The notes beneath the pieces were generated by a model. The model saw only the letters and a list, made by a program, of their open reading frames with translations. It made no database searches and had not been told where the DNA came from. Source: a phage. Taken from it: 40,233 nt of DNA. This document shows, one piece after another, positions 1 to 40,233 of this stretch. Positions within the stretch are counted from its first letter, which is position 1. Each line of letters opens with the position of its first letter. The position numbers and the translations under genes were made by a program. Location: the sequence record PZ445540.1; one strand, written 5' to 3'.

Positions 1-1515
1 ATGACGCGAGGTGAGCGTGTAATAGCGTTCATTGAGCGCTTTTGCATCGTGCCGGAAGGCAAGCTTATCGGCCAGCCAATGAGGCTGGACCCCTTTCAGA
101 AAGAATTCATCCTGGCGGTTTACGACAATCCAGCCGGAACGGATATGGCGATCCTCAGCATCGCCCGAAAAAATGGTAAGACTGGCCTAATTGCCGGAAT
201 TCTGCTGGCTCACCTGGTGGGGCCTGAAGCCGTGCAGAACACGCAGATTGTCAGCGGTGCACTCAGCCGGGAACAGGCGGCCATCGTTTTTAACCTTGCG
301 GTGAAGATGGTTAACCTAAACCCCAAGCTGCAGGAGATTGTGCACATTACGCCAAGCGGCAAAAAGCTGATCGGCCTGCCGTGTAACGTCGAATACAAGG
401 CCTTATCCGCAGAAGGTAAGACGACGCACGGCCTTTCCCCCATTCTGGCCATTCTCGATGAAACCGGGCAGGTTAGGGGACCACAGGATGATTTTATCGA
501 TGCAATAACTACGGCGCAGGGGGCCCACGAAAGCCCGCTGCTGATTGTTATCAGTACGCAGGCAGCAAACGATGCTGATCTGCTGAGCATCTGGATTGAT
601 GATGCGGTCAAATCGAAAGATCCGCACATCGTGTGCCACGTTTATGAAGCGCCAAAAGACGCTGATATCAGTAAACGCGAGTCCTGGCTGGCTGCGAACC
701 CGGCGCTGGGAACATTCAGGTCAGAAAAAGACATGGCGCGCCAGGCTGAGAAAGCTGGCCGAATGCCAAGCTTCGAAAACACCTTCCGAAACCTCAACCT
801 CAATCAGCGCGTTTCTACCGTATCGCCGTTTATCTCCCGCAGCGTGTGGGAGCTGTGCGGAGATATGCCGATTAACACGCCGAGGAAGTGGTACGCGGGG
901 CTGGATCTGTCAGCCAGGAACGACTTAACGGCGCTGGTTATTGCTGGTGAAGCAGATGATGGTGTCTGGGATGTTTTCCCCTTCTTCTGGACACCGCAAA
1001 AGACTCTTGAAGAGCGAACCAAAACGGACCGCGCACCCTATGACGTCTGGGTGAGAGAGGGGTTGCTGCGCACCACGCCAGGCGCTTCGGTGGATTACTC
1101 ATTCGTCGTTGCGGATATCGCTGAAATTATCGGTGATTTCGACCTTACGTCGATGGCTTTTGACCGCTGGCGCATTGACCAGTTCAGGAAGGATGCCGAT
1201 GCCATTGGGCTGAGCCTCCCGCTGGTCGAGTTCGGCCAGGGCTTTAAGGATATGGGGCCAGCTGTAGACACACTGGAGTCTCTGATGCTTAACGGGCGTG
1301 TGAGGCATGGCATGCACCCCGTATTAACGATGTGTGCTGTGAATGCGGTGGTGGTGAAAGATGCTGCTGGCAACCGCAAGCTCGATAAATCCAAAGCAAC
1401 GGGCCGTATTGATGGCATGGTCGCAATGACAATGTCCGTTGGTGCTGCTAATGGGGAAGTTACCGAACCGGGTGGTGACTTCGACGACTTTATTTTCCGA
1501 CCGCTGAGCATGTGA
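1..1515 (+). CDS. terminase large subunit
   Basis: 504 aa ORF with Walker A-like 'ARKNGKTG' near the N-terminus and Terminase_1-like layout; directly followed by the portal gene; TerS lies at the window end, 6 nt before position 1 if the sequence is circular. Confidence 0.88.
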   Translation: MTRGERVIAFIERFCIVPEGKLIGQPMRLDPFQKEFILAVYDNPAGTDMAILSIARKNGKTGLIAGILLAHLVGPEAVQNTQIVSGALSREQAAIVFNLAVKMVNLNPKLQEIVHITPSGKKLIGLPCNVEYKALSAEGKTTHGLSPILAILDETGQVRGPQDDFIDAITTAQGAHESPLLIVISTQAANDADLLSIWIDDAVKSKDPHIVCHVYEAPKDADISKRESWLAANPALGTFRSEKDMARQAEKAGRMPSFENTFRNLNLNQRVSTVSPFISRSVWELCGDMPINTPRKWYAGLDLSARNDLTALVIAGEADDGVWDVFPFFWTPQKTLEERTKTDRAPYDVWVREGLLRTTPGASVDYSFVVADIAEIIGDFDLTSMAFDRWRIDQFRKDADAIGLSLPLVEFGQGFKDMGPAVDTLESLMLNGRVRHGMHPVLTMCAVNAVVVKDAAGNRKLDKSKATGRIDGMVAMTMSVGAANGEVTEPGGDFDDFIFRPLSM

Positions 1516-2789
1516 TGGAAGAACCTAAATACACGATTGACCTGCGAACCAATAACGGCTGGTGGGCAAGGCTGCAGTCCTGGTTTGTCGGCGGGCGTTT
1601 AGTCACCCCAAATCAGGGCTCACAGACGGGACCTGTTTCGGCCCACGGACACCTGGGCGATTCATCCATTAACGATGAACGGATACTGCAAATTTCGACG
1701 GTTTGGCGCTGCGTGAGCCTGATTTCAACGCTCACGGCATGCTTACCGCTTGATGTCTTCGAAACAGACGAGAATGACAACCGCAAAAAAGTGGGTTTGA
1801 GCAATCCGCTGGCGCGACTGCTGCGCTACTCACCGAATCAGTACATGACCGCCCAGGAATTCAGGGAGGCCATGACGATGCAGCTTTGTTTCTACGGTAA
1901 CGCATATGCACTAGTGGACCGCAACAGCGCGGGTGACGTGATCAGCCTTCTCCCGCTTCAGTCTGCCAATATGGATGTGAAACTCGTCGGAAAAAAAGTG
2001 GTTTATCGCTATCAACGCGACAGCGAATACGCCGACTTTTCGCAGAGAGAGATTTTTCACCTTAAAGGCTTCGGATTCACCGGGCTGGTCGGCCTGTCAC
2101 CCATTGCTTTTGCCTGTAAATCAGCAGGTGTTGCAGTTGCGATGGAGGACCAGCAGCGAGATTTCTTTGCCAACGGCGCCAAGTCTCCGCAAATCCTCTC
2201 AACCGGCGAAAAAGTGCTGACTGAACAGCAGCGTTCGCAGGTCGAAGAGAACTTTAAAGAGATAGCCGGCGGCCCGGTAAAAAAACGCCTCTGGATTCTG
2301 GAAGCGGGCTTTTCTACCTCAGCAATTGGCGTAACGCCACAGGATGCCGAAATGATGGCGTCCCGAAAATTTCAGGTCAGCGAGCTGGCGCGGTTCTTTG
2401 GCGTACCGCCTCACCTTGTCGGCGACGTTGAGAAGTCAACGAGCTGGGGATCGGGTATCGAGCAGCAGAATCTCGGCTTCCTGCAGTACACGCTGCAGCC
2501 CTATATCTCCCGGTGGGAAAACAGCATTCAGCGATGGCTGATCCCGTCTAATGATGTCGGTCGCCTGCATGCTGAGCACAATCTTGATGGTCTGCTGAGG
2601 GGCGATTCTGCCTCCCGTGCCGCGTTCATGAAGGCAATGGGAGAGTCCGGCCTCCGTACCATCAACGAAATGCGCCGAACGGACAACATGCCGCCATTAC
2701 CTGGTGGCGATGTGGCGATGCGACAGGCGCAGTATGTGCCAATTACCGACTTAGGAACCAACAAAGAGCCCCGTAATGACGGGGCTTAA
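1515..2789 (+). CDS. portal protein (HK97-family-like)
   Basis: ~424 aa ORF whose ATG at 1515 overlaps the TerL stop (ATGTGATG); size and position between TerL and the prohead protease are typical for a portal. Confidence 0.85.
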   Translation: MEEPKYTIDLRTNNGWWARLQSWFVGGRLVTPNQGSQTGPVSAHGHLGDSSINDERILQISTVWRCVSLISTLTACLPLDVFETDENDNRKKVGLSNPLARLLRYSPNQYMTAQEFREAMTMQLCFYGNAYALVDRNSAGDVISLLPLQSANMDVKLVGKKVVYRYQRDSEYADFSQREIFHLKGFGFTGLVGLSPIAFACKSAGVAVAMEDQQRDFFANGAKSPQILSTGEKVLTEQQRSQVEENFKEIAGGPVKKRLWILEAGFSTSAIGVTPQDAEMMASRKFQVSELARFFGVPPHLVGDVEKSTSWGSGIEQQNLGFLQYTLQPYISRWENSIQRWLIPSNDVGRLHAEHNLDGLLRGDSASRAAFMKAMGESGLRTINEMRRTDNMPPLPGGDVAMRQAQYVPITDLGTNKEPRNDGA

Positions 2790-2794
2790 TTTTT

Positions 2795-3484
2795 ATGGGG
2801 GCCGTGATGCCTGAAATCGTAAAAACGCTGTCTTTCGACGAGACAGAAATCAAGTTCACCGGTGACGGGAAGCAGGGGATTTTCGAAGGCTATGCCTCAG
2901 TTTTCAATAACACCGATTCCGATGGCGACATCATTCTGCCCGGGGCGTTTAAGAACGCACTGGCGAACCAGACCCGCAAAGTGGCGATGTTTTTCAACCA
3001 CAAGACGTGGGAGCTGCCGGTTGGTAAATGGGACAGCCTGGCCGAAGACGAAAAAGGCCTGTATGTGCGCGGTCAACTTACCCCAGGGCACAGCGGCGCC
3101 GCCGACCTGAAAGCTGCAATGCAGCACGGTACGGTTGAGGGTATGTCGGTTGGCTTTTCCGTTGCGAAAGACGATTACACCATCATTCCAACAGGCCGCA
3201 TTTTTAAGAATATCCAGGCTCTGCGCGAAATCAGCGTCTGCACTTTCCCCGCCAACGAACAGGCTGGCATCGCAGCCATGAAAAGTGTCGATGGCATTGA
3301 AACGATTCGTGATGTGGAGAACTGGCTGAGGGATTCAGTCGGGCTCACCAAATCACAGGCAGTTGGGTTAATAGCCCGGTTTAAGTCAGCGATTCGGAGC
3401 GAGTCCGAGGGCGACGGAAACGAAGCACAAATCAACGCTCTGCTTCAGAGCATTAAATCTTTCCCTTCCAATTTAGGTAATTAA
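2795..3484 (+). CDS. prohead maturation protease (HK97-type, S78-like)
   Basis: 229 aa; N-terminal 'GYASVFNNTDSDGDIILPGAF' matches the conserved protease core of HK97 prohead proteases; sits between portal and capsid genes. Confidence 0.82.
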   Translation: MGAVMPEIVKTLSFDETEIKFTGDGKQGIFEGYASVFNNTDSDGDIILPGAFKNALANQTRKVAMFFNHKTWELPVGKWDSLAEDEKGLYVRGQLTPGHSGAADLKAAMQHGTVEGMSVGFSVAKDDYTIIPTGRIFKNIQALREISVCTFPANEQAGIAAMKSVDGIETIRDVENWLRDSVGLTKSQAVGLIARFKSAIRSESEGDGNEAQINALLQSIKSFPSNLGN

Positions 3485-3486
3485 TT

Positions 3487-4644
3487 ATGTCTGAACTCGC
3501 TCTCATTCAAAAAGCAATCGAAGAATCCCAGCAGAAAATGACCCAGCTGTTCGATGCGCAGAAAGCTGAAATCGAAAGCACGGGCCAGGTTTCCAAACAG
3601 CTGCAGTCCGACCTGGCAAAAGTACAGGAAGAACTGTCCAAATCCGGTACCCGCCTCTTCGATCTGGAACAAAAACTGGCTTCCGGTGCTGAAAATCCGG
3701 GTGAGAAGAAATCCTTCTCTGAACGTGCCGCTGAAGAGCTCATCAAGTCATGGGACGGCAAACAGGGCACCTTCGACGCGAAGACGTTTAACAAGTCTCT
3801 CGGCAGTGACGCTGATTCTGCTGGCTCACTGATCCAGCCGATGCAGATCCCTGGCATCATCATGCCGGGCCTGCGCCGTCTGACTATTCGTGACCTGCTG
3901 GCTCAGGGCCGAATTTCCAGCAACGCTCTCGAATACGTGCGTGAAGAGGTGTTTACCAATAACGCCGACGTAGTGGCAGAGAAGGCGCTTAAGCCAGAGT
4001 CAGATATCACCTTCAGCAAACAGACCGCGAACGTAAAGACCATCGCGCACTGGGTGCAGGCATCACGTCAGGTGATGGACGATGCGCCAATGCTGCAGTC
4101 CTACGTTAACAACCGCCTCATGTACGGTCTGGCACTGAAGGAAGAAGGCCAGCTGCTGAACGGCGACGGCACCGGGGATAACCTGGAAGGTCTGAACAAA
4201 GTGGCAACCGCCTACGACACCTCGCTGAATGCAACCGGCGACACCCGCGCCGACATTATCGCTCACGCCATTTATCAGGTGACAGAGTCTGAGTTTAGCG
4301 CTTCCGGTATCGTCCTGAACCCGCGCGACTGGCACAACATTGCGCTGCTGAAAGACAACGAAGGCCGCTATATCTTCGGTGGTCCTCAGGCGTTTACCAG
4401 CAACATCATGTGGGGCCTGCCGGTGGTACCGACCAAGGCACAGGCAGCGGGTACCTTCACTGTGGGCGGTTTCGACATGGCATCTCAGGTCTGGGATCGC
4501 ATGGATGCCACCGTAGAAGTCAGCCGCGAAGATCGCGACAACTTCGTGAAAAACATGCTGACCATCCTGTGTGAAGAACGCCTTGCGCTGGCGCACTATC
4601 GCCCGACGGCAATCATCAAGGGCACTTTCTCTTCTGGCTCATGA
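3487..4644 (+). CDS. major capsid protein (HK97 fold) with N-terminal delta/scaffold domain
   Basis: 385 aa; coiled-coil-rich N-terminal ~100 aa (delta domain) followed by a capsid-like body; strong RBS; intrinsic terminator-like hairpin immediately downstream. Confidence 0.85.
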   Translation: MSELALIQKAIEESQQKMTQLFDAQKAEIESTGQVSKQLQSDLAKVQEELSKSGTRLFDLEQKLASGAENPGEKKSFSERAAEELIKSWDGKQGTFDAKTFNKSLGSDADSAGSLIQPMQIPGIIMPGLRRLTIRDLLAQGRISSNALEYVREEVFTNNADVVAEKALKPESDITFSKQTANVKTIAHWVQASRQVMDDAPMLQSYVNNRLMYGLALKEEGQLLNGDGTGDNLEGLNKVATAYDTSLNATGDTRADIIAHAIYQVTESEFSASGIVLNPRDWHNIALLKDNEGRYIFGGPQAFTSNIMWGLPVVPTKAQAAGTFTVGGFDMASQVWDRMDATVEVSREDRDNFVKNMLTILCEERLALAHYRPTAIIKGTFSSGS

Positions 4645-4650
4645 TGGAGG

Positions 4651-4675
4651 AGGGCGGGGTAACCCGCCCTTTTAA
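4651..4675 (+). terminator. hairpin + T-run after the capsid gene (terminator/attenuator)
   Basis: agggcggggtaacccgccct followed by TTTTA; GC stem of 6-7 bp. Confidence 0.5.
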
Positions 4676-4678
4676 CGT

Positions 4679-5005
4679 ATGGCGATAGATGTTTTGGATG
4701 TAATTAGCCTCCCCCTTTTCAAACAGCAGATTGAGTTTGAGGAGGATGACAGGGACGAGCTGATCACGCTGTACGCACAGGCAGCCTTTGACTACTGCTA
4801 CCGGTGGTGTGATGAACCGGCATGGAAAGCGGCAACTGACATTCCTGCAGCAGTGAAGGGCGCCGTACTGCTGGTGTTTGCGGACATGTTCGAGCACAGG
4901 ACCGCGCAGAGTGAAGTACAGCTTTATGAGAACGCCGCCGCAGAACGGATGATGTTCATCCATCGCAACTGGCGCGGTAAATCTGAACCTGAGGAGGGCT
5001 CCTGA
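4679..5005 (+). CDS. head-tail connector protein (gp6-like)
   Basis: 108 aa; position right after the capsid gene; sequence character of Phage_connect-type adaptor. Confidence 0.6.
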   Translation: MAIDVLDVISLPLFKQQIEFEEDDRDELITLYAQAAFDYCYRWCDEPAWKAATDIPAAVKGAVLLVFADMFEHRTAQSEVQLYENAAAERMMFIHRNWRGKSEPEEGS

Positions 5006-5343
5006 TGGAACCTGGACGATTCAGGCACCGGGTAAAAATTCTCACCTTCACGACTTCGCGCGATCCATCTGGTCAGCCGGTTGAATCGTGGACTAGTGGC
5101 AACACGGTCCCGGCTGAGGTAAAGGGGATCAGCGGCAGAGAGCAGCTTTCAGGCGGCGCGGAAACGGCGCAGGCAACCATTCGCGTCTGGATGCGCTTCA
5201 GGTCAGAGCTGAACGCCTCTTCTCGTCTGGAAGTGCTCAGCGGCCCGTATAAAGGTCAGGTGCTAAATATCATCGGTCCTCCTGTAGCAAATGCGACCGC
5301 CACTCGCCTGGAAATTCTTTGCAAAACGGGAGCTGAAAAATGA
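5005..5343 (+). CDS. head closure / head-tail adaptor protein
   Basis: 112 aa; overlapping start with upstream gene (ATGA); position and size typical. Confidence 0.6.
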   Translation: MEPGRFRHRVKILTFTTSRDPSGQPVESWTSGNTVPAEVKGISGREQLSGGAETAQATIRVWMRFRSELNASSRLEVLSGPYKGQVLNIIGPPVANATATRLEILCKTGAEK

Positions 5344-5789
5344 TTGAGACGGGCCTCGATTTTTCCGGGCTGAATGACATCGCAAAGGATCTGGAGGCGC
5401 TTAGCCGCGCTGAAAACAACAAGGTTCTGCGTGATGCCACGCGCGCCGGAGCCGAAGTGCTTAAGCAAGAAGTGATCGCCCGCGCTCCCGTGCGTACCGG
5501 GAAACTGAAAAAAAACGTGGTGGTGGTGACCCAAAAAAGCCGCCGCCACGGGGACATTTCTTCCGGTGTCCACATTCGTGGTGTCAACCCGCGTACCGGA
5601 AACAGCGATAACACGATGAAGGCGAATAACCCGAGAAATGCCTTTTACTGGCGGTTCGTCGAAATGGGTACGGTGAATATGCCGCCACATCCGTTTGTGC
5701 GACCCGCTTACGATACGCGCGAGGAAGAGGCCGCCAGCGTCGCCATTGCTAGGATGAATCAGGCTATTGATGAGGTGTTGAGCAAGTGA
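5340..5789 (+). CDS. HK97 gp10-like tail component
   Basis: 149 aa; 'RAPVRTGKLKKN' and 'FYWRFVEMGT...PHPFVRPA' motifs typical of the HK97 gp10 family; overlapping start. Confidence 0.7.
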   Translation: MIETGLDFSGLNDIAKDLEALSRAENNKVLRDATRAGAEVLKQEVIARAPVRTGKLKKNVVVVTQKSRRHGDISSGVHIRGVNPRTGNSDNTMKANNPRNAFYWRFVEMGTVNMPPHPFVRPAYDTREEEAASVAIARMNQAIDEVLSK

Positions 5790-6133
5790 ATGAAGATGAT
5801 ATCTACGCTTTGCTTTCTCCCCTGGCAGAAGGGCGGGTATATCCCTACGTTGCGCCATTAGGTAGCGACGGAAAACCGTCTGTCTCGCCACCCTGGATTA
5901 TCTTTTCCATCGTCGATGATGTTTCCGCTGACGTGCTGTGTGGCCAGGCAGAGAGCAGGGTTTCCGTTCAGGTCGATGTGTATTCCACTTCGATCGCTGA
6001 ATCACGCTCCCTGAGAGATTTGGCGCTCGCTTCGCTTAAGCCGTTAAACCCTACAGAGGTGGTAAAAATCCCCGGGTACGAGCCAGATTATCGGCTCTAC
6101 CGTGCCACCCTGGATTTTAAAGTTACCCCCTGA
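5786..6133 (+). CDS. tail completion protein (gp11-like)
   Basis: 115 aa; position between gp10-like gene and the major tail protein gene. Confidence 0.5.
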   Translation: MNEDDIYALLSPLAEGRVYPYVAPLGSDGKPSVSPPWIIFSIVDDVSADVLCGQAESRVSVQVDVYSTSIAESRSLRDLALASLKPLNPTEVVKIPGYEPDYRLYRATLDFKVTP

Positions 6134-6153
6134 CAATTAATTCACCCAACGAA

Positions 6154-6180
6154 CCCGCCTGATGGCGGTTTTTCTTTTTC
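6154..6180 (+). terminator. hairpin + T-run upstream of the major tail gene
   Basis: cccgcctgatggcgg followed by TTTTTCTTTTT; lies in the 59-nt gap before the major tail protein RBS. Confidence 0.45.
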
Positions 6181-6192
6181 CAGGAGACAGCT

Positions 6193-6636
6193 ATGTCTGC
6201 ACTTTATGAAAAATCGCAGCTGACGAAGATCCTTATTTCCTCTCTGCCAGCCACCAAAGAAACGATGGATTCCGCAACCTTCCTCGATCTGAGTTGCACC
6301 ATCAAAGAAATTCAGTTCACCGGTGGTCAGAAGCAGGATATCGACGTAACGACGCTTTGCTCGACCGAGCAGGAGAACATTAACGGTCTGCCTTCTCCGT
6401 CAGAAATCTCTCTGTCCGGAAACTTCTACAAGAATCCGGCGCAGGACGCCTTGCGTGATGCGTATGACAACGATACTACCTACGCGTTCCAGGTTATCTT
6501 CCCGTCCGGCAAGGGCTTTAAGTTCCTGGCTGAAATCCGCCAGCACACCTGGTCTTCCGGTACCAACGGCGTAGTGGCGGCAACGTTCTCCCTGCGCCTG
6601 AAAGGTAAGCCTGAAAGCATCGAGTCTGGCTCCTGA
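6193..6636 (+). CDS. major tail protein
   Basis: 147 aa; strong RBS (AGGAG); position before the tail assembly chaperones and tape measure. Confidence 0.65.
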   Translation: MSALYEKSQLTKILISSLPATKETMDSATFLDLSCTIKEIQFTGGQKQDIDVTTLCSTEQENINGLPSPSEISLSGNFYKNPAQDALRDAYDNDTTYAFQVIFPSGKGFKFLAEIRQHTWSSGTNGVVAATFSLRLKGKPESIESGS

Positions 6637-6644
6637 GAGGTCGC

Positions 6645-7028
6645 ATGAAGAATATTAAAAATCTCGCCCTGGCTAAGATGTCGGGTTTTCGTCATAAGAC
6701 GGTCGCCGTTCCTGAGTGGGAAGGCGTCAAAGTGGTTCTCCGTGAGCCGTCAGGTGAAGCCTGGCTGCGCTGGCAGGAGGTGGTGAAATGGGGTGCCGAC
6801 GATGAAAATGTGTCGGTATCGGAAAAGGCGCACCGTAATCTTTGCGCTGACGTGGTGCTCTTCATTGACGTCCTGTGCGACACCGATAAGCAACCGGTAT
6901 TCAGCGTAGACGAAGAAGAGCAGGTGCGTGAAATCTACGGCCCCGTCCATTCACGCCTGCTCAAACAGGCTCTTGACCTGATCAACAATGCGGACGAAGC
7001 GCGGGAAAAGTCTCAACCCCCGGCGTAA
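6645..7028 (+). CDS. tail assembly chaperone (G-like)
   Basis: 127 aa acidic protein directly upstream of a -1 frame ORF and the tape measure region. Confidence 0.55.
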   Translation: MKNIKNLALAKMSGFRHKTVAVPEWEGVKVVLREPSGEAWLRWQEVVKWGADDENVSVSEKAHRNLCADVVLFIDVLCDTDKQPVFSVDEEEQVREIYGPVHSRLLKQALDLINNADEAREKSQPPA

Positions 7029-7036
7029 AGTTTCTG

Positions 7037-7315
7037 ATGTCGCTTGCGCTCCGGATGGGGCGCACGCTCTCAGAGCTTCGGCAGAATATGACGGCAAGCG
7101 AGCTTCTGATGTGGATTGAGTACGACAGGCAAAGTCCGGTTGGCGATATTCGTGGTGACATTCAGGCAGCTCAGCTCGTCTCTGCCATCTACGGCTCGCA
7201 GGGGGCAAAAGTACCGCTGGACGATGCGATCCTGCGCTGGGGTGGTGATGAGCAATCAGAACCGAAGGACCAGTTTGCAGGACTTGAGGCTGCACTTACA
7301 GCTGCAACTCAGTGA
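7037..7315 (+). CDS. tail assembly chaperone partner (T-like)
   Basis: 92 aa ORF in the -1 frame relative to the upstream chaperone, with its own ATG; G/T-like arrangement. Confidence 0.4.
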   Translation: MSLALRMGRTLSELRQNMTASELLMWIEYDRQSPVGDIRGDIQAAQLVSAIYGSQGAKVPLDDAILRWGGDEQSEPKDQFAGLEAALTAATQ

Positions 7316-7368
7316 CAAATGAACTACAAAATAATAGGATTATTTTTTTTAATGATTTGGTGAAGGCA

Positions 7369-7662
7369 ATGAAAAAACTAGTCTTATTTGTATTATTTTT
7401 TGGTTTCAGTTGTGTTTCAAATGCAACTCAAACACTGGCTCCATTAGAACCAAATGATTTGCAAAGCTATACGTCTACGATTTGCTCTGATCATGCAAAT
7501 CCTGAATTGTGTAAAAAGGCTTTTTTTAAATTCATGGGCTATATAAAAACAAACGATGATTACTACTATTTCTGTCAAAAGCAAAAAGAGGCAGGGATGA
7601 CGATTAATAAAGATTCATGCAATAAATCGGAAGCTCTGAGAGAATTTTTAGACAAGCCATGA
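7369..7662 (+). CDS. small secreted Cys-containing protein (moron)
   Basis: Internal ATG at 7369 gives MKKLVLFVLFFGFSCVSNA signal peptide; mature ~78 aa with 4 Cys; ~32% GC versus ~52% for the phage; own terminator downstream. Confidence 0.5.
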   Translation: MKKLVLFVLFFGFSCVSNATQTLAPLEPNDLQSYTSTICSDHANPELCKKAFFKFMGYIKTNDDYYYFCQKQKEAGMTINKDSCNKSEALREFLDKP

Positions 7663-7680
7663 GGTTTATATCACAACAAA

Positions 7681-7705
7681 AAGCCCGTTGATGGGCTTTT
7701 TTTTT
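7681..7705 (+). terminator. intrinsic terminator after the moron
   Basis: aagcccgttgatgggctt followed by TTTTTTTT. Confidence 0.65.
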
Positions 7706-7718
7706 CGCCTGGAGAAAA

Positions 7719-10700
7719 TTGATGGCAACATTACGTGAGTTAATAATCAAAATTTCCGCTAACTCGCAGTCATTCCAGTCGGAAATTTCCCGCGCCTCAC
7801 GCATGGGGCAGGATTATTACCGAACCATGCAAAATGGCGGTCGGCAGGCTGCCGCTGCCGCCCGAGAGAGCGAAAGGGCGTTATCTGATCTGACCGCTGG
7901 GTTTGCATCGGCAGGAAGAGCCGCTGCTGCTGCTACGGCCGCTTTTGCGACTGGTAAGCTCGTGCAGATTGCTGATGAGTGGAATTCAGTAAACGCCCGT
8001 CTTAAGCAGGCATCATCTTCAGCTGATGATTTTGCTGCCTCTCAGCGCCAGTTAATGGAAATCAGCCAAAGAACTGGCACCGCGTTTTCAGACAACGCAA
8101 ACCTTTTTTCACGCGCAGCTGCTTCAATGCGTGAGTTTGGGTATAGCTCTGACGAAGTTCTGAAAATTACCGAAGCTGTTTCTACCGGCCTTAAACTTTC
8201 GGGGGCTAATACTCAGGAAGCGAGTTCTGTTATCACTCAATTCAGCCAGGCTCTGGCGCAGGGCGTTCTTCGCGGTGAAGAATTCAACGCCGTTAACGAA
8301 GCAGGTGATCGTGTTATCCGCGCACTTGCCGCCGGAATGGGCGTGGCCCGCAAAGACCTGAAGAGCATGGCTGACCAGGGGCAACTTACGATTGATAAGG
8401 TTGTTCCTGCATTAATGAGCCAGTTGGGCTCATTACAGGGTGAGTTTGCCAGCATGCCGCAAACAGTTTCCGGATCCCTGCAAAAAGTCACAAACTCGTT
8501 CATGGCATGGGTTGGAGGTGTCAACCAGGCTACAGGTGCTACCGATGCGCTATCTGGTGGCCTAGACGGAGTTGCCCAAACGCTTGATTCATTTACCTCT
8601 TCGGCAGTAAGCGGCGCACTAAGTGATGTTGCAGACAATATGTCCACGATCACAACAGTGGCGGGTGCACTTGTTGGCGTTGGGCTGGCAAGGTATCTCA
8701 GTGGAGTAGTAACTAGCGCCACGAGCGCAACCGGCGCGCTAATTTCTGCGGCTAAGTCAGAGGTTGCTCTTGCCGTTGCACAGGATAAGGCTGCACAGTC
8801 TGCCGTTGCCGCCTCAAGGGCGGAGGTTTATAGGGCTCAGCAAGCTGTACAGAGATCGCGTAGCGCAGATGTTCAGGCTGCGCAGCAAGAGAAAATTGCT
8901 GCGGCAGAAGCAAAAGTCACTGCAGCCCAGGCCAGGCTGACTACCGCTCTAGCCAGCGGTTCTGCTACAGAGAAAGTCAGGGCCAGAACTGCACTTGAGC
9001 GTGCACAGGCAGGGCTGGTGGCTGCAAAAAATTCTGACGCTCAAGCTGCTGCAGAAAGGCGTCTGTCCGCGACCCAGGCTTCCTTAAACCGGAACCTTGC
9101 AAACCGTGTTTCGGCTCAAAGCAATCTCAATAGCGTGACATCCGTCGGCACTCGGCTCATGAGTGGTGCACTTGGTCTCATCGGTGGAGTTCCTGGTTTA
9201 GTTATGTTGGGTGCTGGAGCCTGGTATGCGATGTATCAAAACCAGGAGCAGGCACGTCGCTCTGCCCAGGAATACGCCAGTCAAATCGACGAAATACGAG
9301 AAAAAACTTCCCGCATGTCTTTGTCTGAAACAGACGACAATAGGGGGAGAACTGTTGGTGCTCTGGTAGAGCAAAATCGTTTGGTTGATGAGCAAGCCAA
9401 AAAGGTTGGTGAGCTGAAGAACCAGATCGACGATTTGAATGCATCGCGTGGAAAACCGGGCATTACCAGCGAGAACGATGCAAATATACTGAGAGCGATA
9501 GCTATCGTTACGGATCAACTTGCTGTTGAAGAGGGAAAATTAAATGACATGCGAGATAAATCTCGCGGCATACAGCAGGCTCTCGAAGAAATTGAGCGAC
9601 GTCGCAATGATTTAATACGCGAACAAGCCTGGCGACAGAATGCGGTATATCAGTCGATGATCATGATGAATGGTCAGCATACTGAATTTAACCGTCTGCT
9701 GGGGCTGGGAAATCAGCTATTAATGGCCCGGCAAGGGCTGGCGAACGTCCCTCTCAGACTTCCTCAGGCCGACCTCGACAAAAAGCAAACCGATGCCCTC
9801 GAAAAGAGCCGTCGGGATCTTGAGTTGTCACGCCTGAAGGGTGAGGCCAAAGAGCGCCTGCGTCTGAGTTATGCAGCCGATGACCTGGGGTTAACCAGTG
9901 ATCCGCAATTCCAGACAGGCCGTCAGGAGTTGATTAATAACGGTCTTGCTGAATGGCGGAATAATGAGGCCAACAAACCTAAGGCGAAGGGTGGTAAAAC
10001 CGAAGGCGAGAAAACCGAGGATGTGTATAAGCGCCTTATCAAGCAGCAAAAAGAGCAGATTGCCCTGCAAGGCCAGAATACTGAACTGGCGAAGGTTAAA
10101 TACCAGGTCAGCCAGGGCGAGCTTGCTTCTCTGACAGAAGCCCAGAAAAAGACGGTATTGCAGAATGCTGCGCTCATTGACCAGGTTAAATTGCGTGAGC
10201 AACTGCGAAATTACGAAGCCAACCTTGCTGACAGTAACGCCAGCGCCCGCGCAGCCAATGAAGCGCAACTGCTGGGCTATGGGCAGGGAACCAGGTTCCG
10301 TGAAAGACTTCAGGAGCAGTTCAATCTGCGTAAGGAGTTTGAGCAGAAGAATACCGATCTTCTCCGCCAGCGTCAGGCTGGTGAAATCGACGAGACGTTC
10401 TATCAGCAGGGGCTGGCACTTAATAAGCGCTACCTCGAAGAGCGCCTGCGCGACCAGGAGGGATATTACGCAGCTTCTGATGCTCAGCGTGACGACTGGA
10501 TGACGGGACTGTCTGAGGGTTATGCGAACTGGGTGGACGAAGCCACTGATTATTCTTCCATGGCCGCTGACGGCATGAAGCAGGCCATGGGTGGCGCGGT
10601 CACCACGATCACCGACATGCTCAATGGCAACGTTGACAGCTGGAAGGACTGGGGCGTGAGCGTACTGAAGATTATCCAGAACGTTCTGGTGAACATGGCT

Positions 10701-11198
10701 GTTGCTAATGGCGTCAGCTCAATTGGATCACTGTTCAGTTTTGGTGCCTCGTCAGCCGCAACCGCCAGCAGCGGTACCGCTATTCAGAATGCTGGCGCGA
10801 ACTTCACATTTAATGCGAAGGGTAATGTTTACGACTCTCCGTCCCTGAGCGCTTACAGCAATGGCGTTTTCCAGACGCCTCAGCTGTTTGCTTTTGCCAA
10901 AGGCGCAGGGGTTTTTGCCGAGGCTGGGCCGGAAGCGATCATGCCACTTACCCGCGCGCCGGATGGTTCTCTCGGCGTTCGTGCGGTCGGAGGTGGCGGC
11001 GGTCAGTCTGTATCTTCGGCGCCACAGGTTTATATCACCATCGATGGCAACGGCAACACTCAAACACAGGCCTCGCCAGGCCTTGAGCAATTTGGTGCCG
11101 AGGTCGGGGAATTTGTTGATCGACGTTATAAGCAGAATGTGATGCGTGACATTCGTCCCGGCGGCGACATCTGGAACGCAATGAAAGGAACCCGATAA
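7719..11198 (+). CDS. tail tape measure protein
   Basis: 1159 aa, Ala/Gln-rich coiled-coil protein with C-terminal Gly-rich segment; canonical position. Confidence 0.9.
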   Translation: MMATLRELIIKISANSQSFQSEISRASRMGQDYYRTMQNGGRQAAAAARESERALSDLTAGFASAGRAAAAATAAFATGKLVQIADEWNSVNARLKQASSSADDFAASQRQLMEISQRTGTAFSDNANLFSRAAASMREFGYSSDEVLKITEAVSTGLKLSGANTQEASSVITQFSQALAQGVLRGEEFNAVNEAGDRVIRALAAGMGVARKDLKSMADQGQLTIDKVVPALMSQLGSLQGEFASMPQTVSGSLQKVTNSFMAWVGGVNQATGATDALSGGLDGVAQTLDSFTSSAVSGALSDVADNMSTITTVAGALVGVGLARYLSGVVTSATSATGALISAAKSEVALAVAQDKAAQSAVAASRAEVYRAQQAVQRSRSADVQAAQQEKIAAAEAKVTAAQARLTTALASGSATEKVRARTALERAQAGLVAAKNSDAQAAAERRLSATQASLNRNLANRVSAQSNLNSVTSVGTRLMSGALGLIGGVPGLVMLGAGAWYAMYQNQEQARRSAQEYASQIDEIREKTSRMSLSETDDNRGRTVGALVEQNRLVDEQAKKVGELKNQIDDLNASRGKPGITSENDANILRAIAIVTDQLAVEEGKLNDMRDKSRGIQQALEEIERRRNDLIREQAWRQNAVYQSMIMMNGQHTEFNRLLGLGNQLLMARQGLANVPLRLPQADLDKKQTDALEKSRRDLELSRLKGEAKERLRLSYAADDLGLTSDPQFQTGRQELINNGLAEWRNNEANKPKAKGGKTEGEKTEDVYKRLIKQQKEQIALQGQNTELAKVKYQVSQGELASLTEAQKKTVLQNAALIDQVKLREQLRNYEANLADSNASARAANEAQLLGYGQGTRFRERLQEQFNLRKEFEQKNTDLLRQRQAGEIDETFYQQGLALNKRYLEERLRDQEGYYAASDAQRDDWMTGLSEGYANWVDEATDYSSMAADGMKQAMGGAVTTITDMLNGNVDSWKDWGVSVLKIIQNVLVNMAVANGVSSIGSLFSFGASSAATASSGTAIQNAGANFTFNAKGNVYDSPSLSAYSNGVFQTPQLFAFAKGAGVFAEAGPEAIMPLTRAPDGSLGVRAVGGGGGQSVSSAPQVYITIDGNGNTQTQASPGLEQFGAEVGEFVDRRYKQNVMRDIRPGGDIWNAMKGTR

Positions 11199-11200
11199 TT

Positions 11201-11539
11201 ATGGCCATTGAAACTTTCACCTGGTGCCCTCGGATTAACGCGGAGGCTGATACAAGTTTCCGCGTCAGGAAAGCCCAGTTTGGCGATGGATATGAGCAGG
11301 TTTCAGGGGATGGATTGAACACCAGAACTCAGCAGTGGACGCTTAACTTCACTGGCAACGAAACCTACATTTCTGCCATTAAGTCTTTTCTCGACAGGCA
11401 TGAAGGAACGAAAGCCTTTCAGTGGAAGCCGCCGCTCGAGCCTTTGGGTTTGTATCGTTGCGAAACGTATAAACCCACCGGGCTGGGCGCGGGGAAATTC
11501 AACCTTGAAGCAACATTCATCCAGGCATTTAAACCATGA
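11201..11539 (+). CDS. minor tail protein (lambda M-like)
   Basis: 112 aa immediately after the tape measure; size and position match lambda gpM. Confidence 0.75.
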   Translation: MAIETFTWCPRINAEADTSFRVRKAQFGDGYEQVSGDGLNTRTQQWTLNFTGNETYISAIKSFLDRHEGTKAFQWKPPLEPLGLYRCETYKPTGLGAGKFNLEATFIQAFKP

Positions 11540-12294
11540 GCTTAAACGCAGACTATCAGAAGCTTGAATCCGGAAACGATGTTCGTCTGATTGAGGTGGA
11601 CGGTTCTTCCTTTGGGCTAACGGACGTTCTCCGCTTTCACAATTACCGCATTCCCCACACGGAAGCGGAAATCATCGCCGCTGGTGGGGATGAGTCCAAG
11701 CTTCCGGCGAAACCAATCTGGTGGCAGGGAAATGAATACGCCGCCTGGCCGTATCAGTTGGAAGGCCTGGAAAAATCAACCAGTGGGAGCAATGCAACGC
11801 CATCACTGACGGTTGCGAACATCGAAAGCTCTATTTCTGCCCTGTGTCTTGCCTATGACGATCTGCTGCAGGCGAAAGTCACTATTCACGACACAAAAGA
11901 GAAATATCTCGATGCCAGAAATTTCGCGGACGGCAACCCCACAGCAGACCCGACTCAGGAAAAGCTGCAGGTCTGGTATATCGACGGGAAAACGGGCGAG
12001 CTTGCCGGTGAAACCGTTGAATTTGTTCTGTCCAGCCCGATGGACCTGCAGGGGCAAATGATCCCGACGCGACAGCTTCATTCCCTGTGTACCTGGTGCA
12101 TCCGGAATAAATATCGTACCGGCGACGGCTGCGACTATGCCGGCACCCGCTATTTCGATAAAAACAACAACCCGGTAAGCGATCCGTCGCTGGATGAATG
12201 CAACGGCACGCTGACGGCCTGCAAACTCCGATTCGGCGAAAATAACGAACTCTCGTTTGGTGGCTTCCCGGGCACGTCTTTGATCAGGAGCTGA
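11536..12294 (+). CDS. minor tail protein (lambda L-like)
   Basis: 252 aa; C-terminal Cys cluster (CTWC...C...C...C) as in lambda gpL; overlapping start. Confidence 0.78.
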   Translation: MSLNADYQKLESGNDVRLIEVDGSSFGLTDVLRFHNYRIPHTEAEIIAAGGDESKLPAKPIWWQGNEYAAWPYQLEGLEKSTSGSNATPSLTVANIESSISALCLAYDDLLQAKVTIHDTKEKYLDARNFADGNPTADPTQEKLQVWYIDGKTGELAGETVEFVLSSPMDLQGQMIPTRQLHSLCTWCIRNKYRTGDGCDYAGTRYFDKNNNPVSDPSLDECNGTLTACKLRFGENNELSFGGFPGTSLIRS

Positions 12295-12295
12295 T

Positions 12296-13006
12296 ATGCG
12301 GCAGAAAACCATTGATGCCATTATGGCGCATGCTGCAGCTGAATATCCTCGCGAATGCTGCGGCGTGGTGGCGCAGAAAAGCCGCGTTGAACGTTATTTC
12401 CCGTGCCGGAATCTTGCCGCGGCGCCGGAGGACAATTTTGTCCTTTGCCCAGAAGACTATGCAGCTGCTGAGGACTGGGGCACGGTGATCGCCATCGCGC
12501 ACAGTCACCCTGATGCCACGACACAGCCGAGCGAACTGGATAAAGCGCAATGCGATGCAACGCTTTTACCCTGGCACATCGTGAGCTGGCCTGAGGGGGA
12601 TTTACGCACCATCCAGCCGCGCGGAGAACTGCCGCTTCTGGAGCGTCCGTTTGTGCTTGGACACTTCGACTGCTGGGGGCTGGTAATGAGCTATTTCCGG
12701 CAAACACATGGGATTGAGTTGCACGACTACCGGGTTGATTATCCCTGGTGGGAAAACGACTATCCGGATAACTTCTATCAGGACTGTTGGTATGAGTGCG
12801 GATTCCGTGAATTCGACGGGCCACCGAAACCCGGAGATATGGTGATCATGCAGGTCCAGGCTGATAAGTGGAATCACGCGGGGATTCTTCTGGAGGGAAA
12901 TATGCTACTCCACCACCTGTATGGACATCTGAGCCAGCGCGTGCCGTATGGTGGCTATTGGCAGGAAAGAACGATGAAGATTTTACGTTACAAATCTCTG
13001 TGCTAA
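12296..13006 (+). CDS. tail assembly protein (lambda K-like; JAB/MPN + NlpC/P60)
   Basis: 236 aa; 'AIAHSHPD' JAMM-type motif and Cys/His hydrolase-like C-terminal half. Confidence 0.78.
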   Translation: MRQKTIDAIMAHAAAEYPRECCGVVAQKSRVERYFPCRNLAAAPEDNFVLCPEDYAAAEDWGTVIAIAHSHPDATTQPSELDKAQCDATLLPWHIVSWPEGDLRTIQPRGELPLLERPFVLGHFDCWGLVMSYFRQTHGIELHDYRVDYPWWENDYPDNFYQDCWYECGFREFDGPPKPGDMVIMQVQADKWNHAGILLEGNMLLHHLYGHLSQRVPYGGYWQERTMKILRYKSLC

Positions 13007-13038
13007 CCTCTTGTTAATTTAAACAAGGGGATGATGGA

Positions 13039-13560
13039 ATGAGGAATGTTTTAATTTTAGCGTTTGTCACATTTTTGTTTGGCTGCACTGAAAGAGCGCG
13101 ACCAGCAGATGAAATCGATCATGAAAGTGGACTGGTTAAAATATTCAGCACTAAAAATTTTAATACTGCGCAAGATAGGGCTGATATTCTTTGCGGCAAA
13201 AAATCATATTATGTGAAAGCTCTTCATGAAAGTAATTTGGTACTTTTAAGAAACAACCTCTCCGACGTATATTTGTTCGATTACATTCCTTTTCAGTGTG
13301 AGCTGAAAGCTGCCGCAAACGCGGGAAACTCTGAAGCTAAAGCGCTCTATGACAAAAAACTTACTGATGCATATCGTAATCTTGAAGAGTCTAAAAGAAA
13401 TCAGTACGAAGCGCATAAAGCTTATGCCAAAAAGCATGGGATTGATTCATATAGCACAGTAAACCCTGATGGCAGCATAGAGGCTCACACCATAGATTCC
13501 AGCGGTAACGCTTGTCATAGCACTGTCGGTATATATGGAGGGGAAACAGTCTGTGACTAA
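13039..13560 (+). CDS. lipoprotein of unknown function (moron)
   Basis: 173 aa; N-terminal signal with lipobox LFGC; ~38% GC; inserted between the K-like and I-like tail genes. Confidence 0.5.
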   Translation: MRNVLILAFVTFLFGCTERARPADEIDHESGLVKIFSTKNFNTAQDRADILCGKKSYYVKALHESNLVLLRNNLSDVYLFDYIPFQCELKAAANAGNSEAKALYDKKLTDAYRNLEESKRNQYEAHKAYAKKHGIDSYSTVNPDGSIEAHTIDSSGNACHSTVGIYGGETVCD

Positions 13561-13597
13561 TTTATGTTGCTTTAATTAGTCAATTTTCGAGGTTCAT

Positions 13598-14176
13598 ATG
13601 ACAGAAAATATGACTCAAATTGAACTCGGTGGCATTCTGGGTAAAACATTTGGGAAAATGCACTACCGGCTTATTAGTAAGACCAGTGAGGCTACTCGCA
13701 GTTTAGCGGCAACACTGGACGGTTTTGAGAAGTTTATGATCTCCAGCCAGCGGAGGGGATTAACATATGCTGTTTTTAAGGGTAAGAAAAATATAGGTCT
13801 GGATGATTTAGGCTTTCCAGTTTCCGGTGAAGTAATCCGGATTGTCCCTGTAGTAATAGGAAGTAAAAAAGCGGGATTACTGCAAACAATTCTCGGAGCG
13901 GTATTAGTGGTAGTGGGTGTGGTTACCTCTGCATATGGTGGAGCACCATTGATCGGCGCAGGTATTGGTATGATGGCTGGTGGTATCGTCCAAATGCTAT
14001 CCCCTCAGCCAACCGGACTGGCCAGCAAGCAAAGTGCAGATAACCGCGCATCATACGCGTTCGGTGGAGTGACAAACACCGCTGCTCAGGGCTACCCGGT
14101 ACCGCTGCTTTATGGTCGCCGGCGAATCGGTGGGGCAATTATTTCCGCCGGAATTTATGTCGAGGATCAGCAATGA
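13598..14176 (+). CDS. tail assembly protein (lambda I-like)
   Basis: 192 aa; position between the K-like gene and J; Gly-rich hydrophobic C-terminal half. Confidence 0.65.
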   Translation: MTENMTQIELGGILGKTFGKMHYRLISKTSEATRSLAATLDGFEKFMISSQRRGLTYAVFKGKKNIGLDDLGFPVSGEVIRIVPVVIGSKKAGLLQTILGAVLVVVGVVTSAYGGAPLIGAGIGMMAGGIVQMLSPQPTGLASKQSADNRASYAFGGVTNTAAQGYPVPLLYGRRRIGGAIISAGIYVEDQQ

Positions 14177-14439
14177 AAAAATACTTGAGATTGACTATTT
14201 CAGGCCTGCATCGCGTGGATGACGGAATCCTAATCGGCGGAAATGCGACAGTAATAGTAAACCGTGGCGGAGAGGTTATTTGTCGCGAGACACTTTCTGG
14301 CAAAGTTTCCGATAAATATTCAAAGCTATATGAAGTTGAAGATACCCTTATTCCAGTATCAGTAACGTCGTCCAGTGATTGTCCGTTTTTCAGAGCTGAA
14401 GCTGACTTTGTAAATCCATTTAGCGAAACAAACATCTAA
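14173..14439 (+). CDS. hypothetical protein
   Basis: 88 aa ORF whose ATG overlaps the I-like stop (ATGA); followed by an intrinsic terminator. Confidence 0.4.
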   Translation: MKKYLRLTISGLHRVDDGILIGGNATVIVNRGGEVICRETLSGKVSDKYSKLYEVEDTLIPVSVTSSSDCPFFRAEADFVNPFSETNI

Positions 14440-14458
14440 CTAATTTTCTTCAGAAATA

Positions 14459-14483
14459 AGCCAACTTCGGGTGGCTTTTTTTA
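14459..14483 (+). terminator. intrinsic terminator upstream of J
   Basis: agccaacttcgggtggct followed by TTTTTTT. Confidence 0.55.
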
Positions 14484-14493
14484 TGGGCGCAAT

Positions 14494-17400
14494 ATGGCTA
14501 CAGAAAAAGTGTTAAAGGGCCGCAAGGGCGGCAGCTCAAGTTCCCGAACCCCAACCGAACAGCCTGATGATCTGCAATCTGTAGCGAAGGCAAAAATCCT
14601 CGTTGCGCTTGGGGAAGGGGAGTTTGCAGGGCAGCTAACCGGCAAAGATATCTACCTGGACGGAACGGCACTTGAGAACGCTGACGGCTCCCAAAACTTC
14701 AGCGGCGTAACGTGGGAATTTCGCGCAGGAACGCAGGCGCAAAAATATATTCAGGGCATACCCGGTACCGAAAACGAAATCAGCGTTGGTACCGAAGTTT
14801 CCAGCACTACAGCCTGGACGCGCACATTCACCAATACGCAGCTTTCAGCGGTTCGCTTGCGTCTGAAATGGCCGTCACTCTTTAAACAGGAAAACGACGG
14901 TGATCTGGTCGGCTACTCAATAAACTATGCTATCGACCTGCAGACTGACGGCGGTATCTGGCATACGGTACTCAATACCAGTGTGACCGGGAAAACGACA
15001 TCAGGTTACGAGCGCAGCCACCGAATTGATTTACCGCAGGCTGGCAGCACCTGGACAATCAGACTGCGTAAGATTACAGCCGATGCCAATAGTGCGAAGA
15101 TCGGCGACACGATGACGCTGCAGAGCTTCACTGAGGTGATCGACGCCAAACTGCGCTACCCGAACACAGCATTGCTGTATATTGAGTTTGATTCAAGCCA
15201 GTTCAACGGCTCTATCCCGCAGATTTCATGCGAGCCGCGCGGGCGCGTTATTCGCGTTCCTGATAACTACGATCCTGAAACCAGAACATATTTCGGCACA
15301 TGGACCGGCGCCTTTAAATGGGCATGGACCGATAACCCGGCGTGGATTTTTTACGACCTGGTGGTTTCCGACCGCTTCGGTCTTGGTCACCGGCTAAGCG
15401 CGGCAAATATCGATAAATGGACGCTGTATCAGGTGGCTCAGTATTGTGATCAGAGAGTTCCTGACGGAAAGGGTGGCAGCGGTACCGAACCACGGTACAC
15501 CTGCAACGTGTACATTCAGGACCGGAACGACGCCTACACAGTCCTGCGTGATTTTGCTGCTATCTTCCGGGGCATGACCTACTGGGGCGGCAATCAAATT
15601 GTTGCTCTGGCTGACATGCCGCGTGATGTTGATTACAGCTATACGCGCGCAAACGTTATTGACGGTCGATTCACCTATTCGAGCAGTACCACGAAAAGCC
15701 GATACACTACCGCGCTGGTATCATGGTCCGATCCAGATAATGCCTACGCCGACGCTATGGAGCCGGTATTTGAGCAGTCGCTGGTTGCGCGGTACGGTTT
15801 TAACCAACTGGAAATGACCGCCATCGGCTGCACCAGGCAGTCAGAGGCAAACCGAAAGGGGCGCTGGGGTATTCTCACCAACAACAAGGATCGCGTTGTT
15901 TCGTTTGATGTGGGCCTGGACGGAAACATACCACAGCCAGGCTACATCATCGCCGTGGCTGACGAACTGCTGTCCGGAAAGGTAATGGGTGGCCGCATCA
16001 GCGAAGTTAACGGTCGCGTTATCAGGCTTGATCGTGTTCCTGATGCGACTGCAGGTGATCGCCTTATTCTGAACCTTCCATCTGGAGCTTCGCAGAGCCG
16101 CACCATTCAGGCGGTAAACGGTGAGTCGGTAACTGTCACAACCACGTACAGTGAGACGCCACAGCCCGAAGCAGTTTGGCTGGTGGAATCAAACGAGCTC
16201 TACGCGCAACAGTACCGCGTTGTCAGTGTGAGCGATAACAATAATGGTACCTTCTCAATCACTGCGGCATTTCATGACCCGGACAAATACGCCAGAATTG
16301 ATACCGGCGCGATTATCGACCAGCGACCGATTAGTGTTATTCCGCCGGGAAACCAGTCCGCACCAGCCAACATCGTAATCAGCTCGTTTTCTGTGGTTCA
16401 GCAGAATATCAGCGTCGAAACCATGCGCGTAAGCTGGGACCAGGCAAAAAATGCCATCGCCTATGAGGCACAGTGGCGCCGTAACGACGGGAACTGGGTG
16501 AACATGCCGCGCAGCTCCACCACGTCATTTGACGTCCCGGGGATTTATGCCGGGCGCTACCTGGTGCGCGTGCGCGCAATTAATGCCGCTGAAATTTCCT
16601 CAGGATGGGGATATTCAGAAGAGAAGACACTGACCGGCAAAGTAGGTAATCCGCCTAAGCCAGTAGGATTCACCGCCACGGGCATTAACTGGGGGATTCG
16701 TCTTAACTGGGGTTTCCCGGCAAACACCGGCGATACGCTAAAAACGGAAATTCAGTACACTGCCAACAGTGACTTTTCAGATCCACTCTTGCTCTCAGAC
16801 GTGCCTTATCCATCTGCGGAATACACCCAGCTCGGCCTTAAAGCAGGGCAGGAATTCTGGTACCGCGCGCAGCTGGTCGACAGAACGGGTAACGAGTCCG
16901 GGTATACCGACTGGATCAGGGGGATGTCTAACGATAACGCCGATGATTATCTTGGAGATATCGCAGACGATTTCCTAACCTCTGCCGACGGGGAACGCCT
17001 CACCGGTGACATCGATACCAACATTGAGGGAATTCTACAGAACGCCCTGGCGAACCACGGAACTGTTGAGCACCAGTGGGCACAATACGGAGAAGTGCGT
17101 GCCGATATTCTGGTGGTTAAAACGACGATTGCTGAAGTTGATAATGCAATGGCCGAACTTTCGACGCAGGTGCAGGCGCAGATTGAGGATGTTACCGCTT
17201 CCCTGGAAGACAAGCTTACAGCCGTCGTTGATGCCTCTGGCGCTTCGGCTATCTACACCCTCAAAACAGGCGTGAGGATAAACGGCATCATGTATAACGC
17301 CGGGATGTCGATTGCCGTTCTGGCGCAGGCAGGGCAGCCGATTGTTACCCGAGTAGGTTTCAACGCTAACCAGTTCGTGCTGATGAGTGGCAGTGGCGAT

Positions 17401-17670
17401 ACCCAGTATTCGCCGTTCGCTGTGGTTAATGGACAGGTCTTTATCAGCTCAGCGTTTATTCAGGATGGCACGATCACCAATGCCAAAATCGGCAACTTCA
17501 TCCAGTCCAATAACTACGTTGCTGGGTCTATCGGATGGAGGCTGGATAAAAGTGGCACACTGGAAATGAATGGTGCCACATCAGGGCAGGGCAGATTAAC
17601 GCTGAATAATACCCGCATGGATGTTTATGATCAGAATGGAACGCTTCGCGTAAGAATAGGACAATTATGA
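14494..17670 (+). CDS. host specificity protein / central tail fibre (lambda J-like)
   Basis: 1058 aa; size, position after the I-like gene and fibronectin-III-like central region. Confidence 0.88.
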   Translation: MATEKVLKGRKGGSSSSRTPTEQPDDLQSVAKAKILVALGEGEFAGQLTGKDIYLDGTALENADGSQNFSGVTWEFRAGTQAQKYIQGIPGTENEISVGTEVSSTTAWTRTFTNTQLSAVRLRLKWPSLFKQENDGDLVGYSINYAIDLQTDGGIWHTVLNTSVTGKTTSGYERSHRIDLPQAGSTWTIRLRKITADANSAKIGDTMTLQSFTEVIDAKLRYPNTALLYIEFDSSQFNGSIPQISCEPRGRVIRVPDNYDPETRTYFGTWTGAFKWAWTDNPAWIFYDLVVSDRFGLGHRLSAANIDKWTLYQVAQYCDQRVPDGKGGSGTEPRYTCNVYIQDRNDAYTVLRDFAAIFRGMTYWGGNQIVALADMPRDVDYSYTRANVIDGRFTYSSSTTKSRYTTALVSWSDPDNAYADAMEPVFEQSLVARYGFNQLEMTAIGCTRQSEANRKGRWGILTNNKDRVVSFDVGLDGNIPQPGYIIAVADELLSGKVMGGRISEVNGRVIRLDRVPDATAGDRLILNLPSGASQSRTIQAVNGESVTVTTTYSETPQPEAVWLVESNELYAQQYRVVSVSDNNNGTFSITAAFHDPDKYARIDTGAIIDQRPISVIPPGNQSAPANIVISSFSVVQQNISVETMRVSWDQAKNAIAYEAQWRRNDGNWVNMPRSSTTSFDVPGIYAGRYLVRVRAINAAEISSGWGYSEEKTLTGKVGNPPKPVGFTATGINWGIRLNWGFPANTGDTLKTEIQYTANSDFSDPLLLSDVPYPSAEYTQLGLKAGQEFWYRAQLVDRTGNESGYTDWIRGMSNDNADDYLGDIADDFLTSADGERLTGDIDTNIEGILQNALANHGTVEHQWAQYGEVRADILVVKTTIAEVDNAMAELSTQVQAQIEDVTASLEDKLTAVVDASGASAIYTLKTGVRINGIMYNAGMSIAVLAQAGQPIVTRVGFNANQFVLMSGSGDTQYSPFAVVNGQVFISSAFIQDGTITNAKIGNFIQSNNYVAGSIGWRLDKSGTLEMNGATSGQGRLTLNNTRMDVYDQNGTLRVRIGQL

Positions 17671-17933
17671 TGATAAAATTTTTGGCTATTACAACCTGTT
17701 TTATCCTGACTGGATGCGCTTATAAAGAATCAACGGTTGCTGCTGACTGCACAGCAGTTTATACGCTGAAAACATTTGTGGTCGGAGGTGATTATCCTGT
17801 CAAGATTAATGCGGTCAGGCATGACAGATTTGGGCGAGTTTATTATCGTGCAGCACCAGGGCAATCGTATGTGAATTTTTATGGTCGCTGGCAGCCAGCG
17901 GCTTCATTTAAGCATGGAGACTGCCCACGATGA
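17670..17933 (+). CDS. small lipoprotein (Cor/Llp-like superinfection-exclusion candidate)
   Basis: 87 aa; signal peptide with lipobox LTGC; start overlaps the J stop; position immediately 3' of J. Confidence 0.45.
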   Translation: MIKFLAITTCFILTGCAYKESTVAADCTAVYTLKTFVVGGDYPVKINAVRHDRFGRVYYRAAPGQSYVNFYGRWQPAASFKHGDCPR

Positions 17934-18202
17934 GCTATGGATACCAAATATTTGATGCTACTGGGGTGGATGTAACTGGCCTGATCACCCCCGTATTTTT
18001 CCTTGACAAGTTGACATCGCCATCAGGGACCAAAACATACCCTGCCCCACCGGCAGGTAAAACGCTTAAGGCATTAGTGATAAATTCCATGCTCTGGAAT
18101 GGTTCTACAGGTAATTCGTCAGTTAGCGTCAGCGGAAATACTGTGACGTGGAGCGGTCTTGCAGGGAATTCTACATTTTTTGCCATGGTTTACTGGGGGT
18201 AG
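17930..18202 (+). CDS. hypothetical protein
   Basis: 90 aa; RBS GGAGA; begins MSYGYQIF, the same motif as the next gene. Confidence 0.4.
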   Translation: MSYGYQIFDATGVDVTGLITPVFFLDKLTSPSGTKTYPAPPAGKTLKALVINSMLWNGSTGNSSVSVSGNTVTWSGLAGNSTFFAMVYWG

Positions 18203-18204
18203 TG

Positions 18205-18822
18205 ATGTCATATGGTATGCAGATTTTGCGGCCGGACGGAAATTTATGGCTAAGTCCTGAGGTAACACCGATGAACCTTATTGATAAAGGTGTCATGGCT
18301 GGAACTAAGGGCGAGGTATTTCAGACGCGCATCCCATCAGGAATACCGGCTATCTTCTTTGTAAGAATGCAGAATGAATTGTACGCATCATTCAGCCAGA
18401 TTGACCAAAACGGATACAACTCACTCAGGATCGATGCTAATGCAGGTGTGGGGAGTATCCATATTTATGCTTTTGCTGCGATGGTAGTTGCTCCTCCAGC
18501 ATTTGGGATCGCGATGTATGACGCTTCAGGGAAAATGATTTATCACGGAAATATGAGGCCACTTGAGTGCTATCAGGTTGCAAGTCAGGGAACAAAAACC
18601 CGTATTGATGTTGGATATCTTGCCGCCGTGTGTCCTGTGCAGATGTCAGTATATTCAGTTGTTAACTCATCGGTTGGTGGATGGAATATATTCGTATCTT
18701 CATCATCAGCAAGTGGAAGCATTGTTTCCACGCCAAGCCGACAAGTTGCAAACACATCTGGTCCGGCAGGGTTCATATGGAGCAATTCAATGTTGGTCAT
18801 TAATGCATCAAAATATGATTAA
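18205..18822 (+). CDS. hypothetical protein (shares N-terminal motif with upstream gene)
   Basis: Internal ATG at 18205 with RBS GGGGG; ~205 aa; begins MSYGMQIL. Confidence 0.45.
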   Translation: MSYGMQILRPDGNLWLSPEVTPMNLIDKGVMAGTKGEVFQTRIPSGIPAIFFVRMQNELYASFSQIDQNGYNSLRIDANAGVGSIHIYAFAAMVVAPPAFGIAMYDASGKMIYHGNMRPLECYQVASQGTKTRIDVGYLAAVCPVQMSVYSVVNSSVGGWNIFVSSSSASGSIVSTPSRQVANTSGPAGFIWSNSMLVINASKYD

Positions 18823-18831
18823 GGAGTCATA

Positions 18832-20001
18832 ATGTCTGCAGGAACTATCACCCTGACAAATGGGTCCGCTGTTGTTGCCGGTACCGGAACCTCATTCGCA
18901 ACCGAGCTCGCCGCTGGTGATTTCATTGTTTCGACTGTGGGCGGTGTGCCCTACACGTTGCCGGTGAAAACAGTCGACAGTAATACCCAACTGACGCTAG
19001 TCAGCAACTTTACCGGGCCAACACAATCCGGCGCAGCCTGGTCTGCCGTTCCTCGCATTGCACTCAATATGGTTACGGCTGCGCTGGTGGCGCAAAGTGC
19101 CGAAGCACTACGAGGCCTGAACTACGACAAACGGAACTGGCAGCAGGTCTTCAGTGGAGCGGGGGATATCACTGTCACAATGCCGGATGGAACACAGTAT
19201 TCCGGTCCATCATGGCCTTCAATTGTCTCCTCTGTCAGCGGAAAGCTATCCTCTGACGCAACTACTCTAAGAAAGCTATTCACCGCTGCATTTGTGAATC
19301 CAGGGGATAACTGGCCGTATCCAGGAGTTACTACATATAATAACAATTTGTGGGGAAGCCCCAGCCAGTGGGGGACTGTACTTACGCTCTCTAATCAGGA
19401 TGTATCAGGTAGTAGTTACGATGGGCGCTGGTATAGTTACCTTCAGATAGATACCACTGGCAACTTTGCCGTTGCAGCGAACATTAACAATAACTTCTTC
19501 GGTGTCTACAGGGTCTGGACTACTAAAAACACAACTGTTGATGGCTCAGGCTTCATCAAGCGCGCCTCGCCGATTGCAAGACTGGTCGCAGACACTTCAA
19601 TTATGAGCGGCGAGTTTACTGACTCGTTTAAAATCTCCGGCAGCGGTGCGGTTAATGAAGAGGCGGAAGGTGTTGATATCGAAAAGCTGGGTGATGGTAG
19701 GTATCGGATTTCCGGTTCTGACGGTCTCGCACAGGATGGGTGGCAGATCGAAGTGCCGAAAGATATTAACGGCAATCGACTTTGCTTTGTTGAGGTCACG
19801 GAGGGTCTTGAGGGTATTCTTTTAAAAGTATTCAAGCCAAAACTTGACCTTGAAACTGGAGGGATCATTGCCGGTGAGTCTTTTGACATTCCAGAGGGGC
19901 GCTGGATTGATGTGAGGCTGCAAATGCCAGCAAGCTCAGCATACAATGTCGTTCAGGGAAAAATCGCAGGGCAACTTGAATCTCAGCAAATGGCCGGATA
20001 A
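18832..20001 (+). CDS. tail fibre protein
   Basis: 389 aa; strong RBS AAGGAG; Gly/Ser/Thr-rich N-terminus typical of fibre proteins; position distal to J. Confidence 0.6.
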   Translation: MSAGTITLTNGSAVVAGTGTSFATELAAGDFIVSTVGGVPYTLPVKTVDSNTQLTLVSNFTGPTQSGAAWSAVPRIALNMVTAALVAQSAEALRGLNYDKRNWQQVFSGAGDITVTMPDGTQYSGPSWPSIVSSVSGKLSSDATTLRKLFTAAFVNPGDNWPYPGVTTYNNNLWGSPSQWGTVLTLSNQDVSGSSYDGRWYSYLQIDTTGNFAVAANINNNFFGVYRVWTTKNTTVDGSGFIKRASPIARLVADTSIMSGEFTDSFKISGSGAVNEEAEGVDIEKLGDGRYRISGSDGLAQDGWQIEVPKDINGNRLCFVEVTEGLEGILLKVFKPKLDLETGGIIAGESFDIPEGRWIDVRLQMPASSAYNVVQGKIAGQLESQQMAG

Positions 20002-20007
20002 ACCAGC

Positions 20008-20036
20008 ATAAAAAAGCCCTGCGACCGGGCAATGAC
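20008..20036 (-). terminator. minus-strand intrinsic terminator
   Basis: Reverse complement reads gcccggtcgcagggc followed by TTTTTTAT. Confidence 0.45.
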
Positions 20037-20265
20037 TCAGCCGCGCCTCTCTGAGCAGGCTACGGGGTGGGTAATTTGAGATTAGTCACCCATAAACGAA
20101 GCCGCCAGATTAAAATTTCAGCGCCAACAGTGGCTTTACAAAACAGTGAGCCGTTTCGCCTTGATCAAATCTACCGATCGATATTACTGTTTATCCATGG
20201 GTCTTCCCTTGTTGTGGTGGCTGAAGGCATGATAATGGCGTATTAAATCGCCAGAGGTCACCACC

Positions 20266-20598
20266 ATGGACGAAAAGTCCCTCTATGCACATATCCTCAA
20301 CTTGTCAGCTCTGTGGCAGGTAAAGTCTCTTTCTCTCGATGAAAATACCGCTTCTGTTACCGTTACTGTCGGAATCGCTGAAAAATACTCAGTTGACCTG
20401 TCGTTAAAAGTGACGCAAGGAAGCGTCCTGCTTATCCGCCTGGCTGGCGAACTGCAGTTTGCAAAATTGATGGGTGAATCGTTTATCACAGAGGATGGTG
20501 AGGCGATAGAAGGCGAATCGTTGGAGGATGTGATCGTTGTAGGCAGGGTGACTTATTTTGTTAATCGGGCAGGGGAAGATGACTGCCCGATACTTTAG
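20266..20598 (+). CDS. hypothetical protein (b-region)
   Basis: 110 aa ORF with RBS AGAGG; no recognisable motifs. Confidence 0.4.
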   Translation: MDEKSLYAHILNLSALWQVKSLSLDENTASVTVTVGIAEKYSVDLSLKVTQGSVLLIRLAGELQFAKLMGESFITEDGEAIEGESLEDVIVVGRVTYFVNRAGEDDCPIL

Positions 20599-20926
20599 AA
20601 ATGATGTGTACATATTGGTGTACTTTATTTCTTTTTAAAGAATAAAAAACTACATAAAAAACATAAAGTTGTTCTGTTGTGTAACTATATCCACTGCAGT
20701 ATTTGAGGGCGGACGTACTGAGCTTAAAGACGGAGCGGTAGTTGAGAAAACCTAATCGGTCGATGTTACCGGCGCTTCAGCAGCGCTTCACCATGAGGCT
20801 ATTCTGGCTTTAATGGATCAAATTGAAGATTTAAAGAAACAGGTAGAGGCATTACAGCCAGGAAGTTGATGAAACCGCCGCTCATCGTAAGCAATGATGG
20901 GCGGCGACAGATTGCCCGAACAATCT

Positions 20927-21193
20927 CTACAGGCCAACCTGGCGAACAGTCGGGAACTCTGAAACCAGCCACATATCGGACTCTTCAAACATTTCCTCCA
21001 GCATGCGGTTCAGCTTTTCCCGATCGCTTTTGCTGGCATCGCTATTCAGGCCGTTCGCCTGCATCGGCTTTACCTTCACTTCGGCATCAGGAAAAATTTT
21101 GTGCACCCGCTTTGTTAGTTCAGCCAGGATGATCTCTCTGGCCCCTTCGAGCCCCTCAACATTACGCTTGTCATAAACCAGTTCTACGAACAT
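20927..21193 (-). CDS. dinI: DinI-like SOS-inducible protein
   Basis: Internal ATG at 21193 with GGAG RBS gives 88 aa; 'ELTKRVHKIFPDAEVKV...DMWLVSE' aligns with the E. coli DinI pattern; LexA box in the promoter. Confidence 0.75.
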   Translation of the reverse strand: MFVELVYDKRNVEGLEGAREIILAELTKRVHKIFPDAEVKVKPMQANGLNSDASKSDREKLNRMLEEMFEESDMWLVSEFPTVRQVGL

Positions 21194-21208
21194 AAATGCT
21201 CCGCTAAT

Positions 21209-21228
21209 CACTGTTTGAATATACAGTA
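21209..21228 (-). promoter_or_regulatory. LexA (SOS) box upstream of the DinI-like gene
   Basis: caCTGTttgaatatACAGta matches CTGT-N8-ACAG with an AT-rich centre, 16 nt upstream of the start codon. Confidence 0.6.
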
Positions 21229-21256
21229 TTTTTGCTTTGGCGGTTTTGTCTGTCAA

Positions 21257-21547
21257 GGCATGAACAACTTGTTTTTATATTTTGGGGAACGTACTGCTGG
21301 CGTGTTTGTTATCGATTAGCCCTACAGGGCTGATGTGGTCTGGCGCTGACTAAAATTATGCGTGGGGCATGGATGGGGCAAAAGTGGTCTGTGAAGTTCG
21401 TTAAAGTTCGTTAATCAAGCTTTATCTCGATCTCTCTCATCCCTTGTTTAAAGCGCTCCTGGACGATCTTTATCGATTTTAAAAACTATGAGTTCATATT
21501 ATACAAATGTAGCAATAGTGCTGCTAACCATTTGAATATAAAGTTTT
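21257..21547. other. candidate attP region
   Basis: Non-coding stretch directly 3' of int; tandem 10-bp repeat agttcgttaa x2 (21395-21414) and a GATGGGGCAAAG motif shared with the int 3' end. Confidence 0.35.
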
Positions 21548-22840
21548 CTACTGCGCTACTAACATGCCTTGGGGCAGCGATGGGGCAAAGCGTGAAAGCG
21601 CCTGGTTAAGCAGAGAAACCTGTTCGGCACTCTTCTCTGACATCCACTTTCCATACACTTTGTAAACCATCTGAGCATCTGTATGCCCCATCTGAGTTGC
21701 TATAAAGTTTGGGTTTGCCCCAGCTGATAATGACCAGCACGCATAAGTGTGTCGTGACTGGTAGGCGTTGCGGTACCGTATTCCGGCGCGCTTGATTATC
21801 GGGGCCCAAATTTTATTAATCGAATTAACCGCGTAGTGATATCCTCTACGAGGCCCATGCTTGACGCATTGAGGACTGAAAACGAAAGTGCAGGGGTGTA
21901 TGACTGACTGGCCATATTCCCGCAATTTCACTTCAATCTCATACTGCCGGCCAAGGCGCGTCAGCTGGGCCTGATTCCTCAGGGCATCAATAGCTGGTTG
22001 AATGAGATAAATCACCCTGTCAGTGCCTGCGTCGGTTTTTGGCAGGGTGAACTCATTCGTCTGGGTAAGGTTGCGTTTCACTGTGATGGTTCCGGCATGC
22101 AGATCGATATCTTCCCACGCCAGACCGCACAACTCCCCATGCCTCATTCCAGTATAGACTGCCAGCGACCAGAGATTTCTCATCTGCTGGTGGCCGCAAG
22201 CCTGGATAAACCGGATAAACTCTTCTGTCGTGAGTGGGTCTGGTTCACCTTTCGCTTTTTTGAGACGGTTAATTCCGCTAAACGGGTTTTCCTTTGCGTA
22301 GCCGTTATCAGCTGCAAACTGGAAGATCTCGGCCATCAGCATCATGTAATTATTCACGGTCGAAGACTTCCTGCCTTGAACCTGTGTCCGGTGATCCTTC
22401 TTCATTACATGAAAACCCGTCAGCAACTCCTTTCTCACGTACAGCAAATCCTCAGTGGTCACCGCAGAAACCATTTTGTTTTCGCCGATGCGCGGAAGCA
22501 TGTTTTTTATGATGGATTCGTAACGACTCATAGTGTTAGAGCTGATTTCCATCCTCTTCAGCTCAGACCACTTTTCGGTAAGCTCCAGCACAGTAATTTC
22601 CTTTCTATCCTGACCGAACCGGGCAAGGTTCGGTGAGTTTGGGAATTTTTCCGCATAGTCAAAATTTCCCATCCTTATCGCAAAACAAACTGAAGAACGC
22701 AGCTCACCAGCTATCTTGCGATTTTTTGCAGTGTCAGGGACACCGAGGTTTTCCCTGACACGTTTACCTTTATACAGAAACCAGATGCGGAGCGAACCGC
22801 CGTGGTTTTCGACGCCTGTCGGGTATGATGCATTAGCCAT
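21548..22840 (-). CDS. int: tyrosine integrase
   Basis: Start set at ATG 22840 (RBS AGGAGGG), 430 aa; C-terminal catalytic region with 'HTYACW' motif typical of tyrosine recombinases. Confidence 0.9.
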   Translation of the reverse strand: MANASYPTGVENHGGSLRIWFLYKGKRVRENLGVPDTAKNRKIAGELRSSVCFAIRMGNFDYAEKFPNSPNLARFGQDRKEITVLELTEKWSELKRMEISSNTMSRYESIIKNMLPRIGENKMVSAVTTEDLLYVRKELLTGFHVMKKDHRTQVQGRKSSTVNNYMMLMAEIFQFAADNGYAKENPFSGINRLKKAKGEPDPLTTEEFIRFIQACGHQQMRNLWSLAVYTGMRHGELCGLAWEDIDLHAGTITVKRNLTQTNEFTLPKTDAGTDRVIYLIQPAIDALRNQAQLTRLGRQYEIEVKLREYGQSVIHPCTFVFSPQCVKHGPRRGYHYAVNSINKIWAPIIKRAGIRYRNAYQSRHTYACWSLSAGANPNFIATQMGHTDAQMVYKVYGKWMSEKSAEQVSLLNQALSRFAPSLPQGMLVAQ

Positions 22841-22884
22841 TGATCCCTCCTGACGTCCAGGAGCGTGGACGAGTGTACTGCTTT

Positions 22885-23139
22885 TCATGCTGTCTTCGCA
22901 CCTGGTTGATTTTTTTTCTGCGCCTCGATCCACTGATCAACGGCTTTTCTGTTGTACATGCATTCGCTCGAAGGCTTTGGATTGCCATCGGGTGAGATGT
23001 GCAGGTACTCGCGGCCCAGCATCCAGGATTCTTTTCTGGCGCGGGTGATGGTTCCGGGCTTGAGCCCGGTAACCGCAATCAGAACCTTTTCGCTAACCCA
23101 GTCATTCGGCACCAAAAGAACAACATCGCTCATACCCAC
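22885..23139 (-). CDS. xis: excisionase-like DNA-binding protein
   Basis: 84 aa; immediately upstream of and overlapping the int reading frame; RBS GAGGTG. Confidence 0.55.
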   Translation of the reverse strand: MGMSDVVLLVPNDWVSEKVLIAVTGLKPGTITRARKESWMLGREYLHISPDGNPKPSSECMYNRKAVDQWIEAQKKNQPGAKTA

Positions 23140-23195
23140 CTCACATCACAATCAGATCACGGCAGTGGAACCACACATTATTCAAATTGACCATT

Positions 23196-23528
23196 TCATC
23201 CATTGGCGGCCTCCTTGCTGAATCCAGCATTGATAACGCTTTTGGCAATTTCGCTGGCGGTGGCGTAGGCCAGCTCTCCATCCTCACCACCAACAGCTTT
23301 CATCAGTTCATTCTTGAGAACGCTCTCGTAATCGCGTGGCCAGAATTCCGTGGGCATGTCGAAGGCCATGCAGTAGAAGAAGGTGTCGATCGTTATTTTG
23401 GCGGCCTCCTCCTCTGTTCTCTCAGGCTGGCGATAACCAGCTTCCCAGATAGCATCGGTCATTGCAGAGGGATCGCCGGCAGCGGATTTAATCAATTGAA
23501 CAAGCTCGAACAAATTCGACTCACTCAC
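23196..23528 (-). CDS. hypothetical protein
   Basis: 110 aa acidic ORF in the early-left operon. Confidence 0.4.
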   Translation of the reverse strand: MSESNLFELVQLIKSAAGDPSAMTDAIWEAGYRQPERTEEEAAKITIDTFFYCMAFDMPTEFWPRDYESVLKNELMKAVGGEDGELAYATASEIAKSVINAGFSKEAANG

Positions 23529-23904
23529 TGCACACCTCCATTTCCCTTTCTACGGACTCACAGCAGCGGCGGAAAATTTCAGCTGATACCTCATTCATCA
23601 GGGCCCTGATGAGCAATTCATCCCGCGATTTTTGACGCTCAATATTTCTCTCTCGCTCCAATTGACGCAATACGGCCAGGCGGGCAGTGATACGTTTCCG
23701 TGTGTTCTGCCACTTAACCCGCGCTACATTTGCCCGGTGCCGCCAGCCGTAGTCGTTGTCGATAACGGTTTCAAGCTGCGAATTGATACTGGCAATGACA
23801 TCTTCAGCCGTGACCAGCGCCTGCAGGTGGTCGTTTATTGTGACCAGTTGGTTAACATCAATGGATTCAGCTTTCATCCAACAATCCTCCAAAGCAGCTT
23901 GCAT
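23521..23904 (-). CDS. hypothetical protein
   Basis: 127 aa; RBS GGAG; Arg/Glu-rich central segment. Confidence 0.4.
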   Translation of the reverse strand: MQAALEDCWMKAESIDVNQLVTINDHLQALVTAEDVIASINSQLETVIDNDYGWRHRANVARVKWQNTRKRITARLAVLRQLERERNIERQKSRDELLIRALMNEVSAEIFRRCCESVEREMEVCSE

Positions 23905-23999
23905 ACTCCGATAAAACAGTAGAACCCCGCTGTTAACCCAATCCCCGTAAGGCTGGAGAAGAAAAGAGTAAACATCACCAGCTCAGATACTTTTTTCAT
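23874..23999 (-). CDS. small hydrophobic peptide (41 aa)
   Basis: Hand-translated MKKVSELVMFTLFFSSLTGIGLTAGFYCFIGVCKLLWRIVG; one predicted TM helix; overlaps the start of the downstream gene. Confidence 0.25.
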   Translation of the reverse strand: MKKVSELVMFTLFFSSLTGIGLTAGFYCFIGVCKLLWRIVG

Positions 24000-24418
24000 T
24001 GGCCCGCACCTTTCTTAGTAGCAGTGATGTAACCTTCCAATCCGCCATAACTGTTCACCATATCCCCCAGTCTTGAGAAACAGGCGTTCAACCAGCGAAT
24101 TCCACGAGGGGTTAGCGTTGGCACCGTGCCCCAGTCGATGAAATCCGAGTTTTTTCGACCCATATAGCGGATGAGATCGAGAATGTTGATGTAATGTGCA
24201 CGGCGACGCTCCATACTCCATCCCTTATCAGCGAGGTACGAGTCGATGAATCCCTGTAATGCTGTCTGATTAAGCGAAATATCACCGTACTGGTGGCGAT
24301 ATACAGGGCGACGGTGCAGGCTGACCAAATGAAACAAGTAGGCATCACATACACATGTCAGAGCCTGCCGGTGGGCCAGCTCAATAGAGCCAGCCGGATT
24401 CCAGATATCATTATTCAC
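23996..24418 (-). CDS. hypothetical protein
   Basis: Start tentatively GTG 24418 (RBS GGAGGG 8 nt upstream, just after the Lar-like stop), ~140 aa; the longer 182-aa ORF would overlap the Lar-like gene. Confidence 0.35.
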   Translation of the reverse strand: MNNDIWNPAGSIELAHRQALTCVCDAYLFHLVSLHRRPVYRHQYGDISLNQTALQGFIDSYLADKGWSMERRRAHYINILDLIRYMGRKNSDFIDWGTVPTLTPRGIRWLNACFSRLGDMVNSYGGLEGYITATKKGAGQ

Positions 24419-24419
24419 T

Positions 24420-24671
24420 TCAGAAACCCTCCGGCTTAATGATCTGAAATCGCCCCACTGATGGGTGCTCAAGAATTTGGTATGAATCTGTCGCTTCTTT
24501 CGGCCGTGGTGCTCGCTGGTTCCAGATGGCCGCAGCCATATCACGAGCTTGCGGAGCTAGACTCACACTGCAGCAATCGCAACGGACTACAAACATTGGC
24601 TCGCCTTCATAAAGCACAGAATCGAAATCTATTTCATCGTTGCCACAAAGTGGGCAAGGAAGCAGTTCCAT
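24420..24671 (-). CDS. lar: Lar-family restriction alleviation protein (zinc ribbon)
   Basis: 'LLPCPLCG...VVRCDCCSV...AAAIWNQRA' fits the Lar-family pattern CPxCG...CxxC...A..WN.R. Confidence 0.6.
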   Translation of the reverse strand: MELLPCPLCGNDEIDFDSVLYEGEPMFVVRCDCCSVSLAPQARDMAAAIWNQRAPRPKEATDSYQILEHPSVGRFQIIKPEGF

Positions 24672-25537
24672 TATTTGGCCTCCGGTGAATAAATCGCTTT
24701 GTCGTGGCTGTACTCGCCATTCAAAGTCTTTTTCATTGGCAGCTCACCTTTCATGTACAGCTGATACAGACGGTGACAGCCTTTCTCCAGCAGTACTGGC
24801 GTAAACTTCGTGAAAGCATCCTTGCCGTGCGGGGTGATCTGCGTCTGGTCTTCCGTCAGATATTTGTCGCGGGCATATGAGGCGACGCGCCAGCGCGGAT
24901 CTTTCTCTGGGTCGCGTTGCTCGTTAAACACCCAGCCACGCTCGGACGCCCACCACATCATTTTGTTGATGTTGACGCCGTTCAGCGCCTTGCTGAATGC
25001 TGGGATCGTCATGCCTTTGGTGAAGTGCTTCTCCAGGCTTTCAACAGTGGCGCTGAGGGTCCTGGTTTCGAGTGCAGCGGCTTCGGCGCGTTCTTCGGCT
25101 TCAATTACCATCAAGGCAAGTTCTTTTCGGCTAAGTGTCAGCGGTGTTGCCGGCGTTGCAATAGAGGCGCGGCGGGTGAAATAAAACTCAGCCATATCGT
25201 CGTAGAATTCCCAGGACTGATCTGTCTCGAGAATTTTGGCGTGGTTAGCTGCACCGCGTTCAGTCCAAAGAGTCAGGGTGCGAGCTTTGCTTGAGATTTG
25301 CAGTCCGCTGAAAGAGTTGCGCAAAATTTCAACATCTCCGCCAGAAAGCTTGAAGTAATGTTTACCTTCAACGAACCGGGATTTGTTGCGGTTGAAGTTG
25401 TTGGTGATCATCTGCTCGGTTGCGCCATATCCTGCCGCCAGCTGTTCAGTGGTCACAACTCGCTGACCGCGATACTCGATGATCTGCAGGTCACGGGCCG
25501 CTACTGGTGCTAATTCTGCTTTCATTGCCATCTTCAT
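24671..25537 (-). CDS. phage antirepressor (ORF6N/KilA-N-type N-terminus + antirepressor C-terminus)
   Basis: 288 aa; N-terminal 'RVVTTEQLAAGYG...FVEGKHYFKLSG' resembles the ORF6N domain of Ant/Bro-type proteins. Confidence 0.65.
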   Translation of the reverse strand: MKMAMKAELAPVAARDLQIIEYRGQRVVTTEQLAAGYGATEQMITNNFNRNKSRFVEGKHYFKLSGGDVEILRNSFSGLQISSKARTLTLWTERGAANHAKILETDQSWEFYDDMAEFYFTRRASIATPATPLTLSRKELALMVIEAEERAEAAALETRTLSATVESLEKHFTKGMTIPAFSKALNGVNINKMMWWASERGWVFNEQRDPEKDPRWRVASYARDKYLTEDQTQITPHGKDAFTKFTPVLLEKGCHRLYQLYMKGELPMKKTLNGEYSHDKAIYSPEAK

Positions 25538-25543
25538 TGCTCC

Positions 25544-26050
25544 TTAATGCAAAACGTGATTGGCTGGCATTGTTTTACCGGTGCGCAGCTGGGCAGCGAG
25601 ATCTACAAAAATCTCGTCGAGAAACTCTGCGAACCACGAATGACCGACTTCTTTCAGGCGCTGATCGTTGGCGTAGTAGAACTGGTAAACCGCCAGATAG
25701 CGTTCCTCAGGCTTGTGCTCGATCAGTGCGCACTCCACATGCTTAATCAGCAGATTTTCAATAAGTTCCCGGGTTAAGCCGAAGGTAAACTCCTCGGTTT
25801 TAAACTGGTATTGCCCGTCACGGAGTCCCCAGCGGTTTTCGCAGCTGATGAGATAAAGAAGGGCGACCGTACCGCGCATGGACTGGACGACGGTTTGAGC
25901 CCACTCATGCTGCTCTTCTAAAGTAAGGGAGCCCTTGCCATAGCGGTTTTCGTCAAGCATCCAACCAGGAATCGTTACGTCGGATTGCTTCTGGATTTCC
26001 TTCAGGCGAGCAACAAGCTGCTTCACGTTATCTTTTTCAAAGTCAGTCAT
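25544..26050 (-). CDS. hypothetical protein
   Basis: 168 aa ORF in the early-left operon. Confidence 0.4.
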   Translation of the reverse strand: MTDFEKDNVKQLVARLKEIQKQSDVTIPGWMLDENRYGKGSLTLEEQHEWAQTVVQSMRGTVALLYLISCENRWGLRDGQYQFKTEEFTFGLTRELIENLLIKHVECALIEHKPEERYLAVYQFYYANDQRLKEVGHSWFAEFLDEIFVDLAAQLRTGKTMPANHVLH

Positions 26051-26265
26051 CTGTCTTTCTCCCGGTTATAGGTTTCATGGCTCATTACTTCCCAGTTCTT
26101 GCCGCCATCGCGGGATAGTAGCCGCCAGCGGAGATTCACACTCAGGCTCAGATAGCCAGTCTTGTGCATGCGGCGGGGGTGGATCCGCCCGGCGCGGTGC
26201 TGGCGCAGCACACGCACAGCCCTTTCGTGAACCCATTCAGGGATTCGGATCGCAGTAAGTGTCAT
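26047..26265 (-). CDS. hypothetical small basic protein
   Basis: 72 aa, Arg/His-rich. Confidence 0.35.
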   Translation of the reverse strand: MTLTAIRIPEWVHERAVRVLRQHRAGRIHPRRMHKTGYLSLSVNLRWRLLSRDGGKNWEVMSHETYNREKDR

Positions 26266-26633
26266 GAATGCTCCTGCGTGATGGCCGCTGTTTTCTTAGC
26301 ATGTTCGACCAGCTCTGCCACAAGCTCATCAACCAGCAGCTTTCCGCTTTCAGTCAGGTATTCGCCATGACCATTCACATCAACTGCATTCCGGTACAAA
26401 TCGCGGATAGCTTTATCGCCTGCCACCGGGCCATGCTCACTTCGCGCCATTTTTTCAAACCGGCACAGAAGCCCGTCGAATAAAATCTCGGTCAGCTCCA
26501 TGGTCGTTATTCCGCCTTTCGGAAGAGTAATAACAATGCAGGTTGTGCCTGTTTTACGTTGGTGGCGTAATAACGCTGCCTTTAAAATTCGGCGTCGGTA
26601 GGTTTCAATTACGTTGTTTTTCACGGCGTTCAA
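26262..26633 (-). CDS. hypothetical protein
   Basis: 123 aa ORF in the early-left operon. Confidence 0.4.
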   Translation of the reverse strand: MNAVKNNVIETYRRRILKAALLRHQRKTGTTCIVITLPKGGITTMELTEILFDGLLCRFEKMARSEHGPVAGDKAIRDLYRNAVDVNGHGEYLTESGKLLVDELVAELVEHAKKTAAITQEHS

Positions 26634-26808
26634 ACTCCGAATCCATCCACATAGAAACCTGAGCCGATAAATCGAGGCAGAGGCCTGATAAGGAAATTAT
26701 TTGCTCAATATCCATATCAGTAATGTTCGAGTTAATTAACTCCATTAACTGATAAAGGTTATCTGCTGTGTTTTTAGCGGTTTCGATTGAACTATCTTTG
26801 CTAAGCAT
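26605..26808 (-). CDS. hypothetical protein
   Basis: 67 aa ORF, AT-rich. Confidence 0.3.
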   Translation of the reverse strand: MLSKDSSIETAKNTADNLYQLMELINSNITDMDIEQIISLSGLCLDLSAQVSMWMDSEFERREKQRN

Positions 26809-27000
26809 ATTCAGACTCCATAAGCTTTGCGCATGAAAAGGTCTGTGATATGGCGGTATTCTTCGCCATAGGCCTCGAAGAAAAGCCGCGCAGTTTTATA
26901 AGCTGCTCTGTCTTTGATGAATGTCATTTTTAACCTAATCCTGTTTTCAGGTTGCAGGAAGCCACACCAGTGAAGGTGTTATTTGTTTTATTGTTTAGCG

Positions 27001-27423
27001 TTACTTATTGAATTCGATCTTGTCCGCTTTAGAGCTAATAATGCTCTGCATTTCATCCAGTTTTTGGGAGACGAGACTTAAAACCCCAATTGAGTTTGAT
27101 TCTGTTGGTATATCATCCATTGAATTATAAACGGCAAGCTTACAATCGCCGATATCACAAGCCCAAGAGTTAAGTTGATTAGCTAGCGCTGTTAGCGACT
27201 CTAATTTTTGTCCCCGTTGACACTCAGCTCCAGCATGGATGCTAAGTTGCTCCACATACTCGTAAGCAGTTTGGCTGGTCTTTAGCATAGAACGAATCAG
27301 GCAGGAAATTGTGTTATCGGCTTCCGGTGAAAATTCATTTATGCGGTAAATAACCTCCAGTAACGAAGCATTCTCAGTGATTTCCGCAGCAATATCATTT
27401 AGCATTTCGATTGGATTTTTCAT
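27001..27423 (-). CDS. hypothetical acidic protein (second gene of the pL operon)
   Basis: 140 aa; ~40% GC; start overlaps the upstream stop by 1 nt. Confidence 0.45.
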   Translation of the reverse strand: MKNPIEMLNDIAAEITENASLLEVIYRINEFSPEADNTISCLIRSMLKTSQTAYEYVEQLSIHAGAECQRGQKLESLTALANQLNSWACDIGDCKLAVYNSMDDIPTESNSIGVLSLVSQKLDEMQSIISSKADKIEFNK

Positions 27424-27623
27424 TATCGTTTATCCCATTCATTTTTATGGGCCTCGTTTGCATAGTTGCAGGCAAACGCGAGAAGAATGTCGCTAATTTC
27501 TCTATACTCGTCATCATCAACCGCCGATAACAAACTAGCTGCTTCAACAATCAAGGACATATTCTTGAAGGCATCACAAGGATGGATGGACAACCCCTTA
27601 AATGTTTTTATCTTCTGAGACAT
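27423..27623 (-). CDS. hypothetical small protein (first gene of the pL operon)
   Basis: 66 aa; just downstream of the OL-like operator cluster; not Arg-rich, so not an N-like antiterminator. Confidence 0.4.
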   Translation of the reverse strand: MSQKIKTFKGLSIHPCDAFKNMSLIVEAASLLSAVDDDEYREISDILLAFACNYANEAHKNEWDKR

Positions 27624-27668
27624 TTTCTATCACCTCTGAGTTGATTTGATAGAATGATGATAGAGCCT

Positions 27669-27716
27669 GCTATTGGTCTTTGCAATAGGTATTGCTATTT
27701 AAATTGCTATTGATTT
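27669..27716. promoter_or_regulatory. OL-like operator cluster
   Basis: CTATTGgtctttgCAATAG inverted repeat plus two ATTGCTAT half-sites; same motif family as at OR. Confidence 0.55.
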
Positions 27717-27956
27717 TTATGTCATTGATATCAAAAATGAAAAAATCTATTGCTGATGTGTTTGTAACAGCACGGTAGAAATAATTGTCCTTTAGACAGT
27801 GATCTACCAATACATGAGATATCGGGAGTTGGAGCATCGAAGCTTGAGAATAAAATGGACTGTGAAAGGGCGAGATACTCGCAGAGAGAAAGAGGGTAGG
27901 AGTTCCGATCAGGTAGTTGCCCGCCTGGTTGACTGGTGGTTACTATTGTGGGGGCA

Positions 27957-27983
27957 CATAGAAAACCCGGCGCACTGGCCGGG
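27957..27983 (-). terminator. intrinsic terminator downstream of cI
   Basis: Minus-strand hairpin cccggccagtgcgccggg followed by TTTTC. Confidence 0.55.
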
Positions 27984-28036
27984 TTAAGAATCTACTCAGC
28001 TTGTTATGCGTAAGTTTTTATTTTCATTTGCATTAT

Positions 28037-28744
28037 TCACCCATGCTTCCTGTAGGTCTGCGGCATGCTGCCGATCACCTTTCCGAAGATGAAAATTTTG
28101 TTCATCTCTTCCTTCTCGATTGGTTCCCATGGTAGATAGGTATGGTTGTCAGAGATAACTAAGAGTTTGTCTTTCATCTTTTGTAAGCGCTTAACATGCG
28201 ATGTGTCATCGTAGATGAACGCGTATATACCGTCGCCGTCGAAATGCTGAACGCTGATATCGACGAAGAGTAAGTCCCCTGGCTCTATGGTGCCAGACAT
28301 GCTATCGCCTCGAACGTTGATGATGCGTATCTGCTCCTGTTTCCGGCCATTAAACATTTGACGGGCATCTTCAACTGAGTATTCCACGGAGCGCAGCACC
28401 TCCACGAATTCGCTGTTAATTATGCCCGGGCCAGCACTTACGGTAAGGTCGAGTACGTCAACTCTGAAGATGGCTGGATCTTTTTTGTTATTCATCGGTG
28501 GGGGTGGTTGTTGGTCGTCACCCCTCATTGGTCCAGTACCGTTTGATAGCCACTCCGAACGAACACCCAGGGCATTAGCTATTTCAACGATTTTAGTTGT
28601 GCCTCTAGCATTTCCAGATGTTATTCGCCATATGGTTGGTTGTGCCATATTCGCCGCTTTGGCTAACTGACCCTGGCTCATGCCCATCTCATGCATTGCG
28701 TAGTTAAGTCTGTCAGCTAGCGTCTTAAGTGTTCTCTCTTGCAT
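28037..28744 (-). CDS. cI: CI-type repressor (HTH + S24 LexA-like peptidase domain)
   Basis: Start at ATG 28744 with GGAGG RBS, 235 aa; N-terminal HTH ('MSQGQLAKAANMAQPTIWRI'); C-terminal 'GDSMSGTIEPGD' Ser and 'HVKRL' Lys of the autocleavage dyad. Confidence 0.85.
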   Translation of the reverse strand: MQERTLKTLADRLNYAMHEMGMSQGQLAKAANMAQPTIWRITSGNARGTTKIVEIANALGVRSEWLSNGTGPMRGDDQQPPPPMNNKKDPAIFRVDVLDLTVSAGPGIINSEFVEVLRSVEYSVEDARQMFNGRKQEQIRIINVRGDSMSGTIEPGDLLFVDISVQHFDGDGIYAFIYDDTSHVKRLQKMKDKLLVISDNHTYLPWEPIEKEEMNKIFIFGKVIGSMPQTYRKHG

Positions 28745-28782
28745 ATTTATAGCCTCCGCTATCACATTCTAGTCAAGCATGA

Positions 28783-28829
28783 TAAACAAGTCTATTGCTC
28801 ATTCCAATAGCAATTGCTATCATTATTTT
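28783..28829. promoter_or_regulatory. OR operator cluster between cI and cro
   Basis: CTATTGctcattcCAATAG inverted repeat, perfect palindrome ATAGCAATTGCTAT and a GATAGCAA half-site. Confidence 0.6.
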
Positions 28830-28858
28830 GATAGCAACTGAACGGGATTAGCAAAAAA

Positions 28859-29077
28859 ATGAAATCAGCAATTGAAAGAGCTATTGATGCTGCTGGAGGA
28901 GTAAATGCTCTAGCTCGCGCTATAGGTGTAAAACAACCCTCTGTCTCTCGCTGGAGAAAGGTTGGTGTTGTTGGGGTGGAACATGTGCCTGATGTTGCGG
29001 CCTTTACTGGGATTCCCGCCCATGAACTGAGACCTGACAAACCAAAATTATTCCCGCACCCGGGCAATGAGGTGTGA
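28859..29077 (+). CDS. cro: Cro-like repressor
   Basis: 72 aa; HTH 'GVNALARAIGVKQPSVSRW'; divergent from cI across the operator cluster. Confidence 0.75.
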   Translation: MKSAIERAIDAAGGVNALARAIGVKQPSVSRWRKVGVVGVEHVPDVAAFTGIPAHELRPDKPKLFPHPGNEV

Positions 29078-29078
29078 C

Positions 29079-29276
29079 ATGTCACATCCAATCACTACCG
29101 AAAACCAAATAAAGCCATTGGATATCGATTATCGCGATCCGCGCGGTGTGATTGTGCATGTCACCGGCTGGAATCGGGATAAGCAGCAGGTGTACTTCAC
29201 CAGGCAGGATTATCCGCATGAATGCATGCAGCCTGTCTGGAAGTTTCAAAATTATTTCAGGAGGGTTGTGGAGTGA
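29079..29276 (+). CDS. hypothetical protein (cII position)
   Basis: ATG 29079 with RBS GAGGTG just after the cro stop, 65 aa; no HTH recognised. Confidence 0.4.
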   Translation: MSHPITTENQIKPLDIDYRDPRGVIVHVTGWNRDKQQVYFTRQDYPHECMQPVWKFQNYFRRVVE

Positions 29277-30205
29277 GCAATTTCTTACAGCTCGTTGATC
29301 GTCCAATAGCCTTTCAACGGTCCTTCGTTCGCCTTGGCGTGGGTATTACAGGTGCATTGCTATTGTCACAGATTGTCTATTGGCAGAACCGCATGGAAGG
29401 GAATTGGTTCTACAAAACCCAGTCAGATCTCGAAGAAGAGACTGGATTAACGCGTTACGAACAAGAGGGAGCGCGTAAAAAGCTGGTTTCCTGTGGCGTA
29501 CTGGAAGAAGCAAAACGTGGCATCCCAGCAAAATTATATTTCAGAGTAAACCAGGAGCGCTTGGAAGAACTTCTACTCGGCGAAAACCAGCATGCAGGTA
29601 TGGGGAAAACCAACAAACAAGGATGCGGAATTTCCGCAAACAGTGATGCGGAAAACCAGCATGCAGGTATGGGGAAAACCAACGAGCAGTCATGTGGAAA
29701 TTCCGCATCCATTCATACAGTAGATTACCAGGAGACTACACAGAAGATTAATACAGAGAATAAATATCTTGGTGCATCGGCTGAAGCCGACACACCGAAA
29801 GTGAAATCTTCAACTGATTATTCTCCTGCATTTGAAGAAGCCTGGCAGGCATACCCAAAACGTAGCGGTGGAAATAACAAGCTAAGCGCATTCAAAGCCT
29901 GGAACGCACGTATTAAACAGGGCGTAAAACCAGAGACGATGCTGGAAGGGGTTAAGCGCTACGCAGCTTTCATGGCCTCTGAGGGAAAGATCGGTACTTC
30001 GTTCGTCAAGCAGGCGGCGACGTTCTTCGGGCCGGATAAACATTTCGATGAACCGTGGCTGGTAGAGACCCAGGAAAACAAAGTCCCTACCCGACAAGAC
30101 CAGTCCCGCTACGAGTGGTACGCAAAGTCTGATGACGGCTCTGCCGAAGTGTTTATCAATCAGTCAGCGATCGATCGCATGAACCGTGGCGGGTATCGCC
30201 CATGA
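29273..30205 (+). CDS. replication initiator / replisome organiser with internal iteron-like repeats
   Basis: Start set at GTG 29273 (RBS AGGAGG 8 nt upstream, overlapping the upstream stop); N-terminal HTH-like region; two 69-bp tandem repeats inside the ORF. Confidence 0.6.
   Translation: MSNFLQLVDRPIAFQRSFVRLGVGITGALLLSQIVYWQNRMEGNWFYKTQSDLEEETGLTRYEQEGARKKLVSCGVLEEAKRGIPAKLYFRVNQERLEELLLGENQHAGMGKTNKQGCGISANSDAENQHAGMGKTNEQSCGNSASIHTVDYQETTQKINTENKYLGASAEADTPKVKSSTDYSPAFEEAWQAYPKRSGGNNKLSAFKAWNARIKQGVKPETMLEGVKRYAAFMASEGKIGTSFVKQAATFFGPDKHFDEPWLVETQENKVPTRQDQSRYEWYAKSDDGSAEVFINQSAIDRMNRGGYRP
29576..29720 (+). repeat. two ~69-bp tandem repeats with internal palindrome (candidate origin iterons)
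   Basis: gaaaaccagcatgcaggtatggggaaaaccaac occurs at 29582 and 29651; each unit ends in a tgcggaatttccgca-type palindrome; AT-rich stretch follows. Confidence 0.5.
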
Positions 30206-30312
30206 AAATACTCCTCAAGCGTTTGCTGGTGGCCGGATATAACCACGGCGTTCTGTGCGAGGGATTTGTGAGATGGTTTTTTGTTAAATTCGATTTACGG
30301 AGTTTGTGAGTT

Positions 30313-32184
30313 ATGAGCCCAGCTGAACTATCAGAAAAACTATGGGATAACGCTGAACGCGTCGCTAAGTTTCTCCTTCCGAAAGGACATCTGGAGGGGA
30401 AGGAGTGGTGTGCTGGCAATACGAACGGTGACTCAGGCAAAAGCCTCAAGGTCAATATCGGCGGTAAAAAATCATGGGCTGACTTTGCCAGCGGAGACAG
30501 TGGTGACCTGCTGGATCTCTGGGTGCTGGTGCGTAATTGCCAACTGCACGATGCAATGCGAGAGGCGAAAGAGTTTCTTGGCCTGAAAGATGACGATCAC
30601 CACTTCGAAGCGAAGAAAAAAACGTTCTCTCGCCCGACGAAGAAGGGCGTTAAATCGGCCAGCAAATGCTACGACTATCTTGCTTCACGTGGCATTACCC
30701 GTGAAACGGCCGATCGTTTTAAAGTGACAGATGCGGTGGTCTGGTACCACGACGAAAACCGAGAGGTGCCTGCCGTGGCATTTCCGTATATCCGGAACGG
30801 CGAACTGCTTCAGGTAAAACGTATCGGTACCGAACGGCCAAACGGCAAAAAGCTAATTATGGCTGAAGCTGATTGTGAACCATGCCTGTTTGGCTGGCAG
30901 GCGCTGGATAAAAATACCCGCCTGGTAGTGCTGTGCGAGGGGGAGATTGACTGCATGACCTTCACGCAGCTTGGCTATGATGCCCTGTCTGTTCCCTTTG
31001 GCGGCGGTAAGGGTGCCAAACAGCAGTGGATTGAATATGAATACCATAACCTCGATCGCTTCCAGGAAATTTGGCTGTGCCTGGACAACGACGATGTAGG
31101 CCGTGAAGCTGCAAAAGAAATCGCCAGACGTCTTGGGGAACATCGTTGCCGCATGGTTGAACTTCCCCACAAAGATATCAACGATTGCCTGATGAACGGC
31201 ATGGACAGCGACTCCATTCTGGAATACATGGAGCGCGCCAAATTCTTCGATCCCGATGAGCTTTGCTCAGCAGGGGACTTGCTTCAGGAAACTATCGAGG
31301 CATTCGAACATCGGGATACCGGTCTGTTTACAAGCCCATGGGCTTCGCTGAACAACAACTTTAAGTTCCGTGCCGGTGAACTGACCCTCGTCAATGGGGT
31401 GAATGGACATGGAAAAACAGAGCTCGTTGGACATATCGCGATTGATGCGATGAGTCAGGGCGTCAGGACGTGTATTGCTTCTCTGGAGCTTAAACCAGGC
31501 AAAATGCTTGCCCGACTCACGCGGCAAACCATCTGCACTTCCTCACCGAAACGTGAAGAAATCATTATGACCAACGAATGGTTTTCTGACCGCCTTTGGG
31601 TATTCAAACTTACCGGAACGGCCAAAGCAGACCGGCTTCTTGAGATTTTTGCCTATGCCCGGCGCCGCTATGGCATTGAGCTGTTCGTCATAGATAACCT
31701 GGCTAAATGTGGCTTAGACGAAGAAGACTACACAGGTCAGAAGGACTTCATCGATACGCTGTGCGACTTCAAGAACGAGCATAACTGTCACGTCCTGCTG
31801 GTTACCCACGCCAGAAAAACAAACGACTCCGCTCCAACCGGAAAGATGGACGTAAAAGGCACTGGCGCCTTAACCGACATGCCCGACAACGTTATGGCCG
31901 TCTGGCGCAACATTCCCCGTGAGCTGGCGCAGAGAAAAGCGGATCGTATGGGTTATGAGAGCCTCGACAAAGACGAACAGGCCGCGATCAATCTCCCCGC
32001 CTCAATGATTCGTTTGTTGAAGCAACGAGAAGGCGAAGGGTGGATCGGAGACATCGGAGCTAATTTCGACTCTCGCTCTCACCAGTTCCTGGAAGGCGAG
32101 AAAAAACCATTTAACTACCTGGTCGGTAAGCCGCAAAGCGAGCTTGATCTCGAGTGGGAAGCCAGCAACGTAACGAGGGTTTGA
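30313..32184 (+). CDS. bifunctional DNA primase-helicase (TOPRIM + DnaB/RecA-like)
   Basis: 623 aa; TOPRIM motifs ('VVLCEGEIDCMT', 'CLDNDDVGREAA'); Walker A 'GVNGHGKTE' and Walker B 'ELFVIDNLAK'. Confidence 0.82.
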   Translation: MSPAELSEKLWDNAERVAKFLLPKGHLEGKEWCAGNTNGDSGKSLKVNIGGKKSWADFASGDSGDLLDLWVLVRNCQLHDAMREAKEFLGLKDDDHHFEAKKKTFSRPTKKGVKSASKCYDYLASRGITRETADRFKVTDAVVWYHDENREVPAVAFPYIRNGELLQVKRIGTERPNGKKLIMAEADCEPCLFGWQALDKNTRLVVLCEGEIDCMTFTQLGYDALSVPFGGGKGAKQQWIEYEYHNLDRFQEIWLCLDNDDVGREAAKEIARRLGEHRCRMVELPHKDINDCLMNGMDSDSILEYMERAKFFDPDELCSAGDLLQETIEAFEHRDTGLFTSPWASLNNNFKFRAGELTLVNGVNGHGKTELVGHIAIDAMSQGVRTCIASLELKPGKMLARLTRQTICTSSPKREEIIMTNEWFSDRLWVFKLTGTAKADRLLEIFAYARRRYGIELFVIDNLAKCGLDEEDYTGQKDFIDTLCDFKNEHNCHVLLVTHARKTNDSAPTGKMDVKGTGALTDMPDNVMAVWRNIPRELAQRKADRMGYESLDKDEQAAINLPASMIRLLKQREGEGWIGDIGANFDSRSHQFLEGEKKPFNYLVGKPQSELDLEWEASNVTRV

Positions 32185-32187
32185 GAT

Positions 32188-33003
32188 ATGGAACTTGAAG
32201 CATCACTAAAACACTTTAGCCCTCAGGGTATGCACATCAGCGACGACGTGAAAGGAACCTCTCCGGACCGCCTTACAGGAACAGATGTAATGGCGGCGAT
32301 TGGCACCACCAGCAGCCGTGCGCGCTTCGGCCTGGCGGCGTTCTTCGGTAAAGCGGGAATCAGCAAAACCGATGAACAGCTCGCAGTTCAGGCGCTGGCG
32401 CGATATGCGATGGATGTCGCACCGAAGAATGTTCGCAAAGCAGCTGGTGGCCAGTTCGGATGGTGTATGCAGATGCTGGCGCAATTTGCCTTTGCTGATT
32501 ATTCCCGTTCGGCGGCTACCAGCGTGACGTGTCACAGCTGCAGCGGTACCGGACGAACAACCCGCGAGCAGATTACCCGCAAGGTTTCGTACCCATGGGG
32601 TAAAGCTCCATACTGGGCCTGCCGCTCTCGTGCTGTTCGACCGTCTGACTGGGAGCAGTGGACGGAGGTAACAGAGGTTGTACCGGCGGTCTGTGATGCT
32701 TGCGATGGCATGGGAACGATCAGCGCCCGTTGTCGTTGCGGCGGTAAAGGCGAGGTTCTAGACCGCAAAGCGACTAAAGACCGCGGCGCACCGGTTTTCA
32801 AAACGTGTGAACGTTGCTCTGGTAATGGCTTCTCTGCTATCTCCTCGGCGACGGTACACCGTGCCATTCTGAAGCGTCTCCCGGACCTTCATCAGTCCTC
32901 ATGGTCACGCAACTGGAAACCCTTCTATGAAATGCTGGTGGACACTTTGCGTCAGGGGGAGCGTCATGCTGCTTTAGAATTTGAGAAGGCAACAACTTAT
33001 TGA
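32188..33003 (+). CDS. Cys-rich protein with four DnaJ-type CxxCxGxG repeats (possible late-gene antiterminator)
   Basis: 271 aa; CSGTGR, CDGMGT, CGGKGE, CSGNGF repeats; sits where lambdoid Q genes sit, upstream of the late leader and lysis genes. Confidence 0.45.
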   Translation: MELEASLKHFSPQGMHISDDVKGTSPDRLTGTDVMAAIGTTSSRARFGLAAFFGKAGISKTDEQLAVQALARYAMDVAPKNVRKAAGGQFGWCMQMLAQFAFADYSRSAATSVTCHSCSGTGRTTREQITRKVSYPWGKAPYWACRSRAVRPSDWEQWTEVTEVVPAVCDACDGMGTISARCRCGGKGEVLDRKATKDRGAPVFKTCERCSGNGFSAISSATVHRAILKRLPDLHQSSWSRNWKPFYEMLVDTLRQGERHAALEFEKATTY

Positions 33004-33117
33004 TGTGATCGGAACAAATAGCGACACTTTTTTGCACGTTAGTGTTGACTTTGCATAAAACTGTCCTGTATGCTTCTAATCGTGGAAGATACCGTCCAAA
33101 CGAAATTAATCATTGAA

Positions 33118-33145
33118 ACCCTGCCTCGGCGGGGTTTTTGCTTTT
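33118..33145 (+). terminator. intrinsic terminator 1 in the late leader region
   Basis: ccctgcctcggcgggg (one G-U wobble) followed by TTTTTGCTTTTC. Confidence 0.5.
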
Positions 33146-33150
33146 CTAAG

Positions 33151-33178
33151 GCTGCCAATGGGTGGCCTTTTTTGTTTC
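33151..33178 (+). terminator. terminator-like hairpin 2
   Basis: gctgccaatgggtggc (stem includes wobble pairs) followed by CTTTTTTGTTT. Confidence 0.35.
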
Positions 33179-33390
33179 CCCTCGTTCTGAGAGGACTCAT
33201 GGCGATGATGTATTGACCGCTACAATGGATTAGTCGTAACTTATTATTGTGGTGAATCCTTTCTAAGCGAAAGGGCGTTCCAGTCAACTGCTATCTGCAG
33301 GTATGCGCGCGGCTTTGCTGACTGTGGTTGAGTCACCGGGAGGCACCCGGCACCATGACAATAACAATATAAGTTTCAAATTCCTTGAGA

Positions 33391-33418
33391 GCCTGCTATA
33401 AAAAGCAGGCCTTTTTTT
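33391..33418 (+). terminator. intrinsic terminator 3
   Basis: gcctgctataaaaagcaggc followed by CTTTTTTT. Confidence 0.65.
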
Positions 33419-33575
33419 ATGGTTTTGTAATCTGCTGCTACGCTTTGAGTTGTGAGATGCGCCTACCTCTCTGGGGGTTCTCCTGAACCTATAGTGAATC
33501 AGCCCGATACTGTCTCACTCAGGTCAGTTAGCAAGACTCACGACTACCTACCTTACTTACTAATAGTCACTCATT

Positions 33576-33603
33576 AGCCCGCCTTCAAAAGCGGGCTTTT
33601 TTT
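33576..33603 (+). terminator. intrinsic terminator 4 (upstream of the holin)
   Basis: agcccgccttcaaaagcgggct followed by TTTTTTT. Confidence 0.65.
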
Positions 33604-33650
33604 ATTCCCCTCATCACTGAGAGGATTCACGGCAATAAGAGGGGGACTAG

Positions 33651-34046
33651 ATGTCCGATCCTGTTTCTGGCACGACAGTAGCGGCTGGTGGTCTGATGGG
33701 GGCCAGCGTGTTCGGCCTGGCAACCGGCATAGATTACGGTGTGGTGTTTGGCGCATTCGCTGGTGCGGTGTTCTACGTCGCTACGGCGGTTAATATCAGC
33801 CGCCTTAAGCTGGTGGGCTACTTCATCACCTCATTCATCTTCGGCGTTATCGGCGCGCCACTGCTCGGCTCTTACTTCTCCAAATGGACGGGGTATAGCG
33901 ACAGGCCACTTGATGCGCTGGGCGCGGTAATCGTAGCCGCTATTGCTATTAAGCTGCTGACGTTCGTCAACAGTCAGGATTTGGGTAGCCTGTTTGGAAT
34001 TCTCTCGCGTTTACGTGGTGGAGGGGCCAGCAATGGTAACAAGTGA
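33651..34046 (+). CDS. holin
   Basis: 131 aa with three hydrophobic TM-like segments; first gene of the lysis cassette; RBS AGAGGGGG. Confidence 0.55.
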   Translation: MSDPVSGTTVAAGGLMGASVFGLATGIDYGVVFGAFAGAVFYVATAVNISRLKLVGYFITSFIFGVIGAPLLGSYFSKWTGYSDRPLDALGAVIVAAIAIKLLTFVNSQDLGSLFGILSRLRGGGASNGNK

Positions 34047-34338
34047 TCCGAGTGCGATGGCAAACGCAATTATCTCTGCTGTGATCGTTATTGCACTGAT
34101 GTTCTACCAGCGCGGCGGGGCGAGACATCGCCCTCTGATATCGCTGATGGCGTATTTCACGGTGCTGGTATACGCCAGCGTCCCTTTCCGTTATTTGTTC
34201 GGCCTGTACCATGAATCCCACTGGTTTGTGGTGCTGGTGAACGTCCTGATATGCGCCGCCGTTCTCTGGGCTCGGGGAAACGTAGCACGCATCATTGACG
34301 TCCTGAGGCATTCGCATGACCAAAGACGAAATTTTTAA
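34033..34338 (+). CDS. holin-like / antiholin membrane protein
   Basis: ATG 34033 with RBS GGAGGGG, ~101 aa; 2-3 TM segments; overlaps both neighbouring genes. Confidence 0.45.
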   Translation: MVTSDPSAMANAIISAVIVIALMFYQRGGARHRPLISLMAYFTVLVYASVPFRYLFGLYHESHWFVVLVNVLICAAVLWARGNVARIIDVLRHSHDQRRNF

Positions 34339-34858
34339 TGCCATCCTCGGTAAAGAGGGCGGCTACGTTAATCACCCTGACGATAAGGGCGGTCCAACTA
34401 ACTGGGGGATCACACAAGCGGTAGCTCGCGCCCACGGATTTTTCGGGGATATGCGAAACCTGACCCGCCAGCAGGCGCTAGATATCCTGACGGCCGACTA
34501 CTGGACAGGGCCACGCTTCGACCTTGTTTCTGAGGTATCACCAGCCATCGCTGCCGAACTCTGCGACACAGGCGTAAACATGGGCCCATCAGTTCAGACC
34601 AAATGGTTTCAGCGCTGGCTGAACGTGTTCAACATTCAGGGCACGCTCTATCCCGATCTGATTGCCGATGGCTTTATCGGTCCGCGAACCATCAGCGCGT
34701 TAAAAAGCTATCTTTCCCGGCGCGGAAAAGAGGGTGAGCTGGTTATGCTTCGGGCCCTGAATTGTAGCCAGGGTCAGCGTTATCTTGAGCTGGCAGAGCA
34801 GCGTAGCGCGAACGAAACATTTGTTTATGGCTGGGTAAAGGAGCGGGTGGTTATATGA
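34316..34858 (+). CDS. endolysin (glycoside hydrolase family 108-like with peptidoglycan-binding domain)
   Basis: N-terminal 'ILGKEGGYVNHPDDKGGPTNWGIT' matches the GH108 signature; 180 aa. Confidence 0.85.
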   Translation: MTKDEIFNAILGKEGGYVNHPDDKGGPTNWGITQAVARAHGFFGDMRNLTRQQALDILTADYWTGPRFDLVSEVSPAIAAELCDTGVNMGPSVQTKWFQRWLNVFNIQGTLYPDLIADGFIGPRTISALKSYLSRRGKEGELVMLRALNCSQGQRYLELAEQRSANETFVYGWVKERVVI

Positions 34859-35124
34859 CGCTTGAGATAATTACCGGACTCGTTGTCGCGGTGTTTGCTG
34901 CTATTGCCGCCGCGTTTGGCCTGGGTCATTCACGCGGAACCAGCAAAGCGGAAGCGAAAGCCGACCAGCAGCGCACCGAAGATAACGCAGCGGCAGTGGT
35001 TGCAGCAGCAGAACGCAGGGTAGAGACAACGAAAGAGGCCAGCAATGTACAGCAAACTGTTAACCACATGCCTGATGACGATGTTGATCGCGAGCTGCGC
35101 ACAAACTGGACCCGTAAAGGTTGA
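34855..35124 (+). CDS. i-spanin (Rz-like)
   Basis: 89 aa; N-terminal TM helix then charged periplasmic region; ATGA overlap with the endolysin stop; o-spanin ORF embedded/overlapping. Confidence 0.6.
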   Translation: MTLEIITGLVVAVFAAIAAAFGLGHSRGTSKAEAKADQQRTEDNAAAVVAAAERRVETTKEASNVQQTVNHMPDDDVDRELRTNWTRKG

Positions 35125-35275
35125 GGTAGTGGACACGGCTTGCGACTGGGTTAAACCCATCTACGGAACGGATCACGACTGGGATGTGCTGGATCGCCAG
35201 ACGAAGAAAGACATCCTGGCGCATAACAAAGCGTGGCAGGCGAACTGCCAGAAAGAAACCAGAGCCTCGCAATAG
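35045..35275 (+). CDS. o-spanin (Rz1-like lipoprotein)
   Basis: 76 aa; signal peptide with lipobox LIASC; starts inside the i-spanin ORF in another frame. Confidence 0.65.
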   Translation: MYSKLLTTCLMTMLIASCAQTGPVKVEVVDTACDWVKPIYGTDHDWDVLDRQTKKDILAHNKAWQANCQKETRASQ

Positions 35276-35303
35276 CGGGGCCTTTAATTACTGAGGAAAG
35301 AGC

Positions 35304-35501
35304 ATGACTGTAGTTCTCACAGCTAAGCAAATCGAAGACCTGGCTAATTTCGCAAAAGAAGACGGCGCGCCTCAATACACCATCACCACGGGGACAATCC
35401 CGGAGTTAGAAACAGATGATGGTGAAATTATTCCTGAATACTCTGGTCTGATCGCGTATTCAGATTCACTTGAGCGTGGCGTGTTACAACTCGACGATTA
35501 A
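35304..35501 (+). CDS. hypothetical acidic protein
   Basis: 65 aa ORF; RBS GAGGAAAGAG. Confidence 0.35.
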   Translation: MTVVLTAKQIEDLANFAKEDGAPQYTITTGTIPELETDDGEIIPEYSGLIAYSDSLERGVLQLDD

Positions 35502-35543
35502 GTGGCCATTACAAAGCTCACCTGCTGGTGGGCTTGATAATGG

Positions 35544-35592
35544 TTATCCCCTCTAAGGGATAAAGCACTGAATATCCCTTCTAAAGGATAAA
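35544..35592. promoter_or_regulatory. two tandem 22-bp palindromic elements
   Basis: TTATCCCctctaaGGGATAA and ATATCCCttctaaaGGATAAAT, 27 bp centre to centre; the second ends 4 nt before ATG 35595. Confidence 0.45.
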
Positions 35593-35594
35593 TA

Positions 35595-35789
35595 ATGAAA
35601 AACATACCAATGTCCGTTCATCACGAAGGTAAAGACTGGTATCCGTTCAGTGTGAACTTCTCAGATAATGAAGGACGTCAGTTCTCTTTCACCATCTACG
35701 CCATAAGCCGCGAGCACGCCTCCTACGTTGTACAGGAGATACGGGAAACGGCAACACTCGGTGATCAGTTAGTAAGCATCACCAAATAG
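35595..35789 (+). CDS. hypothetical protein
   Basis: 64 aa ORF immediately after the tandem palindromes. Confidence 0.4.
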   Translation: MKNIPMSVHHEGKDWYPFSVNFSDNEGRQFSFTIYAISREHASYVVQEIRETATLGDQLVSITK

Positions 35790-35910
35790 ACAACTCTATG
35801 CGCATCGCACGCGCACATCTAAGAAAGTCTTTCAGCTGTGAGCCTGGGCAAACCGTTAACTTTCGGCGGCTTTGCCGTGCGACAGGCTCACGCCTAAAAG
35901 GAAATAAATC

Positions 35911-36462
35911 ATGGGTCAGAAAATCATTACGTTGTCCGGCGCTGCGACGGATGTTCTTTATGCGCTGTTTTTCCGTGGCGCGCTTCAGTCTGGTGACCTG
36001 CCAGCTAAATCTGGTGCTGCTGAGCTTCGGGAGCTGGGATTCGCTGAAACACGCCATACCGCGACGGAGTATCAAAAGGAAAATTATTTCACCTTCCTGA
36101 CTGCTGAAGGGCAGGAGTTTGCTATTAAGCACATGGTAAATACGCGCTTTGGTGTACCTACCGGTGGTTATATCGGCTCACCTGTAGATAAGCCGGGGGG
36201 AGATATCCGTTGCTGTTGCCCAATAGAAGGCATTAGCTGGGGCTGGTTTGTCGATAAATCCGGACAGGCATACATCCACAAGGCGCTGATCGGCGATGGC
36301 GTATTGTCTACGAGTTATAACGTGAAGATTAATGCTGACGAAAAAGGAAAAGCGCCAGAGACAGCCTTACAGCAGGCCATTAAAAAGGTTGTGGACGAAA
36401 CTGTGCAACAAGCAATGCAGCCAGGCGGCAAGATCTGGAATTCCTTGAAGCGTAGATTCTGA
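35911..36462 (+). CDS. hypothetical protein
   Basis: 183 aa; RBS AAGGA; 'CCCP' motif; directly upstream of the glycosyltransferase. Confidence 0.45.
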   Translation: MGQKIITLSGAATDVLYALFFRGALQSGDLPAKSGAAELRELGFAETRHTATEYQKENYFTFLTAEGQEFAIKHMVNTRFGVPTGGYIGSPVDKPGGDIRCCCPIEGISWGWFVDKSGQAYIHKALIGDGVLSTSYNVKINADEKGKAPETALQQAIKKVVDETVQQAMQPGGKIWNSLKRRF

Positions 36463-36473
36463 CGGGAGGTTTT

Positions 36474-37931
36474 ATGCAGGTCACTATTGATGGTGTCCCA
36501 TACGCTCCCGCCAGCGTCGTTTCATCACGGATCGGCATTGCCATTTCGACGCATCAGCGTGCAGACGTTTTAAAACGAGCACTCGAACAGCACATGAAGC
36601 ATCTTCCCGCCGGCGCGCTGGTGGTGGTTGTCGATGATGGTTCAAAACCTGCAGCGGTAGTTCCCCACGGCGTGCAGCTGCTTCGCCATGAAACATCACT
36701 CGGCATTGTTGCTTCGAAGAACACCAGTCTGTCAGCCTTGATGGATGCCGGGTGCGAGCATCTTTTTCTGTGGGATGATGATGCCTGGCCGATTGCTGAT
36801 AACTGGCACCTGCCTTACATCGAATCACCCGAGCCACACCTGGCTTACCAGTTTCTCGATCTTGCTGGCACGAACAAGCTGAATGACCTTTCGGTGCTTT
36901 ACCGTGACGATCAGCATGTGGCGTACACCGGGCAGCGCGGCGTGATGCTTTATTACCACCGCAGCGCCATCGAGAAGGTAGGCGGATTCGATCCGGTTTA
37001 TGGCCGGGGCATGTATGAGCACAGCGACCTCGCCTTGCGCATCCATAACGCAGGACTGACTACGTGGGCTTACGCTGATGTCCTCGGTTCAGAAAAGCTG
37101 ATTCATTCCCTTGATGAGCATGAAGCCGTAGAGCGTTCGGTACCGAAACCAGATCGACAGGCGCTGGTAGAACGTAACGTTAAAATCCATAACGAACGGC
37201 GCGATGCCGGGTTTACCGGTTCCGTGGATTATCGGCGGCAGCGCGACGTGGTTATCACTACTCTGCTGACCAGCCAGTCAGATCCGCAGCGCGGTACGAA
37301 AATGTCCGCCGCACCTGACATGCTGACCCGTTGGGCTTCCTCGCTTCGGAATTGTGGTCGTATCGCGCTGGTGGATGAACTGCAGACGGCACCGGCAGAC
37401 GTTGAGCTGTATCGCGTTCCTGACGTGAAGATGAATGTCTACTTCCGGCGATGGCTGCATATCTGGCAGCACCTGCGTGATCATCCTGAATACCGGTTCG
37501 TCTGGTGTACCGATGGTACAGATGTCGAAATGCTCCGCGCACCGTGGGAAGAAATGCAGCCCGGTACTGTTTACGTCGGTTCTGAACCGAAGACCTACGC
37601 CGACACCTGGGCAAAGCAGAATCATCCTGAGCGTATCTATCAGGAGTTCATCGAAGCGCACCGCAACGATGTGATGCTAAACGCTGGTCTGCTGGGTGGT
37701 ACCCGCGCTGATGTAATGGCGTTTGCCCACGGCATCATCCGTCTTTACTACCGGATCGAGAGTTATCGTTTCTGGAAGAAAGAACAGGCTGGCGCCGCGG
37801 TGGGGGATATGATCGCTTTTGGCATTGTTGCTAAGTCTTTTGGCGATCGCATTGTCACCGGACCGCGCATCCATACAGTGTTTAAGTCAGAAGGAATCGG
37901 TAAAGAGTACGCATGGTTCAAACATAAGTAA
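36474..37931 (+). CDS. glycosyltransferase (family 2-like GT-A N-terminal domain + unknown C-terminal domain)
   Basis: 485 aa; 'GIAISTHQR...LVVVVDDGS' nucleotide-sugar-binding motif and 'FLWDDDAWP' DxD-like motif; no TM segment. Confidence 0.7.
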   Translation: MQVTIDGVPYAPASVVSSRIGIAISTHQRADVLKRALEQHMKHLPAGALVVVVDDGSKPAAVVPHGVQLLRHETSLGIVASKNTSLSALMDAGCEHLFLWDDDAWPIADNWHLPYIESPEPHLAYQFLDLAGTNKLNDLSVLYRDDQHVAYTGQRGVMLYYHRSAIEKVGGFDPVYGRGMYEHSDLALRIHNAGLTTWAYADVLGSEKLIHSLDEHEAVERSVPKPDRQALVERNVKIHNERRDAGFTGSVDYRRQRDVVITTLLTSQSDPQRGTKMSAAPDMLTRWASSLRNCGRIALVDELQTAPADVELYRVPDVKMNVYFRRWLHIWQHLRDHPEYRFVWCTDGTDVEMLRAPWEEMQPGTVYVGSEPKTYADTWAKQNHPERIYQEFIEAHRNDVMLNAGLLGGTRADVMAFAHGIIRLYYRIESYRFWKKEQAGAAVGDMIAFGIVAKSFGDRIVTGPRIHTVFKSEGIGKEYAWFKHK

Positions 37932-37944
37932 GAGAGGAAATTAT

Positions 37945-38095
37945 GGTAAGCAAAACACTAGTTAAGAGTAAAAGCGGCAACAAATCTAGTTGCCGCAGCC
38001 AAGAATTTTTCAGAGTGCCTACAGGTAAGATATTTATATCTTCTGCAAGTATTGAAAAATTAGTTTGTTTTTACGGAGTCAAGAATCTTCAGTAA
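37945..38095 (+). CDS. small ORF (50 aa) in AT-rich island
   Basis: Hand-translated MVSKTLVKSKSGNKSSCRSQEFFRVPTGKIFISSASIEKLVCFYGVKNLQ; RBS AGAGGAAA; 3' end overlaps the convergent minus-strand ORF. Confidence 0.2.
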
Positions 38096-38299
38096 AGCTT
38101 CTTTTGCATGAGTGTGAGCCTCAACCATCGACGGGTCACTAACAGAAGTTGATTTAATAAAGTTTGCAATAACTTCTTTGTTGTTTGAGCCAACAACAAA
38201 TGCGCTGAATGTCTGAGCAAGCAGTTCTGTCAGCGCGTAATTTTTGCGTAAAACGTCATCAATCCGTTCAAACTGTTCTGAAACGCTATATCCACTCAT
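38060..38299 (-). CDS. hypothetical protein (AT-rich island, opposite strand)
   Basis: 79 aa ORF on the minus strand inside an otherwise + strand late operon; low GC. Confidence 0.35.
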   Translation of the reverse strand: MSGYSVSEQFERIDDVLRKNYALTELLAQTFSAFVVGSNNKEVIANFIKSTSVSDPSMVEAHTHAKEALLKILDSVKTN

Positions 38300-38429
38300 T
38301 TCCTTTCCTTCGTCAGAGGTAATCAGCCATCACTCTGCACATGTGTGCGCCAGTGTCCCACCACTGACGGGCTGAGTGCTTACCTTAACCAGGGTTAAAG
38401 CGAAGTAACACCCTGATATTCAGACAGTA

Positions 38430-38452
38430 GCCGCCATCGTGCGGCTTTTTTA
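38430..38452 (+). terminator. intrinsic terminator immediately upstream of the second glycosyltransferase-like gene
   Basis: gccgccatcgtgcggc followed by TTTTTTATT; the RBS GGAG and a GTG start follow within 20 nt. Confidence 0.55.
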
Positions 38453-38466
38453 TTGGAGATTTGCTG

Positions 38467-39054
38467 GTGGCTGAAAACATAAAGTTTGTGGTGGTCGGTC
38501 ATCACGCCAGACGGCAGCAGGCTGAGGCGTTGGCCTCGGCTATAGGCGCACATTTGCTGATTGATGACGGTAACCACGGCGCGAACTGGAATCACCGACG
38601 CGCGCTTGAGTGGGCAGCAGAGCAAACATGCAGGGTGGTAGTGTTGGAAGACGACGCACTGCCGGTACATGGATTCACCGAAAAGGTAACTGACTGGTTG
38701 GCTCGCTTCCCTGACGACATGCTGAGCTTTTATCTCGGTACCGGCCGACCGCCGCAGTATCAGAAAGAGATTGCCGGAATGCTGGTGGATTCGGATCGCG
38801 TCTGTGGTGACCACATCGTAATAAGCAAGCTGATTCACGGCGTATGTTATAGCCCTCCTCGGGGAAGTTTGGCGCGCATGCTCAGCACATGGAACAAAAC
38901 GCTTGCAGCTGATTACGCCGTCGGTGAGGCCTTCGGTGGCCGGGTGATTTATCCGTGTTACTCGCTGGTGGATCACGCTGACCTCCAGACGGTTGAACGT
39001 CACCCTGACAACGAGCCGAGGACAGAACGCCGCCGCGCATGGAGGCTGGCATGA
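38467..39054 (+). CDS. glycosyltransferase family 25-like protein
   Basis: Start tentatively GTG 38467 (RBS GGAG 8 nt upstream), ~195 aa; 'HGANWNHRRALEW...CRVVVLEDDALP...FYLG' resembles the GT25 (LPS/LOS glycosyltransferase) pattern. Confidence 0.5.
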   Translation: MAENIKFVVVGHHARRQQAEALASAIGAHLLIDDGNHGANWNHRRALEWAAEQTCRVVVLEDDALPVHGFTEKVTDWLARFPDDMLSFYLGTGRPPQYQKEIAGMLVDSDRVCGDHIVISKLIHGVCYSPPRGSLARMLSTWNKTLAADYAVGEAFGGRVIYPCYSLVDHADLQTVERHPDNEPRTERRRAWRLA

Positions 39055-39392
39055 ACAAAGAGCCCCGCGTATATGGCAGCCGATGGGATAAGGCCCGCCT
39101 GCGTTTCCTGCAGCAGCACCCACTATGTGTGATGTGCGAGCAGCAGGGGCGCATAACCCCAGCAACGGTGGTTGACCATATAGAGCCCCACAAACTCAAA
39201 GATGCGCTTAAGTCAGGCAATGCTGAGGCAATCGCCAAAGCTCAGTACCAGTTCTGGAATAAAGCCAACTGGCAGGCACTGTGCAAAGCGCACCATGACT
39301 CAACTAAGCAGAGAATGGAGAAGAGCGGCACAGTCATAGGCTGTGATGCCAACGGCTACCCGCTCGATCCTGCGTCTCACTGGAGTAAGTAA
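39051..39392 (+). CDS. HNH endonuclease (packaging-associated)
   Basis: ATG 39051 overlaps the upstream stop; CxxC...'VDHIEPHK'...'CKAHHD' HNH motifs; adjacent to TerS as in cos-type phages. Confidence 0.85.
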   Translation: MNKEPRVYGSRWDKARLRFLQQHPLCVMCEQQGRITPATVVDHIEPHKLKDALKSGNAEAIAKAQYQFWNKANWQALCKAHHDSTKQRMEKSGTVIGCDANGYPLDPASHWSK

Positions 39393-39592
39393 TGACACAA
39401 GACCAGCAAACCATTCTGATTTTTAAGGGCCTGATTGCCTCACTGCCTGAAGAAACCCAGGAGAAAGTTAAACATGCTGAGAATGCTATTCGCCAGGTGA
39501 TGACCGATTACCCTGATGGTGAGGCGGTGATTGCACTGGGTCTGGTTGGTGCCGAGCTGCAATGCGATGGCCACGAACATGTGAACAAGTGA
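39392..39592 (+). CDS. hypothetical protein
   Basis: 66 aa ORF whose ATG overlaps the HNH stop (TAATG). Confidence 0.4.
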   Translation: MTQDQQTILIFKGLIASLPEETQEKVKHAENAIRQVMTDYPDGEAVIALGLVGAELQCDGHEHVNK

Positions 39593-39741
39593 AATCATTT
39601 CATTTGCAACCATATCAAATGAGAATGAATAGCATCATGGGTAGGGGGGGATCAAATCTTCAAAACCTTTGCCCCAAATGACCGCCGCCAAAGTTTGATT
39701 TTAACGCTAACCCGATTTTTTTAGTTTTAAGGTGTTGACAT
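39593..39741. other. candidate cos / packaging-initiation region
   Basis: Non-coding stretch between the HNH gene and TerS with a G-run (gggtaggggggg) and a GC-rich gaccgccgcc segment. Confidence 0.3.
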
Positions 39742-40227
39742 ATGGCAGATAAACGAACCCGTTCCGACAGTTCGGCGGCAGCGGTTCAGGCCATGAAAAA
39801 TGCAGCAGTGGACACCATCGATCCTCCGTCCCATGCAGGTTTGGAGAAAAAAGCCGAACCATTCTGGCATGACAATATCAGATCGAAAGCTCTGGACAGC
39901 TGGACGCCAGCCGACCTTTTGGCCGCCGTAGAACTGGCAAATAATCAGCTCTATATCACCGTTTTACGCAAGGATTTGCGCAAAGAAGAGCGAATTCGCG
40001 GAGAGGGCCGTGACGAAGGGCTTATCAAAGACCTACGCAAGCAGATTGTTGAGCTGCAGCGAACTATTCTGGCTCAGCGCCGTGACCTCCAGATCCATTC
40101 CCACGCAACCAACGGCGAAAGCCGCGACCAGAAGAAACGCAATCAGAATGATCGTGATGCACGAAATACCAAAAACGAGCATCAGGACCAGGACGACAAC
40201 CTGATCGCCTTTCCCAAGCACGGATAA
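39742..40227 (+). CDS. terminase small subunit (P27-family-like)
   Basis: 161 aa; N-terminus and charged C-terminal tail resemble P27-type TerS; stop lies 6 nt before the TerL ATG at position 1 if the window is circularly joined. Confidence 0.7.
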   Translation: MADKRTRSDSSAAAVQAMKNAAVDTIDPPSHAGLEKKAEPFWHDNIRSKALDSWTPADLLAAVELANNQLYITVLRKDLRKEERIRGEGRDEGLIKDLRKQIVELQRTILAQRRDLQIHSHATNGESRDQKKRNQNDRDARNTKNEHQDQDDNLIAFPKHG

Positions 40228-40233
40228 AAGACT

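Follow-up and report, generated by a model that had tools for sequence, protein, structure and literature searches.

The closest described counterparts of the locus analyzed here are the late leaders of lambda and the Stx phages (pR'-6S-tR' and StxS), which share with it a Q gene followed at once by a promoter (a predicted one in the present locus), terminators within ~100 nt, and the lysis genes. In 933W, the annotated late region runs in the order Q, pR', several terminators, a tRNA moron that has a promoter of its own, stx2, STnc100/AsxR and holin. Phage morons, in the sense of Hendrix and Juhala, are self-contained units with their own promoter and terminator that some collinear phages have at a given site and others lack. 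Upstream of the lambda holin gene S lies a stem-loop, 'sdi', which is said to tune the holin translation starts, reportedly from work by Blasi et al. in 1989. Short transcripts from a late promoter can be sRNAs in their own right, as exemplified by StxS of Stx phage (PMC7547250). The sRNA PasD, which is Hfq-dependent, is located between Q and the lysis genes (PMC8550237), and a preprint proposes a common ancestor for PasD and STnc100 and lists Fels-1 genes as the commonest STnc100 neighbours (10.64898/2026.05.13.724894). Copies of STnc100 are transcribed in EHEC, one of them confirmed by northern (PMC5331693).

The window, which is a 40,233-nt stretch of phage DNA (PZ445540.1), is 100% identical to Escherichia phage SaltyDalty. 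It encodes a 271-aa Q-type late antiterminator at 32188..33003 on the + strand (Pfam PF03589 Antiterm, E = 2.2e-54). The protein carries zinc-finger motifs of the DnaJ-like CxxCxGxG kind, for which a sub-threshold Pfam match to DnaJ_CXXCXGXG was also seen. The gene product is labelled anti-termination protein Q-like in PP925825.1, and its Fels-1 homologue is labelled Q. The lysis cassette starts with a 131-aa holin at 33651..34046 on the + strand (PF16931 Phage_holin_8, E = 2.4e-38), 3' of which Pfam assigns a PF05449 holin and then a GH108 endolysin. Between the PF03589 family gene and the holin, G+C is 44-47.5% compared with 55-60% in the flanking genes, a tRNA scan of the 40-kb window found none, and the small annotated CDS are either broken in relatives or not kept beyond close ones, all of which agrees with the initial annotation of this stretch as a non-coding late leader. 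Our best explanation is that the Q-to-lysis stretch forms the leader of the late operon in a temperate phage of the lambdoid type, built from separable modules, and we consider this explanation likely as a whole, including the roles it gives to the cassette and the motif described below. The leader is a mosaic of a late promoter-like site with terminators t1 and t2, an STnc100 gene with terminator t3, and a second unit (unit 2) with terminator t4. This architecture is of an already known phage type, with a few new details.

A sigma-70 consensus scan of positions 32800-33800 returned a single call, which occupies the pR' position at 33045..33074 on the + strand (TTGACT, 18-nt spacer, TATGCT; 9/12 matches). 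A -10-like hexamer, TCTAAT, abuts the TATGCT element at 33075-33080, and its placement relative to the start is uncertain; no Q-binding element or sigma-dependent pause site was recognized with confidence. The late-promoter module is 80-90% conserved 3' of the same Q type in Fels-1, Fraca, Klebsiella phages and AsXd-1, and we infer that the site works as a late promoter. Scanning the same interval for terminators identified + strand hairpins at 33115-33138, 33148-33169, 33391-33410 and 33576-33597, as initially described. These correspond to five calls, one nested inside the first, compared with 1.2 +/- 1.3 in shuffled sequences, and the scan found no terminators on the - strand of this interval. 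Terminator t1 (33115..33146, +) has a 10-bp stem followed by a T-run and lies 5' of the repeat unit, and t2 (33148..33175, +) has a 9-bp stem followed by TTTTTTG. Both are retained in the uninterrupted locus of mEp390, and a terminator in the t2 position stands directly 5' of the motif in almost all relatives, with a variable stem sequence. The claim that the four terminators form one series on one leader did not hold: t1 and t2 are a tR'-type pair, whereas t3 ends STnc100 and t4 ends unit 2, each of which has a conserved promoter-like element of its own.

From the predicted late start, t1 lies ~35-65 nt and t2 ~67-95 nt away, with the lysis cassette further 3'. Transcripts from the predicted late promoter would be ~60-65 nt long when ending at t1 and ~95 nt when ending at t2, which is 6S-like. 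By analogy with lambda pR'-tR', such short terminated transcripts would be expected in the lysogen. In the absence of Q, transcription would stop at t1/t2 to yield 6S-like RNAs of ~60-95 nt, and in its presence polymerase would pass all four terminators into the holin-endolysin-spanin genes, a stop/read-through step that is borrowed from lambda and Stx-phage biology. The earlier proposal of short terminated transcripts ahead of the holin is plausible. Relative to the lambda and Stx leaders, SaltyDalty has a different type of Q (271 aa, zinc-finger-bearing, Fels-1-like) and has terminators in tandem. The likeness to 933W is that the Q-lysis leader serves as a cargo slot for promoter-RNA-terminator units, and a slot filled with self-contained units would account for several terminators in series. 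In contrast to 933W, the SaltyDalty cargo consists of two sRNA genes only (430 bp), with no toxin or tRNA, and a copy of the holin leader stands on each side of the insertion.

The duplicated 31-nt motif reported initially was recovered, as the pattern CCCCTC-N3-9-TGAGAGGAYTCAYGGCRAT has exactly two matches in the 40-kb window (33178-33206 and 33607-33636) and none in 100 shuffles. The repeat reaches back over the tails of the preceding terminators, such that its copies, 430 bp apart, span 33164-33206 and 33594-33636, and a gapped local alignment of the copies scores 41, compared with 18.8 +/- 2.2 (max 28) for 300 dinucleotide shuffles. Copy 1, the distal copy (33176..33206, +; CCCCTC, GTTCT loop, GAGAGGACTCATGGCGAT), is the left direct repeat of the cassette and has no SD or ORF 3' of it. 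Copy 2 is the holin leader (33605..33650, +; UUCCCCUC, AUCAC loop, UGAGAGGAUUCACGGCAAU), with the SD GAGGGGG at 33639-33645 and the AUG at 33651. The motif lies 41-47 nt 5' of the holin ATG in 114 of 117 distinct upstream regions. The general layout is a terminator, CCCCTC, a variable loop, GAGAGGAYTCAY and the SD. Across these relatives, the arms are almost invariant and the loop differs in both sequence and length (~4-9 nt), such that the conserved arms and differing loop first noted for the two copies are a general property. The motif is also found 5' of a sampled holin branch with just 57-59% protein identity, where it is kept although the stems of the terminators, the loop sequence and the distance to the SD all vary. 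Third-codon-position diversity within the close holin set is 0.23, which indicates that the sequences are not merely too recent to have diverged. When viral contigs were scanned for the motif first, 76 of 77 distinct occurrences were 5' of a holin start, 5' of a start in the place of the holin, or at the left edge of the cassette, and the lone remaining occurrence is apparently due to chance. The motif accompanies the holin, not any Q type or terminator sequence. Taken together, these comparisons identify the motif as a 5' leader, nearly invariant, that belongs to the Phage_holin_8 gene, and not as a general post-terminator element.

Of 29 sequence variants, 26 have the motif hairpin as their minimum-energy fold (-6 to -8 kcal/mol), and its stability is modest, with z values of approximately -0.1 to -0.7 for whole leaders and a mean of -1.7 for the hairpin segment. 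Covariation was judged by eye, as the gaps of the MAFFT alignment do not fall in the loop. Both arms are altered only in L015 and L256/257, of which L256 does not fold into the hairpin, so that only one or two lineages lend support by covariation. The invariant AYUCAY lies outside the hairpin, and the plain hairpin model does not account for it. Of the initial suggestion of a structured or protein-binding element, the small hairpin under strong sequence conservation stands, but the element is the leader of one holin family and not one that follows terminators. A permissive cmscan of 32900-33750 against the curated Rfam 15 families returned only sub-threshold, terminator-driven matches for the motif. 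Pairing of the anti-SD CCCCUC with the SD GAGGGGG is the minimum-energy fold of the common uninterrupted allele, not of copy 2 in the window, and none of the anti-SD/SD switch folds is unusually stable. A mini-ORF upstream, after GAGAGGA, was also considered and rejected: its ATG is present in few alleles and its frame is lost in the cassette allele. In our explanation, the holin leader comprises a small C-rich/G-rich hairpin and AYUCAY just 5' of the GAGGGGG ribosome-binding site, and the motif always starts directly after the last upstream terminator. Copy 2 is the working leader, and it would most likely set holin translation or mRNA stability. Like lambda sdi, it is a small RNA hairpin just 5' of a holin ribosome-binding site, in a setting where gene dosage sets lysis timing. 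In contrast to sdi, the SaltyDalty holin belongs to an unrelated family without a dual-start motif, conservation extends beyond the stem, and the role is a predicted one. The motif represents a strongly conserved and apparently undescribed cis element 5' of a widespread holin family of Enterobacteriaceae phages, and it could bear on lysis timing.

The spacing of the repeats defines a 430-bp insertion unit (33207..33636, +) that comprises the two-sRNA cassette and one repeat copy. Removing these 430 bp in silico yields a sequence collinear with mEp390 over t1-t2-motif-holin at 88-89% identity. The uninterrupted site, with t1, t2 and a single motif ahead of the holin, is found in mEp390 and in an ST131 prophage. 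Of the 117 distinct holin upstream regions, 73 are uninterrupted and 41 contain STnc100, with the distal motif copy also present in 20 of those 41 and in no region that lacks the cassette. The motif is doubled only together with the 430-bp cassette (20 of 117 regions), and mEp390 has a single copy. Copy 1 is absent or decayed in about half of the cassette-bearing loci, with 21 of 41 lacking it in one count and 37 of 63 in another. Compared with the commonest uninterrupted allele, copy 1 matches at 41 of 43 positions and copy 2 at 35 of 43, and copy 2 with the ATCAC loop is the allele linked to the cassette. The flanking repeats, 31-43 nt long, are 72% (ungapped) to ~84% identical, a divergence which suggests that the copies are different alleles rather than a fresh duplication. 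We conclude that the motif is apparently doubled because the cassette sits inside the holin leader, with a copy of the uninterrupted type on its left and the cassette-linked copy on its right. Copy 1 most likely has no separate function and was left behind as a scar of recombination. The cassette could have entered an uninterrupted leader or, in the opposite direction, could have been lost when the repeats recombined. In HK639, only a decayed 3' half of copy 1 is present, which suggests that the two-copy state may be old and not a recent scar.

The same cassette occurs 5' of three different holin types, and crossover probably takes place in the conserved holin leader. The cassette resembles a moron in that it is self-contained, with predicted promoters and terminators for both units, and in that some collinear relatives have it at this site while others do not. 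Unlike classical morons, it encodes RNAs and not protein, and it is flanked by imperfect 31-43-nt direct repeats derived from the target leader. A transposable element or MITE was considered and rejected, as terminal inverted repeats are missing from the cassette ends and the repeats on either side are imperfect and too long for a target-site duplication, which would be short and perfect. With a predicted promoter for each sRNA gene, both RNAs could be made in the lysogen independently of Q. The locus offers a clean filled- versus uninterrupted-site example of sRNA genes that move between phages as a cassette.

The first gene of the cassette is STnc100, which matches Rfam RF02076 at 33218..33421 on the + strand with 59.3 bits by cmscan. 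This score is above the gathering score of 47, and the match covers the full model (1-206 of 206). The RNA itself is predicted to span ~33249-33418 and ends with t3 (33391-33418, +). A phylogenetic footprint identified a predicted promoter at 33213..33242 (+), with -35 TTGACC (33213-33218), an 18-nt spacer and -10 TAACTT (33237-33242), which places the start near 33249. Among 51 distinct STnc100 upstream regions, TTGAC is found at -39 in 13 and TAnnnT at -15 in 23, relative to GTGAATCC, within otherwise divergent spacers. The promoter is conserved in HK639 and Fraca; its -10 hexamer is weak and was not called by the simple consensus scan. The predicted RNA adopts an Rfam-like multi-stem fold (z = -2.3). 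STnc100 also lies between Q and the lysis genes in Fels-1, HK639, the E. coli prophage MB06232 and 933W, and Fels-1 carries a second STnc100 copy. Its likeness to STnc100 and the related PasD sRNAs of EPEC/EHEC prophages includes the full-length, above-threshold model match, the same position between Q and holin, its own terminator, and the conserved family blocks GGUGAAUCC and CACCGGGAGGCACCCGGCACCA. However, the SaltyDalty STnc100 is a divergent variant, with 59 bits compared with 208 for 933W and 138 for Fels-1, and its first hairpin is CCUUUC/GAAAGG instead of the CCCCC/GGGG of known STnc100. A further difference from known STnc100 and PasD is its tight linkage to a second sRNA-like gene.

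This second gene, unit 2, spans ~150 nt at 33452..33603 on the + strand, as supported by alignments of 18 and 37 distinct homologues, and ends with t4 (33576-33603, +). Its features are a conserved GGUUCUCCUGAACC hairpin, GUGAAUCAGCC and a C/U-rich unpaired stretch (CUCAC..CCUACCUUAC..AAUAGUCA). An extended -10-like element, TGcTACGCT, precedes it at 33436..33444 (+) and is invariant in 17 of 18 homologues; a plasmid copy (L290) has TGcTATGTT. The unit 2 core was matched in at least 120 viral contigs, and STnc100 lies directly 5' of it in 63 of 64 complete distinct contexts. The holins 3' of it are of at least three types, and an E. coli plasmid carries it in convergent orientation with STnc100. 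Covariation within unit 2 is almost nil, with one or two pairs changing on both sides in the two alignments. In the permissive cmscan of 32900-33750, unit 2 gave only sub-threshold, terminator-driven Rfam matches. PasA/PasC, of the kind of sRNA located directly 5' of the holin in Stx-type phages, was considered as a candidate identity, and a comparison with the 933W Q-to-holin region showed no similarity to unit 2. That unit 2 is a second STnc100 copy, as is the case in Fels-1, was rejected, as it has no covariance-model match and shares only GUGAAUC and CTGCTGCTAC with STnc100. We conclude that unit 2 is a candidate second sRNA gene, as yet unnamed, that almost always rides with STnc100. As such, it would represent a new family of sRNAs in close linkage with STnc100.

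We also weighed an alternative role for the cassette, in which the 5' domain of STnc100 pairs with copy 2 of the holin leader in cis or in trans, and we consider it unlikely. In the cis form, a long-range stem of ~20 bp within the Q-dependent late transcript could loop out the whole cassette and could act as a processing site or block the ribosome-binding site. In the trans form, STnc100 made in the lysogen could silence leaky holin mRNA. Positions 33244-33263 and 33619-33638 form 17 Watson-Crick pairs of 20, with 2 G-U pairs and 1 mismatch, and the pairing ends 1 nt 5' of the SD. A search for the reverse-complement 20-mer with up to 3 mismatches found only that site in the 40-kb window, compared with 0.00 expected from 100 shuffles; however, this significance hangs on 5 nt that lie 5' of the predicted sRNA start, and for the 15-mer from the start 1.1 chance matches are expected. 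When the 481-nt and 600-nt late-leader RNAs are folded, the helix shows up in the minimum-energy structure and also in the centroid, but the 5' end of the free sRNA is buried in its own closing helix, and a duplex-energy test was weak (p ~0.04), with other parts of the genome scoring better. The pairing region contains the invariant and otherwise unexplained AYUCAY, and most loci with the cassette retain a 12-bp core in which GUGAAUCCUUUC pairs with GAGAGGAUUCAC. Against this, the outer 5 bp vary among relatives without compensatory changes, other STnc100 variants that adjoin this holin pair poorly (9-13 of 20), and the central position is C, not U, in most leaders, which breaks the core pairing. 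The cassette is also found 5' of unrelated holins without such a site, and linkage alone can explain why the U variant and the cassette occur together. It is thus doubtful that the holin leader is an STnc100 target through GAGAGGAUUCAC...AAUAA beside the ribosome-binding site, with copy 1 as a competing decoy in cis within the late transcript and the cassette as a safety catch or timer for lysis. If true, the cassette would be an RNA-level control and not passive cargo, and a widespread prophage sRNA of unknown function would be linked to lysis control, which would be of interest to those who work on Stx phages and prophage sRNAs.

Less likely still is that the motif is a repeated functional cis element, either an RNA structure or a protein site, that is needed after certain terminators, with both copies required and a role that might lie in antitermination or transcript processing. 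Both copies do lie directly 3' of a terminator T-run, and the arms and 3' flank are far more conserved than the neighbouring bases, which suggests sequence-specific recognition. However, the single copy in 73 of the 117 distinct relatives, the lack of copy 1 in about half of the cassette-bearing loci, the association of 76 of 77 occurrences with a holin or the left edge of the cassette, and the tie of the motif to the holin instead of to a Q type or terminator sequence all argue against this reading.

Finally, it is very improbable that the region is protein-coding, with the three GenBank CDS of PP925825.1 (33070-33216, 33303-33401 and 33452-33577) being real and the terminators separating small-protein morons: close relatives do share ~22 codons of a 32-codon ORF inside STnc100 and ribosome footprints were found on some EHEC STnc100 copies (PMC5331693), but relatives that include HK639 and Fraca have frameshifts and stops in the first and third ORFs, the STnc100 of 933W or Fels-1 lacks an ATG where the middle ORF would start, this ORF is not kept outside close relatives, the annotated ORFs cross terminator hairpins, and unit 2 often shows indels of 1, 4 and 8 nt. 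The three deposited hypothetical proteins are better read as a late leader with two sRNA genes, which tidies the annotation. Elsewhere, the same Q-to-lysis slot holds tRNAs in HK639 and in one prophage.

The 647 bp between the Q-family antiterminator gene, which ends at 33003 (PF03589, E = 2e-54; DnaJ-type CxxCxGxG motifs), and the holin gene, which starts at 33651 (Phage_holin_8, PF16931), occupy the classic late-leader position, with Q upstream and lysis genes downstream. Downstream of the PF16931 holin lie a second holin and then a GH108 endolysin. This leader is modular, has a G+C content of 44-47.5% compared with 55-60% in its neighbours, and returned no hits in a tRNA scan. The window is 100% identical to Escherichia phage SaltyDalty (PP925825.1) across the leader and the 25 kb tested, and the GenBank annotation of that phage places small 'hypothetical protein' CDS at 33070-33216, 33303-33401 and 33452-33577. 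These three CDS overlap the terminators and both sRNA units described below, two are broken in relatives, and the third sits within an RNA gene and is conserved only in close relatives, which suggests that they are probably over-calls. The architecture is already known: it matches 933W, whose Q-to-holin leader is annotated with several terminators and self-contained RNA units, among them STnc100, AsxR and tRNAs that have a promoter of their own, and it matches the Q-PasD-...-holin arrangement of EPEC and EHEC prophages (10.64898/2026.05.13.724894). What is new is a holin leader duplicated on both sides of an sRNA cassette, its strong conservation throughout a widespread holin family, and the tight linkage of a second sRNA-like gene to STnc100.

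The initial annotation proposed four plus-strand terminators in the leader, and a consensus terminator scan recovered all of them, at 33115-33138 (t1), 33148-33169 (t2), 33391-33410 (t3) and 33576-33597 (t4), with 5 calls versus 1.2 +/- 1.3 in shuffles. The first two lie in tandem 3' of a plus-strand late promoter-like site (TTGACT, 18-nt spacer, TATGCT; 33045-33074), which was the sole sigma-70-like site of the region in the scan. This promoter-then-terminator arrangement is that of lambda 6S, and StxS shares it (PMC7547250). Transcripts starting at ~33081 are predicted to be roughly 60-65 nt long when ending at t1 and 95 nt when ending at t2. Fels-1, Fraca, several Klebsiella phages and AsXd-1 have the same Q type, followed by a stretch 80-90% identical to the ~110 bp at 33004-33115. 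Of the late-leader features that sequence can test, the window has the Q gene directly upstream and the terminators ahead of the lysis genes, together with the putative promoter, and no Q-binding or pause elements were identified in its late leader. A second promoter-like set (TTGCAT, 18-nt spacer, TCTAAT; 33051-33080) overlaps the called late promoter with a 6-bp shift; alternatively, its TCTAAT may act as a sigma-dependent pause element. By analogy with lambdoid biology, the late promoter would be constitutively active with transcription ending at t1/t2, and in the presence of Q polymerase would pass all four terminators and reach the lysis genes.

The duplicated motif reported initially, which consists of a CCCCTC arm, a variable loop, a GAGAGG arm and AYTCAY, lies at 33176-33206 (copy 1) and 33605-33636 (copy 2). 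The window contains two matches to its exact degenerate pattern, against an expectation of none, and a gapped alignment of the copies scored 41 compared with a shuffle maximum of 28. With the terminator tail included, the repeat is 43 nt long, and the copies are 430 bp apart. From loci that encode the window's holin, we collected 117 distinct 600-nt upstream regions, and in 114 of them the motif lies 41-47 nt upstream of the ATG. Conservation reaches at least 90% in both arms (CCCCTC and GAGAGG), in AYTCAY and in the SD GAGGGGG. The loop varies in sequence and length, and this pattern agrees with the earlier description of a conserved stem and differing loops. In almost all loci, an intrinsic terminator with a locus-specific stem sequence lies immediately 5' of the motif. 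Holin diversity in the same loci is 0.23 at third codon positions versus 0.0006 at second positions. A motif-first scan also placed the element before holins just 57-59% identical to that of the window, and an unbiased set around one divergent holin contained the motif in 44/44 distinct leaders, with an SD spacer that differs in sequence and length. Taken together, these results indicate that motif conservation exceeds what recent common descent would produce. The 131-aa holin itself shows 98-100% protein identity among 160 E. coli and Klebsiella phage contigs (loci L007-L086 and L210-L289), and its codon diversity indicates purifying selection that is unusually strong for a phage lysis protein.

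The initial annotation also hinted at a structured RNA or protein-binding element. A hairpin (UCC.CUCA / UGAG.GGA, -6 to -8 kcal/mol) is the predicted minimum-energy fold in 26 of the 29 variants (mean z -1.7) and is plausible, but it is weakly supported by covariation, with changes in both arms in one or two lineages only. Pairing of CCCCUC with the SD has an energy close to that of the hairpin, and whole-leader folds were not unusually stable. The invariant primary sequence, which includes AYUCAY outside the stem, suggests that the motif is read sequence-specifically by some factor.

STnc100 (Rfam RF02076) occupies 33218-33421, a full-model match of 59.3 bits (gathering score, 47), and t3 is its terminator. 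A comparison of 51 distinct sequences upstream of STnc100 showed that two elements, TTGAC at -39 and TAnnnT at -15 from GTGAATCC, persist while their spacers differ. This footprint predicts a plus-strand promoter (TTGACC, 33213-33218; TAACTT, 33237-33242), which places the start near 33249, and the fold of the predicted 173-nt RNA resembles the Rfam structure. Fels-1, HK639, an E. coli prophage and 933W have STnc100 in the same slot; in 933W, it lies just 3' of stx2B. STnc100 is transcribed in EHEC (PMC5331693). The PasD sRNAs, which are Hfq-dependent and also lie between Q and lysis genes (PMC8550237; 10.64898/2026.05.13.724894), are proposed in a preprint to share an ancestor with STnc100 (10.64898/2026.05.13.724894). 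Fels-1 (L207), which has the same Q type upstream, contains a full STnc100 at 2592-2805 (138 bits) and a truncated STnc100-like unit at 3006-3128 (59 bits) that is directly followed by an apparent tRNA 3' end, and several viral contigs have two exact STnc100 cores each, with 267-922 bp between them.

We consider it improbable that the 5' end of STnc100 pairs with the holin leader beside the SD. Positions 33244-33263 can form 17 Watson-Crick pairs and 2 G-U pairs with 33619-33638, with 1 mismatch, and the pairing stops one base short of the SD; the reverse-complement 20-mer with up to 3 mismatches has a single site in the whole window (0.00 expected), and late-leader RNAs of 481 nt and 600 nt contain the helix in their predicted minimum-energy and centroid structures. 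However, the portion that lies 3' of the predicted sRNA start does not reach significance alone, the energy test of the pairing is weak, the outer pairs are neither conserved nor compensated, and a C in most leaders disrupts the core. Furthermore, other STnc100 variants adjoining the same holin pair poorly, and in the free sRNA the 5' end is buried in its own closing helix.

Directly 3' of STnc100, conservation among homologues delimits a plus-strand stretch at 33422-33603 that ends in t4 and that we read as an unnamed sRNA-like gene (unit 2). It matched no Rfam family, and no counterpart was found in 933W. Homologue alignments reveal an invariant extended -10-like TGcTACGCT (33436-33444) and the order variable 5' part, conserved GGUUCUCCUGAACC hairpin, GUGAAUCAGCC, conserved C/U-rich stretch (CUCAC..CCUACCUUAC..AAUAGUCA) and t4. 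At least 120 viral contigs and three Enterobacter species representatives contain the core, and STnc100 lies directly 5' of it in 63/64 complete distinct contexts. This linkage is not reciprocal, as unit 2 accompanies only 6/87 sampled STnc100 copies. An E. coli plasmid carries the two in convergent orientation, outside any phage context, which indicates that their linkage holds even in another orientation and context. There (L290, NZ_CP081764.1, 94.7 kb), the tail-to-tail pair at 2479-2858 (STnc100, 72 bits) lies between genes for a permease and an oxidoreductase, with no obvious phage late region. CTGCTGCTAC occurs in the unit 2 promoter region (33432-33441) and directly 5' of GTGAATCC in the Fels-1 STnc100 (L207 ~2617-2630), and GUGAAUC is common to both RNAs, so the two units may have a common origin. 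The 79% identity over 28 nt between t3 (33390-33417) and t4 (33576-33603) suggests that the two sRNA units may derive from duplication of a terminator-bearing module. As in lambdoid biology, both sRNA genes would be transcribed from their own predicted promoters in the lysogen and would target host or phage mRNAs with Hfq.

The cassette of STnc100 and unit 2 occupies a polymorphic site. In mEp390, an ST131 prophage and 73/117 distinct loci, t1 and t2 are followed by a single motif, the SD and the holin, and in silico removal of 33207-33636 (430 bp) renders the window collinear with mEp390 at 88-89% identity. The distal motif copy is present in 20/41 STnc100-bearing loci, is confined to those with the STnc100 and unit 2 cassette, and occurs in 0 loci that lack STnc100. 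Compared with the commonest uninterrupted allele, copy 1 (GTTCT loop) is identical at 41/43 positions and copy 2 (ATCAC loop), the cassette-linked allele, at 35/43, which rules out a fresh target-site duplication and indicates that different alleles were joined by recombination. The cassette has no terminal inverted repeats; either insertion gave the two-copy state or deletion between repeats gave the single-copy loci. Extrapolating from lambdoid phages, copy 2 would adjust how the holin mRNA is translated or how stable it is, and copy 1 would have no function.

The cassette precedes three different holin types. Fraca retains copy 1 with another holin and no copy 2, HK639 retains copy 2 together with a decayed remnant of copy 1 that spans its 3' half only, and in one contig a cassette-type leader, SD included, is fused to the gene of an unrelated membrane protein. 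Judged from these junctions, crossovers appear to recur just after t4 and at the start codon. In the fused contig (L296, ~4243-4266, minus strand), the ATCAC-loop leader through GAGGGGG joins a 134-aa protein with ~30% identity to the holin, and divergence sets in a few bases 5' of the start codon. HK639 (L001, 2088-2240) and an E. coli prophage (L006, 2411-2719) contain tRNA genes between Q and the cassette, and the HK639 record annotates four leader terminators and no sRNAs.

Follow-up and report, generated by a model that had tools for sequence, protein, structure and literature searches.

A tandem palindrome pair in the late region of an HK97-like lambdoid phage as a probable orphan operator of the hipBA type

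The palindrome pair and its surroundings

The window, that is, the whole stretch of phage DNA analysed here, comprises 40,233 nt, and its segment 35100–36500 shows 100% identity to the HK97-like lambdoid Escherichia phage SaltyDalty (PP925825.1), whose record has 36,900 nt; identity was compared over that segment. On the plus strand, the genes follow the order Q-like antiterminator, holin, endolysin (34316–34858) and Rz-like spanin (35045–35275), the latter two belonging to the lysis cassette, and then a 65-aa ORF of unknown function (35304–35501, phrog_9518), after which two palindromes are found. Downstream of these lie a 64-aa ORF of unknown function (35595–35789, phrog_10509) annotated in SaltyDalty, a 183-aa ORF (35911–36462) and a glycosyltransferase gene (36474–37931, phrog_1579), all three on the plus strand, followed by two minus-strand ORFs, an HNH endonuclease gene and the terminase. 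This gene order places the pair in the late transcription unit, in an accessory slot with lysis genes on one side and packaging genes on the other.

Both palindromes, P1 (TTATCCCCTCTAAGGGATAA, 35544–35563) and P2 (ATATCCCTTCTAAAGGATAA, 35572–35591), are 20 bp long and match exactly the HipB-operator consensus TATCC-N8-GGATA. An 8-bp spacer (AGCACTGA, 35564–35571) sets them at a period of 28 bp, and a repeat search recovered them as two 20-nt copies with 90% identity and a start-to-start distance of 28 nt. The first-pass annotation had described two near-identical tandem palindromes at this place, and the observation was confirmed, with units of 20 rather than 22 bp and a period of 28 rather than 27 bp. 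The arm type that it had proposed, TTATCCC-N6-GGGATAA, holds for P1, whose 7-bp arms are perfect, but not for P2, whose arms reach only 5–6 bp (TATCC/GGATA). The right arm of P2 provides the Shine-Dalgarno sequence AAGGA (35584–35588) of the 64-aa ORF, and the three nucleotides ATA, not four as had been counted, separate the end of P2 from the ATG at 35595; P2 hence covers the Shine-Dalgarno region and not the start codon, which it had been said to overlap. At zero mismatches, TATCC-N8-GGATA occurs in the window at P1 and P2 only, with no further site even when one mismatch is allowed, the chance expectation from base composition being 0.037 single sites and 7e-8 tandem pairs. Likewise, a 20-nt degenerate consensus of both copies matches P1 and P2 only, with 0 matches expected in shuffled sequences.

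The pair is immediately preceded by a stem-loop, H1 (CCATTACAAAGC...GGTGGGCTTGATAATGG, 35506–35543, plus strand), located right behind the stop codon that ends the upstream ORF. This 38-nt element, of the general form CCATTACAAAGCyCAyC-loop-GGTGGGCTTGATAATGG, follows the stop codons of diverse genes; 96 sequence variants of it were found, flanked on both sides by unrelated sequence, its carriers including HK97, HK022, HK620, ES18, P22-like and Stx phages. H1 folds as a strong RNA hairpin and covaries as such, with 96.8% of cells paired, compensatory changes in 10 of 14 pairs and none of 500 shuffles as good; on the sense strand G-U mismatches outnumber A-C ones by 85 to 13, a count biased by the fact that most copies came from an exact search with the 3' arm. 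Of 84 distinct H1 contexts, only 33 continue into the palindrome pair; the two are separable modules that often travel together. An mRNA processing or stability element and a module boundary are candidate roles for H1. In HK97 (locus L357, 1244–1440), HK022 (L359), HK620 (L367) and the P22-like loci L358, L363 and L366, a non-coding insert of ~190–290 nt separates H1 from the pair. Its junctions, GATAATG/AAACC...CGACAATG/GCTTATACC, display a short AATG repeat at both ends. It has the appearance of a small element inserted at the point where, in the window, GATAATGG meets TTATCC.

Just 5' of the 183-aa ORF lies another conserved block of non-coding sequence (GCGCATCGCACGCGCA...GTGAGCCTGGGCAAACCG...CGACAGGCTCAC, 35797–35905, plus strand). 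Its conservation is 94% in mEp213, mEp043 and mEp237, it occurs also in phi80 and ECP1, and its counterpart in HK639 is annotated 'terminator'. The block folds as a long hairpin (−40.3 kcal/mol, z = −2.9) lacking a U-tract, and may serve as a structured leader for the glycosyltransferase accessory cluster. Two further structures were observed upstream. Downstream of the Q-like gene, an Rfam match to the STnc100 sRNA (33218–33421, plus strand; 59.3 bits against a gathering threshold of 47) is surrounded by terminator-like hairpins at 33115–33169, 33391 and 33576, presumably marking the pR'-proximal short-transcript region. Where the Rz-like gene ends, the hairpin GCCTCGCAATAGCGGGGC (35264–35281, plus strand) resembles the terminator CGGCCTCGCAnnnGCGGGGCTTTTT, which in many other phages appears directly 3' of P2 and before the GCGCATCGCACGCGCA leader (loci L018, L025, L037, L068, L130 and L138).

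Distribution among phages and E. coli genomes

By blastn, the interval 35500–35592 is conserved at ~83% in 115 phage records and in 1391 of 5426 E. coli genomes, and in annotated examples (Stx2 phage 1717, ECP1, mEp213 and Fraca) the conserved block is located 3' of the lysis cassette. Intact pairs are carried by HK97, HK022, HK620, mEpX1, Gally, ECP1, mEp213, Fraca and the Stx phages 1717 and 2851. A single pair was counted at each of 115 phage loci, as in the window. A 52-mer of the HK97/1717 type was detected in 2531 of the 5426 E. coli genomes, at 3388 places in all, with a maximum of five per genome; among the matches listed these copies are unannotated, and in an O157 genome the 52-mer lies ~100 nt 3' of the lysis genes of a prophage. 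Both the pair and H1 are missing from the K-12 prophages DLP12 and Qin and from the lysis-to-cos region of lambda. As DLP12 and Qin lack the pair, the existing HipB binding data from K-12 cannot settle whether HipB occupies it.

Around 71 unique pairs, the flanking genes fall into 43 upstream and 35 downstream protein clusters, and phrog_10509, to which the 64-aa ORF belongs, is one among many unrelated genes found 3' of the pair. Some pairs occur without H1, directly after the stop codon of Rz or after an intrinsic terminator, and a terminator or one of many different genes may come next. The 48-bp pair is a portable, self-contained module of the lambdoid accessory slot, whatever its neighbours. 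In Stx2 phage 1717 (locus L003, ~2600–2800), a GC-rich segment of ~250 nt (…GCCCGACGGGGAATTCC…GTGTGCGGGGATAATC…), apparently non-coding and possibly structured, lies 3' of the pair, with an AT-rich stretch between this segment and the HNH gene.

Conserved 'boundary sequences' at the junctions of lambdoid modules were reportedly described by Clark et al. in 2001 for HK620, a phage that carries the pair. Both are short conserved non-coding blocks among mosaic, exchangeable genes; unlike such boundaries, the pair is conserved only at the protein-binding arms and in its fixed spacing, not overall, and its sequence identity with HipB operators gives it a specific candidate ligand.

Regarding the hosts, the same pair variant was recovered at 95–100% identity in 13 Salmonella, six Shigella and one Klebsiella phage records, the Salmonella phages epsilon34 (100%) and g341c being among the carriers of an intact pair. 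The Salmonella P22-like phages L, ST160 and SPN9CC retain flanks homologous to those of HK620, but only one half-site of the pair is left (TTATCCCAACAA/CCGGAGCC); this collapsed half-site (GGCTTATCCCAACAA/CCGGAGCCAACACAATG) lies ~740 nt into the respective loci. No pair was found in the 1.1–1.6-kb stretches examined from S135, Oslo, ES18 and Enterobacter phage CobraSix. A systematic inventory of the toxin-antitoxin (TA) systems of S. Typhimurium SL1344 contains no Hip module (PMC4366850). A link between an intact pair and a hipBA-positive host is suggestive, a tendency rather than a clean correlation given the phage records from Salmonella, Shigella and Klebsiella.

Agreement with hipBA operators

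TATCC-N8-GGATA is the consensus of the four operators bound by the antitoxin HipB in the hipBA promoter of E. coli, and the O1O2 oligonucleotide used in HipB binding assays (TTATCCGCTTAAGGGGATAT-TATAAGTT-TTATCCTTTAGTGAGGATAA) comprises 20+8+20 bp (PMC3376134, PMC3920265). Autoregulation of hipBA by HipB or HipA-HipB is attributed to Black 1994 and to Schumacher 2009 and 2015 in PMC3376134, PMC3920265 and PMC7758455. In K-12, the promoter is arranged as O4-8 bp-O3-19 bp-O2-8 bp-O1-20 bp-ATG(hipB), so that P1, spacer and P2 reproduce with 20+8+20 bp the geometry of both O1-O2 and O3-O4, an arrangement that would permit HipA-HipB to bind cooperatively or in higher-order assemblies. The phage pair thus shares with O1–O4 an identical consensus, the flanking and inner preferences TTATCC(C/G)C... 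and the tandem arrangement with a 28-bp period. It differs from them in consisting of two sites instead of four, in lacking both a hipB or hipA gene and an overlapping promoter, in its position inside a phage late region between lysis and packaging genes, and in adding as many as five copies to an E. coli genome.

The resemblance extends to positions that the consensus leaves free. With a weight matrix built from 195 hipB-proximal operators on their ten free positions only, P1 scored at the 94th percentile of true operators and P2 at the 62nd, scores as high being attained by 0.015% and 0.14% of random-filled sites, respectively; P1 outscored all four K-12 operators and P2 three of them. The underlying preferences for T1, C7, C/T8 and T9 are common to the phage sites (position 1, T 0.54/A 0.27; 7, C 0.71; 8, C 0.58/T 0.35; 9, T 0.61) and to the hipBA operators (T 0.62/A 0.29; C 0.53; C 0.67/T 0.31; T 0.68), and a set of sites gathered via H1 alone, blind to the palindromes, exhibited like base preferences. 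When spacers of 8 or 9 bp were allowed, every one of the 88 unique phage pairs and of the 124 hipBA-associated pairs turned out to have 8 bp; the length is fixed and the spacer sequence is not conserved. In 23 unique pairs chosen without reference to the palindromes, the arms carried 1.1–2.0 bits per position, with 13 of 20 arm positions at 2.0, and most central and spacer positions remained below 1 bit. Such arm-confined conservation is the signature of purifying selection on a protein-binding site.

In order to see how specific the tandem pattern is, TATCC-N8-GGATA-N10/11-TATCC-N8-GGATA was scanned across one genome per bacterial species (185,579 genomes, 596 Gb), a collection in which about one match would be expected by chance. 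Among the 120 tandem matches listed, a HipB homologue was present within 300 nt in 79 and HipA within 1.5 kb in 80, and the hip-associated loci include Vibrio, Halomonas, Serratia, Pantoea, Klebsiella and Escherichia. About 30% of the bacterial pairs listed (35 loci) have no detectable hip gene nearby; at least five of these are prophage regions, four with lysis-gene matches and one (L261) with an H1 variant, pair and terminator, and the others may be sites of other Xre proteins. The same scan of IMG/VR viral contigs gave 89 unique pairs in the 120 matches listed, of which 56 are preceded on the same strand by a recognisable lysis gene.

Taken together, these data suggest that the palindromes are an orphan hipBA-type operator pair, double-stranded DNA sites for host HipB alone or with HipA, a reading to which we assign a probability of roughly 0.6. 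The operator for a dimeric regulator that the first-pass annotation had envisaged is supported by sequence, by extended base preferences and by 28-bp tandem geometry, with HipB, a dimeric helix-turn-helix protein of the Xre family, as the probable regulator.

Candidate ligands and alternative explanations

If the pair is an operator, the phage itself offers no evident protein to bind it. By tblastn, K-12 HipB and HipA had no match in the window or in ~230 viral loci, and a HipB-family HMM built from 69 homologues and run against every ORF of the window recovered only the phage Cro and CI (E ~0.03–0.045). The operators of these two repressors, located in the region between cI (28037–28765) and cro (28859–29077), are of the TTGCTATC...GATAGCAA type, unrelated to the pair. 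Short tandem palindromes read by dimeric Xre/Cro-fold proteins are common to lambdoid CI/Cro operators (OR/OL) and to the pair, and HipB has this same fold (PMC3920265). The immunity operators of this phage differ from the pair in their half-site (TTGCTATC/GATAGCAA) and lie 6.7 kb away, and the pair is present in phages of many immunity types. Related half-sites are known for other Cro/CI-type repressors, such as TATCACC in lambda. Since the phage lacks HipB and HipA, its CI/Cro operators are different and the flanking genes are not conserved, a host protein is the economical candidate binder, and 5399 of 5426 complete E. coli genomes carry hipBA. We infer that host HipB would bind the pair in vivo. 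A scan for sigma-70 promoters found none at the pair. In K-12 hipBA, TTGACT abuts O2 and the −10 motif lies at the right end of O2 or in the spacer, where by eye the window reads AATGGT and TAAAGC. Because hip genes and a promoter are both missing, we refer to an orphan operator pair rather than to a hipBA promoter.

An operator of another dimeric helix-turn-helix regulator, encoded by the phage, by another prophage or by the host as an Xre protein and controlling the adjacent downstream gene, appears unlikely. Such control would accord with the fact that ~20 of the 71 unique pairs have P2 no more than 14 nt from a start codon, with the share of genomic tandem pairs listed that have no detectable hip gene, and with the presence of the pair in some Salmonella phages. 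Against it stand the many flanking clusters, among which there is no conserved neighbour to be controlled, the missing promoter, the lack of any HipB-family match besides Cro and CI, whose own operators differ, and the exact agreement of the extended motif and spacing with hipBA operators. The same observations bear on the earlier suggestion that the palindromes gate the glycosyltransferase cluster, which gains no support in that form: elsewhere at least 35 unrelated downstream families, or terminators and non-coding DNA, follow the same pair, no sigma-70 promoter is detectable at it, and the glycosyltransferase genes are set apart from the 64-aa ORF by the separate structured leader at 35797–35905.

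It is distinctly improbable that the pair is functionless, either as the relic of an old phage-borne hipBA promoter or as a recombination linker aiding mosaic exchange. The hypervariable flanks on both sides are those of a recombination junction, and some phages do without the pair with no obvious harm. Nevertheless, 88 unique variants retain both sites perfect along with the 8-bp spacer amid mostly poorly conserved central and spacer positions, which argues for selection on the binding arms and not on overall homology. Nor was a phage locus found that has the pair next to hipBA. The only case, one of the 89 unique viral pairs listed, adjoins a hipA that is 100% identical to that of E. coli over 67 aa at a contig end and is probably host flank, and no phage lysis genes were found at the hip-associated genomic loci among the matches listed.

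The proposal that the palindromes act in the late mRNA, as two hairpins or as a P1:P2 helix that sequesters the Shine-Dalgarno sequence or forms an RNase III or stability element, is hard to credit. The arms are able to pair, the minimum-free-energy fold joins the right arm of P2, with the Shine-Dalgarno sequence, to the left arm of P1, and the adjoining H1 on the same strand is a genuinely covarying hairpin. However, positions 7:14, 8:13, 9:12 and 10:11 of 129 phage sites showed no complementarity in excess of what base composition predicts (z −3.9 to −0.8), and genuine hipBA operators likewise lack covariation at the inner positions; it is the arm sequence itself that is kept, not merely the ability to pair. 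As RNA, the palindrome region has a z of only −1.9, with eight of 200 shuffles folding as well, and the two hairpins are not formed. Moreover, terminators or non-coding DNA, rather than a ribosome-binding site, come after many of the pairs, and Rfam gave nothing at the pair, either at the gathering threshold or at E up to 10. Hairpins occluding the ribosome-binding site, the second option of the first-pass annotation, are thus not supported.

Other identities were discarded: an intrinsic terminator (negative scan, no U-tract, AAGCAC or ATAATG after the palindromes), a CRISPR repeat mimic (no CRISPR-DR match at E up to 10, the resemblance to type I-E being superficial), a REP/REPIN or MITE (a single pair per locus in 115 of 115 phage loci) and DnaA boxes, to which TTATCCCCA conforms in 8 of 9 positions but with right arms and N8 spacing that fit HipB. 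Some chance single-site matches are real DnaA boxes (TGTGGATAA), and at the 3' end of H1 (TGATAATGG) IHF and Fur boxes were only partially matched by eye. NarL 7-2-7 sites, Hin/Gin crossover sites, lambda boxB and a type I-E repeat mimic we take to be misfits in spacing or sequence.

Possible functions of the pair

Were host HipB to bind the orphan operator pair, a sink or buffer for HipB and HipA would be the consequence that we favour, a speculative step beyond binding itself. Operator DNA slows the degradation of HipB by Lon in vitro, extending its half-life to >200 min (PMC3376134), and HipB on operator DNA promotes a dimerisation of HipA that occludes the kinase active sites, as reported in PMC7758455, citing Schumacher 2015. 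Each copy of the phage genome would then offer a platform for two HipB dimers with HipA, and replicating phage DNA or several prophages might shift the HipBA balance of the host. Since operator DNA protects HipB and occludes the active sites of HipA, a correctly spaced pair could hold HipB-HipA inactive and draw HipB away from the chromosomal promoter.

It is tempting, if tentative, to regard the pair as a phage DNA decoy that captures host HipB and HipA, counteracts the toxin-antitoxin system and retunes hipBA autoregulation in lysogens, a scenario that we consider possible although the odds are against it. During replication, the amplified copies might shield HipB from Lon and keep HipA dimerised, DNA-bound and inactive. 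In lysogens, as many as five pairs in an E. coli genome, compared with its four chromosomal sites, could retune the autoregulation of hipBA, and the extra operators would thereby change the frequency of persisters.

The next-best consequence of binding, equally speculative, would be a HipB-dependent roadblock before whichever accessory gene follows. This would fit with P2 often abutting a start codon, and fits less well with the missing promoter and the position inside the late operon, where a roadblock would seem costly to the phage.

Implications for lambdoid phages and E. coli persistence

A literature search linking HipB operators to phage, to lambdoid phages, to HK97/HK022 or to decoys returned, within its incomplete coverage, operator papers and nothing on phage-borne sites, and searching by sequence gave no pertinent match. 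The phage-borne orphan pair places a known type of site in a novel context. Phage nucleic-acid decoys are represented by pseudo-ToxI RNAs that mimic antitoxins and by RNA anti-CRISPR repeats, and datA is a titration site for DnaA. The shared idea is that a non-coding copy of a host recognition element titrates or redirects a host protein; the pair differs in that it would be a double-stranded DNA mimic of an antitoxin operator, its decoy role being putative, and no such case was found in the searchable literature. If the proposal is true, it would be the first example of a phage that carries the operator of an antitoxin as a stand-alone element.

HipBA is the founding persistence locus, and models of its regulation include four operators on the chromosome. 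Should HipB bind the pairs, close to half of the sequenced E. coli would harbour unannotated extra HipB sites in their prophages, the carriers including O157 strains as well as the classical phages HK97, HK022 and HK620. HipB titration, hipBA autoregulation and the frequency of persisters in natural strains would then have to be read differently, and prophage load would be a hidden variable in E. coli persistence. As far as sequence comparison can tell, the occurrence of the same 48-bp module in many lambdoid phages and in about half of the E. coli genomes suggests that the lambdoid phages of E. coli may be wired into the persistence toxin system of their host.

Follow-up and report, generated by a model that had tools for sequence, protein, structure and literature searches.

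The late operon of PZ445540.1, an HK97-like lambdoid phage of E. coli, encodes two glycosyltransferases, here called GT1 and GT2, that are likely to form a late-expressed system for O-glycosylation of the virion, as judged from the sequences of the phage and its relatives. The phage probably glycosylates its own particle, because the two enzymes are homologs of mycobacteriophage enzymes and because matching Gly-Ser ends are present on its capsid and tail tube proteins. The entire stretch of 40,233 nucleotides is hereafter called 'the window', and its relevant features are collected in the table below. The original prediction had listed three unranked roles for these genes, namely glycosylation of virion proteins, modification of host LPS and modification of DNA. 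The first of these is now favoured by homology to mycobacteriophage Che8 and by covariation with protein C-termini, whereas the LPS and DNA roles are disfavoured.

Table. Features of the window that bear on the glycosyltransferase genes and their candidate acceptors.
Feature	Coordinates	Strand	Basis or remark
Major capsid protein (MCP)	3487-4644	+	PHROG 10; 99% identical to HK97 gp5
Head-tail adaptor Ad1	4679-5005	+	ends ...PEEGS
Tail tube protein, short form, 147 aa	6193-6636	+	Pfam tail-tube families only
Endolysin	34316-34858		lysis gene ahead of block
Spanins	end 35275		lysis genes ahead of block
64-aa ORF	35595-35789	+	PHROG of unknown function
183-aa ORF	35911-36462	+	PHROG of unknown function
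GT1, 485-aa tandem GT-A glycosyltransferase	36474-37931	+	PHROG 1579, Pfam family matches, AlphaFold model
Inter-GT insert, low GC	37932-38460		holds reverse ORF and two terminators
Minus-strand terminator in inter-GT insert	37996-37974	-	
79-aa ORF inside inter-GT insert	38060-38299	-	with Shine-Dalgarno (SD) sequence
Plus-strand terminator in inter-GT insert	38429-38446	+	
GT2, ~195-aa Che8-gp110-family glycosyltransferase	38467-39054	+	PHROG 854, BLASTP to Che8 gp110
Packaging-associated HNH endonuclease	39039-39392	+	Pfam HNH and PHROG 2323; overlaps GT2 end
TerS	39742-40227		downstream of HNH

All four plus-strand ORFs proposed for this region exist at the positions first given for them, and the block does lie between the lysis genes and the HNH and TerS genes. 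However, it was wrong to describe it as a single cluster of 3.5 kb: only the two GT genes are kept together, and the rest, made up of the inter-GT insert and the 64-aa and 183-aa ORFs, varies in mosaic fashion. Both of these ORFs are absent from mEp390, HK542 and UMNK88, and the 183-aa ORF has its N-terminal part in common with phi80 and mEp213, both of which are without GTs. The slot between the GT genes is empty in HK542 and UMNK88, where the GT genes overlap, and is occupied by an HNH gene in mEp390. In the window, the GT genes have the same GC content as the phage (0.52-0.56), as originally noted, and the insert has a value of 0.46. We conclude that the insert is outside the GT system; 5,426 E. 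coli genomes were searched, and none has a full copy of it or of its 79-aa ORF. This reverse-strand ORF, which had been overlooked at first reading, matches no PHROG family and has a Pfam match below threshold only.

From gene order, we take the conserved unit to be GT1 and GT2 alone, always positioned directly upstream of the packaging HNH and terminase genes. The order of GTs, HNH and cos/terminase is found in the window, in Che8, in a 36%-identical metagenomic lineage (L171) and in the E. coli UMNK88 prophage, and the distance from the GT2 stop to the HNH start is -12 or +111 nt in 30 of 34 loci. In cluster O phages, a gp110-like GT is located between the portal and the protease/capsid genes. 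The anticipated late co-expression with virion genes is likewise supported by the arrangement of the locus: the GT genes share the strand of the late genes, the end of GT2 overlaps the HNH gene, and the only sigma-70-like promoter in the GT region is one weak internal site.

It seems appropriate to question whether such genes might be inactive cargo that is hitch-hiking or decaying. E. coli seldom carries the cassette, which is present in 3 of 5,426 complete genomes of the species, and the insert has split the GT genes such that a terminator now stands ahead of GT2. We nevertheless regard this explanation as highly improbable, given that both GT ORFs are intact, that no catalytic-type motif invariant in an 84-sequence family described below is missing, and that hundreds of intact copies with 80-90% identity reside in Enterobacteriaceae prophages.

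The assignment of GT1 as a glycosyltransferase is based on a match to PHROG 1579 ('glycosyltransferase', E=6e-250), on Pfam matches of its relatives and on a structural model. With the window protein itself as query, the Pfam GT2 match scores 19.3 bits and misses the threshold of 23.3 bits, an NCBIfam search gave sub-threshold matches only, and a single-sequence PDB search gave no match; among 84 diverse members of the family, 63 match Pfam GT2 and 61 match Glyco_transf_7C. An AlphaFold model generated from a shallow alignment of 82-91% identical sequences was unusable (pLDDT 44), and was replaced by one from an alignment of the 84 diverse representatives, whose fold is unambiguously GT-A, with two such domains in tandem (pLDDT 95). 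The N-terminal domain (approximately residues 18-245) is GT2/GT27-like and carries VVVVDDGS (D54, D55) and WDDD (D101-103), and its Rossmann-like GT-A fold with a DXD motif places it among GT2-like enzymes in the CAZy sense (Pfam PF00535). The C-terminal part, which had been called unrecognised, is a second GT-A domain (approximately residues 257-485) with the motifs DPQRG, TDGTD (D347, D350) and NAGLLGG and an invariant C-terminal W-x-K-H-K. Every catalytic-type motif that is invariant in the 84-sequence family is present in the window GT1. Homologs that are only distantly related occur in phage settings throughout, on short contigs that do not extend as far as the capsid genes.

The best structural matches of this model in Foldseek are heparosan and chondroitin synthases, ppGalNAc-T and GT6. 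Full-length matches are best for E. coli K4 chondroitin polymerase (K4CP) and the Pasteurella heparosan synthase PmHS2 (E about 1e-11 to 1e-12), which also have two GT-A domains per chain, although identities of 11-12% and low TM-scores, indicative of another domain arrangement, mean that GT1 is likened to them by fold only. The GT25 collagen galactosyltransferase COLGALT1, a protein O-glycosyltransferase, is a further match. We predict that GT1 is a glycan-extending enzyme.

The same model argues against a role in glycosylating DNA bases as protection from restriction, in the manner of the T4 glucosyltransferases or the TET-associated GTs. Late expression and adjacent packaging genes would suit such a function, and 15 of the 84 family members have weak matches to the Pfam TAGT family. 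However, these matches reach 16-17 bits where PF20691 requires 27.5, fall on the generic GT-A core and are absent from the window GT1. Furthermore, the T4 alpha- and beta-glucosyltransferases adopt a GT-B fold, whereas GT1 is modelled as a tandem GT-A protein. The pathway that would accompany a TET/JBP-associated enzyme is also missing, in that the ten largest ORFs of the early/regulatory region (21-33 kb) include no hydroxymethylase, TET/JBP or other base-modification genes; they comprise integrase, anti-repressor, repressor, an O-like protein, primase/helicase, Q and four of unknown function. Modification of DNA therefore has very little probability in our estimation.

GT2 matches PHROG 854 ('glucosyltransferase') with E=9e-72, carries the motif VVVLEDDALP and is 33% identical to Che8 gp110 over 192 aa (BLASTP, E=9e-24). 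Its original description as 'GT25-like' is supported indirectly: Che8 gp110 exceeds the Pfam GT25 threshold (PF01755, 32.3 bits versus a cutoff of 24), whereas a Pfam search with the window protein gave no match. Matches of GT2 in a single-sequence PDB search were chance hits to proteasome structures. Both glycosyltransferase assignments stand. A family-wide tblastn search located GT2 homologs in 723 phage records, 662 of which are mycobacteriophages. Jumbo phages of Serratia and Klebsiella carry both GTs. We predict that GT2 is the initiating protein O-glycosyltransferase, although known GT25 enzymes such as COLGALT1 and those of the LPS core act on hydroxylysine or LPS, whereas the acceptor predicted for GT2 is a C-terminal Ser.

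Family membership of this kind makes it reasonable to ask whether the GTs might instead modify a host envelope glycan (LPS core, O-antigen or other) to bring about lysogenic conversion or superinfection exclusion. The GT25 and GT-A families include LPS-core enzymes, as the name of PF01755 reflects, and PHROG places both proteins in the category 'moron, auxiliary metabolic gene and host takeover'. Moreover, morons are classically found in the interval from the lysis genes to cos, and further ones adjoin the GTs. We consider this explanation unlikely. The GT genes have no promoter of their own that we could find and are co-oriented with, and overlap, an essential late HNH gene. GtrABC systems, which similarly bring glycosylation to temperate Enterobacteriaceae phages, consist of membrane proteins that use a bactoprenol-linked sugar, are encoded beside int/att and are expressed in lysogens. 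In contrast, the window GT genes are in the late operon approximately 13 kb from the integrase gene, partners of the GtrA/GtrC type are absent, and both proteins are judged to be without transmembrane segments because the maximum 19-residue hydropathy values are only 1.27 and 0.83. The GT pair also occurs in phages of mycobacteria and Gordonia, hosts that lack LPS, and an envelope target would not explain why the GTs covary with the C-termini of capsid and tail proteins, as described below.

The comparison with mycobacteriophages is more instructive. Che8 gp110 and Corndog gp38 are essential for virion glycosylation, and the capsid and tail tube are O-glycosylated, according to three reports (PMC12363180, PMC11600133, PMC11652166). 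Myrna is likewise reported to be glycosylated. The window resembles this system in encoding a gp110-family GT, in the location of the GT gene beside HNH/cos or within head genes, and in the Gly-Ser ends of its capsid and tail tube proteins. GT1 is also shared: over its full length it is homologous to the large GT that other cluster F1 phages encode (42-46% identity, e.g. Sparky gp88 and BobaPhett gp104) and to Myrna gp234 (36%). Thus, like Che8, the window has a gp110-family enzyme with a candidate extending GT encoded beside it and a late, packaging-associated placement. However, the extenders of Che8 itself were ruled out as counterparts of GT1, because neither gp108 (a GT2-family enzyme plus methyltransferase) nor gp109 has homology to the 485-aa tandem enzyme. 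A further difference is that our phage is an HK97-like lambdoid of a Gram-negative host, known here from its sequence. Chlorovirus PBCV-1, which also encodes capsid-glycosylating enzymes (A064R), is a eukaryotic giant virus whose capsid glycan is attached by an atypical N-linkage at internal sites, and sequence homology to the window enzymes is not detectable.

Freeman et al., in a 2023 paper on mycobacteriophage virion glycosylation in Cell Host Microbe, reportedly place the glycans at the C-terminus, and it is at C-termini that the window offers candidate acceptors. The window contains 259 ORF segments, of which only 3 end in Gly-Ser, and these are the MCP (...GTFSSGS), the tail tube protein (...ESIESGS, with no Ig-like domain) and Ad1. 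We predict from these ends that the C-terminal Ser of the MCP is an acceptor and that the tail tube is a second. Ad1 is a weak candidate for a possible third, and its ending might be a coincidence because it is also present in HK97 and HK106, which lack GTs. Similarly, among 12 left-arm proteins of Che8 and BobaPhett, such ends are restricted to the MCP (...NKTGS) and the tail tube (...YSDGS). In cluster O phages, the capsid protein ends in ...PLVGS, but the tail tube ends in ...GDS rather than GS.

Among 160 related loci, these ends covary with the GT genes. The presence of an MCP Gly-Ser end against the presence of GT2 gave counts of 30/3/0/30 (p=7e-15), and within one clade of approximately 86%-identical MCPs the GT-positive members end in ...GAGS (17/2) and the GT-negative members in ...GGGA or ...PAGA (0/19; p=1e-8), both p-values being inflated because many of the loci are near-identical prophages. 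HK106, a GT-negative phage whose MCP is 98% identical, ends in ...FSAD. For the tail tube, the corresponding counts against GT2 are 34/7 for the short, GS-ended form and 6/54 for the long Ig form. In phages without GTs the tail tube is 234 aa long and includes an Ig-like domain, and two distinct short tail tubes of phages with GTs, 49% identical to each other, both end in ...SGS. This pattern suggests a trade-off between glycosylation and Ig-like tail decoration. Part of the association could be due to linkage, because 5-8 kb separate the cassette from the genes for capsid and tail.

The Gly-Ser motif alone is insufficient as evidence, because HK97 and three further loci (L017, L021 and L037) keep these ends with no GTs within reach. 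Such exceptions, together with the many types of acceptor used by GT-A enzymes, might be taken to indicate that the GTs act on a target other than the virion (a small molecule, for instance, or another protein of the host or phage) in the service of host takeover or anti-defence. We assign this possibility a low probability as well. Experiments described in the mycobacteriophage reports tie the homologous enzymes to glycosylation of capsid and tail tube; the switch between Ser and Ala at the end of the capsid protein tracks GT presence; and the cluster O enzyme is encoded inside the head genes.

Returning to glycosylation of the virion, we infer as follows which enzyme initiates, which residue accepts the sugar, what sugars are used and how the phage benefits. 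During lytic growth, a Q-antiterminated late transcript would span the lysis genes, GT1, GT2, HNH and the terminase, head and tail genes. In the cytoplasm, the GT25-like gp110-family enzyme would then place a first sugar, donated by a host nucleotide-sugar, on the hydroxyl of the C-terminal Ser of the MCP (...SSGS) and the tail tube (...ESGS), and the 485-aa enzyme might add further sugars through its two separate GT-A active sites. The outcome would be a glycan coat over head and tail that probably serves as surface decoration or shielding, as the Ig-like tail-tube domain might do in relatives without GTs.

Virion glycosylation by phage enzymes has so far been documented in actinobacteriophages only, and our literature searches found no report of phage-encoded virion glycosylation in a Gram-negative phage. 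If confirmed, the phenomenon would extend to Enterobacteriaceae phages of the gut with HK97-type capsids, which are genetically tractable and structurally well understood. The analysis also offers a concrete acceptor rule, C-terminal Gly-Ser, for which nature provides Ser-to-Ala controls, and it bears on how visible therapeutic phages are to the immune system and on engineering for glyco-display. More tentatively, and with somewhat less than even confidence, we suggest that a free C-terminal Gly-Ser might be a portable two-residue 'glyco-tag' recognised by gp110-family enzymes whether the phage infects Actinobacteria or Enterobacteriaceae, that glycan coats and Ig-like domains might be interchangeable dressing for tail tubes, and that Ser-to-Ala switches might toggle capsid glycosylation. 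If true, HK97-type capsids, a classic structural model, would be naturally glycosylatable, and a minimal tag would be available for glyco-engineering of phage particles in E. coli.

Finally, the GT2 gene merits a comment on annotation. ORF calling begins the gene at TTG 38461 (197 aa), but GTG 38467 (195 aa) is the better start because an SD sequence (GGAGA, 38455-38459) is located 7 nt upstream and because homologs are 195-196 aa in length. A literature search for SaltyDalty found nothing. In the public SaltyDalty record, an antisense ORF is annotated where GT2 belongs and the GT2 gene is missing, and our GT2 assignment corrects that annotation.

As judged from sequence comparison, the two glycosyltransferase genes of this phage, GT1 (485 aa) and GT2 (about 195 aa), are best read as a two-gene system for virion O-glycosylation of the kind represented by mycobacteriophage Che8 gp110, which would be new to Gram-negative phages on the evidence of the searchable literature. 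The initiating glycosyltransferase, the sugars used and the benefit are steps of the mechanism that we infer.

The original prediction that both proteins are glycosyltransferases is borne out by their PHROG families ('glycosyltransferase', E=6e-250, for GT1; 'glucosyltransferase', E=9e-72, for GT2), by family-wide Pfam matches and by the GT1 fold model. The GT1 protein itself scores 19.3 bits against the Pfam family GT2 (unrelated in name to the gene), below the 23.3 cutoff; a Pfam search with the GT2 protein gave no match, and a PDB sequence search with both gave nothing useful. An exhaustive search recovered 248 representatives at E<1e-30, which places GT1 in a large and diverse family whose members have both domains over the full length; the N-terminal half matches Pfam GT2 in 63 and Glyco_transf_7C in 61 of 84 aligned members. 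AlphaFold modelling of GT1 failed with a shallow alignment (pLDDT 44) and succeeded with a diverse one (pLDDT 95.3, pTM 0.87). Because the top full-length Foldseek matches to this model are tandem GT-A enzymes (heparosan synthase PmHS2, chondroitin polymerase K4CP and COLGALT1), with single-domain GT6 entries ranking after them, the C-terminal half, previously called unrecognised, is a second GT-A domain. It carries its own conserved acidic TDGTD, NAGLLGG and an invariant C-terminal W-x-K-H-K. Glycosylation of DNA by these enzymes is disfavoured by the GT-A fold, by TAGT matches that are sub-threshold and generic, and by the lack of a base-modification pathway among the ten largest early-region ORFs of the window.

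When both proteins were compared by tblastn with 50,697 phage records, mycobacteriophages proved to be the main relatives of each. GT1 matches the large glycosyltransferase of cluster F1 (42-46%) and Myrna gp234 (36%) over its full length, and is unrelated to Che8 gp108 and gp109. The GT2 protein matches 662 mycobacteriophage and 25 Gordonia phage records, including Che8 gp110 (33% identity across 192 aa, E=9e-24), which passes the Pfam GT25 threshold (32.3 bits against 24). According to later papers, virion glycosylation depends on Che8 gp110 and Corndog gp38 as the essential glycosyltransferases, the capsid and tail tube are O-glycosylated, and mutants without the glycans lose antibody shielding (PMC12363180, PMC11600133, PMC11256854, PMC11652166). 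The right end of Che8, with gp108-110 (glycosyltransferases), gp111, HNH and cos, has the layout of the window. The gp110-like gene of cluster O sits downstream of or upstream of neither terminase nor HNH but among the head genes, with the portal gene on one side and the protease/capsid genes on the other.

The whole window makes up one complete genome of an HK97-like lambdoid phage and has HK97-type portal, protease and capsid genes, integrase, CI, O-like, primase/helicase and Q. The block is 100% identical in Escherichia phage SaltyDalty and conserved in part in mEp390, HK542, ECP1, Cronobacter ENT39118, Salmonella FSL SP-016 and Aeromonas AsXd-1. All predicted ORFs are present, and GTG 38467 is the most likely GT2 start, as proposed (Shine-Dalgarno GGAGA 7 nt upstream; homologs of 195-196 aa). 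The proposal that the whole block forms one cluster does not hold, given that the 64-aa and 183-aa ORFs are missing from mEp390, HK542 and E. coli UMNK88; the unit that travels together is only the two glycosyltransferase genes. In HK542 and the UMNK88 prophage these overlap and are followed directly by the HNH gene; the slot between them, empty there, holds a homing-type HNH gene in mEp390 and, in the window, a low-GC (0.46) insert of 529 bp. This insert contains a reverse 79-aa ORF that has a Shine-Dalgarno sequence and a terminator of its own; another terminator, on the plus strand, immediately precedes GT2. The ORF belongs to no PHROG family and has only a sub-threshold Pfam match, and a search of 5,426 E. 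coli genomes found no full copy. Of 34 loci, 30 have the GT2 stop at -12 or +111 nt relative to the HNH start. In E. coli the cassette is rare, occurring in 3 of 5,426 complete genomes; it is common in prophages of Enterobacter, Citrobacter, Klebsiella and Cronobacter.

Modification of the envelope or LPS is disfavoured on several grounds. Membrane segments were looked for in both proteins and none was found, and there are no Gtr-type partners. The genes lie within the late operon and overlap a packaging gene that is essential. Phages whose hosts have no LPS carry the same pair, and all sampled distant homologs are in phage contexts, one lineage having the order GT2, HNH, GT1, TerS, TerL.

Coordinates of features in the window and related loci
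Feature	Locus	Coordinates	Strand
TerL	window	1-1515	
Major capsid protein (MCP)	window	3487-4644	+
Head-tail adaptor Ad1	window	4679-5005	+
Tail tube, short	window	6193-6636	+
116-aa ORF	window	7312-7662	
Low-GC island, tail region	window	13000-14500	
Low-GC island, early/immunity region	window	26500-28000	
Block compared with relatives	window	35500-39100	
183-aa ORF	window	35911-36462	
GT1	window	36474-37931	+
Insert	window	37932-38460	
Terminator of 79-aa ORF	window	37996-37974	-
79-aa ORF	window	38060-38299	-
Antisense ORF over GT2	window	38395-39165	-
Antisense ORF over GT2	SaltyDalty (L001)	8896-9477	
GT2	window	38467-39054	+
HNH	window	39039-39392	+
TerS	window	39742-40227	
Tail tube, long	L085	6733-7437	
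Gene after GT1 homolog	L174	6528-7220	
Gene after GT1 homolog	L177	4792-5508	
Queuine tRNA-ribosyltransferase	HK106 (L086)	23031-23831	

In the abstract of Freeman et al. 2023 the glycans reportedly sit on capsid and tail-tube subunits, at the C-terminus, and the abstract is said to report little evidence of glycosylation across the broader phage population. The capsid ends ...NKTGS in Che8 and BobaPhett, ...PLVGS in cluster O (YungJamal) and ...FSSGS in the window phage, and the tail tube ...YSDGS, ...IKGDS and ...ESIESGS, respectively. Among 12 left-arm proteins of Che8 and BobaPhett, the capsid and tail tube have a Gly-Ser end and no other does; in the window, among 259 ORF segments that reach 60 aa or more, just 3 have one, namely MCP, the tail tube and Ad1. 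The Ad1 end (...PEEGS) may be coincidental, not a third substrate, because HK97 and HK106, which lack the glycosyltransferases, carry the same end. The enzymes could, less probably, act on a non-virion protein.

Loci were sampled in two sets of 80, one centred on the short tail-tube gene, the other on the long HK97-type one. Tail tube type was counted against GT2 wherever the upstream sequence reached 9 kb or more. These samples are non-independent, and the test was therefore repeated inside clades.

Terminus type and presence of the GT2 gene (number of loci)
Type	Present	Absent
Tail tube short, GS-ended	34	7
Tail tube long (234 aa)	6	54
MCP end Gly-Ser	30	3
MCP end other	0	30
Capsid clade, ~86% core identity: MCP ...GAGS or ...GSGS	17	2
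Same clade: MCP ...GGGA or ...PAGA	0	19

Within the ~86% clade the association has p=1e-8, and GS-tailed members resemble one another no more closely (85%) than they do Ala-tailed ones (86%). In the HK97-type capsid clade, phages with the glycosyltransferases end ...SSGS or ...AAAGS, whereas HK106 (98% identical) and IMG/VR locus L089, without them, end ...FSAD. Thus, a terminal hydroxyl residue is present where the glycosyltransferase is present, and these termini amount to a Ser-to-Ala control provided by nature. Another short tail tube, which shares 49% identity with that of the window, is found in mEp390, HK542 and UMNK88, all with the enzymes, and it also ends ...ASGS. Exceptions are HK97 itself, L017, L021 and L037, which keep Gly-Ser with no glycosyltransferases nearby.

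Close relatives carry two tail tube forms, tube-only proteins of 147 or 156 aa ending ...SGS and a 234-aa form whose extra C-terminal domain is Ig-like; the two are anticorrelated with respect to glycosyltransferase presence.

Several further observations concern the surrounding genes. The 183-aa ORF is a mosaic. Its first ~80 aa also occur in phi80 and mEp213, both without the glycosyltransferases, and in mEp043 and mEp237; its final 18 residues are similar to the end of the window's own tape measure protein (8/18 identical; PHROG 24, E=7.5e-6). One candidate role is mimicry of the tape measure, as by a moron that blocks injection. Other glycan-related genes come after the GT1 homolog in distant metagenomic phages: the one in L174 encodes a 230-aa protein that stands alone, shares the ...SWFMHK C-terminus and is a free copy of the C-domain type, and the one in L177 encodes a Stealth_CR2 protein. 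This suggests variable glycan-elaboration cassettes. The SaltyDalty record (PP925825) lacks the second glycosyltransferase because an antisense 'hypothetical protein' is annotated in place of the plus-strand gp110-like gene. Two strong low-GC islands (0.41 against ~0.52 elsewhere) are probably morons or recent acquisitions. The 116-aa ORF lies between the genes for the tail chaperone and the tape measure, where GC is lower. It matched no PHROG family and has a signal-peptide-like hydrophobic segment, KKLVLFVLFFGFSCVSNA (residues 21-38), near its N-terminus; the equivalent HK97 slot is occupied by the gp15 superinfection-exclusion moron. Finally, HK106, without the glycosyltransferases, has an early left operon gene annotated as queuine tRNA-ribosyltransferase, possibly DpdA-like, which could represent a different, DNA-directed modification strategy within the same phage group.

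Follow-up and report, generated by a model that had tools for sequence, protein, structure and literature searches.

The AT-rich island at positions 37,932 to 38,452 of sequence record PZ445540.1 is probably a reverse moron, that is, an autonomous unit that is oriented against the Q-dependent late operon of the phage, expressed in lysogens from a portable promoter-leader, and silenced by convergent transcription. Comparison with related loci supports a real small gene, a minus-strand -10 element, a structured leader, reverse orientation, and the modular reuse of cargo. As described by Juhala and Hendrix, a moron is reportedly a piece of extra DNA that lies between genes adjacent in relatives, with its own promoter, its own terminator, and a deviant base composition. 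The cassette studied here has a GC content of 0.35, its own terminator (37996..37974), and its own promoter, the latter predicted from sequence and with a weak -35 element. Two further properties, the homology of its upstream block (76-92% by blastn) and its reverse orientation within a late operon, place it with the type of HK97 gp23. The features on which these statements are based are listed below by their positions in the window, by which we mean the whole analyzed stretch of 40,233 nucleotides.

36474-37931, plus strand: upstream glycosyltransferase gene, 485 aa (phrog_1579, E=6e-250)
37932-38452, minus strand: whole cassette, the proposed reverse moron, low in GC and reaching from the stop codon of the upstream gene to the ribosome-binding site (RBS) of the downstream gene
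37943-38095, plus strand: ORF of 50 aa from the ORF list, with an ATG and the Shine-Dalgarno (SD) sequence GAGAGGAAA; no Pfam or PHROG match
37974-37996, minus strand: predicted intrinsic terminator of the 79-aa gene, consisting of a hairpin and U-tract (GCGGCAAC-loop-GUUGCCGC, then UUUUACUCUU to about 37964)
38004-38061, minus strand: long 3'UTR hairpin that begins at the stop codon of the 79-aa gene, from the fold of 37960-38062
38060-38299, minus strand: cargo gene, 79 aa, ATG start (16 of 16 substitutions synonymous)
38300-38311, minus strand: SD region of the cargo gene, GAAGGAAAGGAA, from the sequence
38307-38377, minus strand: structured 5' leader (covariance model R1, 87.6 bits, E=4e-21)
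38314-38337, minus strand: leader hairpin S5, CAGAG ... CUCUG, with the invariant AUGGCUGAUUA in its loop, from covariation
38348-38369, minus strand: leader hairpin S4, CGUCAGUG-GUGGGA-CACUGGCG, from covariation
38370-38375, minus strand: invariant UCAGCC at the predicted 5' end
38382-38387, minus strand: predicted sigma-70 -10 hexamer TAAGGT (TAnnnT in 78 of 78 copies)
38405-38410, minus strand: weak -35-like hexamer TGTTAC, with a 17-bp spacer (alignment A2, columns 50-55)
38429-38451, plus strand: predicted intrinsic terminator that closes the cassette on its promoter side (stem 38429-38446, then TTTTT)
38467-39054, plus strand: downstream glucosyltransferase gene (phrog_854, E=8.5e-72; GTG start at 38467, RBS GGAG at 38455-38458)

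On the plus strand, lysis genes, a 183-aa ORF, and the 485-aa glycosyltransferase gene lie in this order 5' of the island, and the glucosyltransferase gene is followed on the 3' side by an HNH endonuclease gene and the terminase gene. The original prediction of an AT-rich island carrying two overlapping small ORFs between glycosyltransferase genes was correct in all of these respects. The GC content of 37900-38199 is 0.345-0.35 compared with 0.52-0.58 in both flanks, the 79-aa and 50-aa ORFs overlap by the 36 nt at 38060-38095, and the two neighbors match phrog_1579 and phrog_854. The stretch from 37850 to 38520 is 100% identical, as the reverse complement, to that of Escherichia phage SaltyDalty (PP925825).

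Among 55 loci that share the upstream gene, sequences diverge right after its stop codon and homology returns in the leader. All 55 carry some cassette at this junction, and an empty site was seen in none of them. Across the cassette family, each cassette fills exactly the space that separates a late gene's stop codon from the RBS of the following gene, and this arrangement occurs at six or more different junctions.

When the island was compared base by base with four closely related loci (94.5-99.8% identity, including L072 and L115), the two small ORFs were clearly separated. None of the 16 substitutions found in the 79-aa ORF changes an amino acid, and the L115 substitutions share a single codon phase. 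This pattern of substitution identifies the ORF as a real gene under strong purifying selection. Its protein family comprises 24 clusters, which come from Enterobacterales throughout, are annotated as hypothetical throughout, and remain recognizable down to 54% identity. An AlphaFold2 model (pLDDT 84) consists of three helices, and a Foldseek search of this model against PDB and BFVD returned nothing better than E=0.4. The protein has no Pfam or PHROG match, and PADLOC 2.0 gave 0 profile matches for it and five other cargo proteins. The analogy of other morons suggests that the protein probably acts as an accessory factor, in phage conflict, or in modifying the host.

The region beyond the stop codon of this gene appears to be structured as well. 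The minus-strand fold of 37960-38062 has a free energy of -30.3 kcal/mol, a stability that 0 of 200 shuffled sequences matched (z=-5.7). The predicted minus-strand terminator has a stem of 8 bp with six G-C pairs, lies 64 nt beyond the stop codon, and has a stem that is unchanged in close relatives and flanks that are variable. This terminator is located inside the 50-aa ORF and had been overlooked when the island was first described. Not all members of the cassette family have a terminator behind the cargo gene, as one was found in the sense orientation in 19 of 65 cases, versus 16 in the antisense orientation and 6-13 in shuffled sequences.

In the part of the 50-aa ORF that does not overlap the 79-aa gene, about 14 of 17 substitutions alter an amino acid (L072, L115), and the ORF thus appears to evolve at the neutral expectation. 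Because these changes are mostly nonsynonymous and the same stretch doubles as the minus-strand 3'UTR, the ORF is probably not a conserved protein. Possibly it is translated, or else it is a remnant of the forward partner gene found in other cassettes. An SD sequence and an ATG are present 10-20 nt past the upstream stop codon in every cassette variant of this context.

It had been proposed that the two ORFs form a toxin-antitoxin-like pair. Type I toxin-antitoxin systems consist of a small hydrophobic toxin peptide and an antisense RNA with its own promoter. A system of this type, or mutual antisense control between the ORFs, would be in keeping with convergent ORFs that share 36 nt. However, the peptide read from the 50-aa ORF is basic, not hydrophobic, neither ORF encodes a short hydrophobic peptide, selection on the 50-aa ORF is absent, and neither a conserved nor a separate plus-strand promoter was found for it. 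Moreover, the overlap coincides with the 3'UTR hairpin of the cargo gene. Because the 50-aa ORF is neutral and overlies the folded 3'UTR and the terminator of the 79-aa gene, we have abandoned the pair as an explanation and give type I or mutual antisense control almost no credence.

Between the 79-aa gene and the end of the plus-strand terminator lies a conserved non-coding block of about 150 nt (38300-38452). Matches to this block by blastn, at 76-92% DNA identity, are present in HK633, CharmingMan, mEp213, mEp043, HK022, HK97, ES18, Oslo, SPN3UB, and others, and homologous regions precede HK97 gp23, HK022 srb, ES18 gp25, HK633 gp65, and mEp213 gp72. A 29-nt core pattern matched at least 120 stretches of viral contigs in IMG/VR, and was also matched in Citrobacter and Enterobacter genomes. 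Among 5426 complete E. coli genomes, blastn located the block in 212, with up to six copies per genome, and it is annotated in none of them. Distant copies in Yersinia and Pseudescherichia were reached through homologues of the 79-aa protein. The sites occupied include several among tail genes (I/J, M/L, and after the tape-measure gene), the holin/endolysin junction, and the junction between the lysis and packaging modules.

What follows the block is far more varied than the block itself. In 122 of 129 copies, the ATG of a minus-strand ORF is found at a distance of 43-52 nt from the core. The cargo ORFs encode 56 distinct proteins, which BLAST sorts into 18 families and which HHalign finds to be mostly unrelated. 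We considered whether all might belong to one fast-evolving superfamily, and rejected this idea given that HHalign links few families (at 78%, 67%, and 51% probability) and connects the family of the 79-aa protein to no other cargo family. Long ORFs flanking the block are on the opposite strand at 52 of 63 loci upstream and 40 of 63 downstream, and on the same strand at two and one, respectively. In every annotated context examined, the block is antisense to late genes. As judged from these alignments, the block together with the plus-strand terminator is a portable module of 130-150 nt located before at least 18 unrelated small cargo genes of numerous enterobacterial prophages, at varied junctions of lambdoid late operons. 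The convergent gene pair recurs too, as HK97 gp22/gp23, HK022 gp22/srb, ES18 gp24/gp25, and mEp213 gp71/gp72.

We aligned 78 distinct copies of the block in minus-strand orientation (alignment A2). In all 78, the putative -10 hexamer has the same T, A, and final T but differing middle bases, and position -14 is always a G. Such a pattern, TAnnnT with a G two bases upstream, is characteristic of sigma-70 -10 elements that have a partial extended -10. In distant copies, the hexamer is TATTGT or TATGTT and lies 6-7 nt before UCAGCC. Because the invariant UCAGCC begins 6-7 nt downstream from the -10 element, transcription is predicted to start near 38375 (range 38373-38377) on the minus strand.

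Other parts of this region are less typical of a promoter. The hexamer TGTTAC is a poor match to a -35 element and sits within an inverted repeat, CAGGGT...ACCCTG, that exhibits little covariation and no strand preference; we have treated the repeat as presumptive promoter DNA. A scan for consensus promoters called no minus-strand promoter here. Several motifs noticed by eye in the promoter region were dismissed, among them a sigma-54 promoter, a CII-type TTGC-N6-TTGC, and a P2 Ogr-type site. A LexA box was also rejected, as its spacing is CTG-N9-CAG and not N10.

Downstream from the predicted start, the block encodes two hairpins, S4 and S5, and the only significant match in the window to the covariance model R1 built from them is the copy at 38307..38377. 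S4 is paired in 99.6% of cells, with 5 of 8 pairs covarying and changes on both sides. The Pseudescherichia S4 stem (CGUCCAUG/CAUGGACG) is wholly different and still complementary, and Yersinia likewise has another stem. S5 is paired in 92% of cells, with 3 of 5 pairs covarying; pair 56-78, for example, is AU in 26 copies, GU in 22, and GC in 7, and phage Perceval has the S5 stem AUGGGG/CCCCAU. In control analyses, 0 of 500 shuffles reached the values observed for S4 and S5, and slid controls had 25-48% of cells paired versus 93-95% for the real positions. Taken as a single sequence, the leader of the window folds no better than its shuffles (z=-1.1).

The strand on which these hairpins form can be read from wobble pairs. 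Cells in which pairing is by G-U only on one strand number 74 on the minus strand versus 0 on the plus strand for S4, and 38 versus 2 for S5. For the plus-strand terminator, which serves as an internal control, the corresponding minus-to-plus ratio is 8:15. Because of these strand-specific counts, the comparative evidence indicates that the folded RNA is the minus-strand 5'UTR of the cargo gene.

The invariant UCAGCC could pair with GGCUGA in the loop of S5 (38323-38328), either as a pseudoknot or as an alternative fold that competes with S5. Both sides of this potential helix are invariant, so that covariation is absent, and eight single mismatches are uncompensated; UCAGCC is paired in the minimum-free-energy fold of the single sequence. 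An AAGGA-type SD is found at the equivalent place across the aligned block copies. In the predicted folds of the leader the SD of the cargo gene is free, not sequestered, and sequestration of the real SD by an anti-SD was rejected given that just 3 bp are possible. We also discarded a mini-ORF in the leader, AUGGCUGAUUACCUCUGA, as a probable coincidence: its stop codon is not conserved, and the SD-like sequence abuts its AUG. A search of 36000-40233 with Rfam 15 found no match at E<=1, and the best match under lax conditions, to isrK, is below the gathering threshold.

In a riboswitch or other sensing leader, a ligand or signal alters the fold of a conserved, structured 5'UTR, and this change gates an SD or a terminator. 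A tentative possibility, to which we assign less than even chances, is that the leader of about 75 nt and the invariant promoter constitute a new class of cis-regulatory RNA that co-regulates a large and quickly exchanged pool of small accessory genes expressed in lysogens. If this is true, then the shared control point would sense a host or phage signal, or bind a shared protein or sRNA. The module would then serve as an expression platform for phage cassettes, with several such genes possible per prophage, placed in antisense orientation at many junctions of lambdoid late operons.

The plus-strand terminator forms the other edge of the block. Its stem consists of 6 bp, five of them G-C pairs, and 6 of 6 pairs covary across the 78 copies. 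By a strict test, a hairpin with a T-run is found in 57 of 75 distinct copies; a T-run follows the hairpin in about 85% of copies, and about 10 copies (about 13%) have the hairpin without it. Four terminator-like structures occur in 37400-39000 compared with 1.8 +/- 1.3 expected. This excess is weak by itself, and support for the terminators therefore comes from their conservation. On that evidence, the plus-strand terminator is real, travels with the cassette, and stops immediately short of the RBS of the following late gene. Its presence had been predicted accurately, and the distance of about 15 nt assigned between terminator and RBS had not: the GGAG at 38455-38458 is separated from the stem by 8 nt and from the T-tract by 3 nt, with the GTG start at 38467 about 20 nt downstream from the terminator.

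Neither a promoter scan nor comparison of the upstream gene revealed a conserved plus-strand promoter feeding this terminator. A promoter-like site at 37852-37879 in the upstream gene varies at third codon positions and was rejected. From the lack of a conserved promoter we infer that the terminator may insulate the silent late operon in lysogens, and that Q-modified polymerase would override it.

A different function for the same terminator, also raised by the original prediction, is to end a plus-strand small RNA. Such an sRNA, or a 3'-end-derived Hfq-type RNA, would cover about 38378-38451 and be made or processed from rightward transcripts. Its hairpin, A/U-rich linker, terminator, and U-tail do resemble the 3' module of sRNAs, and the terminator covaries. 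Although cells with only G-U pairing in the CAGGGT/ACCCTG repeat are also somewhat more numerous on the plus strand (16 vs. 9), the repeat is almost without covariation and some copies lack the U-tract. A weak full-length match to isrK (RF01394; 15.6 bits, E about 0.1-0.2) reflects a shared order of plus-strand hairpin and terminator (AGCCGC...GCGGCUUUUUU), but the score is far below the threshold of 50 and is carried by the terminator. We do not consider the island a member of isrK, as true isrK (Gifsy-1) resides downstream of Q among c4-type RNAs, in a c4/ant-type locus unlike that of the window. A conserved plus-strand promoter is absent, the region that would have to contain it is the part whose substitutions fit pairing in a minus-strand RNA (the G-U cells of S4 and S5 favor the minus strand), and the block is held at a fixed distance from a minus-strand start codon. 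We therefore judge an RNA of this kind to be improbable.

One might also ask whether the block is a mere recombination linker for the swapping of cassettes, without a function in expression. One and the same cargo gene does occur with different leader variants (L072 compared with the window), one block is joined to many cargo genes and contexts, and a Chi site 12 nt to the right of the block is oriented for RecBCD-stimulated exchange into it. However, that Chi site is part of the neighboring gene and is missing in other contexts. A linker would also leave unexplained the compensatory changes, the strand-specific wobble pairing, the TAnnnT with its variable middle, and the fixed distance to the start codon, so we find it very unlikely that recombination is the sole function. 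Roles in recombination and in expression could both be true at once, and cassettes are presumably exchanged by homologous recombination at conserved flanks.

The closest known relatives of the cassette are the reverse morons, a type first seen in HK97 and HK022. In the annotations, HK97 gp23 is termed a "reverse moron product", HK022 gp23 "srb", and ES18 gp25 a "possible moron". The moron/reverse-moron pairs gp22/gp23 of HK97 (NC_002167) and HK022 (NC_002166; Juhala et al., 2000) have an upstream block of about 140 nt with 76-83% identity and the same order of forward ORF, converging reverse ORF, block, plus-strand terminator, and next late gene. In these two phages the pair lies between tail genes I and J, whereas the cassette in the window lies between glycosyltransferase genes near the packaging genes. 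Their cargo protein is unrelated to the 79-aa protein, and their forward partner is an MTLE...-type gene rather than a neutral 50-aa ORF. In ES18, gp24/gp25 (both annotated as possible morons) have a block with 83% identity and terminators annotated on both strands. Unlike the cassette in the window, that of ES18 is at the junction of tail genes M/L, with a 95-aa cargo protein (phrog_10490) and a forward gene for a DUF1327 protein.

More distant comparisons define what is particular to this arrangement. Classical forward morons, such as HK97 gp15 and lambda bor and lom, are extra, GC-deviant, independently expressed genes of the late operon (PMC3594210). In contrast to the gene examined here, they are co-oriented with the late genes and are without the promoter-leader block. 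Integron gene cassettes offer an analogy, in that a single conserved module for expression and exchange serves many small cargo genes that are unrelated to each other, but the integrase, the attC site, and the array are all absent from the cassette in the window.

A noncontiguous operon contains a gene of opposite direction within an operon whose transcript runs across it, and the orientation of the 79-aa gene relative to the surrounding late genes fits this description. A precedent exists in phi80 tai/ati, where a reverse gene expressed in lysogens is set into the Q late operon ahead of the packaging genes, and where the level of Tai protein drops upon Q expression (PMC11364771). The taiEcA/atiEcA locus shares with the cassette a reverse-oriented gene in the late operon upstream of the packaging genes. 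It differs in that Tai is about 26 kDa (with a 3xFLAG tag, by western blot) and in having the antidote on the promoter side. A blastn search of the phage collection with the leader block did not return phi80, and thus a shared leader is not indicated.

This precedent raises the question of whether the cassette is itself a defense/counter-defense or toxin/antidote noncontiguous operon, in which the 79-aa protein, made in lysogens, would harm incoming phages or the cell and a late forward gene would neutralize it while the phage itself grows lytically. Candidates for the antidote are the 50-aa ORF and the downstream gene. Most cassettes do have a convergent forward ORF beside the cargo gene, drawn from recurrent families (MTLEQRVEALEK..., MISYEVEFP..., and DUF1327), start signals (an SD and an ATG) come after the upstream stop codon in every case, and phi80 tai/ati occupies the same position between lysis and packaging genes. 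Yet the forward ORF of this cassette is neutral, and the forward and cargo families are uncoupled, such that MISYE... occurs with two cargo families and F1 cargo genes are paired with either MISYE... or MTLE.... In addition, a PADLOC match is absent, and the 79-aa protein is not known to resemble Tai, which is about three times larger. We therefore consider this type of pairing doubtful, if somewhat less so than the small RNA discussed above.

The reverse moron that we favor would operate as follows. Host sigma-70 polymerase would initiate near 38375 on the minus strand from the -10 element TAAGGT, and the predicted transcript would comprise the two-hairpin leader of about 75 nt and the 79-aa gene, stopping at the hairpin 37996..37974. 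In a lysogen, the late operon would be silent and the cassette expressed, with the plus-strand terminator barring stray rightward transcription from entering the late genes beyond it. Folded and close to the 5' end, the leader may stabilize the mRNA, leave the A-rich SD open, and support translation, a role that resembles that of known 5'-terminal stabilizers. After induction, Q-modified polymerase would read through the plus-strand terminator and, by analogy with phi80 tai/ati, head-on transcription and the fully complementary late RNA would shut the cassette off.

The island had earlier been suspected to be an antisense-regulated module. Broadly this holds, as the island is an inserted low-GC module whose gene is antisense to the operon; the toxin-antitoxin and plus-strand small-RNA readings lack support. 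Because the 79-aa gene is antisense to the surrounding operon, antisense or convergent control by the late transcript is plausible.

Elements of this kind are already known, given that the regulatory block relates the cassette to the gp23-type reverse morons of HK97 and HK022 and hence to the moron class. What is apparently new is a widespread, portable module with a covariation-supported RNA that precedes many unrelated cargo genes at many junctions. In the literature searched and in Rfam, we did not find the block described as a portable promoter-leader module; the similarity between HK97 and HK022 may be noted by Juhala et al. (2000). The RNA adds a compact structure outside Rfam for which candidate roles are the stabilization of mRNA, the control of translation, or switching in concert with late transcription.

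Temperate phages house in their morons the genes that change the host, including those for exclusion, defense, and virulence. The block marks a whole class of them, and either R1 or the core GCGCCAGTGNCCCACCACNGNCGGGCTGA provides a sequence handle for small genes predicted to be expressed in lysogens. Annotation pipelines often miss such small genes or assign them to the wrong strand. The block thereby offers at least 18 families of small proteins without assigned function for phage-conflict screens. Among the cargo proteins are DUF1883 proteins, an aspartic-protease-like protein, and a 169-aa protein, and the rest belong to PHROGs without an assigned function.

The same promoter-leader block occurs more than once in single genomes. 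Several phages, SPN3UB among them, carry at least two copies, which lie at different late-operon junctions and precede different cargo genes; a single IMG/VR contig holds two copies (loci L063 and L066), and in E. coli genomes the block can be found at up to six places per genome. The cargo genes that follow this leader also include non-helical ones (loci L021/L121, L037/L044/L089/L133 and L052/L073), among which are an aspartic-protease-like protein of 154 aa (PF13650), DUF1883 proteins and a phrog_3983 member of 169 aa.

The window is rich in Chi sequences (GCTGGTGG), with 19 copies counted over its whole length versus 1.4 expected, and 18 of these 19 are located on the plus strand. In this richness it resembles the Chi-rich lambdoid phages described in PMC12315714. 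One copy lies beside the cassette:

38463-38470, Chi site where the glucosyltransferase gene begins, 12 nt past the plus-strand terminator of the cassette

Given the orientation of this site, exchange stimulated by RecBCD would land in the conserved leader.

In many cassettes there is also a forward ORF whose N-terminus is conserved (MTLEQRVEALEK...). The C-termini of these ORFs are highly variable and overlap the reverse cargo gene at its 3' end. No such ORF is present in the window. Its representatives include the following:

Forward ORF beginning MTLEQRVEALEK..., in loci L015, L016, L023, L031, L036, L059, L075, L086, L096, L104, L111, L113, L116, L121, L127 and others

This ORF may be either the cassette's conserved left flank or a partner gene.

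Two short elements were noted within the block itself, where A2 denotes the alignment of 78 distinct block copies:

38412-38427, minus strand, CTG-N9-CAG motif (TACTGTCTGAATATCAGG), conserved at A2 columns 33-48
38313-38330, minus strand, mini-ORF of five codons (MADYL*) within the invariant leader segment AUGGCUGAUUACCUCUGA

The CTG-N9-CAG motif is positioned upstream of the -35 region and is similar to a LexA box, yet shorter by one base; a second sequence variant, TACTGATCATTTGTCAGG, preserves its spacing. Within the mini-ORF segment of the leader, AUUACCUCU is similar to the anti-SD region of 16S rRNA and pairs with the SD-like AGAGG in leader hairpin S5. The stop codon of MADYL* varies among the other block copies in A2.

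The GenBank record of Escherichia phage SaltyDalty (PP925825; 36,900 nt), whose identity to the 40,233-nt window was compared over 37850-38520 only, annotates a minus-strand "hypothetical protein" at window positions 38395-38976. This annotation is probably a wrong-strand gene call. The minus-strand ORF at 38395-38976 had no match in a PHROG profile search, and in the same search the plus-strand ORF at 38467-39054 matched the phrog_854 glucosyltransferase (E=8.5e-72).
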